From sequence record DRR378314_1707: DNA of 52,696 nucleotides; one strand, written 5' to 3'. A program made the translations under genes and the position numbers. Of this stretch, positions 1 through 52,696 are shown piece after piece. The notes beneath the pieces were generated by a model. The model made no database searches, had not been told where the DNA came from, and saw nothing but the letters and a program-made list of their open reading frames with translations. Every line of letters starts with the position of its first letter. The stretch's first letter is position 1.

Positions 1-1
1 G

Positions 2-574
2 TTCTACTGGGCCTGGTGGATTTCCTGGTCGCCTTTCGTCGGCATGTTTATCGCCCGTGTATCCAAAGGCCGCACGGTGCGTGAATTCATGCTCGCGGTA
101 TTGATTATTCCCACCCTGGTTTGTGGTGTCTGGGTGACTGCCTTCGGCGGCAACGCGCTGGATCAGATCCAGGCCGAAGTGGGCGCATTGAGCGGAGGGC
201 TCACCGAAGTACCGCTTGCCATGTTCCAAATGATGGAGAACATGCCGCTGACTTCATTTATTTCCTTCCTCGCTATTGTCCTGGTGCTGGTGTTCTTCGT
301 GACCTCCTCGGATTCCGGGTCGCTGGTCATTGATGGCATTACCGCAGGCGGCAAAGAGGATGCACCCGTCGCCCAACGTGTGTTCTGGGCAACCATGGAA
401 GGCGTGATTGCCGCCACCCTGTTGTTTGGCGGTGGTGCACAGGCGCTGAACGCACTTCAGGCGGGGGCCGTTACCGCCGGTTTGCCATTCGCCGTCATCC
501 TCATCCTGATGTGCGTCAGTTTGTACAAAGGGTTGAGCGGGGAGACGAAGAGGCAGCTTAAATACAGCGTGTAA
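2..574 (+). CDS. BCCT family (betaine/carnitine/choline) transporter, C-terminal part; runs off window start
   Basis: Frame open from position 2: FYWAWWISWSPFVGMFIARVSKGRTVREF (BCCT signature), plus FFVTSSDSGS. Confidence 0.93.
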   Translation, partial: FYWAWWISWSPFVGMFIARVSKGRTVREFMLAVLIIPTLVCGVWVTAFGGNALDQIQAEVGALSGGLTEVPLAMFQMMENMPLTSFISFLAIVLVLVFFVTSSDSGSLVIDGITAGGKEDAPVAQRVFWATMEGVIAATLLFGGGAQALNALQAGAVTAGLPFAVILILMCVSLYKGLSGETKRQLKYSV

Positions 575-579
575 AAACG

Positions 580-1830
580 TCAGGTCTTGACGGCTTGCCT
601 GGATGCCCATGCGAATCCAAGCAAGCCGACAATTGGGCCGGGCACCAGTATCCAGGCCGCGTCCAGGCCGATATGGTCGAACAGGGCGGTGATGGCTGCG
701 ATTGATACAACGGTAATCGCAAAGCCGATGGAGTTCTGGATGGCGAGCGCCGCACCCACCACTTCCTTCGGGCAGGCCTGAGCAGCCAGGGCGGAGAACT
801 GGGGCGAGTCTGCAATCACGGTAGCGCCCCAGGCAAGCAGAAGAACGCCTAGCCACATGGTGGACAAGTCACGCCAGAAAAGGGCAAACACCACAGCGCA
901 GACACACGACGACGCCAGCGCCCCCAGTGCAACCCTTGCGCTACCGATACGCCGTGACAGAGCCCCACCAATCAGGCAGCCCAACGCCCCAATCCCAATA
1001 ACACAGAATGCCATGCCCGATACTCCGATAGCCGAATATTCGCTAACCAGCGCCGTATTCGCCACCAGCAAAGGCACTATCGTCCAGAACGCATAGAGCT
1101 CCCACATATGCCCGAAATAACCCAGGGCTGCTGCTCGAAATCGGTTTACTTTAAAGGCGTCAAAGATCGTTAGAGGCTGTTCTGACGAGCCGGCAGAGGC
1201 CTGGTTCTTCTGGCGTGCCCCTGGCAGGTGGGGGCCGTCGCCGAGCAGATGGATAAGGAGGGCCCCGATCAGGGCAAGCGCCGAGGACGCCAGGATAACG
1301 TACTGCCAGGGCAGATCCGCACCTGCCTCGCGCAACGCGTGGGGTAGCGCGGTGCCGAGCGTCAGCATTGCAACGAGTTGGGCCAGGGCCTGGCCGGTGC
1401 GCTCGGGGGCCCAACTCACAATCAGTTTCATGCCCACGGGGTAAATGCCCGCCAGACACAGACCGACCATAAACCGGAACGCAATCGCGCTTGCCAGACC
1501 TTCCGAGAACCACGCGAAGCATGCGTTGAACAGGGCGCCGCTGACGGCGCTAAGGACAAAAATATGACTGGCCCGATACCGCTCCGCGACGCCGCCCAAT
1601 GCGACAATCAATGTGCCAAGGATAAAACCACCCTGAACCGCGTTGGTCAGCCAGCCTATGTCCGACGCGCTGATCTGCCAACTGGTCATCAGGGTATCCG
1701 TGGCGCTGTTGGCACTGAACCAGAGCGATGTGCCGAACAACTGGGCGAGGGCAATTGTCGCAACAGGGCCAAGCCATCGAAGAAGCCTTGGAGGGGTGGG
1801 GGCGGCCCCCTCAAATTGTTCTGACGCCAT
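580..1830 (-). CDS. MFS transporter
   Basis: 416 aa, about 12 hydrophobic segments; LWFSANS, GYFGHMWELYAFW and ADSPQFSAL motifs. Confidence 0.88.
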   Translation of the reverse strand: MASEQFEGAAPTPPRLLRWLGPVATIALAQLFGTSLWFSANSATDTLMTSWQISASDIGWLTNAVQGGFILGTLIVALGGVAERYRASHIFVLSAVSGALFNACFAWFSEGLASAIAFRFMVGLCLAGIYPVGMKLIVSWAPERTGQALAQLVAMLTLGTALPHALREAGADLPWQYVILASSALALIGALLIHLLGDGPHLPGARQKNQASAGSSEQPLTIFDAFKVNRFRAAALGYFGHMWELYAFWTIVPLLVANTALVSEYSAIGVSGMAFCVIGIGALGCLIGGALSRRIGSARVALGALASSCVCAVVFALFWRDLSTMWLGVLLLAWGATVIADSPQFSALAAQACPKEVVGAALAIQNSIGFAITVVSIAAITALFDHIGLDAAWILVPGPIVGLLGFAWASRQAVKT

Positions 1831-2009
1831 GAATGCTCTCCGTTTCTGTCGCCGTTTTTGCCGCGGGTGTCAGTTTAGACTGCCCCCTCGGTACAGTACA
1901 CTCATGGCGCAATACCTTCTGGTAGGGTGACGCCCCCGCCATGAGTGCGTTTATGGACAGCCACTCGAATGGGGTAAGCTAAGCGGGCATTCCAATGGGG
2001 TCATCATTC

Positions 2010-2993
2010 ATGCAAAGCCTGGATTACCGAGTCATCAATCAAGCCATCGAATGGCTATCTCAGGGCAGAACGGTCTGGCTGTGCACGGTTCTGGCAACGT
2101 TCGGTTCTTCCCCCAGGGAGCCCGGCTCTCTCATGGTCGCCACTTCAGACGGCGCACATATCGGATCGCTTTCCGGGGGCTGCGTAGAGGACGATTTTCT
2201 GGAGCGGCTTTCTGCCGGTGAATACGAACTGCCAGCGGTGGTTGTGCGCTATGGCGACCCAGCCGAAAGCCCCCGGAACGCCCGCATTCGCCTGCCTTGC
2301 GGCGGCATTCTTGAGGTGCTGGTTGAGCGGTTGGCCCCCACCCTGGAAAACCAGGACCATCTTGAGCAGGTGAGGGCGTCTTTGTCAGGCGAGATAGAGA
2401 TCGCTCGACATGTCCGCCTGACGGATTCGGCGCGATGGCTCTCCGACGCTGAGCCAACCGGCCCAAGAGTACTGTGGGAGGAAGGGAATGAGGTTGTCTC
2501 GGTGCGCGTCGGCCCCATTGCCCAGCTAATACTCGCCGGCTACTCGCCAGTGGCCGAGGCTTGTGCCGACTTTGCGATCAGCCTTGGTTACCGCGTGGTG
2601 CTCTGTGACCCACGGGAAGAGATCACAGGACAGCTCAAACTGCCCGAGGGGGTCGAGTTTATCCCTCGACTGCCTTCGGTGCACATTGCTTCTTCGGGCG
2701 CTTGCACACCGTCTACAGCGATCGTTGCGACGACCCATGATCCTCGAATCGACGATCTTGCGATGATGGAGGCCGTCAAATCACCAGCCTTCTACATCGG
2801 CGTGATGGGCTCTGTTCGCACCTCCCAGGCCCGGTGTGAACGGCTTCGACGTACGGGCCGACTGAACGATGCGGAGATCGAGCGCATCCATATGCCCATT
2901 GGGCTCAACCTTGGCAGCAAAACCCCGGTAGAAATTGCGCTCGCGATCATGGCCGACATCGTGCGCGTTCGGCGAGGTCGCCTTCTGGGGTGA
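2010..2993 (+). CDS. XdhC/CoxI family molybdoenzyme maturation factor
   Basis: GSSPREPG, GSLSGGCVE, LPCGG, THDPRIDD, YIGVMGS, PIGLNLGSKTPVEIA; ATG 2010 preferred over 1995. Confidence 0.92.
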   Translation: MQSLDYRVINQAIEWLSQGRTVWLCTVLATFGSSPREPGSLMVATSDGAHIGSLSGGCVEDDFLERLSAGEYELPAVVVRYGDPAESPRNARIRLPCGGILEVLVERLAPTLENQDHLEQVRASLSGEIEIARHVRLTDSARWLSDAEPTGPRVLWEEGNEVVSVRVGPIAQLILAGYSPVAEACADFAISLGYRVVLCDPREEITGQLKLPEGVEFIPRLPSVHIASSGACTPSTAIVATTHDPRIDDLAMMEAVKSPAFYIGVMGSVRTSQARCERLRRTGRLNDAEIERIHMPIGLNLGSKTPVEIALAIMADIVRVRRGRLLG

Positions 2994-3094
2994 CCAGTCG
3001 GAGCTGATTTTCAGTGGCTGCCAGAAGCGTGGTACCTTCAGGTAAGAAAACTTTTCGATGGATATCAGAAAATTAAGGCAGGCGGACGGACTTT

Positions 3095-4558
3095 ATGAAC
3101 GTAATCATTATCGGCGCGGGCATTATGGGGACCACATTTGCCACGTTGGCAAAAGAGCTGGCACCTGAACTGGATATCACCATTCTCGAAAGGCTGGATA
3201 GCGCCGGGGCAGGGAACTCCTGGGTCTTTAATAATGCCGGTACGGGGCATGAAGCAAACTGCGAGCTTAATTACACGCCGGTGGACGAAGAAGAGATATC
3301 GGTTGAGAAAGCCCTCAAGATTCACGCCCAGTTTAACGTGGCCAAGCAGTTCTGGGCTCATTTGGTGGAGAAGGGCGCCATCAAGGATCCCAAGTCTTTC
3401 ATCAACCAAACCAAACATTGCACCATTGTTTCCGAATCTGCCATGGAAGAATTGCGTTTACGATTCAAGGAAATGTCTGCCCATCATTTCTTTGAGCAGA
3501 TGCGTTACTCGGAAGATTTTGATGAGATCAAGAGCTGGATCCCCTTCACGATGGAAGGACGCCCGCGCCACGAAAAAATGGCGGCGACCGTTATTGAAAC
3601 CGGCACAGACGTTAACTTCGGGACGCTGACAGAGCAGATGGCCGAGCATGCCGTGAACGATCTGGGTGTTAAAATCCAATATGGAACCCATGTTAAACGG
3701 GTTCACCGTAGCCCGGCCGGAAGCTGGCTGGTGGAAACGGAAAGCCAGGGCGTTGCCAAACGCTACAAGGCTGATGTGTTGTTCGTCGGTGCCGGTGGTG
3801 GTGCCTTCCCCATTCTGAAAAAGAGCCACTTGCCGTTTGCCAAACGGTTCACCGGTTTCCCGGTGGGTGGGCGTTTTCTGCAGGCTCCGATCACCCCTGA
3901 GCAGGCTGATCAGTACCGGGCCAAGACCTATGGCAAGGCGAAGGTGGGCGCCCCTCCGATGTCAGTACCCCATCTGGATTTGCGGGTATCGGATGGCCAG
4001 CATTATTTGCTGTTTGGTCCTTTCGCCTCGTTCAAGCCCGTCCTCGAGCGGGGCCGTGGATTCCTGGACTACCTGCGCGCAATGCGCCTGCACGACATTC
4101 CAGGTTTGCTGAACGTCGCCCTGGAGCATTTCCCACTGGTTAAATACCTGGTCTCCGAGACCTTCAAGGGCGAAAAAAGCATGTTTGAAGAGCTGGACAG
4201 CTTCGCCCCGGGAATGAGTAAAAAGTTCGATTGGAAGCCAGTCGAGGCCGGGCAGCGAGTGCAGATTATTAAAGACGGGGATCTGCAAATGGGCACCGAG
4301 ATCCTTGTGTCGACCGACAAAACCTATGGCACCCTGCTGGGGGCCTCTCCGGGCGCGTCGGTCTCACCTGAAGTTATGTTGCGCTGCCTTGAGCAGTTGC
4401 TGCCCGCCATTTTCTCGAATGAACACGCCGAGAAAAAGAAGAAAGAGATCTTTCCCGAGGATAATCTGGAGACTCTGGCCAAGAGCCCTGAGCGTTACCG
4501 AGAGATTCGTGATGCGGTTAACGCTCGGTTGGGGATCAATAAGTCCGCGGCGCAATGA
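3095..4558 (+). CDS. mqo: Malate:quinone oxidoreductase
   Basis: GAGIMG FAD motif, NNAGTGH, CELNYTP, YGKAKVGAPPMSVPHLDLR, AGQRVQIIK, LLGASPGAS. Confidence 0.93.
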   Translation: MNVIIIGAGIMGTTFATLAKELAPELDITILERLDSAGAGNSWVFNNAGTGHEANCELNYTPVDEEEISVEKALKIHAQFNVAKQFWAHLVEKGAIKDPKSFINQTKHCTIVSESAMEELRLRFKEMSAHHFFEQMRYSEDFDEIKSWIPFTMEGRPRHEKMAATVIETGTDVNFGTLTEQMAEHAVNDLGVKIQYGTHVKRVHRSPAGSWLVETESQGVAKRYKADVLFVGAGGGAFPILKKSHLPFAKRFTGFPVGGRFLQAPITPEQADQYRAKTYGKAKVGAPPMSVPHLDLRVSDGQHYLLFGPFASFKPVLERGRGFLDYLRAMRLHDIPGLLNVALEHFPLVKYLVSETFKGEKSMFEELDSFAPGMSKKFDWKPVEAGQRVQIIKDGDLQMGTEILVSTDKTYGTLLGASPGASVSPEVMLRCLEQLLPAIFSNEHAEKKKKEIFPEDNLETLAKSPERYREIRDAVNARLGINKSAAQ

Positions 4559-4595
4559 GATCGCCACACCCTGTATTTGTAAACTGAACGTACTT

Positions 4596-4628
4596 TGATC
4601 AATCGGCACTCAATGTGCCGATTGATCA
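4596..4628. terminator. 14-bp perfect hairpin downstream of mqo
   Basis: TGATCAATCGGCAC-tcaat-GTGCCGATTGATCA; no clear U-tract. Confidence 0.5.
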
Positions 4629-4833
4629 GAGAACACGATCAAAGTTCAGGACATCTCGATAGACTCTCCCATACTCTGTTCATATACTTCCGTGGTTACT
4701 GCATGGAAGCACCTCAATGACTTCGGTTCTCTGGACACACTGTGTTCCCTTTCTCGTGCTTTCGTCCGGTTGCACATCGTGGAGCCTGGACGAGGGCTCC
4801 GTCACCCTGTCGTCATGTTGTTGAGGGAATAGG

Positions 4834-5665
4834 ATGGATCTGGTTTATAAAAATGAAAAACCACTATTGATCATTGCGGCGGTCTTTTCCGCCATATTCT
4901 GGTATGCCCGGCTCGTTGTTACCGGTTGTCGGTCCCGCCTTGCGTCGTGCCGAAGAATACACGTGTGATCGATACGGCGTTGCCTGCTGCCGGTCTGAAG
5001 GCGATATCAAGGCTGCGATTGCCGCAATCGCGGCAGGGGATACTCGCTGGAAGACGATTAATGTCGATGCCTACATAAACCAGGTTGCCACAACCAATGG
5101 ATTCTGGATGTCGTTCAACGAACTGACCGGGGACTATCCGTGGCTGACCAAGCGTATGGCCACTGCTGTTGCCGTGTCGCAAGGTAGGACGATAAGCCAT
5201 CCACGCCGTCACGGGTTTGCCTGGTTCCTTTCAATGTTCGTTCCCAGGGTGGGCGCCGGAGCGGGGGGCGCGGCGTCTCTCCTTATGACGATCGCCATAG
5301 TCGGGATACTCGCTGCTATTGCCATTCCGGCCTATCAGGAATACACCACAAGGGCGCGTTACACGTCGGCTTATTCAGCGGCACAACCTGTGCAACAGCA
5401 GGTGACCGACTATGGGTATGATAATGGGGCATGGCCAACGACCATGGAAGAGCTGGGGTATGCACAGCCCACCCTGTCGGATCTTGATAAGGGCTATGAG
5501 ATAGGTCTTTACGAGAACGGCCTGATTGGTGTGGAAGTAGGGACTGATGCCAACGGAGAATCCCAGTACATCGTACTGGAACCGGAAGTTGTCGAGGGGG
5601 AGATTAACTGGGCCTGCTACGGCCAGAACCTGAAACCGAAGCTTCTGCCACCCGAGTGCCGATAA
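4834..5665 (+). pseudogene. M48 peptidase-pilin fusion gene with internal deletion and frameshift
   Basis: RBS and ATG 4834 give MDLVYKNEKPLLIIAAVFSAIFW, then a different frame from 4904 gives MPGSLLPVVGPALRRAEEYTCDRYG...YPWLTKR (M48 C-terminus) and IAIVGILAAIAIPAYQEY (pilin); no HExxH. Confidence 0.75.
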
Positions 5666-5719
5666 CAGGACAGCACGGCCCCGCTCGCCTTCTGAATCCC
5701 GCGAGCGGGGTTCTTGCAA

Positions 5720-6613
5720 CTATCCCGCCTCTGCCATAAGCCGATTGATATCCCGGCCCGGCGGGTTGCCGAACATGCGAGCATAGTCGCGGCTGAAGTG
5801 TGAGGGGCTTTCATAACCGACACGATAGGCTGTAGTGGCGGCATCCTGCATTTCCACCAGCATTATCTGCCGGGCCTCCAGCAGCCTGAACCGCTTCTGA
5901 TATTGAAGCGGGCTCATTGCGGTTACGGTTTTGAAGTGCGCATGAAAGGACGAAACGCTCATGCCGAGCTGGTTGGCAAGCTCTTCCACTTTGACGGACT
6001 TGTCGAAATTCGACTTGAGATGATCTATAGCCACCGCAATGCGTTGCATATGGCTGCCGGGCCGGGCGAGTTGCGTGATTGCCTTGCCGAATTGACCATT
6101 CAACAGACGATAATAGATTTCACGCTTGATCATGGGCGCCAGCAAGGGGATGTCTTCGGGGGCATCCAGCAATCGCGCCAGACGCATAACACAGCCATCA
6201 AGCGTAGAATCCATGGTGCCGACGAATATTCCACGTTCTGTTGTGGCTCTGTCGTCCGTGGCAGTGCCGAACTGTACCAGCAGCTCTGCCAGTTGATGCT
6301 GGTCCAGATCAATCTGCAGGCTTAGATAGGGTTTGTCGCTGCTGCACTCCGTCACCTCTCCGATAACGGGCAGATCAACGGAAACCACCAGAAACTCGGA
6401 AGGCCGGTAATCATAGATTTCATCTTCCAGCCACACACGCTTATGCCCCTGGACGATGACACATAGACAGGGGTTATAGACACTTGGCAAGCGCGCATTC
6501 GGGTTGCTGAAGCGGATGCAGTTTACACCAGGAATCGCCGTGGTATGAATACCGTCCCCGTTGGAGAACCTGGCAATAATGGCAGATAGCTCTTCGTTCT
6601 GATGTAGGCTCAT
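5720..6613 (-). CDS. AraC family regulator (AraC_N domain, YqhC-like)
   Basis: C-terminal HTH MSVSSFHAHFKTVTAMSPLQYQK...VGYESPSHFSRDYARMFG; divergent from SDR. Confidence 0.93.
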   Translation of the reverse strand: MSLHQNEELSAIIARFSNGDGIHTTAIPGVNCIRFSNPNARLPSVYNPCLCVIVQGHKRVWLEDEIYDYRPSEFLVVSVDLPVIGEVTECSSDKPYLSLQIDLDQHQLAELLVQFGTATDDRATTERGIFVGTMDSTLDGCVMRLARLLDAPEDIPLLAPMIKREIYYRLLNGQFGKAITQLARPGSHMQRIAVAIDHLKSNFDKSVKVEELANQLGMSVSSFHAHFKTVTAMSPLQYQKRFRLLEARQIMLVEMQDAATTAYRVGYESPSHFSRDYARMFGNPPGRDINRLMAEAG

Positions 6614-6788
6614 GGATGCAGTATTAGTCCTCCTGTGACCCTATGAACTTTATCACCGGCCTCTACCGACCTCCATGCATTTGTAGAAAATGGCAATAAC
6701 CCTGTAGCTCTGTGTATCCGAAAGACCCGCCCTTCTCGCTAATCTGGCCCTGTCCATCCAATCAAAAAACGGTCAAAGGAGCAGAGTA

Positions 6789-7556
6789 ATGGTAACTCCC
6801 CAACAGAAAGTCGTTCTAATCACCGGCGGCAGCCGTGGCTTAGGCAAAAACATGGCATTGCATCTGGCCAACAAAGGCCGGGATGTCATCCTGACTTATC
6901 ATAGCCGGAAGGATGAGGCGGACGCCGTCGTTGAGACCATCAAGTCGATGGGGCGGAGAGCCGTGGCGTTGCAACTTGATGTGGGTAAGTCAGAGAGTTT
7001 TTCCCGGTTTGCTGGGCAGGTCAGCGATGTACTCAGTGAGCACTGGGGCCGCAAAGACTTTGACTATCTGATCAATAATGCGGGTACCGGGGTATTCAAG
7101 GACTACCTGGACATTGCGGAGGAGGAGTTCAGCCGTATGGTGAATGAGCACATCAAGGGGCCCTTCTTCCTCTCACAAACACTGATGCCCGCCATGAAAA
7201 ACGGTGGGCGCATACTGAATGTGTCCTCGGGCCTGACGCGCATGGCCATACCAGGCTTTTCAGCCTACGCCATGATGAAAGCCGCGCTCGAAACGCTTTC
7301 TGTGTATATGGCGAAAGAACTTGGCTCAAGAGGCATTACTGTGAACACGATTGCTCCGGGAGCGATTGAGACAGATTTCGGAGGAGGTTATGTACGAGAC
7401 ACACCGGAAGTGAATGAAGAATTGGCCGCCATGACCGCGCTGGGTCGTGTCGGTTTACCAGATGATGTAGGTGGTGCGGTAGCCGCGATTTTTGATGACG
7501 ACGCCGGCTGGATCAATGCGCAGCGGATTGAAGTGTCTGGTGGCCAGGGACTCTGA
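6789..7556 (+). CDS. SDR family NAD(P)-dependent oxidoreductase
   Basis: TGGSRGLG, NNAG, YAMMK catalytic motif. Confidence 0.94.
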   Translation: MVTPQQKVVLITGGSRGLGKNMALHLANKGRDVILTYHSRKDEADAVVETIKSMGRRAVALQLDVGKSESFSRFAGQVSDVLSEHWGRKDFDYLINNAGTGVFKDYLDIAEEEFSRMVNEHIKGPFFLSQTLMPAMKNGGRILNVSSGLTRMAIPGFSAYAMMKAALETLSVYMAKELGSRGITVNTIAPGAIETDFGGGYVRDTPEVNEELAAMTALGRVGLPDDVGGAVAAIFDDDAGWINAQRIEVSGGQGL

Positions 7557-7647
7557 TTGATCAATCAAGGAAACCTTATCGGAGGGCCTTTCAGGCCCTC
7601 ATTAACAGCTGATTGGGTTTCCGCCGCGATTTCTAGAGCTGGGAAAA

Positions 7648-7807
7648 AGCTCGAGGATAGCTTTTCAAGATAAACTCGGCATTGAAATACCTGACAGTTC
7701 GATTACGCTTCGAGTTACAGAAGAAGGTTGCACCAGAGGCAAAATGTCGTACTGATAAGGTTCGTGCATTCGTTTCGTGGATTACCGGTGAGGTAGATTC
7801 GAAGTAG
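7648..7807 (+). pseudogene. Degenerate 3' remnant of a LysR gene paralogous to 40589..41473
   Basis: SSRIAFQDKLGIEIPDSSITLRVTEE then VAPEAKCRTDKVRAFVSWITGEVDSK*, matching 41180-41257 and 41396-41473. Confidence 0.85.
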
Positions 7808-7883
7808 CGCTCTATCAGGCCTATTTTCGATAACCGCGCGCGGAAAACGATATTTTTCATATTAGGCTGAAGGATAGCTAGCA

Positions 7884-8294
7884 ATGACGCGAACACAGTT
7901 CCTCCAGGATTTGATCAAACAGCTCTCTCCCACACTGGATCCGACGCATTACGTCTATTGCACAGTAGCAAAAGCAACGTATGGCGAGCTGGATAAGCTC
8001 AAACCCATTGTCAGTATTGCGGAGCTGGAAGGCCTTACGCTGGTTATCCCCCTCGATAATGCCAAAGCCGAAGGTCTGGACTATTACAGAGTCTTCCGGC
8101 GCATCACCCTCGAGGGCCACTCAAGCCTTGAAGCTCTGGGGCTCACATCCGTAGTAACCAGCCTTCTGGCCGAAAGGGGCATTACCACCAACGTTATTGC
8201 CGGGTTCTATCACGACCACATGTTCGTACCCAGCGATCGAACTGAAGAGGCTATGAAAGCCTTGAAGGAACTGGCCTTGGGACAGGAAAGCTGA
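7884..8294 (+). CDS. ACT-domain protein (DUF2241-like)
   Basis: YVYCTV, ELEGLTLV, RRITLEGHSSLEALGLT, NVIAGFYHDHMFVP. Confidence 0.85.
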   Translation: MTRTQFLQDLIKQLSPTLDPTHYVYCTVAKATYGELDKLKPIVSIAELEGLTLVIPLDNAKAEGLDYYRVFRRITLEGHSSLEALGLTSVVTSLLAERGITTNVIAGFYHDHMFVPSDRTEEAMKALKELALGQES

Positions 8295-8390
8295 CCGTTT
8301 CAAACGGTTCCACGGTTGGTGCGTATACCTTGGAAAGGGCTGCCCCTGTTCGGACAGCCCTTCAGAAACGTCTTTTACTGCCGTAATCCG

Positions 8391-8717
8391 TCAAGCGGCG
8401 CGCTTCTGGTTGAACCAGTCCTCAGTGCCGCCTTCATAGTCGTAGACCTCCGTAAAGCCGGCATCTTCGAGCTTCTTGGCTGCCTTGGGAGAAGCATCAC
8501 AGTCGAAATTCGCGCAGTAAACGACGAGCTTCCGGTCCTTACTGCCGGCAACGGCCTCTACCTGCTCCAGAAAGGACGGTTCCTCCACAGGAACGTTGAT
8601 GGATGTGCGGATATGCTCTCGGTTGAAGGCGTTCCTCGGCAGGACATTGATGAGCACAAAATCTTCATGCTCAGTCTCGTTCATTTGTTTGAGGTCGTCA
8701 CGGCTAATGCTCTTCAT
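8391..8717 (-). CDS. Rhodanese-like domain protein
   Basis: HIRTSINVP, VVYCANFDCDAS, VYDYEGGTEDW. Confidence 0.9.
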   Translation of the reverse strand: MKSISRDDLKQMNETEHEDFVLINVLPRNAFNREHIRTSINVPVEEPSFLEQVEAVAGSKDRKLVVYCANFDCDASPKAAKKLEDAGFTEVYDYEGGTEDWFNQKRAA

Positions 8718-8792
8718 AGCGTTTCTCCTTCGTTGAGGAAATGGCTACCTCAATACTCCACTGTGATGGTCTGAGACTCGATTTCAAGGTGG

Positions 8793-9950
8793 TTAGCGGC
8801 CATCCGTCCGATAAAATTCACGGCTTTTCTCATAAACGGTCGCCATATCGATGAGGACAAACCCCAGCCCCGATTCATGCAAGAAGAAGGTGTAACTCTC
8901 TCCTGAGGGAAGGCTCTGCCAATATTCTGGGATATTGCTTTCCCGTTGGTCGATCGCAGGGTAATGGGAATGTTCAAAGTAGCCGGTATCGGTGCTGTCG
9001 TAGGCAACGGAAAGTGGTTCGGGCGAGACCATCAACGTGTACCGCTGAAGGCCAGGATAGGTGGCCGCCAGGGCGATGACACAGAGCAGGCCTGCAAGGC
9101 CGATGCGCTCTGCACGGGGAGCACCGTTCCCCAGCCGGATACCCAAAACACCGGCCAGCAAGCCCGTCGAAACAAAGGGCCAAAGTGGCAGTTCACCAAT
9201 AATGAGGTAGTTGGTGAGCATGACGTAATCAATAAGGGCATAGGAGCCGAGCACGGCCAGCAGAACTAGCTGTAGAACCATGCCTTTGTGTTTCAATAGG
9301 TTGAAGTGGTTTGCCAATGGCCCGGTTCGATCAGTTGGAGCCGACGTAAAGCCTATGTTGCCTGTAACCCCGGACAGCGCTTTGACAAGAGGAGCCTCGT
9401 TAATGAGTGCTTCGACCCTCGTCTTGGGCCTCCCAAAGGCGCTGCCGATGCCTATTCGGTGATCTGGGTGGCCTTCTTTTAAAAAGTGGTAGGGCTGCAG
9501 CCGGTAGGTCCGTCTATCGGTGACCAGATTGAGCTTTGACTGCTGAAGCGCCTGAGCCATATTCCGGAACCCCGTAACGGGCGTCAGTTCCACCTCCCGG
9601 ATCGACTTTAACGGAATCCGGTGATCTCCGGTGGTGAACCCCATGAGCCCGAGGCCGGTCAATCGTGGGATATGAATCGTGAGGCTCTCGCTGTCCAATT
9701 CCAACCAGACCTGGCGATTGACGAACGCCACGACGCAACCCAACAGCAGAAATAATGCGAATAGGTGCAGCTCGAAAGGGATGTTACCGTGTTCGTTGAG
9801 GTAAAGTTCGCTGAAATCCAGTTCACCAACGTTTGGCAGTTCCAATAGCAGCAGGCTTCCGAGCAGGATCGCCAGCAAGGCTCCGATTCCTGCGAACAAG
9901 TGGCTGGTTTTGAGAATGCTGGCAGAGTAACGAAAACGCTGTTTACCCAT
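8793..9950 (-). CDS. Hypothetical membrane protein
   Basis: 385-aa ORF with about 5 hydrophobic segments; no recognised family. Confidence 0.7.
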   Translation of the reverse strand: MGKQRFRYSASILKTSHLFAGIGALLAILLGSLLLLELPNVGELDFSELYLNEHGNIPFELHLFALFLLLGCVVAFVNRQVWLELDSESLTIHIPRLTGLGLMGFTTGDHRIPLKSIREVELTPVTGFRNMAQALQQSKLNLVTDRRTYRLQPYHFLKEGHPDHRIGIGSAFGRPKTRVEALINEAPLVKALSGVTGNIGFTSAPTDRTGPLANHFNLLKHKGMVLQLVLLAVLGSYALIDYVMLTNYLIIGELPLWPFVSTGLLAGVLGIRLGNGAPRAERIGLAGLLCVIALAATYPGLQRYTLMVSPEPLSVAYDSTDTGYFEHSHYPAIDQRESNIPEYWQSLPSGESYTFFLHESGLGFVLIDMATVYEKSREFYRTDGR

Positions 9951-10020
9951 GGTTCAATATCATCCCTGAATCTGTATCCGTGAGTTAGGAGTTTATGGTA
10001 AACGAAGAGGAGCCCCTATT

Positions 10021-11736
10021 GTGTTAACGCGACATCATTTGGAAATCCCCACAACGGTCGCGACCCTCGACGATCTCGCACCGTTGGCAGACTATTCACT
10101 CATGGACACGCTCAACTGCGACCCTGAGGGGAAAGCAAACGGAGCTGACCACGCGCCAAGACAAGTCTTCTCGGGCCACTACGTTCCAGTCAAACCCACG
10201 CCCATCGAAACCCCCGACTACGTCGCGCATGGGAAAGGTTTGTTTCGCGAACTGGGTTTCTCCGACAGCTTGGCGCAGTCAGACGACTTCGTCCGCATGT
10301 TCTCCGGCGACTTGTCCCAGGTTCCGGAGCCCCTGCGCAACGTGGGGTGGGCGTGCGGCTATGCACTGTCCATCTACGGCACCGAGTTCTATCAGCAATG
10401 CCCATTCCAGACCGGCAATGGCTACGGCGACGGCCGCGCGATTTCGGTGCTCGAGGCGGTCATCAACGGGCAGCGCTGGGAAATGCAGTTGAAAGGGGCA
10501 GGGCGCACACCCTACTGTCGCGGTGCGGATGGCCGTGCCGTTTTGCGGTCCAGTGTGCGGGAATTCCTGGCCCAGGAGCATATGCATGCCCTCGGTGTGC
10601 CCACGTCACGGTCACTGAGCCTGTACGTGTCAAAGACGGAGCAAGTCAGGCGCCCATGGTATTCGGAGGGCTCACGCTCCACCGATCCCGACATCCTCGT
10701 ATCCGAACCCGTTGCTATCTCGACGCGTGTGGCACCGTCGTTTATTCGGGTAGGGCAGCTTGAGCTTTTTGGTCGTCGTGCCCGCAAGCAGGAACATTCG
10801 CAGGCGATGGAGGAGCTTGAGAAAATCGTCCTGCACCTGATCGATCGTGAATACGGTGACATTATCGACCCGTCACTAGCCACCGCCGAAAAGGTGGTAT
10901 CGCTTGCTCGAGAGTTCCGCAGCCGACTGACGTCGCTTGTGGCGAACTGGATCCGTGTTGGCTATTGCCAGGGTAACTTCAACAGCGACAACTGTGCAGC
11001 GGGCGGCTTCACACTCGACTATGGCCCCTTTGGATTCTGCGAGGTGTTTGATCCGCAGTACCAACCATGGACGGGCGGCGGACAACACTTCTCGTTCCTT
11101 AATCAACCGGCGGCGGCAGAACGCAACTTTCATTCGTTTTGTTCAGCGGTACGGCCCTTGCTGGCAGACGATCAGGATTGTCTGCGGCAGTTGAAGGAGA
11201 TTCAAAGTGAATTTCCGAGGGTGATGCAAGACCAATTAGAGCAGATGTGGGCGGCCAAGCTTGGACTTGACGCTTTCGACGCGGCGTTGTTCCGCGAGCT
11301 GGCAACGCTGATGATGCAAACATCTGTTGATTACACCCTGTTCTTCCGGGAACTCTCGTCGTTGCCAGATGACGTTGAACCACTCAAGAAGAGCTTTTAC
11401 AAAGGCCCGGCCTATGCCGCTGACCCCGAAGGCCTGGACACGCGCTGGTCTGCGTGGCTCACGAAATGGCAATCGCTCACTCAACCTGGCAGTCGTGATG
11501 AGCTTGCCAGTCGGATGAAGCGGGTCAACCCGAAGTACAGTTTGAAGGAGTGGTTCGTTGTGCCCGCGTATCAGCAAGCAGCAGCGGGGGATTACGCGTT
11601 GCTGCGAGAACTGCAGGACGTGATGACGCAGCCATACGCCGAGCAATCGGAGGACGTAGAGAAAAAATTCTACAGGCTCAAACCACCGGAGCTGTTTGAG
11701 GTTGGTGGGGTGTCACACTTTAGCTGCTCGTCGTGA
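10021..11736 (+). CDS. selO: Protein adenylyltransferase SelO/YdiU family
   Basis: [48 protein letters not shown]-terminal SCSS. Confidence 0.93.
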
Positions 11737-11774
11737 CCGACACCCCAACCGTTCGGGACGTTTTTGCCCTTAAA

Positions 11775-11891
11775 TCAATGTCCAAGCACATCGGTTTCGT
11801 TTTTCTTTGCGTTTTTCTCCTTCTTTTTTTCCTTTGCGGTTAAAAGCGGTTTCTTTTTCGTGTCTTTTTTTCTGTCCTGACTTTTACTCAT
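11775..11891 (-). CDS. Small lysine-rich protein (38 aa)
   Basis: MSKSQDRKKDTKKKPLLTAKEKKKEKNAKKNETDVLGH after purine-rich AGGGGTGGA. Confidence 0.6.
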   Translation of the reverse strand: MSKSQDRKKDTKKKPLLTAKEKKKEKNAKKNETDVLGH

Positions 11892-12124
11892 GCGGTCTGT
11901 CCACCCCTGTGTGATGCCCATACTTCCAACATCCAGTATGAACCCGATTTCCAGCAACTGATAGCATTTGGAGCGTGGGTGGCTCACACATTGGCATCTG
12001 GATACTTGATTCAGGTATCGTGCGACCAAGAGCTTATCTCAAATTCGATTTCTAGATGCAGCGCGTGTCAGTCATTATCGTCTGCGCGACAGTAAAGAGA
12101 TCACGCTAACCTTTCCCAGGGACG

Positions 12125-12994
12125 TCAAAGGCGCGGATCTTCGGCGAAAGCGCTCGCAAGGTGCCGCATAACCAATTTGATGCGCTCAACGTGCCGCAGG
12201 TCGGGGTGGGTCAGCAGCCAAAGATTTGATGATTTCCCGGGCGGGAAGGCGAACAGGGCTTCCAGCTCCGGTCGCTGCTGGTCGTCTGGAAGAAGCGCCA
12301 GGCCCTGGCCGCTTTGGGCCAACCAGGACATGGCCACCAGGTCGTCGCTGCGCGTCGCAACGCATTGTGCAAGTGTGTTTTCAAGCCATACAAACGCTGG
12401 CAGGCCTTGCATACCTCCGCTTGCGCCAATCAGCCGATGCCACTGCAGTTCATTCATACCGCGAGGGAAACCGTGTTCTGCCCGATAGGCGGGGCTGCCG
12501 TAGACACTCCAGCCAATCGAGCGCACCTGCCGGCCAACCAGATGTTCCGGCGGCACAGTCGTTACCCTGACGGCGATGTCTGCCTGCCGAGTGTCCATGT
12601 TGACTTCCAGGTTGCTGACCAGCAATTCGACCACGATCTCCGGATAATCCCGATTGAACTCCGCCAGGTAACCCGGCAGGTATCGATAAGCCAGGTTATT
12701 GGGCGCGGTGATTCGGACTTTGCCTTTAGGCTGCACGTCACGGCCCGCAATTCGACGTTCCATATCGTTAAAGGCTCCGTCAACGCGGTGGGCGATGTCT
12801 TTAAGCTCCTCGCCCAAGGGCGTTAGCGCGTAGCCGCCGGGCAGCCGTTCGAACAAGCGGGCGCCCAAATCCTTCTCGAAGGCATTCAGCCGGCGAAAGA
12901 CGGTCGAGTGATTCACGCCCAGTGTTCGGGCTGCGCCAGCCAAGGAGCCGGTCTGCTCTATGGCGACAAAGACTTTGAGGGCATTCCAGTCCAT
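12125..12994 (-). CDS. LysR family regulator
   Basis: MDWNALKVF...GSLAGAARTLGVNHSTVFRRL; RBS before ATG 12994; divergent from GST. Confidence 0.93.
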   Translation of the reverse strand: MDWNALKVFVAIEQTGSLAGAARTLGVNHSTVFRRLNAFEKDLGARLFERLPGGYALTPLGEELKDIAHRVDGAFNDMERRIAGRDVQPKGKVRITAPNNLAYRYLPGYLAEFNRDYPEIVVELLVSNLEVNMDTRQADIAVRVTTVPPEHLVGRQVRSIGWSVYGSPAYRAEHGFPRGMNELQWHRLIGASGGMQGLPAFVWLENTLAQCVATRSDDLVAMSWLAQSGQGLALLPDDQQRPELEALFAFPPGKSSNLWLLTHPDLRHVERIKLVMRHLASAFAEDPRL

Positions 12995-13010
12995 TTGATC
13001 GCTCCTGTAT

Positions 13011-13024
13011 TTGCAATGCTGCAA
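13011..13024. promoter_or_regulatory. Putative LysR operator
   Basis: TTGCA-ATGC-TGCAA dyad containing T-N11-A between divergent lysR and GST. Confidence 0.5.
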
Positions 13025-13111
13025 TTCTAGCTTTCCAAATTTGCGAATGTCATTCGATAAATGCAAACGGGATACTGAGCCTGACTTCAGCCCAACGAGG
13101 AGAACTGCCAA

Positions 13112-13795
13112 ATGACACGCGAGTTCGAGCTAATCACCCATGTACTGTGCCCATACGTCCAACGCTCGGTCATTGTGCTGAGTGAAAAACGAGTTCCCTA
13201 TGTTCGCACCGACATAGACCTGGCCAACAAGCCAACGTGGTTCCAGAAGATCTCTCCATTGGGTAAGGTACCCGTGCTTATGGTGGGAGAGGGACGGTCT
13301 CTCTTCGAATCAGCGGTGATCTGCGAATACCTGGATGAGGTTACACCGGGCTCTCTGCATCCGGAGGACCCGTTGGAACGGGCCGATCATCGTGCATGGA
13401 TAGAATTCGGGTCTGGGCTGTTGAATGGCATTGCCCAACTGTATAACGCGCCAATAAGGAGTGAGTTCGATGCGTCACGCAAGTCGTTACGGGCACGTTT
13501 CGGGCAATTGGAGGAACGGTTGGGCAAGGGGCCGTATTTCTCCGGCAAGGCCTTCCAGATCATTGATGCGGTCTACGGTCCGATTTTCCGGTATTTTGAC
13601 GTGTTTGAGCCTGCGATGAATCTGGGCATTCTGGACGATTTGGAGGAAATTCAGACATGGCGACGCCATTTACGAGCCCGTGAATCCGTCACTCAGGCGG
13701 TCACCTTCGACTACCCGGAGCGGTTATTGGCGTTTGTTCGGGAGAAGGGCAGCTATATGTCTCAGTTGGTGGAACAAAGTGCGGCGCCTCACTAG
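13112..13795 (+). CDS. Glutathione S-transferase family protein
   Basis: LCPYVQR, SPLGKVPVL, LFESAVICEYLDE. Confidence 0.93.
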   Translation: MTREFELITHVLCPYVQRSVIVLSEKRVPYVRTDIDLANKPTWFQKISPLGKVPVLMVGEGRSLFESAVICEYLDEVTPGSLHPEDPLERADHRAWIEFGSGLLNGIAQLYNAPIRSEFDASRKSLRARFGQLEERLGKGPYFSGKAFQIIDAVYGPIFRYFDVFEPAMNLGILDDLEEIQTWRRHLRARESVTQAVTFDYPERLLAFVREKGSYMSQLVEQSAAPH

Positions 13796-13823
13796 CGAAA
13801 GGCGCCGCTGGTGCACGAGTAGA

Positions 13824-14060
13824 CTACGTCAAATCTGAAAGGCTCGCGCCAAAGTTAATGTGGAAGGGAGTACCTTCAAGGACCAGAGCCGGGACGGACT
13901 TTACACCGGCCGCCTCTGCCTCTGAGATCCTCCCTTTGTCGTTGCCAAGATGGACCAATTCGACATCGTATCGGGAGGGATCAATGGCCTTGGCAACATT
14001 GTCCTCGGCGGCGACGCATACCGGGCACCCAGCATGGTAGAAAATGGCTTTGCTACTCAT
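13824..14060 (-). CDS. Small thioredoxin/glutaredoxin-fold protein (78 aa)
   Basis: FYHAGCPVC, GVKSVPALV; AGGAG before ATG 14060. Confidence 0.85.
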   Translation of the reverse strand: MSSKAIFYHAGCPVCVAAEDNVAKAIDPSRYDVELVHLGNDKGRISEAEAAGVKSVPALVLEGTPFHINFGASLSDLT

Positions 14061-14169
14061 CTCTGAACTCCTATGATTAATCTCTGGTTGATTGGTGTGC
14101 GCACACCCAAACGATAGAGAGAACCGAAAGTACTGACTAGCGGGCACAAATCTTTGGGCTGGGCACCTT

Positions 14170-14520
14170 TTGGTGTATTTTTATGAAATTGAAGGGGAAA
14201 TTTTTTTGCAGGTTCGCAACACGTATCGCAAATTGGAAGACGTTGTAGGCTGCAAGTGGTCGGTTTCGGTCCTCCTTGCTGTCGAGAAGGGCATTAACCG
14301 GCCGGGGGCTCTTGAACGGCATATCGAGGGGATCTCAACAAAGGTTCTTTCAGAGCGACTTCGAAAGCTCACTGCGTACGGCCTGCTGCACAAGGAAACC
14401 TTTCCTGAAGTCCCGCCACGCACCGAATATTCGCTAACCAGGTCGGGTGAAAAGCTTATTAGAATCATTCAACAGATACAGGAGCTTGATGTCGAATTAA
14501 GTGGCAACAGTGGTTATTGA
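14170..14520 (+). CDS. HxlR family winged-helix regulator
   Basis: VGCKWS, GISTKVLSERLRKL, EVPPRTEYSLT; start uncertain. Confidence 0.88.
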   Translation: MVYFYEIEGEIFLQVRNTYRKLEDVVGCKWSVSVLLAVEKGINRPGALERHIEGISTKVLSERLRKLTAYGLLHKETFPEVPPRTEYSLTRSGEKLIRIIQQIQELDVELSGNSGY

Positions 14521-14690
14521 GTTGTCTCTTTGAGACGGTTCTCGATGGCCGCAACGCTTAGCTCTGTGACGGGATCTATTGTGCCCTAGCCACGCAACCC
14601 AAAGTTTTTTTGGGCGATGTAACACTTGAGCCGGCCGGGTTACTAATAGCTAACAGGAACACAGAGCTAAGAGAACCTTAGGAGCCCATC

Positions 14691-15260
14691 ATGGCGCACA
14701 AGTTTGCGGAAATCGCTTTTACCCGGACCGTTAAGGAGGTTCAGGAGGAAATGGGCAGCCGGGCGGGTTACTCATCCATTGAAACCGGCCCCGACCGAAA
14801 CCATCTTTTCAGGGACCGGGAGCGCACCTTCATTGAAGCTCGTGATAGCTTTTACATTGCCAGCGTGAGTGAGACAGGCTGGCCTTACATCCAGCATCGG
14901 GGTGGGCCAGCCGGCTTTTTGAAGGTAATAAACGAGTCGACCATCGGATTCGCTGATTACTCAGGTAATCGTCAGTACGTCACTACGGGTAACGTGTTGA
15001 ACAATGATCGCGTGGCGTTGTTCCTGATGGACTATCCGAACCGTAGAAGACTGAAACTCCTTGGCCGGATGGAACTTGTGGGTCCCGATCAGTCGTCGAT
15101 TCTCGACGATCTGCAGGACGACAGCTATGAAGCAAAGGTAGAGAAGGGGATGATCATTCACGTCGAAGCCTTTGACTGGAACTGCCCGCAACACATAACC
15201 CCCCGCTACACGGAGTCTGAAGTCGAAGCCCTGCTTGCGTCCATGCGAGACGGGGGCTGA
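14691..15260 (+). CDS. Pyridoxamine 5'-phosphate oxidase-like FMN-binding protein
   Basis: GWPYIQHRGGPAGFLKV, FADYSGNRQY, FDWNCPQHITPR. Confidence 0.9.
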   Translation: MAHKFAEIAFTRTVKEVQEEMGSRAGYSSIETGPDRNHLFRDRERTFIEARDSFYIASVSETGWPYIQHRGGPAGFLKVINESTIGFADYSGNRQYVTTGNVLNNDRVALFLMDYPNRRRLKLLGRMELVGPDQSSILDDLQDDSYEAKVEKGMIIHVEAFDWNCPQHITPRYTESEVEALLASMRDGG

Positions 15261-15267
15261 ATCGACA

Positions 15268-15732
15268 TCAAAGGGTAGACTGAAGTTTACTGCTGTAGCG
15301 CCGGAGCTTGCCTACGGTTTCTGACCAGTCATCTGCCCCTATCATAGCTGTGAACTCACCGTGAGCCTCTTCCCATCGTGCCAACGCCTGCTGATAAATA
15401 TCTTCGCCTTCCGGCGTCAGAGCCAGGCCCAGTGAACGTTTATGTCCAGTTGGCTGGGACTGCAGTAAGCCCTTGGCAATCAGCTTTTCAACCGTTCGCT
15501 GAAGTGATGTCCGCTCCATGCCGAGAAGCTCAGCCAGCTCGTTGATGGAGTTTGGGGGCGACAGTTTGATGGCATTCAGGATCGAGAACTGGGTAATCCT
15601 GAGGCCGATATCGGAAAGGTGATGGTTGTAGTGACGGGTTACCAGCCTGGAAAAAACGCGGGAGTAGAGAGCGGCGCAGGTTCTCGCGACGTCGAGAGGC
15701 GTTGTTTGCTGATCGAATGACTGCTCAGACAT
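15268..15732 (-). CDS. MarR family regulator
   Basis: TCAALYSR...GLRITQFSIL...LGMERTSLQR...LTPEG; AGGAG before ATG 15732. Confidence 0.9.
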   Translation of the reverse strand: MSEQSFDQQTTPLDVARTCAALYSRVFSRLVTRHYNHHLSDIGLRITQFSILNAIKLSPPNSINELAELLGMERTSLQRTVEKLIAKGLLQSQPTGHKRSLGLALTPEGEDIYQQALARWEEAHGEFTAMIGADDWSETVGKLRRYSSKLQSTL

Positions 15733-15750
15733 GCTGGGCTCCTGCTCGCT

Positions 15751-15766
15751 TAAGTGTATATGCATG
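15751..15766. promoter_or_regulatory. Putative MarR operator, copy 1
   Basis: TAAGTGTATATGCATG just upstream of marR; 11/14 to palindrome AGTGTATATACACT. Confidence 0.6.
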
Positions 15767-15916
15767 ATGCTAGATTCAATCCCCTGCAATGTCCAGCCAA
15801 TCAAACTCATGGAGTTTCAGGGAATCTTGCACAGTCTCAGTAACAGATAGGCCTCCAGGACGTCTGTGCAGTAAGAATCACACTCTAACGTCCTCATCAA
15901 ACGCGAGGGAGGTACC

Positions 15917-16915
15917 ATGAAAAACCAGGAACTTAACCTGTTACACGTGTTCAGCGCCATCATGACGGAAGGCTCAATCACACGAGCGGCGGACCGCCTG
16001 GGCATGACCCAACCAGCAGTTTCGAATGTTGTTTCCCGAATGCGGACCGCCTGGAAGGATCCTTTATTTGTGAAGAGGGGGCGGCAGGTAGAGCCGACCT
16101 CGTATGCGCAAAGCCTTTGGGATCAGATCCGCAACCCCCTGTACGAACTGTCCAATGCGGTAAATTCCACCCGGTTCACGCCCAGTGAATCCCGCAGGAC
16201 GTTCAGGGTAGCCGTCACCGATTTGATACTCGAGATGGTCTGGCAACCGCTGGTCTCCGAGCTGCAGAAATGTGCGCCGGGTATTGATCTGCATGCGGTG
16301 CCTTTCTCGCCCGCCACCGCTGCGAACCATCTGCGCGAAGCGAGTGTCGATTTCGTGATCGGGTTCTTCGAGCAGCATGATCACAGCCTGAGAAGCCTGT
16401 GGTTGTTCGACACCGGTTATGTATTGGCCATGAGAAGCGGCCATGATCTCAGTGGTCAACCGGTTGACCTCGATTCATTTCTCAATGCGCAACATCTGCT
16501 GGCAACCATGTCTGGTGAGGCTCACGGTGTGGTCGACGATACACTCCACAGGAGGGGGCTGGAGAGACGCGTTGCGGTAACGGTAAACCATTTCTCTGCC
16601 GTTCCGAATCTGCTCAGGAACTCCGATCTGGTTGCAACGATTCCGGAAGTTATTACCGGCGACTGCGAATTCTGCGCTGGTATTTCGATCACCAGTCTGC
16701 CCATTGAGGTGGAGCCGACCAGCCTGTATCTCGCATGGCATACCCGCCACGACCGGGACCCGGGCATTATCTGGATCCGGAGCGTGATCGAACGGGTTGC
16801 CAAGGAGTGTTGGGCAAAAGCGATGGCCGCAAGAGATCTTGATTGCGGCCAGTCCGTGATCAGCCCACACAGCAGTCAAGAGGTAGAGGTAATACGCGGG
16901 CAGGTCGTTCTGTAG
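15917..16915 (+). CDS. LysR family regulator (NodD/LeuO-like), paralog of 37087..38073
   Basis: ELNLLHVF...SITRAADRLGMTQPAVSN; WHTRHDRDPG. Confidence 0.93.
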   Translation: MKNQELNLLHVFSAIMTEGSITRAADRLGMTQPAVSNVVSRMRTAWKDPLFVKRGRQVEPTSYAQSLWDQIRNPLYELSNAVNSTRFTPSESRRTFRVAVTDLILEMVWQPLVSELQKCAPGIDLHAVPFSPATAANHLREASVDFVIGFFEQHDHSLRSLWLFDTGYVLAMRSGHDLSGQPVDLDSFLNAQHLLATMSGEAHGVVDDTLHRRGLERRVAVTVNHFSAVPNLLRNSDLVATIPEVITGDCEFCAGISITSLPIEVEPTSLYLAWHTRHDRDPGIIWIRSVIERVAKECWAKAMAARDLDCGQSVISPHSSQEVEVIRGQVVL

Positions 16916-16934
16916 TAATACGCCATGCCAAACG

Positions 16935-16971
16935 AAAGGGGCCAAGGATTCAGAATCCTTGGCCCCTTTTT
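16935..16971. terminator. Bidirectional intrinsic terminator
   Basis: AAAGGGGCCAAGGATTC-A-GAATCCTTGGCCCCTTTTT between convergent genes. Confidence 0.8.
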
Positions 16972-16983
16972 ACTGCATAACGA

Positions 16984-17859
16984 TCAGGCAACGTTGGCAC
17001 TTTCCTCAACGGTGGTGTTTTCCGCTCCGGCGGCTGTCGCGTTCAGCTTTTTCCATTCCCTTGGCGTCATACCGGTATTCTTTTTGAAGGCCCTGGAGAA
17101 TCCAGAGGCGTCCTCATAGCCCACCTCAAAGCAGATAATCGACATGGGTTTGTCTTTCAGGATGAGTTTTTTGGCTGCGGATATCCGCGCGTTCTGAACG
17201 TATTCGCCAGGTGCCAGGCCGAGCACATTCTTGAAGTGCTGTATGAAGGTTGATCGTGACATCATCGCAACTTCAGCAAGCTTATCCACGGACAGATCCG
17301 CGTTCAGACTGCTGTCAATGCGATTCAAGACTTTGCTTAGCTGCCGGTCCGCGAGCGCAGACAGCACCCCCTTGGGTGTTTCTCCTTCCGAGACAATGTG
17401 CCGAAGCACATTTACGAATATCACCTCCACGAGTCGATTCATGACTGCGTCTCTTCCTTCCTGTACAGCCTCGGCTTCCAGGAACAACACATCCACAAAG
17501 GAGCCAAGACCCTGAACGGAAGAAAGGGGAAGTACCACGGACGCGGGCAGCGCCTCCAGAACGGGATTTCGCGACCCTGTCTGGAACTTGATTGAGGCAC
17601 AGATCATCTCCGCGCCTTCCCGATTGGCTCCGAAAAGCTGATGGGGCTGGGACCGCACTGAAAAAATCATGGTGGGTTCCGTCAGCGTAAGTTTCTCCCG
17701 GTTCCCTTCCATGATGTCGAGCACTCCAGAACGGAGTACATGAATGTAGCCGGTTCCCTCTTCTTCAAAGGAGGCCAGTCCGCAGAGCTGGCCCCGAAAG
17801 AACACGCCGGCGTTCACATTGAGCTGGTCGAGAATGTAAGAAAGCCTGTCCATAAGCAC
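16984..17859 (-). CDS. AraC family regulator with cupin_6 domain (RclR-like)
   Basis: MDRLS...FFRGQLCG, EMICASI, MSRSTF, VGYEDASGFSRAFKK. Confidence 0.88.
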   Translation of the reverse strand: MLMDRLSYILDQLNVNAGVFFRGQLCGLASFEEEGTGYIHVLRSGVLDIMEGNREKLTLTEPTMIFSVRSQPHQLFGANREGAEMICASIKFQTGSRNPVLEALPASVVLPLSSVQGLGSFVDVLFLEAEAVQEGRDAVMNRLVEVIFVNVLRHIVSEGETPKGVLSALADRQLSKVLNRIDSSLNADLSVDKLAEVAMMSRSTFIQHFKNVLGLAPGEYVQNARISAAKKLILKDKPMSIICFEVGYEDASGFSRAFKKNTGMTPREWKKLNATAAGAENTTVEESANVA

Positions 17860-17962
17860 TCCAAATAATTGGCATAGAAGTTTGAACGATCGTACGCATT
17901 CAGTACCGCTCGAAGCCTTATTGTTTCAAACGTAGTCATCATTCATTCAAAGGAGATACCCA

Positions 17963-18433
17963 ATGACTCGTTCCAAGAAACTTCGTGCCTTCGTTGCTGT
18001 TGCCTCTATGAGCGCCGCTTTCGGTGCTTTTGCCGCTGATATCGATATGAACGCCAATGCCAATGATGTCGCCATCAGCGGTTACGATCCGGTGGCCTAC
18101 TTTTCCGATTCAGAAGCCACCAAGGGTTCTGCGGAATACACCGCCACCTACAAGAACGCGATCTACCACTTCTCCAGCGCAGAGAATCGTGATCAGTTTC
18201 GTGCCGACCCCAGTGCCTATGCGCCCCAGTACGGTGGTTACTGCGCGTTCGGCGTAACCATGGAGAAGAAATTCGACGTTGATCCTGAAGCCTGGCGCAT
18301 TGTCGATAACAAGCTCTACCTGAACCTGAACAAAGACGTGCAGAAGCGTTGGCTCACGGATGTACCTGGCTTCATCGCCAATGCCAACGACATATGGCCC
18401 GAGATCAAAACTGTGGAAGCAGCCGAGCTGTAG
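17963..18433 (+). CDS. Secreted YHS-domain protein
   Basis: Signal peptide (AFA); AISGYDPVAYF, YAPQYGGYCAFG, WRIVDNKLYLN. Confidence 0.92.
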   Translation: MTRSKKLRAFVAVASMSAAFGAFAADIDMNANANDVAISGYDPVAYFSDSEATKGSAEYTATYKNAIYHFSSAENRDQFRADPSAYAPQYGGYCAFGVTMEKKFDVDPEAWRIVDNKLYLNLNKDVQKRWLTDVPGFIANANDIWPEIKTVEAAEL

Positions 18434-18460
18434 TCCTCTGCCAGTGATATGAGCAATTCC

Positions 18461-18493
18461 CAGGGTCCTTGGCGTTTCCGGTCAAGGACCCTG
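18461..18493. other. Intergenic hairpin between YHS and DUF2282 genes
   Basis: CAGGGTCCTTG...CAAGGACCCTG; no U-tract, possibly mRNA-stabilising. Confidence 0.5.
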
Positions 18494-18517
18494 AACCAAA
18501 CTTTGAAGGTGATCGAT

Positions 18518-18802
18518 ATGAACCAGAAGCTTCTTTTGAGCGCGGCATTGGCGGCCGCATTGGCTGGCGCCATGTCTGCCCCCCTGGCACATGCTGGCGG
18601 CAAGGAAAAGTGTTACGGCATCTCAGCGGTTGGCGGTAACGACTGTGCGAACCTTGCGGGAACGCACTCCTGTGCCGGGCAATCCAAAGTCGCCAATGAC
18701 CCGGGTGAGTACAAGATTGTCGAGAAGGGCACCTGTGAGGATCTGGGTGGCTTTGACAAGGAAACGGCCCTGAAAATCATTGCTGAGAAAAGCAAAGGTT
18801 AA
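18518..18802 (+). CDS. DUF2282 family precursor (bufferin BufA1-type RiPP)
   Basis: Signal peptide then EKCYGI...NDC...HSCAGQS...GTC, 4 Cys. Confidence 0.9.
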   Translation: MNQKLLLSAALAAALAGAMSAPLAHAGGKEKCYGISAVGGNDCANLAGTHSCAGQSKVANDPGEYKIVEKGTCEDLGGFDKETALKIIAEKSKG

Positions 18803-18807
18803 GTGGC

Positions 18808-19719
18808 ATGAGTAACCGTCAGGACACAGTCCCAGCCAAGCCGGAACTCGGGAGCAGCTCTGTCGGGGTAGGGCTACGACCGGACCACTATCAGGAAATT
18901 CTCGAGCAAGCCCCTCCGGTAGATTTTCTTGAGGTGCACTCGGAGAATTTCTTCGCGGAGGCAGGAATCGCTGTCGATCTGTTGAAGGAGGTTTCGGCCA
19001 ACACGCCAATCAGCCTTCATGGCACCTCGGCAGGCCTCGGGTCCGTTGAGGCGATTCCTGACGATTACCTCAAGCAACTCAAACGTCTTGTGGACCGGGT
19101 GAACCCGATATTGGTGTCAGACCACCTGTGTTTTACCTGGGCAAGGATTGGTGGACGCCTCTTTCATGGTGGTGATCTTCTGCCCATTCCCTACACCGAA
19201 GACAGTCTCCGGCATGCGGTTAACAACATTGACCGAATGCAACAGGCATTGGGCCGCCAGATCGCTATTGAGAACGTCTGTGCGTACATCGAGTTTGACC
19301 ACAATGACTTCGACGAGGCCGCTTTTCTCAGTGAAATCGTTGCCCGCACTGGCTGCGGCTTAATCCTTGATATCAACAACGTGATGGTGAACGCCCGTAA
19401 TGTGCAAGTCGCCGAACCGGCGGATTTTGTTGACCATTACGTTGCGTCTCTCGATCACTCCGCCATTGCGGAAATTCATCTTGCCGGCTCTACGCCCGTG
19501 GATAGGACAGAGCTACTGATCGATGACCATGCCTGCCCGGTATCCGAGGCTGGGTGGCACGCCTATGGGCGAGTGGTTCGAGAGATCGGCCCAAGGCCCA
19601 CGTTGATCGAATGGGACAACAACCTCCCGTCGTGGCGCGAACTTCTGGGGGAAGCCACCAAAGCCAGAAAAGCACAACGCCGGGTATTGATTAGGGAGCG
19701 CAGCTATGAATCTGTCTGA
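18808..19719 (+). CDS. DUF692 multinuclear non-heme iron oxidase (MNIO, BufB-like)
   Basis: GVGLRPDH, EVHSENF, SDHL, DLLP, IEN, LDINN, EIHLAG, IDDH, EWDNNLP. Confidence 0.94.
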   Translation: MSNRQDTVPAKPELGSSSVGVGLRPDHYQEILEQAPPVDFLEVHSENFFAEAGIAVDLLKEVSANTPISLHGTSAGLGSVEAIPDDYLKQLKRLVDRVNPILVSDHLCFTWARIGGRLFHGGDLLPIPYTEDSLRHAVNNIDRMQQALGRQIAIENVCAYIEFDHNDFDEAAFLSEIVARTGCGLILDINNVMVNARNVQVAEPADFVDHYVASLDHSAIAEIHLAGSTPVDRTELLIDDHACPVSEAGWHAYGRVVREIGPRPTLIEWDNNLPSWRELLGEATKARKAQRRVLIRERSYESV

Positions 19720-20455
19720 TTACCAGAGCCAGTTTCTCGCGTTCCTGTTCGGCGGTACCAACAAGCCGGAGCTGCCCTATTCAGAAGTGTATCGATTCGG
19801 GGTGGAGGCGAAAGCGGTTCGAGCCCTTGAGAACAGTTATCCGACGGTGAAGGCACTGGTAGGACCGGCGGCCTTTGAGGAACTGGCCCTGGATTACTTC
19901 AGAATGATCCGCAAACAGAGCGGCGACTGGAGCGACTTTGGCTGGGGATTTCCTAGCTGGATGATCTCGCACCGGATTTCAGATCGGGTTCCCTACCTCT
20001 CCGATGTGGCGCGACTCGACAATTACGTGGGGCGGGTCGAGCGTTGCCAGTATCAAGAAGTGGACTTCGAGAGCTTTTCTGAGATCGGAGAGGATCTTTC
20101 GTCCTGTCGGCTCATTCTCAACAGCGGGCTTCAGTTTTTCAGGTCCGTTTATCCAATCGTCAGCCTATGGGAAGCACACAAAAGCCACACCCCTCAAGAC
20201 ACACTCAGCTTTGCTCAAGCGAAAAGAATGATCGCAAAAGGCCGAGGCCAGAGCGCCCTGGTTTATCGAGCGGGTTGGCGAGGGATGGCAGAAGCCATTT
20301 CTGAAAAGGAAATTGCGCTGCTCGATCGTCTCAGAGAACAGCCAAGTATTGCCGAAGCGTTCGGTGAGGATGTTCTGAACGAAACGAATTTTACCGGTTG
20401 GCTGCAAGACATGATCTCAAAAAGAGTCATCGTCGGCGCCAGGACCATTCATTGA
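19706..20455 (+). CDS. DUF2063 MNIO partner protein (BufC/HvfC-like)
   Basis: Overlaps DUF692 stop; ALENSYPTVKALVG...F, YLSDVARLD, YPIVSLWEAH. Confidence 0.88.
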   Translation: MNLSDYQSQFLAFLFGGTNKPELPYSEVYRFGVEAKAVRALENSYPTVKALVGPAAFEELALDYFRMIRKQSGDWSDFGWGFPSWMISHRISDRVPYLSDVARLDNYVGRVERCQYQEVDFESFSEIGEDLSSCRLILNSGLQFFRSVYPIVSLWEAHKSHTPQDTLSFAQAKRMIAKGRGQSALVYRAGWRGMAEAISEKEIALLDRLREQPSIAEAFGEDVLNETNFTGWLQDMISKRVIVGARTIH

Positions 20456-20467
20456 AAGGAGATTGAT

Positions 20468-20923
20468 ATGAAAGCCTTAGCGTACAGTTTTTACGGATTA
20501 AACGATTCAGTCCAGCGAATTGTCGGTGGTCTGCTACCCGTTGCACTGCTTCTTGGCCGCCTCTACGTGGCATGGGTGTTCTTCAAATCCGGCCTCACCA
20601 AGATTGATGACTGGGGGACGACGCTGTTTTTGTTTGAAGAGGAATACAGCGTGCCGCTGTTAAGCCCGGAGTTGGCTGCCTTCCTGGCCACGTTCGGGGA
20701 ACTGGTGTTTCCCGTCCTGCTCGTCCTTGGCCTGTTTTCTCTGGTGTCTTCCCTGGGTCTGTTTGTTATCAACATAGTTGCGGTAATCAGTCTGGAAATG
20801 ATTGCGCCGGCAGCCGAGCTGACCCACGTGGTATGGGGGTTGATCCTTTTGGCGCTGGCCATGTGTGGGCCCGGTCTGTTCTCGCTGGATACGCTGATTG
20901 GCGACAGGTTGAGAAGAGCCTGA
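20468..20923 (+). CDS. DoxX family membrane protein (BufD-like)
   Basis: RLYVAWVFFKSGLTK, LFEEEYSVPLL, GELVFPVLLVLGL, GPGLFSLD. Confidence 0.92.
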   Translation: MKALAYSFYGLNDSVQRIVGGLLPVALLLGRLYVAWVFFKSGLTKIDDWGTTLFLFEEEYSVPLLSPELAAFLATFGELVFPVLLVLGLFSLVSSLGLFVINIVAVISLEMIAPAAELTHVVWGLILLALAMCGPGLFSLDTLIGDRLRRA

Positions 20924-21032
20924 TTCTGAATTGTTCACCCCTTGGCGTATTCGGCATTTACCCTCGCATCGACAGTGTTCGCCGGGTACGCCCTTTTTCT
21001 TAATTGAAGTTATTGTCCGGAGGATATCCGTT

Positions 21033-21371
21033 GTGCCGATCGTAAACCTGAATACATTTGACGAACTGGGAGATCTTGCCAACAGGCACGAGTGGCTCCT
21101 ATTGGATTTTTGGGCGCCCTGGTGTGCGCCGTGCAAGGTTATGAACCCGGTTCTGGAGCAGTTCAGTCAATTGAACCCTGAAACGGCAGTGGTAAAAGTG
21201 GATGTGGATCAGAAGCATGACCTTGCCGCCAAATTTGGCGTCAGGGCTATCCCGACTCTGGTTCTGCTGAGGCGAGACCAGTTCATGGGCCAGGAGACAG
21301 GCTCCAAATCCCTGAAGGATCTGACCAACTGGATAGACGGTCTGAAACAGAAGGTATCGCAGTTGGCGTGA
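21033..21371 (+). CDS. Thioredoxin
   Basis: DFWAPWCAPCK; GGAGGA before GTG 21033. Confidence 0.9.
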   Translation: MPIVNLNTFDELGDLANRHEWLLLDFWAPWCAPCKVMNPVLEQFSQLNPETAVVKVDVDQKHDLAAKFGVRAIPTLVLLRRDQFMGQETGSKSLKDLTNWIDGLKQKVSQLA

Positions 21372-21403
21372 GTTGTTGGCGGTTTTCAGAGTAAACTCAG
21401 TTT

Positions 21404-21427
21404 GCCGGGCTCAAGCCCGGCTTTTTT
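21404..21427 (+). terminator. Intrinsic terminator after the bufferin/thioredoxin genes
   Basis: GCCGGGCT-ca-AGCCCGGC-TTTTTT. Confidence 0.8.
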
Positions 21428-21509
21428 ATGCGGAAATCAGGGATGATTCCCAATGAGATCGTAAGCTGAACGAAACTCATGACTGTGTGATGTGGAGACA
21501 AAAAAGACA

Positions 21510-22910
21510 ATGACCGTCGATGTGCTGAAATACCAGACACTTGAGAATACTCTGCGTCAGAGTATTGAAAGTGGCCGCTGGCAAGCTGGCGAACGACTCC
21601 CTTCAATAAGGACACTTTGTCACCAGCACGGCGTTTCCAAAATTACGGTTCAGCATTCGCTGCAGCGACTTGAAGCGCGGGGGTTGATCGAGGCCCGAGA
21701 GCGCAGCGGCTTTTTCGTTGCGCCTGGTCATCGCGAATTCGAGACTCCCAGTCAAGCCTCGACACTCGCCGCACCCAAACCTGTTTCGGTGAGCCAAGTG
21801 TTTCAGGACATCATGACCCGAAGCGCTGCCTTTGATTTGCTCCCTGATCACCGCCGGGAATTAGCGCCGCCAGGTATTGTTCAACTTAACCGGTCGATCG
21901 GGCGGGCACTGAGGCGTCAATCGGCAAGCTTTCAATACTATGACGAGCCGGCTGGTGACCCGGAGCTGAGATCCCAGCTTGCCCTGCGATCAGCCCGAAG
22001 AGGGTGGACGGCTGATGCCGATCAATTCTGCATCACATCTGGCTGCCAACAGTCCCTGTTTCTGGCCTTGATGGCCGTTTGCCAGCGCGGTGATGTGGTT
22101 GCAGTGGAAGCTCCGGGATTTTATGGCGTTCTTCAGTTACTTGAACAACTTCAGCTCAAGGTAGTCGAGATACCTGCATCGCCGATCAGTGGTATGGATA
22201 TACAGGCGCTTGAAGAGACTCTTCAGACCTGGGACGTAAAAGCTTGCGTGGTTTCACCGGCCTTTGCTACACCGACCGGCGCTGTGATGCCCCATGAAAC
22301 CCGCGTGCGTCTGCTCGCGCTAGCCGACCAACATCAGCTTGCCATTATTGAGGATGACATTTACGGCGATTCGGGTTGGTTAAACGTACCGGACACTTTG
22401 AAAGCGATTGATGAATCTGATCGGGTTATCCATTGCAGCTCTTTTTCCAAGGTGCTTTCGAGAGATCTCCGTTTGGGGTGGGTGTCAGGAGGAAGATGGC
22501 ATCAGCAAATCATGCAACTCAAACTGACGTCCCAGTTGGCAAGTAGTCGGTTTTTACAACAAGGAGTGGCGGATTTTATTGCAGAGGGTGGCTACTCATC
22601 CTTCCTCCGGCGCTATCGACAAAGTTTGCGCCAGCAGCGAGATCATTTGCTGACTCTTCTGGGAGACTGGCCGTTGCCTTTGCGTGCGACGGCTCCCAAT
22701 GGAGGCTTGGCTCTGTGGGTAGAGCTGCCTCCGGAGGTCGACACCTTGAGTCTTTACGCCGAAACGCTGAAAGAGGGCATTGTCATCACCCCTGGCAGCC
22801 TCTTTTCGGTATCAGGAAGGTTTTCAAACTGCCTGAGAATCAGTTTTGCCCATCCCTGGAATGGCGCCCGGATTGCCGCTTTGCACCGGTTATCCGAACT
22901 GGTGTCCTGA
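21510..22910 (+). CDS. MocR/GntR family PLP-dependent regulator
   Basis: N-terminal wHTH GERLPSIR; aminotransferase-like IIEDDIY, SSFSKVL, LRLGW. Confidence 0.92.
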   Translation: MTVDVLKYQTLENTLRQSIESGRWQAGERLPSIRTLCHQHGVSKITVQHSLQRLEARGLIEARERSGFFVAPGHREFETPSQASTLAAPKPVSVSQVFQDIMTRSAAFDLLPDHRRELAPPGIVQLNRSIGRALRRQSASFQYYDEPAGDPELRSQLALRSARRGWTADADQFCITSGCQQSLFLALMAVCQRGDVVAVEAPGFYGVLQLLEQLQLKVVEIPASPISGMDIQALEETLQTWDVKACVVSPAFATPTGAVMPHETRVRLLALADQHQLAIIEDDIYGDSGWLNVPDTLKAIDESDRVIHCSSFSKVLSRDLRLGWVSGGRWHQQIMQLKLTSQLASSRFLQQGVADFIAEGGYSSFLRRYRQSLRQQRDHLLTLLGDWPLPLRATAPNGGLALWVELPPEVDTLSLYAETLKEGIVITPGSLFSVSGRFSNCLRISFAHPWNGARIAALHRLSELVS

Positions 22911-22921
22911 AGATTCCTTAT

Positions 22922-22962
22922 CTGTCCCTATTGTTTATAAAAAAAGTGGTCCTGCCCCTATT
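22922..22962 (+). promoter_or_regulatory. Direct repeat, putative MocR-type site upstream of ccoG
   Basis: CTGTCCCTATT (22922) and CTGCCCCTATT (22952), 30-bp period with A-tract between. Confidence 0.5.
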
Positions 22963-23003
22963 TAAAGCGAGCGATTATCCTCCTGCCATCCGTTTCTGAT
23001 CGA

Positions 23004-24419
23004 ATGTGGCAAGGTGCGCAGCGAATGAGTCGCCTGATCTCTGTTAAGCAAATCGAATCGTCATTAACAACTCATGGGCCTGAACAGAAAATTCAGCCGC
23101 GAAGCTTTTCCGGGCTTTACCGCCGTTTGAGGATAACCGGCGGGTTTGTACTCTTCGCCCTGTATTTCGGCGTAGCCTGGCTCGACTGGGGTGGCAGGCA
23201 GGCCGTACTCTGGGATCTCTCTGATAAAAAATTCCACATTTTCTCGGCTACTTTTTGGCCGGAAGACCTCGTGTTGCTTTCTGGAATCCTCTTGATTTGC
23301 GCCTTCGGCCTGTTTTTCCTGACCGTATTGGCCGGGCGGGTATGGTGTGGCTATGCCTGTCCCCAGAGTGTCTGGACTTGGCTATTCCTTTGGGCTGAGC
23401 GAATGGCAGAGGGGGATCGCTCGAGGCGGATTAAACTTGATGCAGCTCCCCTTTCATTGAACAAGTTTGCTCGTCGAGGTTACAAGCATGGCCTGTGGTT
23501 GCTGATCAGCCTTGCAACGGCAATAACGTTTGTAGGGTATTTCACGCCCATACGGGATTTTGTCAGTGATCTTTTTTCCATGGAAGCATCCGGGTGGGCT
23601 GTTTTCTGGCTTCTGTTTTTTACGGCAGCTACCTATCTGAATGCCGGCTGGCTCCGGGAGAAGGTCTGTTTTCACATGTGCCCATACGGTCGGTTCCAAT
23701 CGTCCATGGTGGATGCGGATTCCTTGGTTATCTCCTATGACGTTGCTCGGGGTGAACCGAGAGGGTCCCGGAAAAAGGACGCTGCGTCGCCATCAAGTGG
23801 ACTCGGCGATTGTATTGACTGCCAGCTGTGTGTGCAGGTGTGTCCGACCGGAATCGATATTCGCGATGGCCTGCAAATGGAATGCATCGGGTGTGCGGCC
23901 TGCATCGACGCCTGCGACTCGATCATGGACAAGATGGGGTATGACCGCGGCCTGGTGCGTTACGCCAGCGAGCGCGAGCTAAAAGGCGGAAAAACAAACC
24001 TGTTGCGACCACGACTGGTGGGGTATTTCGCGTTCCTGATTCTGATGATAGGTTTCTTTGCCTGGGGTGTGGCATCCCGGCCATTGGTCACACTCGACGT
24101 AGAGAGGGACCGGGGAATGTATCGTTTTACAAGCGAGGGCAACATTGAAAACAGTTATTTGCTCAAGCTTACCAACAAAGACAGCAGCCCGAGATACCTG
24201 GTGATCGAGGTTGGCGGCTCCAAAGATGCCTCAGCCACAGGTCCCGGAGGTGTTGTGGTGGAAGCAGGTGAGAGGATCGAGGTTCCGTTTTCCGTAGCTT
24301 TGCCATCGACCTCCCTCGAGGCTGGCCCCAACGACATTGTATTTGAGATCAGTTCGCTGAATGGAAAAGGGGCTCTAATCACGGAAACCACTACGTTTCT
24401 TGGCCCACGGAAAGACTGA
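23004..24419 (+). CDS. ccoG: Cytochrome c oxidase accessory protein CcoG/FixG
   Basis: GRVWCGYACPQSVW, CPYGRFQS, CIDCQLCVQVCPTGIDIR, CIGCAACIDAC; start may be 23025. Confidence 0.94.
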   Translation: MWQGAQRMSRLISVKQIESSLTTHGPEQKIQPRSFSGLYRRLRITGGFVLFALYFGVAWLDWGGRQAVLWDLSDKKFHIFSATFWPEDLVLLSGILLICAFGLFFLTVLAGRVWCGYACPQSVWTWLFLWAERMAEGDRSRRIKLDAAPLSLNKFARRGYKHGLWLLISLATAITFVGYFTPIRDFVSDLFSMEASGWAVFWLLFFTAATYLNAGWLREKVCFHMCPYGRFQSSMVDADSLVISYDVARGEPRGSRKKDAASPSSGLGDCIDCQLCVQVCPTGIDIRDGLQMECIGCAACIDACDSIMDKMGYDRGLVRYASERELKGGKTNLLRPRLVGYFAFLILMIGFFAWGVASRPLVTLDVERDRGMYRFTSEGNIENSYLLKLTNKDSSPRYLVIEVGGSKDASATGPGGVVVEAGERIEVPFSVALPSTSLEAGPNDIVFEISSLNGKGALITETTTFLGPRKD

Positions 24420-24440
24420 TGGCGTTGCTTTGAAGACCTT

Positions 24441-24477
24441 AAAAAGGGACGACTGCCAGTCCGGCGAGTCGTCCCTT
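24441..24477. terminator. Terminator hairpin between convergent ccoG and dsbG
   Basis: AAAAAGGGACGACT...AGTCGTCCCTT. Confidence 0.7.
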
Positions 24478-24482
24478 GAGCT

Positions 24483-25250
24483 TCAAGGATTCATGATGTG
24501 ATTAAGTTCACTCTCTGGTGGCAGACCAAGCCGCATCCTCACATTGCCGTTGCCATCTTGGTAATAGATTCCAGGAGTGGCACTAACGCCAAGGTTGGAC
24601 ATCAAGCGGTTATTCGCTTCCACCTGGGCTTTGCCTCGCTCCGAGGCCGCGTGGACCGGCACGATGCCTCCACTCCGGAAGGTCTCAAAGTTCTTGATAT
24701 ACGCTCCGTGGGGTTTGTTCGAGCCAAGGATTGTTGAAGCTTTCGCAACACTGTCGCTGGCAAGCACTCCGACTACGATATGCCTGATTTGAACTTTGCC
24801 CTCGTTAATCCATGGCAAGGCGGCTGTCCGGAACCTGTGACAATATGGGCAGTTTGGGTCTACGAAGGCGTAAACCACGGTTTCTGCGTTCGGGTCACCG
24901 TCCTGAATCCAATGGCTGTTTTCAAGCTCTGCCCAGGCCTGTTGATTTTTTGCATCATGGAAAAGCTCTTGAACTCTGGGAGCAGAGAGATTTGAACCTT
25001 TCTTATCGATCAGCGTTCCAACAAATGCATGCTCTCCGTCTTGGGTAACGTACAGAGTGACCGGAGAACCGTTCGAATCGAGTACATAGCCGGTCATACC
25101 GTCAACGGCCTTAAAGGAAGAGACAACCTTCAGCCCACGATCCGTTACCTGTTTGATAATTGGAGCATGACCTGCGGAGCCATGAGCTGTTGCCGAGAAA
25201 AGAAAGGCCGCACTGATCACTGCCGCCAGCCCCGAGATCTTGTTGTCCAT
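24483..25250 (-). CDS. dsbG: Thiol:disulfide interchange protein DsbG
   Basis: Signal peptide; WIQDG, FVDPNCPYC, ATP cis-Pro loop. Confidence 0.9.
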   Translation of the reverse strand: MDNKISGLAAVISAAFLFSATAHGSAGHAPIIKQVTDRGLKVVSSFKAVDGMTGYVLDSNGSPVTLYVTQDGEHAFVGTLIDKKGSNLSAPRVQELFHDAKNQQAWAELENSHWIQDGDPNAETVVYAFVDPNCPYCHRFRTAALPWINEGKVQIRHIVVGVLASDSVAKASTILGSNKPHGAYIKNFETFRSGGIVPVHAASERGKAQVEANNRLMSNLGVSATPGIYYQDGNGNVRMRLGLPPESELNHIMNP

Positions 25251-25395
25251 GACGTTTACCCTTTTGCAGAGGTGGATCGAGTAGTTGAGGGCTCTAATCT
25301 AGTACCAACAAAAGTCGGGTAGGCGGCAAAATGTATTTGAAAGTTTGCAGAATGTTTTAAAGCACCAATTTCTATTGCTGCATCCGCCGCAGAAA

Positions 25396-25866
25396 TCAGA
25401 GACCCAGGTCACTGAGGCCGGGGTGATCATCCGGTCGGCGACCGAGCGGCCAACGGAAAAGCCGGTCTGATTCTTTGATGGGACTATCGTTGATACATGC
25501 GAAGCGTCGCTGCATCAGGCCGTCGGCATCGAATTCCCAATTTTCATTTCCGTAGGACCGGAACCAGTTCCCGCTGTCGTCGTGCCATTCGTAGGCATAG
25601 CGCACGGCGATGCGGTTGTCGGTGTAGGCCCAGAGTTCCTTGATAAGGCGGTAATCCAGTTCGCGATTCCATTTGCGGGTGAGGAATTCTTCGACCTGTT
25701 TGCGGCCATTGGCGAACTCCGCCCGGTTGCGCCAGCGGGTGTCCGCTGTGTAGGCGAGGGCAACCTTCGCCGGGTCCCGGCTGTTCCAGCCATCTTCGGC
25801 AAGGCGGACCTTTTCAATGGCACTTTCCCGCGTGAAGGGAGGTAGTGGTGGACGTTGGGTACTCAT
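25396..25866 (-). CDS. DUF1348 family (NTF2/SnoaL-like fold) protein
   Basis: RPPLPPFT...[40 protein letters not shown]. Confidence 0.92.
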
Positions 25867-25912
25867 AGGGCTTCTCCAGTTGTGGCAAAACACAGTAAAT
25901 TGGTCGCCTTGA

Positions 25913-26509
25913 TTAGAGCAGGGCGGCCAACTCGTTTCGTGCACGGTGCAGAATGACCCGCAGGTTTCCGTGAGAAATCTCCAGCACTTCGGACACCTGC
26001 GAACCAGTCAGGGGGCTCATGCCCTTCAGCAGAATCGCGTTAGCGTGGTCCCGGTTCATCTTCTTCAATTCAACGCGAATGCGTTCTTGAACCTTTGCAG
26101 TCTGGGTAGCCAGCTCCGGTTCGCTAAGATGTCCGGCGGTACCACTAAATTGGTTCTCCTGTGAGTTATCGGATAACAGGGCGAGGCTGGGCGTTGCGGG
26201 AAACTCTTTCCGATTTTGTCGATACGTGTTGAAGGCTTTATTGGTGACAATACGGCACAGCCAGGTCTTGAGTGACGAACGGCCCTCGAAAGACCCAATG
26301 GCTCCAATGGCCGCCATCCAGGCCTCCTGAACAATATCTTCGGCAACGGCTACAGAGGTGTATTTCGCCGCAACTCTCAGCATTACTGGATGATATCTCC
26401 GGTAAGCTTCCGCAAAGGCTTTCGGGTGTCCGGCCTGCAAGCCATCGATCAGATCAGCTTCAAGCCCAAACACAGGCGCCTTCCGGGTAGTTTTGATTTG
26501 TATCTCCAT
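25913..26509 (-). CDS. ECF sigma-70 factor
   Basis: [23 protein letters not shown], region 4 [16 protein letters not shown]. Confidence 0.88.
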
Positions 26510-26612
26510 CGTGCTCTTCTCCGTGCCGTGTTCGCTGGTGGTTCGTTAATGAAACCGACAACAACACCAGTCAAAAAACACCCTGTTCATAACGCCCGTG
26601 GCATTTCCTGAT

Positions 26613-26655
26613 ATAGACAGGTCGGTCTATTTTTAATTCTAGACAGATCTGTCTA
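26613..26655. promoter_or_regulatory. Tandem TetR operator palindromes
   Basis: ATAGACAGGTCGGTCTAT (26613-26630) and perfect TAGACAGATCTGTCTA (26640-26655). Confidence 0.75.
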
Positions 26656-26698
26656 ACTTGGTCAAGATATATTCAGTCAAAAAAATAGAGGTCTAGAG

Positions 26699-27268
26699 AT
26701 GGGACGAAGACAGGATTTGATCGATACGGCTTTGCGACTGTTTTACGAACACGGGATCCATGCTATCGGTATTAACCAGGTGCTCCAGGAGTCCGGCGTT
26801 GCAAAGCAAACGCTCTACAATCATTTTGACAGCAAGGACAGCCTGGTAGAGGCTGCCGTCGAACATCGCGATAAACTGTTTTTCCAATGGCTGGAGTCAC
26901 GAATGAACAGTCAGCCGGCGGGAAGGGAGGCTCTCATGGAGATGTTTGATGCGGTTCACGACTGGTTCAATAACCGCGTAACAACACTGCATCGTTTCTA
27001 TGGGTGCTTTTTTATCAATACCTGCGGAGAGTACAGCGATCCCGAGCACCCTGTACACAAACGATGTGCAGCACACAAAACCAGGGTTTTCGAACTCCTG
27101 AAGCGGCACACTCTGGAAATCTGCACTTCAGAAACTGAAGCAGAAGAGTTGGCCAATGCACTGTTTTTATTGAAAGAGGGCTCTATTGTTAAGGCGCATG
27201 TTGAAGGTGATCTGGATGCTGCGCTGAAGGCAAAGGCGATTGCCTCAAGGATGATTTCGCCGCACTGA
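26699..27268 (+). CDS. TetR/AcrR family regulator
   Basis: LFYEHGIHAIGI...SGVAKQTLYNHFDSKDSL; GCFFIN. Confidence 0.93.
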   Translation: MGRRQDLIDTALRLFYEHGIHAIGINQVLQESGVAKQTLYNHFDSKDSLVEAAVEHRDKLFFQWLESRMNSQPAGREALMEMFDAVHDWFNNRVTTLHRFYGCFFINTCGEYSDPEHPVHKRCAAHKTRVFELLKRHTLEICTSETEAEELANALFLLKEGSIVKAHVEGDLDAALKAKAIASRMISPH

Positions 27269-27294
27269 GATACAGAACGGCGAAGTCCAGATGG

Positions 27295-27540
27295 TTATCG
27301 ATACCTTGAAACAGGCACATTGAGTCCGGAGGATTTCTGGCAATCCCGCTCGCTGGACAGCTTACCGAGCATGAAAACGCAGAACGGAACGCAGTAGGTC
27401 AGGACTGCCGGCAGCCATTGAATTTCCTGGTATCCGAACAGCGCATCATGCTGGTTGATCAGCAATAGAATTGAACCTACTACAAGGGCAACCTTTGCCG
27501 ACTGTGTGTAGTAACGCCTGAACAGTTCAAGCAACTGCAT
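27295..27540 (-). CDS. NrtS-like small membrane protein
   Basis: KVALVVGSILLLINQ...LTYCVPFCV; overlaps upstream gene. Confidence 0.75.
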   Translation of the reverse strand: MQLLELFRRYYTQSAKVALVVGSILLLINQHDALFGYQEIQWLPAVLTYCVPFCVFMLGKLSSERDCQKSSGLNVPVSRYR

Positions 27541-28948
27541 GGGGCGCCTCCTTAAGTTCTGTTTCTTTCAGCTTCTCTGCAGCATCCCGGAAGGCGGTGC
27601 GAACACCTTCTTCAATAACCGGGTGATAGAAAGGCATCCCGAGTATCTCGTTTACCGTAAGAGACTGCTGTACGGCCCAGGCCAAGAGGTGACCGATATG
27701 CTCCGCTGCAGGCCCAAACATTTCTGCGCCCAGGAGAATGCCGCTGTGCTTGTCTGCGTAGATTTTCAGCATGCCCTGGTTCTTGGCCATTACGCGGCTT
27801 CTTCCCTGATTGTGAAAGCTGACCTTCCCGGTGATGAAGCTGTGTGGCACCAGCTCGTGCGCACGTTTGCCCACGCTGGCAATTTGGGGGTCGGAAAAGA
27901 CGACGCCCAGCCCGGCGCGTCGATGGCCGGCTTCCACTGTGGGGAAGGTTCCCGCGTTGCTACCGGCAATACGCCCTTCATCTGAGGCTTCATGCAGTAG
28001 GGGCAACTCGTTGTTCGCGTCACCTGCAATAAAGATGTGCGGTGTACTGGTTTGCATGGTGTGCCGGTCGTAGGTGGGAACGCCGCGGGCGTCCAGGGCA
28101 ATGCCGGTACTCTCGAGGCCAAGCTTGTCAGTGTTCGGAGTGCGACCGGTTGCCGCCAGGACATAGTCAACCACTACCGTGTGAACGATGCCTCCTGACG
28201 TGCGATAGGTTACCTGCACGCCGTTCAGGGTTTCTTTTGCTGCGAGGACTTCCGCGTGAAGGACCAGATCGAATTCGGACCGGAACGTATCCGCCGCAAT
28301 TTTCCGGATTTCCGAGTCGGCAATTCCACCAATCGAGTCGTTCCGCGACAGCATCGAAACTTTGACGTTGAGTCGGCTTAGAGCCTGTCCCAGCTCCAGA
28401 CCGATAACACCGGCCCCGACGACAAGTACGGATGTTGGAAGGTGCTCCAGTTCGAATACATCGTCGTTAACGAGCAGGCGGCTACCCGCGCCCTTAAGTG
28501 CCTCAGGAATAAATGGTCTGGACCCGGTTGCGATAACAATCCGGTCGGCAGTGATTTCAAGACCGTTATCAATCAGCAAACGATGGGCGTCCACGAATCG
28601 AGCGTATCCACGGACCTTGTGGCTATCTTCAAACTCGTCGACATCTTCGACAACAAACCCGACGAAACGGTCGCGCTCTCTTTTTACCCGATCCATGACC
28701 GCCGCACCGTCAGTCTCTACCGTCGGGACATTAAGCCCGAAAACCCCCGCATGCTTTGCGCCGTGGGCGGCTTCTGCGGCAGCAATCAGAAGCTTGCTGG
28801 GCATACAGCCCACACGCGCGCAAGTGGTGCCATAGTGGCTACCCTCAATCAGCGCGATGCTGTCTGTATGTTTGCTAGCTTCGCGATAGGCACCCATGCC
28901 GGCTGTGCCCGTGCCAATGATGGCAACATCAACTTTTCGTTTGAGCAT
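27527..28948 (-). CDS. Pyridine nucleotide-disulfide oxidoreductase (dihydrolipoyl dehydrogenase-like / glutathione amide reductase-like)
   Basis: GTGTAG, TTCARVGCMPSK, GAGVIGLE, FYHPVIEEG. Confidence 0.9.
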   Translation of the reverse strand: MLKRKVDVAIIGTGTAGMGAYREASKHTDSIALIEGSHYGTTCARVGCMPSKLLIAAAEAAHGAKHAGVFGLNVPTVETDGAAVMDRVKRERDRFVGFVVEDVDEFEDSHKVRGYARFVDAHRLLIDNGLEITADRIVIATGSRPFIPEALKGAGSRLLVNDDVFELEHLPTSVLVVGAGVIGLELGQALSRLNVKVSMLSRNDSIGGIADSEIRKIAADTFRSEFDLVLHAEVLAAKETLNGVQVTYRTSGGIVHTVVVDYVLAATGRTPNTDKLGLESTGIALDARGVPTYDRHTMQTSTPHIFIAGDANNELPLLHEASDEGRIAGSNAGTFPTVEAGHRRAGLGVVFSDPQIASVGKRAHELVPHSFITGKVSFHNQGRSRVMAKNQGMLKIYADKHSGILLGAEMFGPAAEHIGHLLAWAVQQSLTVNEILGMPFYHPVIEEGVRTAFRDAAEKLKETELKEAPHAVA

Positions 28949-28978
28949 TTTCGCTCTCCTGTACGTTGTGAGGATCGT

Positions 28979-29272
28979 TCACAAGGTTTGTTCCTGATCA
29001 GCCGCCTGGGCTGCATGGCGCTGCAGGTAGTGGACGATATCCTGGGATTCGTACAGCCAGCGGACTTTTCCGTTTGATTCGATTCTCAGGCAGGGAACCT
29101 GCGCTCGACCGCCACCTTTGATCAACTCTGCTCGGTAGGCAGGGTTTCTGGCGATATCACGTTCGTCCACTTCGAGGTCGATGTGCTTTATCGCAGAGCG
29201 AGTGAATGCGCAAAAAGGGCATGAACGGTGGTGGTACAAAGAGAACGATGTGGGTTGCGAACTGACTGACAT
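28979..29272 (-). CDS. Glutaredoxin family protein
   Basis: SCPFC, GGRAQVPCLRI, WLYESQDI. Confidence 0.88.
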   Translation of the reverse strand: MSVSSQPTSFSLYHHRSCPFCAFTRSAIKHIDLEVDERDIARNPAYRAELIKGGGRAQVPCLRIESNGKVRWLYESQDIVHYLQRHAAQAADQEQTL

Positions 29273-29432
29273 GGGCTGTCTCCTTCGTAATGAATGTAAC
29301 TGCCATTCTCTGTTCTTTGGCCAGAGTAGAGGCGGCAGGACGGTTGGAATAGTTGTCCATCTGTTTGAGGAGTCCGTTGGTCATGCGCATGTGTGCAAAA
29401 AATAGTCAATATGCGCTTGCATCACTCCGCTA

Positions 29433-29448
29433 GATGTATATACACTTA
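29433..29448. promoter_or_regulatory. Putative MarR operator, copy 2
   Basis: GATGTATATACACTTA upstream of hydrolase; 12/14 to AGTGTATATACACT. Confidence 0.6.
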
Positions 29449-29492
29449 ACTTCATTACATTCTGGAACAGGTGTTCCTGTGTCGATAGTTCA

Positions 29493-30350
29493 GTGTTTAA
29501 CAAGTTGAGGAAAACAGGCATGAGTCTTTCTCTTAATATGTTTCAGGCTGTTTTTGGGGCCTACAGCCGATTACTGCCATCCAGGGCGGCCTTGAAAGCC
29601 GTTGAACTCATGACGAGTCCCCGAATAAAGCCAGAACGACGAGCCTCATCCCGAGCGCTATTTGAGAAAGTCGTGCCGTTACGTAATGACGGTTGGCTCT
29701 CGATCTTCGGGAACGGCCCAAAAAAGATTTTGTTCTTGCATGGCTGGTCAGGTTGGGTCGGCCAATTCCAGGATCTGATCCGTGAGATTGATCCCGGTGA
29801 ATACACCGTTTATGCCGTCAATCCGGCGGGGCATGGAGAGTCCGAGGCGACTGAATCTCATCCGGGGCGCTTCATCGAGGCAGTCTTCGAAGCGCATGAA
29901 TACGTTGGTGGTTCTTTCGATATTGGAGTCGGTCACTCACTGGGTGCAGCTGCGCTCGTTTATGCCCAATCCACGAGCAGTTGTTTCGAGCGTCTGGTTC
30001 TGGTTTCTGGTCCGGCAACCATTGAAGGCGTGCTGAGCCGATTTGCCCGGTTTGTGAACCTTGGCGCGCGGAGCAAACGTCTTTTTGTCCGCGATATGGA
30101 AGAAACGGTGGGGTTGAGTGTTGATCGACTCAATCTGATTACGCTGGCTCCCTCAATCGAGACACCCGTGTTATTGATTCATGATGAGCTGGATTCAGAG
30201 GTTCCTATCGCCGAGTCCAGGGCGTTGCACGAGGTTTTTCCGCGAAGCCGTTTAACCTGCACAAAGGGAGACGGACATAGCCGGCTTTTACAAAATCCTG
30301 AAGTGGTTCGCGAAATCGTCGAATTTGCCCATACACCATTCAGGCCGTAG
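29493..30350 (+). CDS. Alpha/beta hydrolase
   Basis: LHGWSG, GHSLG nucleophile, HDELDSEVP, GHSRLL; start may be 29520. Confidence 0.9.
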   Translation: MFNKLRKTGMSLSLNMFQAVFGAYSRLLPSRAALKAVELMTSPRIKPERRASSRALFEKVVPLRNDGWLSIFGNGPKKILFLHGWSGWVGQFQDLIREIDPGEYTVYAVNPAGHGESEATESHPGRFIEAVFEAHEYVGGSFDIGVGHSLGAAALVYAQSTSSCFERLVLVSGPATIEGVLSRFARFVNLGARSKRLFVRDMEETVGLSVDRLNLITLAPSIETPVLLIHDELDSEVPIAESRALHEVFPRSRLTCTKGDGHSRLLQNPEVVREIVEFAHTPFRP

Positions 30351-30415
30351 TCCGAACACCTGTATGAATACTGGGAAACGAACGGACGCTAAAGCGTCTT
30401 TTTAATTAACTTATA

Positions 30416-30429
30416 AGTGTATCTACACT
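30416..30429. promoter_or_regulatory. Putative MarR operator, copy 3
   Basis: AGTGTATCTACACT (13/14) immediately before the MMPL gene RBS. Confidence 0.65.
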
Positions 30430-30438
30430 AAAGAGGGC

Positions 30439-33400
30439 GTGATGGCTGAACATCAAGAGCATCGCTCAACTGGGTTCGGCTTCTTTAAGGAGCTGATTCG
30501 TTATCGCTGGATCTCGCTGATTTTCGCATTGCTGGTTATTGGCGGGCTTGCCAGTCAGCTGGGGGAGCTGAGAAAGAACACACAGGCCGATGCTTTCATC
30601 GATGCTAACGAACCGGCTCTGGTGTACAGGCGCGTTGTTGAGGATATCTTCAACCTCAAAGACCCCCTGGTTATAGCGATACAGAACGAAGGGCCTCTCG
30701 GGATCTACAATCCGAAAAGCCTTGAACTGGTAAGCTGGCTTAGCGACCGCCTAATCTCTGTGCCGAACATAGATCCACAGGGCATAACCAGCTTAGCCAC
30801 TGAGTCCAATATTCAGGGCGACACCTATGGAATGGAGGTCCGGGAATTCCTGGATGGGCCGCTGGATGAAGGCCACATCGAGTGGATTAAAACGAGCATC
30901 GAGAGTTTCCCCCTCTACGAGGGAAGCCTCGTAGCTGGCGACGGTTCAATGACGTTAATCGTTGCTGAACTGTTGGACCAGGAAAAGGCGGAAACGACCT
31001 ATCAGGCTGTGATGCAGCTAATCAGTGAGGCACCAGCAGGGCGGAATGCCATCCATGTGGCAGGCGAGGGCGCCATCGCGGGGTACTTGTCTGAATACAT
31101 AGACAGCGATGCCAAGCGGCTGAACCCATTGGCTGGTTTCATAATCACGATTGTACTGATCGCTGCCTTTTTCACCGTTCGGGCCGCTATTATTCCCAAT
31201 CTGATTGTCGCCGGTACCGTGGGTGGAACTCTTGGTGCTATGGCAGTCGCTGGCGCTGAGTTCTATGTCATTACCAATGGCCTGATCGTCTGTATGATTG
31301 GAATTGCGGTCGCAGATTCTATCCATATTTTCTCAGAGTATTACGAAGCCCAAGCTGCCGACCCGACACTCTCTCAGGTTGATGCCATTGCCCTGGCAAT
31401 GGCGCGGATGTGGCGCCCGGTCTTTTTGACAACGCTGACAACAGCCGCGGGGTTTCTGGCGCTATACCCCACCAATGATATGCCGCCGCTTCAGTACTTT
31501 GGCATCTTCGGTGCCTTTGCGGTTGTGATTGCCGGCCTTCTTACGCTGTTCGTAACGCCGGCACTTTTATCCTTTTGCCGCGCTCGGCCCAGCCGTCTTT
31601 TCAGGCGCCATGGCATCGTTTCGTCTAAACCAAGCCTGGCGAGTGCACTTGGCTCCATACCGTTAAATCACCCGAGGAAGGTGCTTCTATCCGGGGCTCT
31701 GATTTCAGCACTGGCTGTCATCGGGGCGGGGAATGTGGTGGTCAATGAAGAACGAATTGAGAACTTTCAGCCACATGAACCCATCTACGTCGCTGACAAG
31801 CGGATCAATGCCTTGATGGATGGCACCTATTACCTTGATGTTGTAGTAGAGACCCCTGATGCGGAGGGCATCTACGATCCGTCCGTTCTGAGAGCCATCA
31901 GCGAATTACAGGGCTTTTTAGAACAGCAGCCGGAGATTCATGGAACCACTTCTATCGCTGATTACATCAAACAGATGTACAAGGCCGTCAATGAAGACGA
32001 TCCGGAATTCTACCGTTTGCCTGACGATAGAAATCTGATTGCACAGCTCTTTCTCCTCTATACAGCGTCCGGCGACCCGACAGATTTCGAGGAGCGCGTG
32101 GATTCCCGTCGAAAAACGGCCCTGGTGAGGGCTAACCTGAAAACAGGCTCATACCAGGTTAGCCGGTCTCTGATCCCAAGGTTGGAGAGTCACCTTGCTT
32201 CCAAGTTCGATGGCGAAGTGAGTGCGCAAATAAGTGGCCGGATCAATGTGGACTACCACTGGATTGATGGCATTGCTGAAACACACCTGAACAGCGTCAT
32301 CGTATCCTTCCTGGCGGTATTCGTGATGGCCGCACTGCTTTTCCGGTCAATTATCGGTGGCCTGATGGCGGCGATTCCGGTGGGCTTGTCCATTCTGGTG
32401 ATCTACGCCGTGATGGGCGTAAAGGGGATTTGGCTCGGCGTGGGAACGTCCATGTTTGCGGCTATCGCGATTGGGCTGAGCGTCGATTTTGCCATTCACA
32501 CGATTGATCGGCTCCGCCAAGCGATGTCCAGACCCGGAGATCTGAGTACCGCAGAACGCATCACCAGTGTTTTTGAATCTACCGGGCGGGCACTCTGGTT
32601 CAATCTCTTGGCGGTTGCACTCGGTTTTGGTGTTCTGATGACCAGCCAGGTTCCCCCATTGGTGAACTTTGGCATGTTGGTGGCTTTGTCTGTATCGGTC
32701 GCGTTTGTCGCCAGCCTGCTTTTGCTGCCCGCCTTTACTTTGGTTTTTCGACCAGGATTCATGGTGGGCGAGGGCGGCAGTTTATGGAAAACAGGAATGA
32801 TTCTACTAGCCGTTTTGGCAGCGGGTGCGATGACAAGCAAAGCGTTCGCTGACGAGAATCCTCCCACAGCGGATGAGATCGTCCAAAAGATGAACAACCG
32901 CCCTGAGGGTGTTGCGGTTCAGCGAGATATGGTCATTACCATGACTGATCGCCGAGATAACATCCGTGAGGAGCATACTCGAGCATTCCGGCGCTATTTC
33001 GGAGAAACCAAGAAGACGGTCATCTTCTACACCCAACCTGGAACCGTTGCAGGTACCGCATTCCTGACCTGGGACTACGCCGACCAGGAAAGAGACGATG
33101 ACCAGTGGCTTTATCTTCCCGCCTTGAGGAAGGTGCGCAGAATCTCGGCATCAGACCGCGGGGATTACTTTCTGGGCACAGACTTCACTTATGAAGAAAT
33201 CAAGAAAGAGAGCAAAATTGCCGCAGAAGACTACCAGTTTTCGCTGCTGGGAGAGGAGGATGTAGATGGCCACCACACATGGAAAGTTGAGGCAACTCCG
33301 ATAAAACCCGAGGTAAGCAGGGCTCTCGGATATGGACGAGTACTGCTGCGGATTGACTCCACACTGTCGATTCCACGGCTGACGGAATACTGGGATGTAA

Positions 33401-33591
33401 ACGGAAACTTTCTCAAAACGGTGCGTGCCCGAAGCATAGAAAACATTGACGGAATCTGGGCGATCACCGACATCGAGGCAACCAACCGAAAAACCGGCCA
33501 CAGTACCCGTATTCAGTTCGAGAACACCGATTACGAGGCCTCCGTTCCGCCCCGATTGTTCGAGCAAAACGCGTTGAAGCGGGGGTACTGA
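30439..33591 (+). CDS. MMPL/RND family transporter fused to a LolA-like lipoprotein-sorting domain
   Basis: Two MMPL repeats (GIAVADSIH, GLSVDFAIH); C-terminal DDDQWLYLPALRKVRRI...FLGTDFTYEE. Confidence 0.9.
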   Translation: MMAEHQEHRSTGFGFFKELIRYRWISLIFALLVIGGLASQLGELRKNTQADAFIDANEPALVYRRVVEDIFNLKDPLVIAIQNEGPLGIYNPKSLELVSWLSDRLISVPNIDPQGITSLATESNIQGDTYGMEVREFLDGPLDEGHIEWIKTSIESFPLYEGSLVAGDGSMTLIVAELLDQEKAETTYQAVMQLISEAPAGRNAIHVAGEGAIAGYLSEYIDSDAKRLNPLAGFIITIVLIAAFFTVRAAIIPNLIVAGTVGGTLGAMAVAGAEFYVITNGLIVCMIGIAVADSIHIFSEYYEAQAADPTLSQVDAIALAMARMWRPVFLTTLTTAAGFLALYPTNDMPPLQYFGIFGAFAVVIAGLLTLFVTPALLSFCRARPSRLFRRHGIVSSKPSLASALGSIPLNHPRKVLLSGALISALAVIGAGNVVVNEERIENFQPHEPIYVADKRINALMDGTYYLDVVVETPDAEGIYDPSVLRAISELQGFLEQQPEIHGTTSIADYIKQMYKAVNEDDPEFYRLPDDRNLIAQLFLLYTASGDPTDFEERVDSRRKTALVRANLKTGSYQVSRSLIPRLESHLASKFDGEVSAQISGRINVDYHWIDGIAETHLNSVIVSFLAVFVMAALLFRSIIGGLMAAIPVGLSILVIYAVMGVKGIWLGVGTSMFAAIAIGLSVDFAIHTIDRLRQAMSRPGDLSTAERITSVFESTGRALWFNLLAVALGFGVLMTSQVPPLVNFGMLVALSVSVAFVASLLLLPAFTLVFRPGFMVGEGGSLWKTGMILLAVLAAGAMTSKAFADENPPTADEIVQKMNNRPEGVAVQRDMVITMTDRRDNIREEHTRAFRRYFGETKKTVIFYTQPGTVAGTAFLTWDYADQERDDDQWLYLPALRKVRRISASDRGDYFLGTDFTYEEIKKESKIAAEDYQFSLLGEEDVDGHHTWKVEATPIKPEVSRALGYGRVLLRIDSTLSIPRLTEYWDVNGNFLKTVRARSIENIDGIWAITDIEATNRKTGHSTRIQFENTDYEASVPPRLFEQNALKRGY

Positions 33592-33592
33592 A

Positions 33593-34855
33593 ATGAAACT
33601 GGCTCAAACCACAGGTCCAGCGATAGCCCTGTCGCTGATTGTCACGCCCGTCGCGGCGATCGATGTTCAGCACTCCTCTCTTGTTGACGTTGAGGCGGCC
33701 TATGCTTACGAGACCGGGTCCTGGCAGAAACAGGAAATTGTGTGGCGACCGGAATGGGTGATGCGTTTTGTCTCAGGAACGCGCCTTACGCTTATTGGGG
33801 AAGGGCGTTTTGATGCAAAGGACGAACTGGACCCGGGCCGGCCAGACCAACCCTTTCGTGCACGGAACACCAGGAAAGGCTTTCCCAGTGATCATATTGA
33901 TCTGGAGCTAAGAGAGTTGTTCTGGGACCACTATGCTGGGGATACCTTTGTGCGTTTGGGGAAACAGCAGATTGTGTGGGGGCAGGCCGACGGCTTGCGA
34001 GTACTTGATGTCATCAACCCGCTGAGCTATCGGGAGTTCATTCTACCCGATATCGAACACCGTCGGATTCCGCTCTGGTCCGCACTCTTCGAGTTTCCGC
34101 TGGATACCTGGACGGCCCAGTTGGTGTGGGTTCCGGATGCCACGGTGACGGAAAGTACCTTGCCGGGAGCCACTTATTCATTGATTCCGGACTTTTATGG
34201 AGACGGGCGCCTGCAAGTAAATCGCCCTGAGTCACTGGAAGACAGCGATTTCGGGGCGAAGCTCTCGAGTTTCCAGAATGGCTGGGATCTATCGCTTAAT
34301 TACCTGTATCACACGATTGATGATCCACTGATTCGGATCGATACCTCTGAACAACGGGTCGTGGCGGACTATAACCGCTCGCACCTGATTGGCGGCACCG
34401 CGTCAAAACCGTTCGGGGATGTCACCTTTCGAAGCGAAGTCGGGGTGGAGAGCAAGAAACGCTTTCAGGATTCCGTGACCGGCCAAACAACAGGTACAGA
34501 GATCGGCTCTTACGTTATCGGCCTGGATTACAGTGGGTTGACGGACTGGTTTATCAGCTCACAGTTTTTCCAGACCTATCGTTTTACCAGCACCGGCGAA
34601 GACTCCCGTTCAAATGAGCAGATCACCTTGTTGATCAGGCACGAGGCAATGAATAACACGCTCAGGTTGGAGGCCCTGAGCATATACGACCTGGATAAGG
34701 AAGATTCACTGGTTCAACTGGAGGCCGAGTACACCGCATCCAGCAACGTGGTCCTGAGAGTGGGTGCCGACCTGTTTTTCGGGGATCGGTTTGGCACCTT
34801 TGGCCGGTTCCGCGAGGAGAGCCGCCTGGTTACCGGGTTTACCATGAGTTTCTGA
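33593..34855 (+). CDS. Outer membrane beta-barrel (DUF1302-like)
   Basis: Signal peptide; LRELF, RLGKQQIVWGQADGLRVLDVINP; C-terminal Phe. Confidence 0.85.
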   Translation: MKLAQTTGPAIALSLIVTPVAAIDVQHSSLVDVEAAYAYETGSWQKQEIVWRPEWVMRFVSGTRLTLIGEGRFDAKDELDPGRPDQPFRARNTRKGFPSDHIDLELRELFWDHYAGDTFVRLGKQQIVWGQADGLRVLDVINPLSYREFILPDIEHRRIPLWSALFEFPLDTWTAQLVWVPDATVTESTLPGATYSLIPDFYGDGRLQVNRPESLEDSDFGAKLSSFQNGWDLSLNYLYHTIDDPLIRIDTSEQRVVADYNRSHLIGGTASKPFGDVTFRSEVGVESKKRFQDSVTGQTTGTEIGSYVIGLDYSGLTDWFISSQFFQTYRFTSTGEDSRSNEQITLLIRHEAMNNTLRLEALSIYDLDKEDSLVQLEAEYTASSNVVLRVGADLFFGDRFGTFGRFREESRLVTGFTMSF

Positions 34856-34935
34856 AATGAAGGGATATTCCGAACTGCGGGGTTTGATAAAACGCACCGT
34901 CCCTGGTGCCAAGACGCAAATGAAACATCTATCAC

Positions 34936-35187
34936 TCAGCCATGGTTTTCGGGCTGTACTTGACCACGGATAACAATCTGACCGCTGTACGGAGCCGGTT
35001 CGGCAGTATCGTTCTTGGCGTCGTGATCCTGAATTTCACCGCGAATCACGATCTGGCCGCTGTAAGGAGCGGGCTGAGCCTGTTCGGAGCGGGGCTCATC
35101 AGATTTACGGTCTGCCAGGGTAGCGTTTGCGGGCAGGGCGGCGGCGGCAAAAAGTGAAGCCAGAGTGATCAGGACAAATTTACGCAT
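34936..35187 (-). CDS. Small secreted protein with duplicated PAPYSGQIVIRG motif (83 aa)
   Basis: GGAGA RBS; signal peptide MRKFVLITLASLFAAAALPANA; 25-aa period repeat with synonymous changes. Confidence 0.8.
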   Translation of the reverse strand: MRKFVLITLASLFAAAALPANATLADRKSDEPRSEQAQPAPYSGQIVIRGEIQDHDAKNDTAEPAPYSGQIVIRGQVQPENHG

Positions 35188-35285
35188 AACAGTTTCTCCA
35201 AAGTTTGATGAGTTAATGCTCATACCGGTGTCGCCAATCGACTCGGTATCAGATGGAGCGAATTATGGGACTGAAGAGTTGCAAC

Positions 35286-35328
35286 GAATAATTCCCAAAC
35301 GGTATGCAACACATCATTCTGGGTGATG
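35286..35328 (-). promoter_or_regulatory. Nod-box-like LysR element, copy A
   Basis: Minus strand CATCA-CCCAGAA-TGATG-TGTTGC-ATACCG-TTTGGG-AATTATTC. Confidence 0.75.
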
Positions 35329-35373
35329 CGAACCTGTAGATAGAGAGCAAAAGTGCACGTAAAACTACTTATT

Positions 35374-35416
35374 CATAAGCTTTGGTGATGTTTTGAATAC
35401 CGACGCTTAATTAGTC
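35374..35416 (+). promoter_or_regulatory. Nod-box-like LysR element, copy B
   Basis: CATAA-GCTTTGG-TGATG-TTTTGA-ATACCG-ACGCTT-AATTAGTC. Confidence 0.72.
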
Positions 35417-35478
35417 CTGAGTGCCAGTCAATCGAAAAATAGCAGCCAACTTTACCGACACACTTTTCGGAGTTGGCT

Positions 35479-36504
35479 ATGAAATTTCGTTTTTTGGCAC
35501 CTTTCCTTGCGGTCTCCGTATTGGCCAGTACAGTGCAGGCCGAGTCTTCAGACTCGGTAATGGCACTGTCTACGGATAACGATCTGTTTGCTCCAACGCA
35601 GACAGATCGGGATTACACCGCTGGCGTAGCCATTACCTATTCCTCCAATTCAGAGGAATTTATAAAAAACCCGGTTTCGAGCATAAGTCAGGGGCTGGAC
35701 GGGTATCTGCTGCCCTATCTGGGCGGACAGGTTGAAAAGCCGCTAAGCGCCGCACTTGAGTTTGGGGTTTATGGATTCACCCCCGAGGAAATCAAGGCGG
35801 CGGACATTGATCGGAGCGATCGTCCATACAGCAGTCTGGTCTACTTGTCGTCGAGCCAGAGCTATCAGGCCATGGGCGCAAAATCGGGTTGGACGACATC
35901 GATGACCGTTGGCGTACTGGGGTTGGATGTTTTCAAATCCGGCCAGAATGCAGTTCACAAGGTTGTCGGTAGCGACCGTGCAAACGGCTGGGGCCACCAG
36001 GTTTCAAATGGCGGAGAGCTGACTTTCCGGTATTCCGCTGCATACCATCAATACCTGGATGCCAGCCAGCCAAACCGCCAGTTTAAAGTGACGACTTTCG
36101 GGTCGGTCGGGTACCTGAGCGAGTTTGGGGCTGCCCTGGTTTTCAGGGATGGCCTGATTTCCTCGCCCGATAACCGCTTCAATCCCGAATTGATGGCCTA
36201 TGGTGAGCGGGCGCCAGGGGTGTCCGCACCGGGCGGCCGTGAGAATTACTTCTGGGGCGGATTGTCAGTTAAAGCCCGTGCCTATAACGCGTTCCTTCAG
36301 GGGCAGTTCAGGGAATCAGACCATGAACTGAATGCCAATGATCTGAATATCCTTCTGGCGGAGGTTTGGGCCGGTTATACACATAGTTTCCTGGCCGGTA
36401 CCGAATTGAGTTATGTACTGCGAGTGCAGAGCTCCGAGATTAAAAGTGGTACTGGGGACCGCACGCTTGCGTGGGGAGGGTTGGTATTCAGCAAACGTCT
36501 ATAA
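35479..36504 (+). CDS. LpxR/DUF2219 family outer membrane beta-barrel (lipid A deacylase-like)
   Basis: Signal peptide; DNDLF...DRDYTAG, FTP, DRPYS, QNAVH, GWGHQ, YNAFLQG. Confidence 0.85.
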   Translation: MKFRFLAPFLAVSVLASTVQAESSDSVMALSTDNDLFAPTQTDRDYTAGVAITYSSNSEEFIKNPVSSISQGLDGYLLPYLGGQVEKPLSAALEFGVYGFTPEEIKAADIDRSDRPYSSLVYLSSSQSYQAMGAKSGWTTSMTVGVLGLDVFKSGQNAVHKVVGSDRANGWGHQVSNGGELTFRYSAAYHQYLDASQPNRQFKVTTFGSVGYLSEFGAALVFRDGLISSPDNRFNPELMAYGERAPGVSAPGGRENYFWGGLSVKARAYNAFLQGQFRESDHELNANDLNILLAEVWAGYTHSFLAGTELSYVLRVQSSEIKSGTGDRTLAWGGLVFSKRL

Positions 36505-36524
36505 ACGGGAAGCCAAAACCTAAT

Positions 36525-36567
36525 CATCATCCTGGGAAATAGGATCTATATCGTCCCGCAATTAGTT
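36525..36567 (+). promoter_or_regulatory. Nod-box-like LysR element, copy C (degenerate)
   Basis: CATCA-TCCTGGG-AAATA-GGATCT-ATATCG-TCCCGC-AATTAGTT upstream of trxA. Confidence 0.55.
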
Positions 36568-36625
36568 TTTACGCTTCCAGAGCCTCACCATTGTAAGCAC
36601 GCACCATCGAGAAGGAAATTTTTTC

Positions 36626-36949
36626 ATGAGCCACATTATCAACGTTACAGATGCCAACTTTGAACAATCCGTGGTCCAGAGCGACCGGCCCGTATTGGTA
36701 GACTTCTGGGCCCCATGGTGTGGCCCCTGCAAGACTGTCGCACCAATGCTTGAGGAAATTGCCAGCGAGCTGGGTGATCAACTGACGATTGCTAAAGTCA
36801 ACGTAGACGACAGTCCGGATATTACAGCCAAGATGCGTATCCGGGGCATCCCGACCCTGGCTCTGTTTCACGAAGGCGGGGTGATTGCCCAGAAAACAGG
36901 CGCCGGCAGTTTGAGTGAACTGAAAGCCTTTGTTAAAGGCCATCTTTAG
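36626..36949 (+). CDS. trxA: Thioredoxin
   Basis: VLVDFWAPWCGPCK, IRGIPTL. Confidence 0.93.
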   Translation: MSHIINVTDANFEQSVVQSDRPVLVDFWAPWCGPCKTVAPMLEEIASELGDQLTIAKVNVDDSPDITAKMRIRGIPTLALFHEGGVIAQKTGAGSLSELKAFVKGHL

Positions 36950-36960
36950 CTTCAAACCCA

Positions 36961-36984
36961 AGCCTCCCCACCAGGAGGCTTTTT
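36961..36984 (+). terminator. Intrinsic terminator after trxA
   Basis: AGCCTCC-ccacca-GGAGGCT-TTTT. Confidence 0.75.
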
Positions 36985-37086
36985 CGTGCTAAACGCCATG
37001 AAAACCGAGCCTTTACGGAATACCGCAATTGCGGCTAAACGATTTGCCCGCCAGACTAAGGAAGGTCTCATTTCCAGGAAAGGCGA

Positions 37087-38073
37087 ATGAAAACGCAAGA
37101 ACTTCAGCTTTTGTACATCTTCGATGCCATCATGACTGAGCGTTCAGTTACCCGCGCCGCCGATCGACTCGACATGACCCAGCCGGCCGTCTCCAATGCC
37201 ATTTCCAGAATGCGCCAGATATGGAATGATCCGCTATTTGTGCGCAAAGGCAGGAACATCGAGCCAACCTCCTATGCCCTGAGTCTGTGGGACCAGGTTA
37301 ATGGCCATATGTTTGCTCTCACCAACGCAGTCAGCGCAACACAGTTCGAGCCCGGATCCTCGAAGCGAAAGTTTCGAATTGCGGTAACGGATGTCATTGT
37401 GGAGATGATCTGGCGTCAGCTGATTGAACTTCTCGAGCGTGAGGCACCGGGCGTAGACGTACACGCTGTTCCCTACACGCCGGAGGGAACTTACGACGAT
37501 TTACGGGAAGCCCATGTTGATCTGGCTGTGGGTATGCTGAATCAACACGACCACAGTCTCCGAAGCACCTGGTTGTTCGAAGGTGGCTATGTGCTGGCGA
37601 TGCGCGCGGACCACCCGCTTGCGGGCCGGCCAATCACAATGGATGAATTTCTCAGCGCTCGGCACCTGCTTGTGACGATGTCCGGTGACGCTCATGGCTT
37701 TGTAGACGGCTATCTGGACCAGAAGGGACAGAGCAGGCGCATTGCTGCCACCGTCAACCATTTCTCGATTGTTCCCCAAGTGCTCAGAGATTCCAACCTG
37801 ATAGCAGCGGTTCCCGAATTGATCAGTCAGGATTGTGGCTTTGTAGACGGACTCTGGATGGGGCAGCTTCCATTTGAAGTGGACCCGACCAGCCTGTATC
37901 TCATATGGCATACCCGGCATGATCGGGATCCTGGGATTGTCTGGCTCCGGGATCATGTGGAGCGGCTTCTTCGGGAACGCTGGCATGACATCATGACCAA
38001 CTCTCCGTGCGGCCACATGGCCCCAAAGCGATCGAGTAGGTCAGTAGAAGCATCAAATCATCACTTTCTGTGA
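37087..38073 (+). CDS. LysR family regulator (NodD/LeuO-like), paralog of 15917..16915
   Basis: ELQLLYIF...SVTRAADRLDMTQPAVSN; WHTRHDRDPG. Confidence 0.93.
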   Translation: MKTQELQLLYIFDAIMTERSVTRAADRLDMTQPAVSNAISRMRQIWNDPLFVRKGRNIEPTSYALSLWDQVNGHMFALTNAVSATQFEPGSSKRKFRIAVTDVIVEMIWRQLIELLEREAPGVDVHAVPYTPEGTYDDLREAHVDLAVGMLNQHDHSLRSTWLFEGGYVLAMRADHPLAGRPITMDEFLSARHLLVTMSGDAHGFVDGYLDQKGQSRRIAATVNHFSIVPQVLRDSNLIAAVPELISQDCGFVDGLWMGQLPFEVDPTSLYLIWHTRHDRDPGIVWLRDHVERLLRERWHDIMTNSPCGHMAPKRSSRSVEASNHHFL

Positions 38074-38101
38074 TGATAAAGATACCGCAACGGAATTATT
38101 C
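38059..38101 (+). promoter_or_regulatory. Nod-box-like LysR element, copy D (overlaps lysR stop)
   Basis: CATCA-CTTTCTG-TGATG-ATAAAG-ATACCG-CAACGG-AATTATTC. Confidence 0.75.
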
Positions 38102-38212
38102 AATCCCACCGAAACTCTCAATAATTCCCTCCAGATGACGTTTTTCGCGGCATCGGCGAGAAGTCCGCTCGACAGTTGAACATGTCGGGAGCCTTGCCTT
38201 GAACGTCTGCAT

Positions 38213-38992
38213 ATGAAGCTATGGGAGGGAATAATGAACGGTCAATCGAACTGCCCGTCGATAGGTACCGGTTTGGAGTTGGCTGCAACTGGCAACGCAG
38301 CAGGCCAGAAATGGTACAAGCCTATTTTGTCCGTAGATACAGACGTAAACGGTGATAAGCATGTGTATAAGGCTTTTCGTTTTTCCCATGGGCTGTTGGG
38401 AAAGTATTTCAGGTTCCTTGCCTCCCACGAATTCAAAATGCTGAAAAAAGTAGAGCACCTCGAGTTCACGCCCGGTCAGATCCACCGTGGGTCTTATGCT
38501 GTGCCTACCATCAACTACCGTTTGATCGAAGGTACGTCGATCAAAAAAATCGCAACGAAAGATCTGCTGCCGGAAAAATTCTTCCTACGGCTCTTCAACG
38601 ATGTGAAAACATTGCACCAGCATGGTGTTGTGCATATGGACCTTGGCAACTCCGGGAACATTCTGGTTTCCAGGGAAGGTCATCCTGTAATCATCGACTT
38701 TGGCTCTGCGGTGCCCTCAAGCTGGTTGCCTTCCGTGGTACAGGGTTGGGCCCGACGCAAGGATATCCTCGGCGTTCTAAAGCTTTGGTATCGTTTTGAT
38801 AAAGCGTCTATGCCCACGATACTGGTGGAGTATTTCCAGAAACACTATCGCAAGAATATATACACGCCCAAACGGTTTTTTAAGGCGGTGCGCAAGTGGA
38901 TGGTGGGGGATGGGAGCTTAGAAGACCTCTCCGGTCTAACCACCGTGGTGAGTGTGTTCGTGGGGCTTCTGGTACTGGTGTCTTTAACCTGA
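38213..38992 (+). CDS. Protein kinase-like superfamily enzyme (RIO/Kdo-WaaP-like) with C-terminal membrane anchor
   Basis: HGVVHMDLGNSGNILV and IIDFG; C-terminal VVSVFVGLLVLVSLT; start may be 38234. Confidence 0.8.
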   Translation: MKLWEGIMNGQSNCPSIGTGLELAATGNAAGQKWYKPILSVDTDVNGDKHVYKAFRFSHGLLGKYFRFLASHEFKMLKKVEHLEFTPGQIHRGSYAVPTINYRLIEGTSIKKIATKDLLPEKFFLRLFNDVKTLHQHGVVHMDLGNSGNILVSREGHPVIIDFGSAVPSSWLPSVVQGWARRKDILGVLKLWYRFDKASMPTILVEYFQKHYRKNIYTPKRFFKAVRKWMVGDGSLEDLSGLTTVVSVFVGLLVLVSLT

Positions 38993-39060
38993 GGAAGTAT
39001 TGGCGTTCCACTTAAGGCAAGAAATGCAGAAACGAATTTATGTGGGAAAAAGTTTTAATC

Positions 39061-39093
39061 AAAAAAAGGGCGGTCCCGGTGACCGCCCTTTTT
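39061..39093. terminator. Bidirectional intrinsic terminator
   Basis: AAAAAAAGGGCGGTC-ccggt-GACCGCCCTTTTT. Confidence 0.85.
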
Positions 39094-39106
39094 CATTTGG
39101 GGCATC

Positions 39107-39250
39107 TTAGTTGCTGATACCCAGTTCGACCGTTTCAATTGCGGGGTTGTTGCCACGCTCGATATCGTCCAGGCTAACACCTTCCGCTTGTGCGAATGCA
39201 GAGAAAGCGATTACAGAGAAAACGAGAAAGAACTTGTTGATTGCGTTCAT
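39107..39250 (-). CDS. Small secreted protein, 47 aa (not in ORF track)
   Basis: MNAINKFFLVFSVIAFSAFAQA-EGVSLDDIERGNNPAIETVELGISN*; AAGGTGGA RBS; terminator directly after. Confidence 0.75.
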   Translation of the reverse strand: MNAINKFFLVFSVIAFSAFAQAEGVSLDDIERGNNPAIETVELGISN

Positions 39251-39335
39251 TTGATATTCCACCTTTTAAGAGAATTAAGTTAAACAACGTCGCCTGATTG
39301 GCTTGATGGTTATTCTCTTGGTTTACCGCCTTTAG

Positions 39336-39378
39336 AAAAAATTGCTTTGCGGTATACAACACATCAAATGAAATGATG
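39336..39378 (-). promoter_or_regulatory. Nod-box-like LysR element, copy E
   Basis: Minus strand CATCA-TTTCATT-TGATG-TGTTGT-ATACCG-CAAAGC-AATTTTTT. Confidence 0.75.
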
Positions 39379-39409
39379 GGTTCGGACAAACGCGCCCAAT
39401 CTCGTCAAC

Positions 39410-39510
39410 CAGGCTTTCAATGTTGCCGTCAGCACCAATATGCAAAAAGTAGACGTCGTACGATCCGTCGGCGTTCTTCTTGACTCCGCTGTCCAGCATG
39501 GCGTGCGAGT
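39410..39510 (-). pseudogene. Fused gene relics: phzF-like fragment and DUF1214-like fragment
   Basis: 39410-39446 matches 39603-39639 at 31/37 nt (LHIGADGNIESL vs LHIGANGKIESL); adjacent LDSGVKKNADGSYDVYF resembles a DUF1214 motif. Confidence 0.6.
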
Positions 39511-39551
39511 AGTCAGAGCCCGGATGTATTAAACAACGTCTCTCAGAATCG

Positions 39552-40472
39552 TCAGAATTCAACTTCCGCTGTTTTTTTGAGGGCTCCCCGCCCCCCAGCA
39601 AACAGACTTTCGATCTTACCGTTAGCGCCAATATGCAAACGCACATTGATAAGGCTAGGTGAGGGCGGTGACATCCAGCGCCCTTGCTCAAGCACAAACG
39701 CCTGTTTATCGAGGCCGACATGCTCCCGCAGGTAACACGCCAACGGGCCGGCCGCCATGCCCGTTGCGGATTCTTCCTGAATGCCATACCGGGGCGCGAA
39801 CATACGGGCTCCTGCATCTCGTCCATCTGCAACACCATCGAAGGAAAATACATAAAGCCCGATCAGATCCAGAGCGTCACTGAGCTCTTCAATCAACGCA
39901 AAATCTGGCTCGAGACCCTGGATCAGACCAGCCTCGCGAATACCGACGACGACAAAACTGTTGCCCGTATTCACCAGTGTCGGCCTTGTACCGGCAATGA
40001 GATCGGCGCTGTTTATCCCGAGCGATCGTAGCACCAACCGATGATCGTCATCAGTGAGCGGCTCATAACGGGGCGCTTTTTGCTCCATATACGCTGACTC
40101 ACGCTCCATTTTGATGGATCTGCATCCATCAATGGTCTCTTTGGATGACTCATCGCTTGTCAGCAGGCCGTTCTGACTCAGGTAGCTGAATGTCGCGATC
40201 GTCGCATGACCGCAGTGAGCGATCTGCTGAGTGGGCGTAAAGAATTCCAGTTTTATGTCTGCAAGATCAGACGCAGACACAAACGCCGTTTCCGACAAGC
40301 CGACGGCTGCGGCGATCCTCTGTTTTTGTTCAGAGCTAAACCGGTCGGCATCCAACACAACGCCTGCCGGGTTGCCGCCGGAATCGCCGTCAACAAAAGC
40401 ACTCACAATCGGGACTTCAATTTTCATGGCCGGTGCTCGAGCACCTTTGATAGCAATCGCATCGAGTGACAT
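39552..40472 (-). CDS. PhzF family isomerase/epimerase
   Basis: VSAF...GGNPAGVV, LSETAFV, FFTP...CGHATIA, RMFAPRYGIQEESATG. Confidence 0.92.
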   Translation of the reverse strand: MSLDAIAIKGARAPAMKIEVPIVSAFVDGDSGGNPAGVVLDADRFSSEQKQRIAAAVGLSETAFVSASDLADIKLEFFTPTQQIAHCGHATIATFSYLSQNGLLTSDESSKETIDGCRSIKMERESAYMEQKAPRYEPLTDDDHRLVLRSLGINSADLIAGTRPTLVNTGNSFVVVGIREAGLIQGLEPDFALIEELSDALDLIGLYVFSFDGVADGRDAGARMFAPRYGIQEESATGMAAGPLACYLREHVGLDKQAFVLEQGRWMSPPSPSLINVRLHIGANGKIESLFAGGRGALKKTAEVEF

Positions 40473-40588
40473 TTGATGTTCCTCTAGTGGTTGGTGTCCT
40501 TTCATTCTTCCAACGTTCCGCACCTGGAACAAACGGATAAAATTCGTCTATGCTTAATTAAAACTTAACTATAGGCAGAATAGAGCCC

Positions 40589-41473
40589 GTGCAAAAACTA
40601 CCTCCATTAAGGGCATTACAGGCATTTCGGTACGCTGCCAGAGAGTTAAGCTTCAAGTCGGCAGCTGAGGCCTTGAACATTTCTCAGGCAGCCGTCAGCA
40701 GCCACATTCGTGGCCTGGAAGATTTTCTGGGGTTGAAGCTTTTTGTGCGCCTGACTCGTGAAGTGAGATTGACGCATGAAGGCAGGGCGCTTTCGGGGTA
40801 TGTGGAAGCAGGCTTCCAGGAGTTGGAAAGGGGTGTAGCGCGGTTTGCGCCAAACTCCGATTCCGGGCGCCTGACTGTGGCAACGGTGCCATCATTTGCC
40901 AGTCGCTGGCTTGTACCCAGAATTGATTCGTTTCAGAAAGCTCACCCTGAGATCCAGCTAAGCCTTCAACCCAATCTGCAGTTGGTTGGTTTTCAGGGTG
41001 ATGGCGTGGATCTCGCGATACGGTATGGCAGCGGTAATTATCCTGGGCTCGAGTCCAGGCTACTGCTCGAAGAAAAACTGCTGCCGGTGTGTCACAGCAT
41101 GCTTACTGATAGTGAACCTGTGACGCCTGAGAGTCTGGTAAAACTTCCGTGGCTTATCGATGAATCAATCGACATGGACAGCTCGTGGAGGGCGTTTCAG
41201 GAAGAACTCGGCATTGAAATACCTGACAGTTCCATAACACTTCGAGTGACCGAGGGAGCGACACTTGTCGAGGCTGTGCTTGCCGGCAGAGGTATTGCGT
41301 TGATGCGATACAGCCTTGTTGCCGATCTCCTTAAAGCTGGCTTGCTTCAGAGCCCGATCGAAATTTCGGTCCCGGCAGAATACCAATACTACCTGGTTGC
41401 ACCAGAAGCGAAATTCCGAACGGACAAGGTTCGCGCGTTTGTTTCGTGGATTATGGGCGAAGTAGGTTCTTAA
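40589..41473 (+). CDS. LysR family regulator (GcvA-like)
   Basis: LPPLRALQAF...SFKSAAEALNISQAAVS; PSFASRWLVPR. Confidence 0.93.
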   Translation: MQKLPPLRALQAFRYAARELSFKSAAEALNISQAAVSSHIRGLEDFLGLKLFVRLTREVRLTHEGRALSGYVEAGFQELERGVARFAPNSDSGRLTVATVPSFASRWLVPRIDSFQKAHPEIQLSLQPNLQLVGFQGDGVDLAIRYGSGNYPGLESRLLLEEKLLPVCHSMLTDSEPVTPESLVKLPWLIDESIDMDSSWRAFQEELGIEIPDSSITLRVTEGATLVEAVLAGRGIALMRYSLVADLLKAGLLQSPIEISVPAEYQYYLVAPEAKFRTDKVRAFVSWIMGEVGS

Positions 41474-41961
41474 TCACTCAAACTCATTTTGGCCAACTGG
41501 AATGGGAGCAATTTTCTTTCATTATCCAGCGATAGAACTTCGAGCTCATGAAAGAGGCTTTCATTGAGATACTCGTATGTCCACAGATAATCAAACCCGT
41601 GTCTTTGCGCCTCATACCGATCAGATAAAAATATGACATTTGAAATCTTTGCCATACGAATTGTCATGTAGCAGAGCGCGCACGGCTCTCCTGACGCAAT
41701 GAGTGTGGTGCCCGCAAGGCCGACGCTTTTTATGTTCCGGGAAGCCTCCCTGATAGCCTGGATTTCAGCATGAGCAGTGCAGTCTAAATGATTGGCGACC
41801 TGATTGACCCCCCTGCCAATAATTTCACCACTTTGATCGACGATAACCGCAGAGAAGGGCGGGCTACCTTTCACAACATTACTGATAGCCAGTTCAAGAG
41901 CGCTGTTTGCGCACGCCATGAGGCGTGCTTCAGCAATAGAATTACACATCAGTGAATTCAT
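41470..41961 (-). CDS. Nucleoside/guanine deaminase (CDA superfamily)
   Basis: PFSAVIV, TAHAEIQAIR, EPCALC zinc motif. Confidence 0.88.
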   Translation of the reverse strand: MNSLMCNSIAEARLMACANSALELAISNVVKGSPPFSAVIVDQSGEIIGRGVNQVANHLDCTAHAEIQAIREASRNIKSVGLAGTTLIASGEPCALCYMTIRMAKISNVIFLSDRYEAQRHGFDYLWTYEYLNESLFHELEVLSLDNERKLLPFQLAKMSLSD

Positions 41962-42646
41962 GATTCGATGAGGAAGCTAGGTTCGCAGAGCATAGTTCGA
42001 ATGCGATACTCTCGGCTCGGCCCTTTGCTTCCGCGACAGACATCCGATGCCTCTCGTCCCCAAATTCCTGGTACTCGGCAGCAATCTCGTAGACTGTGTC
42101 TACGCCAAGATACTTGCTCAGCGTGCGCAGGTGCGGTGCCAGGTGACCAGCATCCTCTCTTATTCCACCCTTTTCAAAGCCGAACTCTCCACTGGAAGTG
42201 ACTATGATCAGAGTTTTACCTGAGAGCAGGGGCTGCAAGGGGAAGTCTCCTCGCGAGAGATCAAAATCAAACGTTTTGTCTATGCGCACGATTTGATCGA
42301 ACCAGGCCTTCAGGTGAGCGGGCATGCCATAGTTATACATTGGTGAGGAAATCAGGATAACGTCGGCTTTGGTCACTTCCGCTATAAGCGTGTCCGAAAG
42401 CGCGAGTTCTTCTCTCTGCGCCGGAGTCCGCTTTTCCTCAGGGGTGAACACCGCGCCAATCCAGTCCTGTGTAATAAAATCAGGTGGATTCACCCCAACG
42501 TCACGATAGATATAGTCATCCTCGGGCCGATTCTGTTGCCAGGTTTCAATAAAGCGACGAGCGATGTTCTTCGATATGGAATCGTGATCCGGGTTCGGGT
42601 TGTTTGCGGCTCTAACGCTTGAGTCGATGTGTAATAGAGTGCTCAT
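41942..42646 (-). CDS. FMN-dependent NADH-azoreductase
   Basis: LLHIDSS, SPMYNYGMPAHLKAWFDQIVR; GAGGGA before ATG 42646. Confidence 0.9.
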   Translation of the reverse strand: MSTLLHIDSSVRAANNPNPDHDSISKNIARRFIETWQQNRPEDDYIYRDVGVNPPDFITQDWIGAVFTPEEKRTPAQREELALSDTLIAEVTKADVILISSPMYNYGMPAHLKAWFDQIVRIDKTFDFDLSRGDFPLQPLLSGKTLIIVTSSGEFGFEKGGIREDAGHLAPHLRTLSKYLGVDTVYEIAAEYQEFGDERHRMSVAEAKGRAESIAFELCSANLASSSNHEFTDV

Positions 42647-42785
42647 TTTGCTTCCCTCGGTTGGTGAATAACAGGGGGTATTTTGTGAGCCTATTGGGAC
42701 TGCGACAAACGAAAAGAATGCACTTACAGATGAGTTAAAATCATCTAGAATAATCTTACCCTCGTTGTAGATTCGGAGATTACGT

Positions 42786-43637
42786 GTGCAGGTATCGTTA
42801 CAGGCACTAAAAGCCTTTGAGGCGGCTGCCCGCCTGGGAAGCTTTAAATTGGCTGCAGAGGAGCTCTCGCTGACGCCGACCGCTATTTCACACCACATTG
42901 CCAACCTGGAAGGTCGGCTTAATGTAAGTCTGTTTCATAGGCAGGGGAGACGGATATCGATCACCGGAACAGGTTCAAGATTGGCAAAAGCCACCTCCGA
43001 AGGATTTCAGACAATTGACAGTGCTCTGGAAGAGGTGATGGAGGCTGGCAGTGCCGTCAGGGTGACAACAACATCATCCTTGGCGGCCATGGTGCTGATC
43101 CCTTCCCAGCATGAGTTTGAGCAAGCCAACCCGGATATTTCTGTCGAAATTTCGACAAGCGAGTCTGTCGAAAACCAGCCCTACATTATTCCGATCCGGC
43201 TCGGCGATGCCTTGACTGTTCAGAAAGCTGATGTCGTCAAATCCGAGTCGTTCAATGTGTTTGGCGCGTATGGCAAGGCGCCGCCCGCGTGGGCAAATGA
43301 GACCATTACCGTGTTTACAACCGAGTGGAAAAATAGATCGCTACCGGATCCTCCATTCGGCGCCTGGTTGAAAAAAAATGGACTGGGTGGGGCCGATATA
43401 AGACTCAAAAAGTTTGATCAAGAGATATTCGGAATCCAGCAGGCAATGGCGGAAAACGGACTGGTGTTTTGTTCGACAACGCTGACTGCAAGGTTGTCAA
43501 AGTCCAAACTTCTACACCAGTTTGAAACTCAGCCGGTAGAGTCAAACCTTTGCTATTACGTACCAAACAAGAACAGCTTTGAGACCCGCGGTGCGGTCAG
43601 GTTTCTGAAGTGGATGGAAGATACTTTGAACCAGTAG
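42786..43637 (+). CDS. LysR family regulator
   Basis: LKAFEAAARLGSFKLAAEELSLTPTAISH; divergent from azoreductase. Confidence 0.9.
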   Translation: MQVSLQALKAFEAAARLGSFKLAAEELSLTPTAISHHIANLEGRLNVSLFHRQGRRISITGTGSRLAKATSEGFQTIDSALEEVMEAGSAVRVTTTSSLAAMVLIPSQHEFEQANPDISVEISTSESVENQPYIIPIRLGDALTVQKADVVKSESFNVFGAYGKAPPAWANETITVFTTEWKNRSLPDPPFGAWLKKNGLGGADIRLKKFDQEIFGIQQAMAENGLVFCSTTLTARLSKSKLLHQFETQPVESNLCYYVPNKNSFETRGAVRFLKWMEDTLNQ

Positions 43638-43754
43638 TTCGTACGTAAACTTCTTAATTCGGCGTCAAGATCATTGAAGAGACCTTCCCGTAACATTCTG
43701 GCCGCCCTGATCGTCAAAGTAATGACTATCGTTGATTAAGTTCGGGAGGGCGCC

Positions 43755-44099
43755 ATGACCGGTTTAACTCAGGTATCGCAGGGAAACTATATACCGACAC
43801 AAGGAATGAAGGAGCTTTTGCGGCGGTGGTTTTATCTGAAATTCGTCCAGAAAAAGAGCACCGTTGAATTGATGGCCACAGCCTGCGATCTTCGCAATAA
43901 AAGCGCGTTGAGTATTGTGGCGATGCTGGACGTTGATGAGCAGATGATCTCTCAAGTGGTGGGTAAGAAAAGGCTCATTTTTGTTCAGAACTGCCACGCG
44001 TACCTGAAGGGCTCAGTAAAGCCTGCGGGGTTGGATTCCGGCTTTTTGAACGACTCATATCTGAATCAAAAAAATCCGCTGATCAACCACCAAATGTGA
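43755..44099 (+). CDS. Hypothetical protein
   Basis: GGGAGGG RBS before ATG; fills intergenic gap; no recognised motif. Confidence 0.4.
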   Translation: MTGLTQVSQGNYIPTQGMKELLRRWFYLKFVQKKSTVELMATACDLRNKSALSIVAMLDVDEQMISQVVGKKRLIFVQNCHAYLKGSVKPAGLDSGFLNDSYLNQKNPLINHQM

Positions 44100-44164
44100 C
44101 TCTGCAAACCGCACATATTTTATGAACTGTGAGGACGGGAGTTTGCCACTATTCGCACGATTTT

Positions 44165-45220
44165 CTACGATATTTTTACTAGGTAGGTCGGCAAAGAAGG
44201 TTCTGGAATAACGGACAAGGACTTCATCCTTTCAAGGGTCCTGATCTCTGCATTCAAAAGATGGTTATGAAGATGCTCCGATGCATCGGAGTGTTTCCCA
44301 GAGATCAGCGATTCAATAACGGCAAGGTGCTCCCGTATGCCAGGATTTTCAACTGACGCTTTCACGGCGTCGCTGAACACTAGACCTACCACCAAGGGTG
44401 TCAAACTTTGATTGATAAACTTGGCGATCTTTTTATTCGGGTTGAATGAGTGGCATCGCTGATGTAGGTCAACTTCAATCGTCTCCAAAAGCCTCTGATT
44501 TTTGCCCTCTGGGCTTTGAGTAAGTGCTTCCTGAAGGCGAAGTTTCATCTGCTGAAGGAGTTCAATCGGAATTAATGGTCCACAGGTTGTCAGGGAGTAA
44601 GGCTCTAACAGCCTTCTTGTTTCATAATCCTGTTTTACATCCCGAGCCGTGAGCGGCCCTGTAATCCAGTGCCCGGTAATGTCTTTTCCTACAAGCCCTT
44701 CGTCCATCAGTTTGCCGAGAATTTCCCTCGAGATCGTTCTGCTGACTCCAAAATGCTGAGAATGCTTTTCAGAGCGGATCCTGAATTGACCAAACGTCAT
44801 AGCGATTGAGGTGGATCTTTTAGTTGCTCTGTAGACATCGTCAATAATATTTGACTCTGAGCGAGCGTTGTCCTGGGCTCTGTCGTCCAAACCAAGCGTG
44901 TCTGGACGAATATCCTCCCTCAGGATGATGTCGGAGTTGTCGGTTTTGTAGCCTCTGCCTTCGAACTTAAACAGCTTGCCTTCTTCATGCAACTCGGCCA
45001 GGGCACGCCTTACCGGGGCTCGACTTGTGTTGAAGATCTCAGCGATTGGTCTCTCGAGAATAACCTGTCCTTCCGGAAAAGCGCCCCTTTCAAGCGCCGC
45101 CTCCAGTGCGTCCTTGATGACCTCAAAATTCGGTTTTTTCCCACTAGCCCTTTGTTTTGCCAATGCCTTTTTCCTCCCGAAACGCTTGTCGGAGCATAGC
45201 GACTTTGCACTGTAATGCAA
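44165..45220 (-). CDS. GntR family regulator with two wHTH-like regions and an FCD domain
   Basis: ERPIAEIFNTSRAPVRRAL; HFGVSRTISREIL; EHLAVIESL; start uncertain. Confidence 0.85.
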   Translation of the reverse strand: MHYSAKSLCSDKRFGRKKALAKQRASGKKPNFEVIKDALEAALERGAFPEGQVILERPIAEIFNTSRAPVRRALAELHEEGKLFKFEGRGYKTDNSDIILREDIRPDTLGLDDRAQDNARSESNIIDDVYRATKRSTSIAMTFGQFRIRSEKHSQHFGVSRTISREILGKLMDEGLVGKDITGHWITGPLTARDVKQDYETRRLLEPYSLTTCGPLIPIELLQQMKLRLQEALTQSPEGKNQRLLETIEVDLHQRCHSFNPNKKIAKFINQSLTPLVVGLVFSDAVKASVENPGIREHLAVIESLISGKHSDASEHLHNHLLNAEIRTLERMKSLSVIPEPSLPTYLVKIS

Positions 45221-45321
45221 ATTGGACCTAACAGAGATACGTTAATCACAAATAGGTATTGCATCCAATAGTCATTTTAAGCTACCTTTCAAAAATAGAA
45301 CAATACCTGGAAGGCACTGTG

Positions 45322-46734
45322 ATGAGAATTTGCGAAATTCTTCGTGAGGGGTCCCTGAAAAGTCTAATCGAGACTCTTGGCCTTGATATGAGGTCTGGGC
45401 GGTTAAGTCCAGTCGATGTTCTTAGGGAAACCCGGTTTAAACAGGGGTATTCCAAAAACCAGGGAATCCTGGTGAAACCTTTGGGAGAGGCCGCTTTTGC
45501 ACACGCCCGCTCTAGTGAGAAACGGTACCTAAATGACGAACAGTTTGGTTTGCTCGATGGCATTCCATTCGGAGTAAAAGATCTCATTGATGTAGAAGGG
45601 TGCACTACCTCCCGAGGCTCTCTTATTTACAGGAATGCGCCGCCAGCGAAGAGAAATGCTGAGGCCGTTGAGAGACTTGGTTTTCAGGGAATGGTGTTCG
45701 GCGGGAAGACAAATCTGTCCGAGTTGGCGTTTTCAGGAATTGGGACAAACGACTTATTTGGCACTCCCATTAATCCGAGAGCAACTACCGGGAAGTACAT
45801 CACGGGTGGTTCGTCCTCGGGAAGTGCCGCAGGTGTCGCCTCAGGACTCTGGCCCGTGGCACTGGGTACGGATACCTCGGGATCGTCCCGGATCCCCGCT
45901 GCGTTTTGTGGTGTCGTCGGATTCAAGCCGTCTTTCGATAGATACCCTTTGAGGGGAGTGGCCCCTCTGGCCCCCTCCCTGGATCATTTGGGCATCAATT
46001 CCCTAACCGTGCAGGACTGCATCATTCTGGATCAGGCCCTGAGAGGTCTGGCCCCCATACCGAAAGTTCGAATGCTCTCCGAGCAAACCGAGTTTCTGGT
46101 GCCACGGAATAAATCGATCCAACCACGTGATCCGCACATCAAAGACAATTTCGATAAAACCCTGGACCTGTTGTCCAACCTTGGGTTCGAGATTCACGAA
46201 GTTGATTTTTCACCCTATGCCGAAGTTGACCGGCTCTTCGAAATACATGGAAGCCTGGTCGCCCATGAGGCCGCCCAGCAGTACGACGCATTATTTGAGA
46301 ATGGACTGACTTCACATATCGACCCGAAGATTTTGCAGAGACTGAAAGAGGGAACGTTACTCAATCGGAAGAGCTATGCACTCTTGCAGAAGATAAGAAG
46401 AAACCTGCGAGCGGAGCTGTCTTCCAGCATTGGTAACAAGATCCTTCTCCAACCGACAGTAAAAATACTACCGCCTGCTATTGAATCGGTGCTACAGGGC
46501 GTCGAGGAATTCAAGGCGTTCAACAAACTCATCCTCGGCAACACGATGTACGCGAATTACCTTGGGATGCCAGCGATAGCCATTCCAAATGGCCACGCCC
46601 CCAATGGGTTTTCGACGTCTATCCAGCTGTCAGCAGCGTCCGGCAAGGACGATTTCCTTCTCAAGACTGCGCTGTTTCTGGAGGCAGCGCTATCAAAACA
46701 AAACATTTACACACCAGACACAGTGTCTCATTGA
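45322..46734 (+). CDS. Amidase-signature family enzyme
   Basis: [32 protein letters not shown]. Confidence 0.92.
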
Positions 46735-46744
46735 GGTGATACCG

Positions 46745-47611
46745 ATGAAAAAAATAATGGTTGCTTATGGAGTAGATCTTGATGCCGTCGCCGGTTGGCT
46801 TGGTTCCTACGGAGGAGAGGACTCACCTAGCGATATCTCCAGAGGCGTTTTCGCGGGCGAAGTCGGCACTCCGCGACTGATTGATCTGTTTGATCGGTTC
46901 GGGATAAAAGCTTCCTGGTTTGTTCCTGGTCACTCGATTGAAAGCTTTCCAAATCAATTTATGGAAATAGTCGAGGCAGGGCACGAGGTTGGGTTGCACG
47001 GCTACAGTCACGAAAATCCTATTTCAATGACGTACGAGCAAGAGCGTGATGTCCTGGATAAGTCCATCGAATTGGTGGAGCGCTTCAGCGGACAGCGTCC
47101 GGTTGGGTACGTCGCACCATGGTGGGAATTCAGCAAAAACACCGCCGATCTTTTGCTTTCTCGCGGCATCAAGTACGACCACAGCTTGATGCACCACGAC
47201 TTCCAACCCTATTACTTAAGAAAGAATGATCGTTGGACGAAGATCGACTACTCAAAGGATGCCGCAGAGTGGATGAAACCGATCGAAAGAGGGGAGGTGA
47301 CTGACCTCCTTGAGATCCCTGCCAATTGGTACCTGGACGATGAAGTCCCAATGATGTTTGTGAAAAACCAGGCAAACAGCCATGGGTTTGTCACACCAAG
47401 GCAAATTGAAGAGTTGTGGAAGGACCAGTTTGATTGGGTTTATCGAGAATACGATTTTGCGGTTTTTCCAATGACGATCCATCCAGATGTTTCGGGACGA
47501 CCTCAAGTCCTTCTTATGCACGAAAGGTTAATTGATTACATGTTAAGCCACGAGGGTGTTGAGTTCTGTACTTTTAAAGAAATTATGGAACAAGCACCGT
47601 CCTATATGTGA
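46745..47611 (+). CDS. Polysaccharide deacetylase family hydrolase (HpPgdA/PuuE-like)
   Basis: [47 protein letters not shown]. Confidence 0.9.
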
Positions 47612-47624
47612 AATGGAGTATGTG

Positions 47625-48797
47625 ATGAAGACTATAAAAAATAGCAACACAGAAGAATTAACAGTCTTGGGAACATCAGTTACGCACCTGGAAGTAATAA
47701 AGAAGAAGGCTGAGTCAGATCTTGGATTTCCCATTAAGTACATCACATTGGACGGCACTGAGGCGCAGCGGGTTGCTGCGCTAAGTCCCCAGAAGTTTGA
47801 TGTATACGATCAGTGGTTTCACGACCTGGATTTGATTTGGCCGACTAAAAGCTTACAAGCGATAGACATCAACAAGATTGCCCATTGGGATGACATATCT
47901 GAGTCCCTCAATAGTTTGAAAGTCTCTTGGGACTCCAAGGGGACTCCCGGAGGGAATCCATTTTCAAGACTTTTTATCGATTCAGCGGACCGTTTAACCG
48001 GGGATTGCACGGAAAATTTGAGCATGTTGCCAACGGTCTACAACGCCGACACTTTTGCCATGGTCGGCAAGAAAATGGACTACGCCAATAGTTGGGCAGC
48101 TTTGTTTAATCCCGAATTTTCCGGTCAGGTTGGCATCCAGAATGATGCGGCAATCGGTGTCATCGACTGTTATCTCGCCTACCAATCGTACTCCGGGAAA
48201 AGTTTTAAGGATGCGGGAAACTTCGAAATTCCTGAAATAGATGAATTGATCGATTTTCTTTTGCGGTTAAAAAAGAAAAAGCATTTCGCACAGTTCTGGA
48301 AAGAAGAATCCGAAGTGGCTAATGCAATCAACTCTAAACGAGTTCAAATATCCAGTATGTGGTGGCAAGGATTTGTTTATCTTCGCCGCCTCGGAATAAA
48401 CATCAATATGTGTACACCAAAAGAGGGATATCGAGGCTGGTTTGGCGGGCTCTCAATATCCAGTGAAGCGCAAGGTAAAAAACTTGATATGGCATATCGT
48501 TACCTGAATTGGTGGCTTGATGGATTTGCCGGCGCTTCGATGACAAGAAACGGTGCATATGTTGCGAACCCGAAAAGCACCAAGAAGTTTCTGGAAAAAG
48601 ATGAATGGAATTATTGGTACGAAGGTCGCGAGACCAAAAAATCTCTTAAAGATCCGTTTGGCAACAAAATCATTGACCCAGGGGAGGTGCACGAAGGCGG
48701 AAACTATCTCGAGCGTAGATCAAATATAGCAATTTGGAATTCGGTGATGGACGAACACAACTATCTCTCAAGACGGTGGTTGGACGTCCAAGAATGA
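47625..48797 (+). CDS. Solute-binding protein homolog (PotD-like) lacking a signal peptide
   Basis: LPTVYNAD, SWAALF, PKEGYRGW, YLNWWLDG, WNSVMDEHNYL; no hydrophobic or RR N-terminus. Confidence 0.8.
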   Translation: MKTIKNSNTEELTVLGTSVTHLEVIKKKAESDLGFPIKYITLDGTEAQRVAALSPQKFDVYDQWFHDLDLIWPTKSLQAIDINKIAHWDDISESLNSLKVSWDSKGTPGGNPFSRLFIDSADRLTGDCTENLSMLPTVYNADTFAMVGKKMDYANSWAALFNPEFSGQVGIQNDAAIGVIDCYLAYQSYSGKSFKDAGNFEIPEIDELIDFLLRLKKKKHFAQFWKEESEVANAINSKRVQISSMWWQGFVYLRRLGININMCTPKEGYRGWFGGLSISSEAQGKKLDMAYRYLNWWLDGFAGASMTRNGAYVANPKSTKKFLEKDEWNYWYEGRETKKSLKDPFGNKIIDPGEVHEGGNYLERRSNIAIWNSVMDEHNYLSRRWLDVQE

Positions 48798-48825
48798 AGT
48801 TTGATCAAACTACAAGGATAAGGCT

Positions 48826-50127
48826 ATGAACAGTCAAACTAACAAAGACGAACTGGAGAGTCATGGTGACTACGCATTAACAGCGGTCCCTCTTAATGCA
48901 AGACGGGGCTTTATTTCTATGACAGCGGTAATGCTGGGATTCACATTCTTTGCGTCGAGTATGTGGACCGGGGGCACGTTAGGCCAGAACTTCAGTCTTT
49001 GGCCCGATCTTCTCCTGGTTATTCTTGGTGGCAACCTGCTACTCGGGATATACGGCTCACTCCTGGCGTTCGCTGCGTCTAAAACCAACCTCTCAACGCA
49101 CGTTTTATTGTGGCATTCCTTCGGCGTTAAAGGATCGAAGCTTCCCTCTTTCATGCTGGCCATAACGCAAATCGGATGGTTCGGTGTAGGGATAGCGATG
49201 TTGTCTGCCCCCATTACCAAGTATGTGGGCATCCCTTATGTTCCTCTTCTCTTGGTCGGCGGTCTGGCAATGACCTATACCGTAGCGGTAGGTTTCAAGG
49301 CCATTGAATTGCTCAGCATGATTGCGGTTCCTGCCATACTTATTCTCGGCTTTACTTCTGTCTTCAAGGCCATATTTGACGCGCCCGAAGGCATCGATAC
49401 GATCCTTTTCTCAGAGCCCAGCGGGTCTATGACGATTGCTGTCGGGATGTCACTCGCGGTTGGTTCATTCATCAGTGGGGCAACGCTCACTCCTGACTTT
49501 GTGCGCTTCTCAAAGAATAAGCGAATCGGTGTTTTTTCTACTGCAATCGGGTTCGTTTTCGGTAACAGCCTGATGTTCATTTTTGGTGCTGTCGGCGCAA
49601 TCGCCACAGGGGTTTCGGACATTGCAGAGGTTCTGGCTCTTCAAGGCCTGTTGGGTGCCGGGATTATTTTGCTGGTCCTCAATATCTGGACAACCAACGA
49701 CAACGCACTTTATGCCTCAGGTCTTGGGTTGGTGAATATTACCGGCCTGAAGCGATCCCACTTGGTATGGGCTGCTGGCATTTTCGGCACTGTCGCATCG
49801 GATTTTCTCTACAACAACTTCATAGGATGGCTCAGTTTCCTGAGCGTGTCGCTGCCACCGATCGGTGGGATCATCATTGCCGATTTCTTCTTCCGCGCCA
49901 GAACAAATTACCCATCCGTTGAGAGCTTTAAGCCACAAAGATTCAACGGAGTTGCGATTGTCGCCTGGTTAATTGCAATTGCCGTCTCGGTGGCTTCGCC
50001 AGACACGGGTGTTTTCAGTGTCGCACCTTTGAATGCCATCGTTGCGACCATCGTTAGCTATGCAGTTCTGACCGCCGCCCTTGAGAAGGTAGCAAAAAGG
50101 GCCATTCCAAAATCAGTAGAGGCGTAG
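48826..50127 (+). CDS. codB: Cytosine permease-like NCS1 transporter
   Basis: LGFTFFASSMWTGG, TQIGWFGVG, VGSFISG, NIWTTNDNALY. Confidence 0.85.
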   Translation: MNSQTNKDELESHGDYALTAVPLNARRGFISMTAVMLGFTFFASSMWTGGTLGQNFSLWPDLLLVILGGNLLLGIYGSLLAFAASKTNLSTHVLLWHSFGVKGSKLPSFMLAITQIGWFGVGIAMLSAPITKYVGIPYVPLLLVGGLAMTYTVAVGFKAIELLSMIAVPAILILGFTSVFKAIFDAPEGIDTILFSEPSGSMTIAVGMSLAVGSFISGATLTPDFVRFSKNKRIGVFSTAIGFVFGNSLMFIFGAVGAIATGVSDIAEVLALQGLLGAGIILLVLNIWTTNDNALYASGLGLVNITGLKRSHLVWAAGIFGTVASDFLYNNFIGWLSFLSVSLPPIGGIIIADFFFRARTNYPSVESFKPQRFNGVAIVAWLIAIAVSVASPDTGVFSVAPLNAIVATIVSYAVLTAALEKVAKRAIPKSVEA

Positions 50128-50135
50128 AAATCATC

Positions 50136-50825
50136 ATGAACGAGAACTTTCTCAGTTTTGCTCCAGGGGTATCCGAAGGCAGTAACAATTCTCTGACTAG
50201 CGCAATTGCCTCGGATGGCACCCCCAGTCCGGGACAATGTTACAGCGTTCCGGCTCGTTGTGGTGTGGCCGTGCGCCTGAAAAAAGGCAACACGCTCGAG
50301 TTAAGGAATGACAGCGGGAGCCAGGTCTGTGATTTCTGGGCGTTTATGGAAGATAACCTGCATGAATCGTTATCTATGGAGCATTGCAGGACTCATCTGG
50401 GAAGGAACTCGATCAAGGAACAGGACGAATTGGTCACGAACTGGCGGCGTCCCGTGTTGAAGGTACTTAGTGACAGCTCTCCAGGTGTGCACGACATGCT
50501 AATCGCTTCCTGTGATCTCAATCGGTACAAGGGGCTCGGGGTTGATGGCTATCACGATAATTGCACCGATAACCTGAGGATGGCACTCGCAGCAATCGGT
50601 GAGACTGCCACGCATCTCCCATCGCCTCTGAACTTATGGATGAACGTCGGGCTTGGTGAAGATGGTGCCATTGAGTTTCTCGCACCGATTTCCAGGCCGG
50701 GCGACGTGATTGAATTTGAGGCATTGGAAGATTTGATCGTTGTAATGTCTGCTTGCCCACAGGACATCACACCGGTGAACGGAGACGATAGAGAGATCTA
50801 TGACCTCCATTTCAGAGCTCTCTGA
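50136..50825 (+). CDS. DUF1989 / urea carboxylase-associated family protein
   Basis: GSQVCDFWAF, HDMLIASCD, HDNCTDNL, PLNLWMN, MSACPQD. Confidence 0.9.
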   Translation: MNENFLSFAPGVSEGSNNSLTSAIASDGTPSPGQCYSVPARCGVAVRLKKGNTLELRNDSGSQVCDFWAFMEDNLHESLSMEHCRTHLGRNSIKEQDELVTNWRRPVLKVLSDSSPGVHDMLIASCDLNRYKGLGVDGYHDNCTDNLRMALAAIGETATHLPSPLNLWMNVGLGEDGAIEFLAPISRPGDVIEFEALEDLIVVMSACPQDITPVNGDDREIYDLHFRAL

Positions 50826-50875
50826 GCCACTGGAGGAGTCGTAAAGCGCTTTGGTTGGAAGAACAAAAGTAAGGA

Positions 50876-50916
50876 GCACCTTTGGCACTATTTCATAGCG
50901 CCAAAGGTGTTTGTTT
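50876..50916 (+). terminator. Terminator after the catabolic operon
   Basis: CACCTTTGGC...GCCAAAGGTG followed by TTTGTTT. Confidence 0.7.
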
Positions 50917-51154
50917 AAGTATTTACTTCCACTTGAACCAAAGAAATATTGCATGCTTTCTACGGCAGGTCAGTCTCCCGGTCTTAAGCATTAGAAATGC
51001 CTGCACCCTTCCGCAGAGAAGATGCTAATTCGGGTGATTCCCAGTATCGTGGTGTGCGAGGTAGCTCCGAGCACGTCAATTGGGATATATAATTAATGAG
51101 GATGAGTTCCATACTATCTTATTGGCCTAAAGTTCCTCACATATGTAGGAACAT

Positions 51155-51598
51155 ATGGCCGAGTTGTTAGTTATGCATGAAATCCCACTACCCACCCCAG
51201 CGGTACTGGCGGTTGTCGCTCGCCAAGGCAGACTGCTGCTTGTCCGGCGCGCTAACCCTCCTGATGTCGGATATTGGGGATTCCCCGGGGGACATATTGA
51301 ACCTGGTGAAAGTCTCTTGAATGCCGCCGTTCGCGAGTTGCGAGAAGAAACCGGTGTGATAGCGAAAGCAGGGCATGTCCTTACGGCGGTTGATGCCGTT
51401 AAGTTTGACGATGAGGGGCTTAGGTATCATTTCGTTCTCGTTGCAGTGATCTGTCATTGGATAGAGGGTGAGGGGAATGCTGCGGATGATGCGTTAGAAA
51501 CGGGTTGGTTTAGTCCCGAGGACATCGCTACGTTAGGGCCGATGGTTAGCTCCGATGTGGAAGCCGTAGCGAGGTTAGCACTGCAGCAAAGCTCATAG
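51155..51598 (+). CDS. NUDIX hydrolase
   Basis: Nudix box [23 protein letters not shown]. Confidence 0.92.
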
Positions 51599-51749
51599 AC
51601 GAAGGTGTGACGAAGAAGAGTGGCGTCGACCCTGATTCGATCAAACGCGTTGTGCATCCATGCAAACATAAGTTTCAGGTTTTGGGGATTTATGTGCAGC
51701 AGAGAACAATTAAGCTATTGCGAAATGGATGCGACTGGAGCTTCGAATT

Positions 51750-52499
51750 GTGAACGTACTGATTGTTCTGGCCCACCCGGAAAGAGCATCTTTTAACGGT
51801 GGACTTGCAGAAATTGCGCAGAAGAGCCTTCGGGATGAGGGTCACCTTGTCGATGTTGATGATCTGTATCAGGAGCAGTTCGATCCAGTTGAGCGTGCCG
51901 GTCACTATGCCAATCGGGTTGATTCCGAATACTTTGCCCCACTGACCGAACAGCGAGCCCATTTTGAGCGGCGGCTATTGCCGGCGGATGTTCAGCGTGA
52001 GATCGAACGCCTTGAGTGGGCTGACCTGGTTATCTTCCAGTTCCCGTTGTGGTGGCATTCTCAGCCAGCCATCTTAAAGGGCTGGTTTGACCGTGTGCTG
52101 GTCTACGGTGGAATCTACTCTGGAAGCAGACGTTACAACAGGGGCCATTTTCGGGGAAGGAGGGCGATTTGTTCTGTTACTACCGGCTCTCCCGAACTGG
52201 CGTTCATGCCTTTTGGCCGAGCGGGGAATATGGTGGAATGGTTGTGGCCAATACATTCCTCTCTTTATTACGTGGGATTCGATGTACTGGCGCCCCAGGT
52301 GAGCTATGGAGTCCAGGGCGGTGGCATTCAGTATCAGGATGAGGATGCGTTAAGAGAGCATCTTGAGCAAAAGAAAATCGATTGGGCTGAACGGTTAGCC
52401 ATGCTTTCCAGTGAATTCCCAATCCCGTTTACTGGCTGGGAAGATTGGGATGAAGGCGGTCTACTGAAACAAAGTCATCCGATGCGGTGGCGACCCTGA
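51750..52499 (+). CDS. NAD(P)H dehydrogenase (quinone), flavodoxin-like fold
   Basis: LAHPERASFN, FQFPLWWHSQPAILKGWFDRV; GGAG before GTG 51750. Confidence 0.92.
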   Translation: MNVLIVLAHPERASFNGGLAEIAQKSLRDEGHLVDVDDLYQEQFDPVERAGHYANRVDSEYFAPLTEQRAHFERRLLPADVQREIERLEWADLVIFQFPLWWHSQPAILKGWFDRVLVYGGIYSGSRRYNRGHFRGRRAICSVTTGSPELAFMPFGRAGNMVEWLWPIHSSLYYVGFDVLAPQVSYGVQGGGIQYQDEDALREHLEQKKIDWAERLAMLSSEFPIPFTGWEDWDEGGLLKQSHPMRWRP

Positions 52500-52696
52500 A
52501 AAATGTTCATTCAGACACTCATCCCGGAAGTCACCTGGTCCCCTGAGATGCCCATGGCAACGGGAATGTCGAGGCACTCCTACCCAAACCGGCGGCGTTC
52601 GAACGCAATGACCCTTTGATGCGCTCTGTCAGTTCATGCTCCTCTGGAGAACGCTGAGACTGATACCGCATCGTTGCGCGGGATAACCCGACGAGT

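Follow-up and report, generated by a model that had tools for sequence, protein, structure and literature searches.

Do the recurrent boxes of a small gene cluster in a marine Marinobacter mark the promoters of a single regulon and, if so, which regulator reads them? The original prediction for this DNA had listed five copies of the element CATCA-N7-TGATG-N6-ATACCG-N6-AATT, each oriented with a separate gene and placed just upstream of it. We searched for this motif, which has 20 specified bases, in the window, that is, the entire analysed stretch of 52,696 nt (sequence record DRR378314_1707). The scan returned four copies with at most one mismatch, at 35290-35328 (-), 35374-35412 (+), 38059-38097 (+) and 39340-39378 (-). 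Four is also the number of matches at up to three mismatches, against an expectation of 0.00, and none of 100 shuffled sequences produced any match. The fifth copy, at 36525-36563 (+) before trxA, departs from the motif at 4 of the 20 specified bases. Nonetheless, when the window was rescored with a profile built on 110 unique sites, five matches were found at E <= 5e-10, the trxA copy among them, and the next best place had an E-value of 0.18. Thus, the claim of five copies is borne out, and so is their placement: the start codons lie 63-116 nt past motif position 39, namely 103 nt for the 83-aa secreted protein, 67 nt for the LpxR-like barrel, 63 nt for trxA, 116 nt for the kinase and 90 nt for the 47-aa peptide. 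For the kinase, counting instead to the better-placed ATG at 38234, which follows GGGAGGG and is the likely start, gives 137 nt. All five copies fit within 4.1 kb, and two of them stand back to back. No Rfam family was detected between positions 34000 and 40000 of the window.

Table 1. Features of the box-bearing cluster and related regulator genes in the window.
Feature	Position	Strand	Details
83-aa secreted repeat protein	34936..35187	-	Sec-type signal peptide, two copies of a ~14-residue repeat
Promoter of the 83-aa protein gene	35262..35328	-	profile 49.5 bits, E 1.3e-14; dyad 35312-35328, second site 35290-35305, CATAAT 35262-35267; predicted start near 35255
Promoter of the LpxR-like gene	35374..35440	+	profile 46.2 bits; dyad 35374-35390 (first half CATAA), second site 35397-35412, AAAAAT 35435-35440; predicted start near 35447
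Putative LpxR-family outer-membrane beta-barrel	35479..36504	+	PF09982, E 1.5e-38
Promoter of trxA	36525..36591	+	profile 34.9 bits, E 5e-10; weaker dyad CATCA-N7-AAATA, second site 36548-36563, -10-like CACCAT 36586-36591; predicted start near 36598
Thioredoxin (trxA)	36626..36949	+	PF00085, 1.1e-32; TIGR01068, 116.1 bits (cutoff 96.8)
Predicted intrinsic terminator past trxA	36960..36985	+	hairpin and U-run; -14.3 kcal/mol, z -3.8
lysR upstream region	37023..37057	+	palindrome CCGCAATTGCGG 37023-37034, -35-like TTGCGG, -10-like CAGACT 37052-37057
LysR-type regulator, proposed activator	37087..38073	+	HTH_1 and LysR_substrate (Pfam)
Promoter of the kinase gene	38059..38125	+	profile 44.8 bits; dyad 38059-38075, second site 38082-38097, AATAAT 38120-38125; predicted start near 38132
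RIO1-like small protein kinase	38213..38992	+	Pkinase 9e-07, RIO1 5e-06; C-terminal hydrophobic anchor
Predicted bidirectional terminator	39063..39098	.	hairpin common to the convergent kinase and peptide genes
47-aa precursor peptide	39107..39250	-	signal peptide, ~25-residue mature peptide
Promoter of the 47-aa peptide gene	39312..39378	-	profile 43.8 bits; dyad 39362-39378, second site 39340-39355, GAGAAT 39312-39317; predicted start near 39305
Paralogous LysR regulator, candidate co-regulator	15917..16915	+	57% identical, nearly same recognition helix
GcvA-type LysR	40589..41473		no link to box

The conserved element turned out to be longer than the 43 bp described originally. It spans 67 bp and ends in a -10-like hexamer at motif positions 62-67. 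Its dyad, CATCA-N7-TGATG, does contain ATC-N9-GAT as proposed and, written as C-ATC-A-N7-T-GAT-G, fits T-N11-A as well. A second, weaker T-N11-A site (ATAC-N7-nAAT) follows 22 bp downstream, so that the suggested operator-promoter architecture of a LysR activator, a strong dyad and then a weaker site, is recovered with fixed geometry. Among the 110 unique sites, positions 5, 15 (A15), 16, 24, 25, 37, 38 and 39 are invariant and T3 is nearly so; the half-sites do not change, while the N7 spacer and the flanks vary. The hexamer is just as constrained in position: nAnnnT occupies positions 62-67 in 106 of the 110 sites, while no other offset between 45 and 73 has more than 13 occurrences, and all five window copies carry the hexamer. 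The -35 region is non-consensus (T-ATTC/AGTC) and offers no usable -35 element. A generic sigma-70 promoter scan found none of the five promoters, as expected of promoters without a -35. Inspection by eye led us to reject an alternative sigma factor or a sigma-54 promoter, as the conserved hexamers are of the sigma-70 type. If transcription starts are placed 7 nt past the hexamer, taken as the -10, the dyad would be centred at -65 and the second site would come to lie at -43. The accessible part of a review on transcriptional regulators in the LysR class (LTTRs) puts the regulatory site around -65 and activation site 2 near the -35 box. Therefore, provided that the hexamer is the -10, the classical LysR activator layout fits.

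A check proposed together with the original prediction was whether the motif is kept upstream of orthologous genes in relatives. It is, across Marinobacter: 45 related loci plus the window hold 120 sites at up to 4 mismatches, and for 109 of these an orthologue from the set of five genes follows downstream in the same orientation and at a near-constant distance, with orthologous sites being non-independent observations. The promoter is kept before 34 orthologues of the 83-aa protein gene, 22 of the LpxR-like gene and 16 kinase genes, and the weaker dyad variant before 25 trxA orthologues. The 47-aa peptide is kept in 12 loci (85-94% identity), and in 12 of 12 orthologues its start codon lies exactly 90 nt past motif position 39. 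Relatives also carry boxes before other genes. An HlyD-type adaptor gene follows the box at eight of the nine such sites examined (Pfam-confirmed for one), in three loci directly after the regulator gene. In two other loci, the gene behind the box encodes an Old-Yellow-Enzyme (Oxidored_FMN) reductase, and still other boxes precede genes of small signal-peptide proteins. In seven distant homologues of the regulator (44-71% identity), the box resides in a divergent intergenic region, 39-100 nt from the regulator start; the gene on the other side is trxA in three cases and an RND adaptor gene in four. This divergent regulator-target layout is the canonical LTTR arrangement, and in the window, too, the regulator gene adjoins a target.

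The box and the regulator are also coupled at the level of whole genomes. In five Marinobacter genomes, all 23 profile matches at E <= 1 fell within LysR loci (150 of 429-539 candidates scored). We then considered 121 genomes of the family, scoring 41 first-look candidates in each and defining a homologue as a LysR protein at E <= 1e-80. The box was present in 26 genomes and a homologue in 34; both occurred together in 26, the regulator alone in eight, the box alone in none and neither in 87 (Fisher p 9e-20, with genomes counted as unrelated). Weak dispersed sites beyond the scored candidates may be missed. Of 80 box matches, 55 were within 5 kb of a LysR homologue. Moreover, boxes are carried by all 15 sampled genomes with an orthologue at least 79% identical to the mid-cluster regulator. 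In one genome, G294, a single homologue reaches E <= 1e-80; its identity of 58% is in the paralogue range, and no box was detected at E <= 1e-3.

The gene identities proposed earlier agree with Pfam, which assigned LpxR, Thioredoxin, LysR (HTH_1 and LysR_substrate) and a RIO1/Pkinase-like kinase. The LpxR-like barrel, a candidate lipid A 3'-O-deacylase, scores 133 bits with PF09982 against a cutoff of 26; a search of PDB sequences, including a comparison with Salmonella-type LpxR, gave no match at E <= 0.01. The kinase translation has the H-x-D, N and DFG motifs and falls among RIO1-type clusters in the Atlas. The two copies of the internal repeat in the 83-aa protein share 13 of 14 residues; neither this protein nor the 47-aa peptide matches any family in Pfam or NCBIfam. 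The hairpin past trxA was not equalled by any of 200 shuffled sequences, and the one between the kinase and peptide genes has a predicted energy of -23 kcal/mol on the minus strand (z -4.1), with the same stem forming on the plus strand. The dyad of the kinase promoter overlaps the last lysR codons.

As for the regulator itself, its best PDB relative is 1utb (E 3e-53, 184 bits over the full length, residues 5-300). We take 1utb, together with 2uye and 5ae4, to be DntR, a NahR-type regulator. The regulatory domains of MexT and LeuO also matched. Judged by these similarities, the protein is a member of the NahR/DntR/LeuO/NodD-like branch within the LysR family, in line with its initial description as NodD/LeuO-like. 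Its assignment as LeuO (NCBIfam NF007063, 177.8 bits, cutoff 262) or BsrA (NF050187, 171.6 bits, cutoff 480) was rejected. In 50 homologues (44-100% identity), the recognition-helix segment TQPAVSN..SRMR is invariant. Cys 250 and Cys 308 are both present in 37 of these homologues and both absent in 13, so that neither ever occurs alone; one of the two is also found in 1utb. Upstream of lysR, a palindrome overlaps the -35-like TTGCGG, and 17 nt separate the latter from the -10-like hexamer. These elements, kept in most of 12 aligned orthologous regions, may constitute lysR's own promoter. The profile did not match any box copy in this upstream region and, therefore, autoregulation of lysR through the box is not evident in the window.

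Could the boxes serve a different regulator? The original prediction had spoken of two LysR proteins but left the second unspecified. A relevant second one does exist, but it is the 57% paralogue encoded far from the boxes; the GcvA-type protein next to the cluster has no link to them. The boxes might be read mainly or only by the paralogue, or by both proteins with cross-talk, since its recognition helix is nearly identical. A related locus (L045, found in genome G265) speaks for such a role: of the mid-cluster lysR, only a remnant of 47 residues is left, but none of the five boxes has been lost, and a 59% identical paralogue lies 17-20 kb away. It follows that another regulator can suffice to maintain the boxes, and the obvious candidate, by similarity, is the paralogue, which at 57-59% identity has the same recognition helix. 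On the other hand, the profile search of the window placed no box next to the paralogue, the boxes found within 5 kb of a homologue mostly accompany the close one rather than the paralogue, and the presence of boxes in every sampled genome with a close orthologue, together with their absence from G294 at E <= 1e-3, follows the mid-cluster protein. We therefore regard a leading or shared role of the paralogue as unlikely, though worth keeping in mind.

Much harder to sustain is the view that the dyad is an operator of a non-LysR transcription factor, its linkage to lysR being mere synteny. A 17-bp palindrome could in principle suit other dimeric factors, and the window does encode other regulators (MarR, HxlR, TetR, AraC, GntR and an ECF sigma), but none of them travels with the box in related loci. 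Furthermore, the two T-N11-A sites, spaced by 22 bp and predicted to fall at -65 and -43, speak against such an operator, no genome of the 121 had a box without this LysR clade (41 candidates scored per genome), and even in loci with another gene order the box retains its place between lysR and a divergent target. These observations make a non-LysR operator very improbable. The tight clustering, with its back-to-back pair, might also suggest a dispersed repeat or a duplicated promoter cassette lacking a shared regulator. However, conservation is limited to functional positions, with spacers and flanks differing between copies and between species; the copies hold fixed distances from five unrelated genes across related loci, and we saw neither terminal repeats nor mobile-element genes. 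Hence, we give the repeat reading almost no credence.

We favor the model in which the five elements are complete activator-dependent sigma-70 promoters of about 67 bp, read by the LysR protein encoded at 37087-38073, and estimate its probability at roughly 0.7. A tetramer of this regulator would be anchored by the symmetric dyad, whose centre lies about 65 bp upstream of the predicted start, and would also touch the weaker T-N11-A site near -43, beside the non-consensus -35. In response to a signal, it would bring RNA polymerase to the fixed -10, acting as an activator rather than a repressor. Most likely, the five genes are thus switched on together by the LysR encoded among them, as five co-induced single-gene units: the tandem-repeat protein, the LpxR-like barrel, thioredoxin, the membrane-anchored RIO-like kinase and the 47-aa peptide. 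Together, they may have an envelope or signalling role. The genes themselves suggest a response to thiol, electrophile or xenobiotic stress, analogous to that of MexT: thioredoxin is encoded in the window, and in relatives the same box stands before genes for the adaptor of an RND efflux pump and for an Old-Yellow-Enzyme reductase. A more speculative and rather doubtful extension is that the regulator is a thiol-switch LysR inducing its own reductant, thioredoxin, in a feedback loop that in Marinobacter has been wired to an envelope output. It draws on the co-occurrence of Cys 250 and Cys 308 and on trxA, which in distant relatives is the gene divergent from that of the regulator; the output would comprise the LpxR-like barrel, the membrane-anchored RIO-type kinase and the two secreted peptides. 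If true, redox or electrophile stress would be coupled to outer-membrane remodelling or peptide signalling.

By its sequence features, the locus is a real, well-supported LysR regulon, representing a known kind of regulation rather than a new one. What it adds is a precise predicted operator and full promoter anatomy for an uncharacterised LysR subfamily of marine gammaproteobacteria, along with a set of targets compact enough for testing by a handful of reporter fusions. It would also tie the repeat protein, the 47-aa peptide, the RIO-like kinase and the LpxR-like barrel to one switch that controls thioredoxin as well and, in relatives, an efflux pump and an Old-Yellow-Enzyme reductase.

Several characterized systems resemble this regulon in part. 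In the nod box, a second, weaker site lies about two helical turns past the dyad; the element described here has the same ATC-N9-GAT dyad and a weaker site at the same spacing, and, as with NodD, one regulator would serve several promoters. ATC-N9-GAT is quoted as the nod box in the MexT paper (PMC2794183, available portion). Unlike in NodD systems, the second site is ATA-N9-AAT instead of ATC-N9-GAT, and no nodulation genes are located downstream. Nor was a NodD model present among 25 of the 46 NCBIfam families matched by the regulator. NahR/DntR-type regulators govern operons of aromatic catabolism and answer to ligands of the salicylate type. They are the closest solved relatives (1utb) and have a similar recognition helix (TQPAVSN), but no catabolic operon is attached to the regulator studied here. 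The consulted part of the LTTR review assigns them the classical regulatory-site and activation-site mechanism. OxyR, with its thioredoxin/glutaredoxin feedback, is likewise a LysR protein that reads four half-sites and induces a disulfide reductase, as predicted for the regulator here, and the cysteine pair described above is a further point of resemblance; its sequence similarity is weak (E ~1e-6) and its box is different. Redox switching as in OxyR would be pure conjecture.

The closest parallel is the MexT regulon of Pseudomonas aeruginosa, which matches the architecture and part of the genes, so the original suggestion of a system without description is not supported. According to the accessible portion of the MexT paper (Tian et al. 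2009, PMC2794183), MexT is a LysR activator whose box has ATC-N9-GAT and a conserved AT 7 nt further on, with one box at each of many separate promoters. The mid-cluster LysR of the window is no orthologue of MexT: it scores 61.6 bits (E 7e-16) with the MexT regulatory domain (6l33), against 118 bits with 2y7w, the regulatory-domain-only chain of the best PDB relative. What the two boxes have in common is confined to the embedded ATC-N9-GAT plus the AT at +8/+9. The MexT box, ATCA-N5-GTCGAT-N4-ACYAT, has no match in the window with up to 2 mismatches allowed, nor an exact match in 89 loci. MexT boxes were found in 2 of 39 genomes of the family of a Pseudomonas marincola genome and in 9 of 401 genomes order-wide. 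A study by Fargier (2012) reportedly deals with MexT and disulfide stress. By titles and abstract openings, the literature retrieved for Marinobacter and MexT holds nothing on this regulator ('MEXT' there may denote the Japanese ministry), and by title or abstract nothing relevant emerged for Marinobacter, LysR, thioredoxin and LpxR.

The regulon described here is tightly clustered, in contrast to the dispersed one of MexT, and thioredoxin, an LpxR-like barrel and a RIO-like kinase are absent from the MexT targets in the available part of PMC2794183, where the words 'thioredoxin' and 'kinase' do not occur. The 83-aa protein shows no similarity to three box-driven repeat proteins of pseudomonads (best E 0.43, within the signal peptide); across the order, it was detected at E <= 0.01 in 3 of 201 genomes, one being the reference genome itself. 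For MexT-box promoters of pseudomonads, counts of the distance to the -10, made by eye at four loci, were inconsistent and were not used. The targets given in the same portion of PMC2794183 include an RND efflux operon, with its adaptor gene after the regulator, a xenobiotic reductase of the Old Yellow Enzyme type and several small proteins that are exported, of which two have tandem repeats. Correspondingly, the box of the relatives precedes an HlyD-type adaptor gene and an Old-Yellow-Enzyme reductase gene, neither of which is in the window, and the window itself has the 83-aa exported repeat protein and the 47-aa exported peptide. This suggests that the MexT-type response, efflux plus small exported proteins, is a theme wider than Pseudomonas.

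The DNA of the window is from a Marinobacter; Marinobacter sp. NFXS11 and EhC06 carry lysR genes with 92% identity to the one found here. The original prediction described five copies of a nod-box-like element, the third degenerate, each directed at a separate gene, and all of this held up on re-examination. The box (CATCA-N7-TGATG-N6-ATACCG-N6-AATT, numbered from the start of the dyad) is nearly exact in four copies, and none of 100 dinucleotide-preserving shuffles of the window yielded a match at ≤3 mismatches. The trxA copy was recovered at E 5e-10 by a profile of 110 unique sites, the sixth-best match in the window having E 0.18. All five copies point at their genes, which start 63–116 nt after motif position 39. 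A hairpin terminator follows trxA and another lies where the kinase and peptide genes converge, so that these genes at least are separate single-gene units. For the kinase, in-frame ATGs stand at 38213 and 38234, and only the latter has a Shine-Dalgarno-like GGGAGGG in front of it. At 30439–34855, a gene for a DUF1302 protein follows one for a 1050-aa MMPL/RND-like transporter with a LolA-like domain fused at its C terminus, which DUF1329 also matches; this segment runs convergent with the repeat-protein gene and has no box.

Box copies, their target genes and the LysR regulators of the window
Feature	Coordinates	Strand	Remarks
Box copy	35290-35328	-	0-1 mismatch; before 83-aa repeat protein gene; -10-like CATAAT
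Box copy	35374-35412	+	0-1 mismatch; before LpxR-family gene; -10-like AAAAAT
Box copy	36525-36563	+	4 mismatches; before trxA; -10-like CACCAT
Box copy	38059-38097	+	0-1 mismatch; before kinase gene; -10-like AATAAT
Box copy	39340-39378	-	0-1 mismatch; before 47-aa precursor gene; -10-like GAGAAT
83-aa protein			signal peptide and two copies of a 14-residue repeat
LpxR-family barrel			PF09982, 1.5e-38
Thioredoxin			trxA product, third box target
RIO1/Pkinase-like kinase			C-terminal hydrophobic tail
47-aa precursor			signal peptide present
Mid-cluster LysR regulator	37087-38073	+	proposed activator of the box promoters
Paralogous LysR regulator	15917-16915		57% identical to mid-cluster regulator; nearly same recognition helix
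MarR regulator	15268-15810	-	flanks paralogue
AraC-cupin regulator	16984-17859	-	flanks paralogue

Using the mid-cluster regulator as query, we collected 45 related loci from species-representative genomes. Together with the window they contain 120 sites at ≤4 mismatches, against a chance expectation of about 0.4 by our own arithmetic, which assumes equal base frequencies; orthologous sites share ancestry, and these counts are not independent trials. Conservation of the motif upstream of orthologues, the lack of which would have counted against the original prediction, was found for 109 of the 120 sites. Each of these points at the orthologue of one target: repeat protein 34, trxA 25, LpxR-like 22, kinase 16, peptide 12. 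The distance from site to gene is nearly constant, and for the peptide genes it is exactly 90 nt in 12/12. Sites of one orthologous group share their half-sites but differ in the N7 spacer and in the flank upstream; positions 5, 15, 16, 24, 25, 37, 38 and 39 are invariant in all 110 unique sites. The weaker trxA dyad, in which AAATA replaces TGATG, is itself conserved among orthologues and is therefore a variant rather than a product of decay.

The box is also tied to the regulator. Searching five Marinobacter genomes with the pattern gave 19 matches, of which 15 fell within LysR loci and the remaining four had 3 mismatches; a reversed-pattern control gave a single match. The profile, with 150 of 429–539 first-look candidates scored, placed all 23 matches at E ≤ 1 within LysR loci. 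Among 121 genomes of the family of genome G001, the box (E ≤ 1e-3) occurred in 26 and a regulator homologue (E ≤ 1e-80) in 34; every box genome had the homologue, no genome had the box alone and 87 had neither (Fisher p 9e-20, with no correction for phylogeny). The 80 box matches comprised 55 within 5 kb of a homologue, 11 at 5–20 kb, three at greater distances, and 11 whose contig carried no homologue. A box in the intergenic region between a regulator and its divergent target is the textbook arrangement for LysR-type regulators (LTTRs). Precisely this was seen for distant homologues (44–71% identity), with the box 39–100 nt from the regulator start and preceding trxA in three genomes (G244, G250, G255) or an RND adaptor gene in four (G258, G231, G237, G229). 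Taken together, comparative genomics lends good support to the proposed LysR regulon, the box never occurring without a regulator homologue in the 121 genomes.

Which LysR protein reads the boxes is a separate question. Cross-regulation by the paralogue is a live rival, since the window encodes this 57%-identical protein with nearly the same recognition helix. In one Marinobacter MAG (G265), moreover, only the last 47 codons of the mid-cluster lysR are left (L045 5001–5141, in G265:C170), and the five boxes with their target genes remain intact. That the paralogue is the sole reader, however, fits poorly with genome G294, which lacks the box and whose only homologue (E ≤ 1e-80) is 58% identical, within the paralogue range, and with the presence of boxes in 15/15 sampled genomes having a mid-cluster orthologue of at least 79% identity. 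A profile scan of the window placed no box beside the paralogue.

Aligning the five window copies with their orthologues revealed a -10-like hexamer at motif positions 62–67. Its signature (A2 and T6) is present in 106/110 unique sites, compared with at most 13/110 at any other offset from 45 to 73. Seventeen bases 5′ of the hexamer stands T-ATTC or T-AGTC, neither usable as a -35, which explains why a generic sigma-70 scan found 0/5 box promoters. With transcription starts inferred by assuming a start 7 nt past the hexamer, the dyad would be centred at -65 and a second conserved block, ATAC-N7-nAAT, at -43; the latter is likewise a T-N11-A, in which T25 and A37 do not vary. The predicted starts would fall near 35255(-), 35447(+), 36598(+), 38132(+) and 39305(-). 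As judged from this alignment, the element is probably a whole promoter, extending beyond the motif first noted. With these inferred starts, the layout would be the one outlined in an LTTR review: a highly symmetric T-N11-A regulatory site near -65 and a looser activation site beside the -35.

All 50 aligned homologues of the regulator have the recognition-helix segment TQPAVSN..SRMR without change. The best solved relative of the regulator is PDB 1utb (E 3e-53), DntR, a NahR-type regulator; the regulator also matches MexT and LeuO regulatory domains, and it attains none of the curated NCBIfam cutoffs (LeuO, 177.8 bits vs 262; BsrA, 171.6 vs 480). Cys250 and Cys308 are both present in 37/50 homologues and both missing in 13, never one alone, and their distribution follows clade boundaries. 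The paralogue has both cysteines and 1utb has one. The pair is no more than a lead, towards a possible thiol switch. The region upstream of lysR has no box by profile scan of the window, which complicates a simple picture of the regulon. It holds a conserved perfect 12-bp palindrome, CCGCAATTGCGG (37023–37034), overlapping a -35-like TTGCGG, with a -10-like CAGACT 17 nt further 3′ (region 37023–37057); ATACCGCAA occurs both in the palindrome and in the kinase and peptide boxes, at their second site. A sigma-70 promoter is plausible here, and the palindrome may serve as an operator, for autoregulation or otherwise. The gap between trxA and lysR nearly vanishes in some species, where the two genes may share a transcript.

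In relatives, the box also precedes a HlyD/membrane-fusion-type lipoprotein gene heading an RND operon (Pfam-confirmed for one), located directly after the regulator in three species, and an Old-Yellow-Enzyme reductase gene (L058 and L077, the former Pfam-confirmed). Other targets are small signal-peptide proteins, some sharing the PYSGxxV repeat. Genome G313 (L083, L084, L085) has three paralogous box-driven genes for Q/E/A-rich signal-peptide proteins of 68–76 aa. These are unrelated to the small proteins of the window, and thus boxes of different lineages recruit different small exported proteins.

The target most widely shared is thioredoxin. The window itself is dense in redox/detoxification genes and regulators (12125–29000 and 39552–46734): a LysR+GST pair, HxlR, PNPOx-like, YHS, DUF2282, ECF sigma, TetR and MarR proteins, a TrxC-like thioredoxin (20931–21371), a pyridine-nucleotide disulfide oxidoreductase, a PhzF-like protein with a divergent GcvA-type LysR, a flavodoxin-like reductase, a deaminase, GntR and an amidase. 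MexT of P. aeruginosa is reportedly redox-responsive. On these three grounds we consider thiol, electrophile or xenobiotic stress the most likely signal, tentatively, at about one chance in three.

The original prediction regarded the regulon as a candidate new system. This is not borne out: from its sequence features, the Marinobacter regulon belongs to the NodD/MexT/NahR-type class of nod-box regulons, and the regulator is closer to the DntR entries of the PDB than to MexT. A literature search found no description of it in Marinobacter, and part of its cargo is unusual, namely the LpxR-like barrel, the RIO-like kinase and the 47-aa peptide. The MexT motif itself had no match at ≤2 mismatches in the window and no exact match in 89 loci. 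According to the P. aeruginosa study (PMC2794183), the MexT box contains ATC-N9-GAT, and the regulon includes mexEF-oprN, the operon with xenB and six exported proteins, each 70–130 residues long, of which two are tandem-repeat proteins. Box-driven repeat proteins from pseudomonads have no sequence relation to the Marinobacter repeat protein; the MexT regulon is a close parallel in kind rather than a case of orthology.
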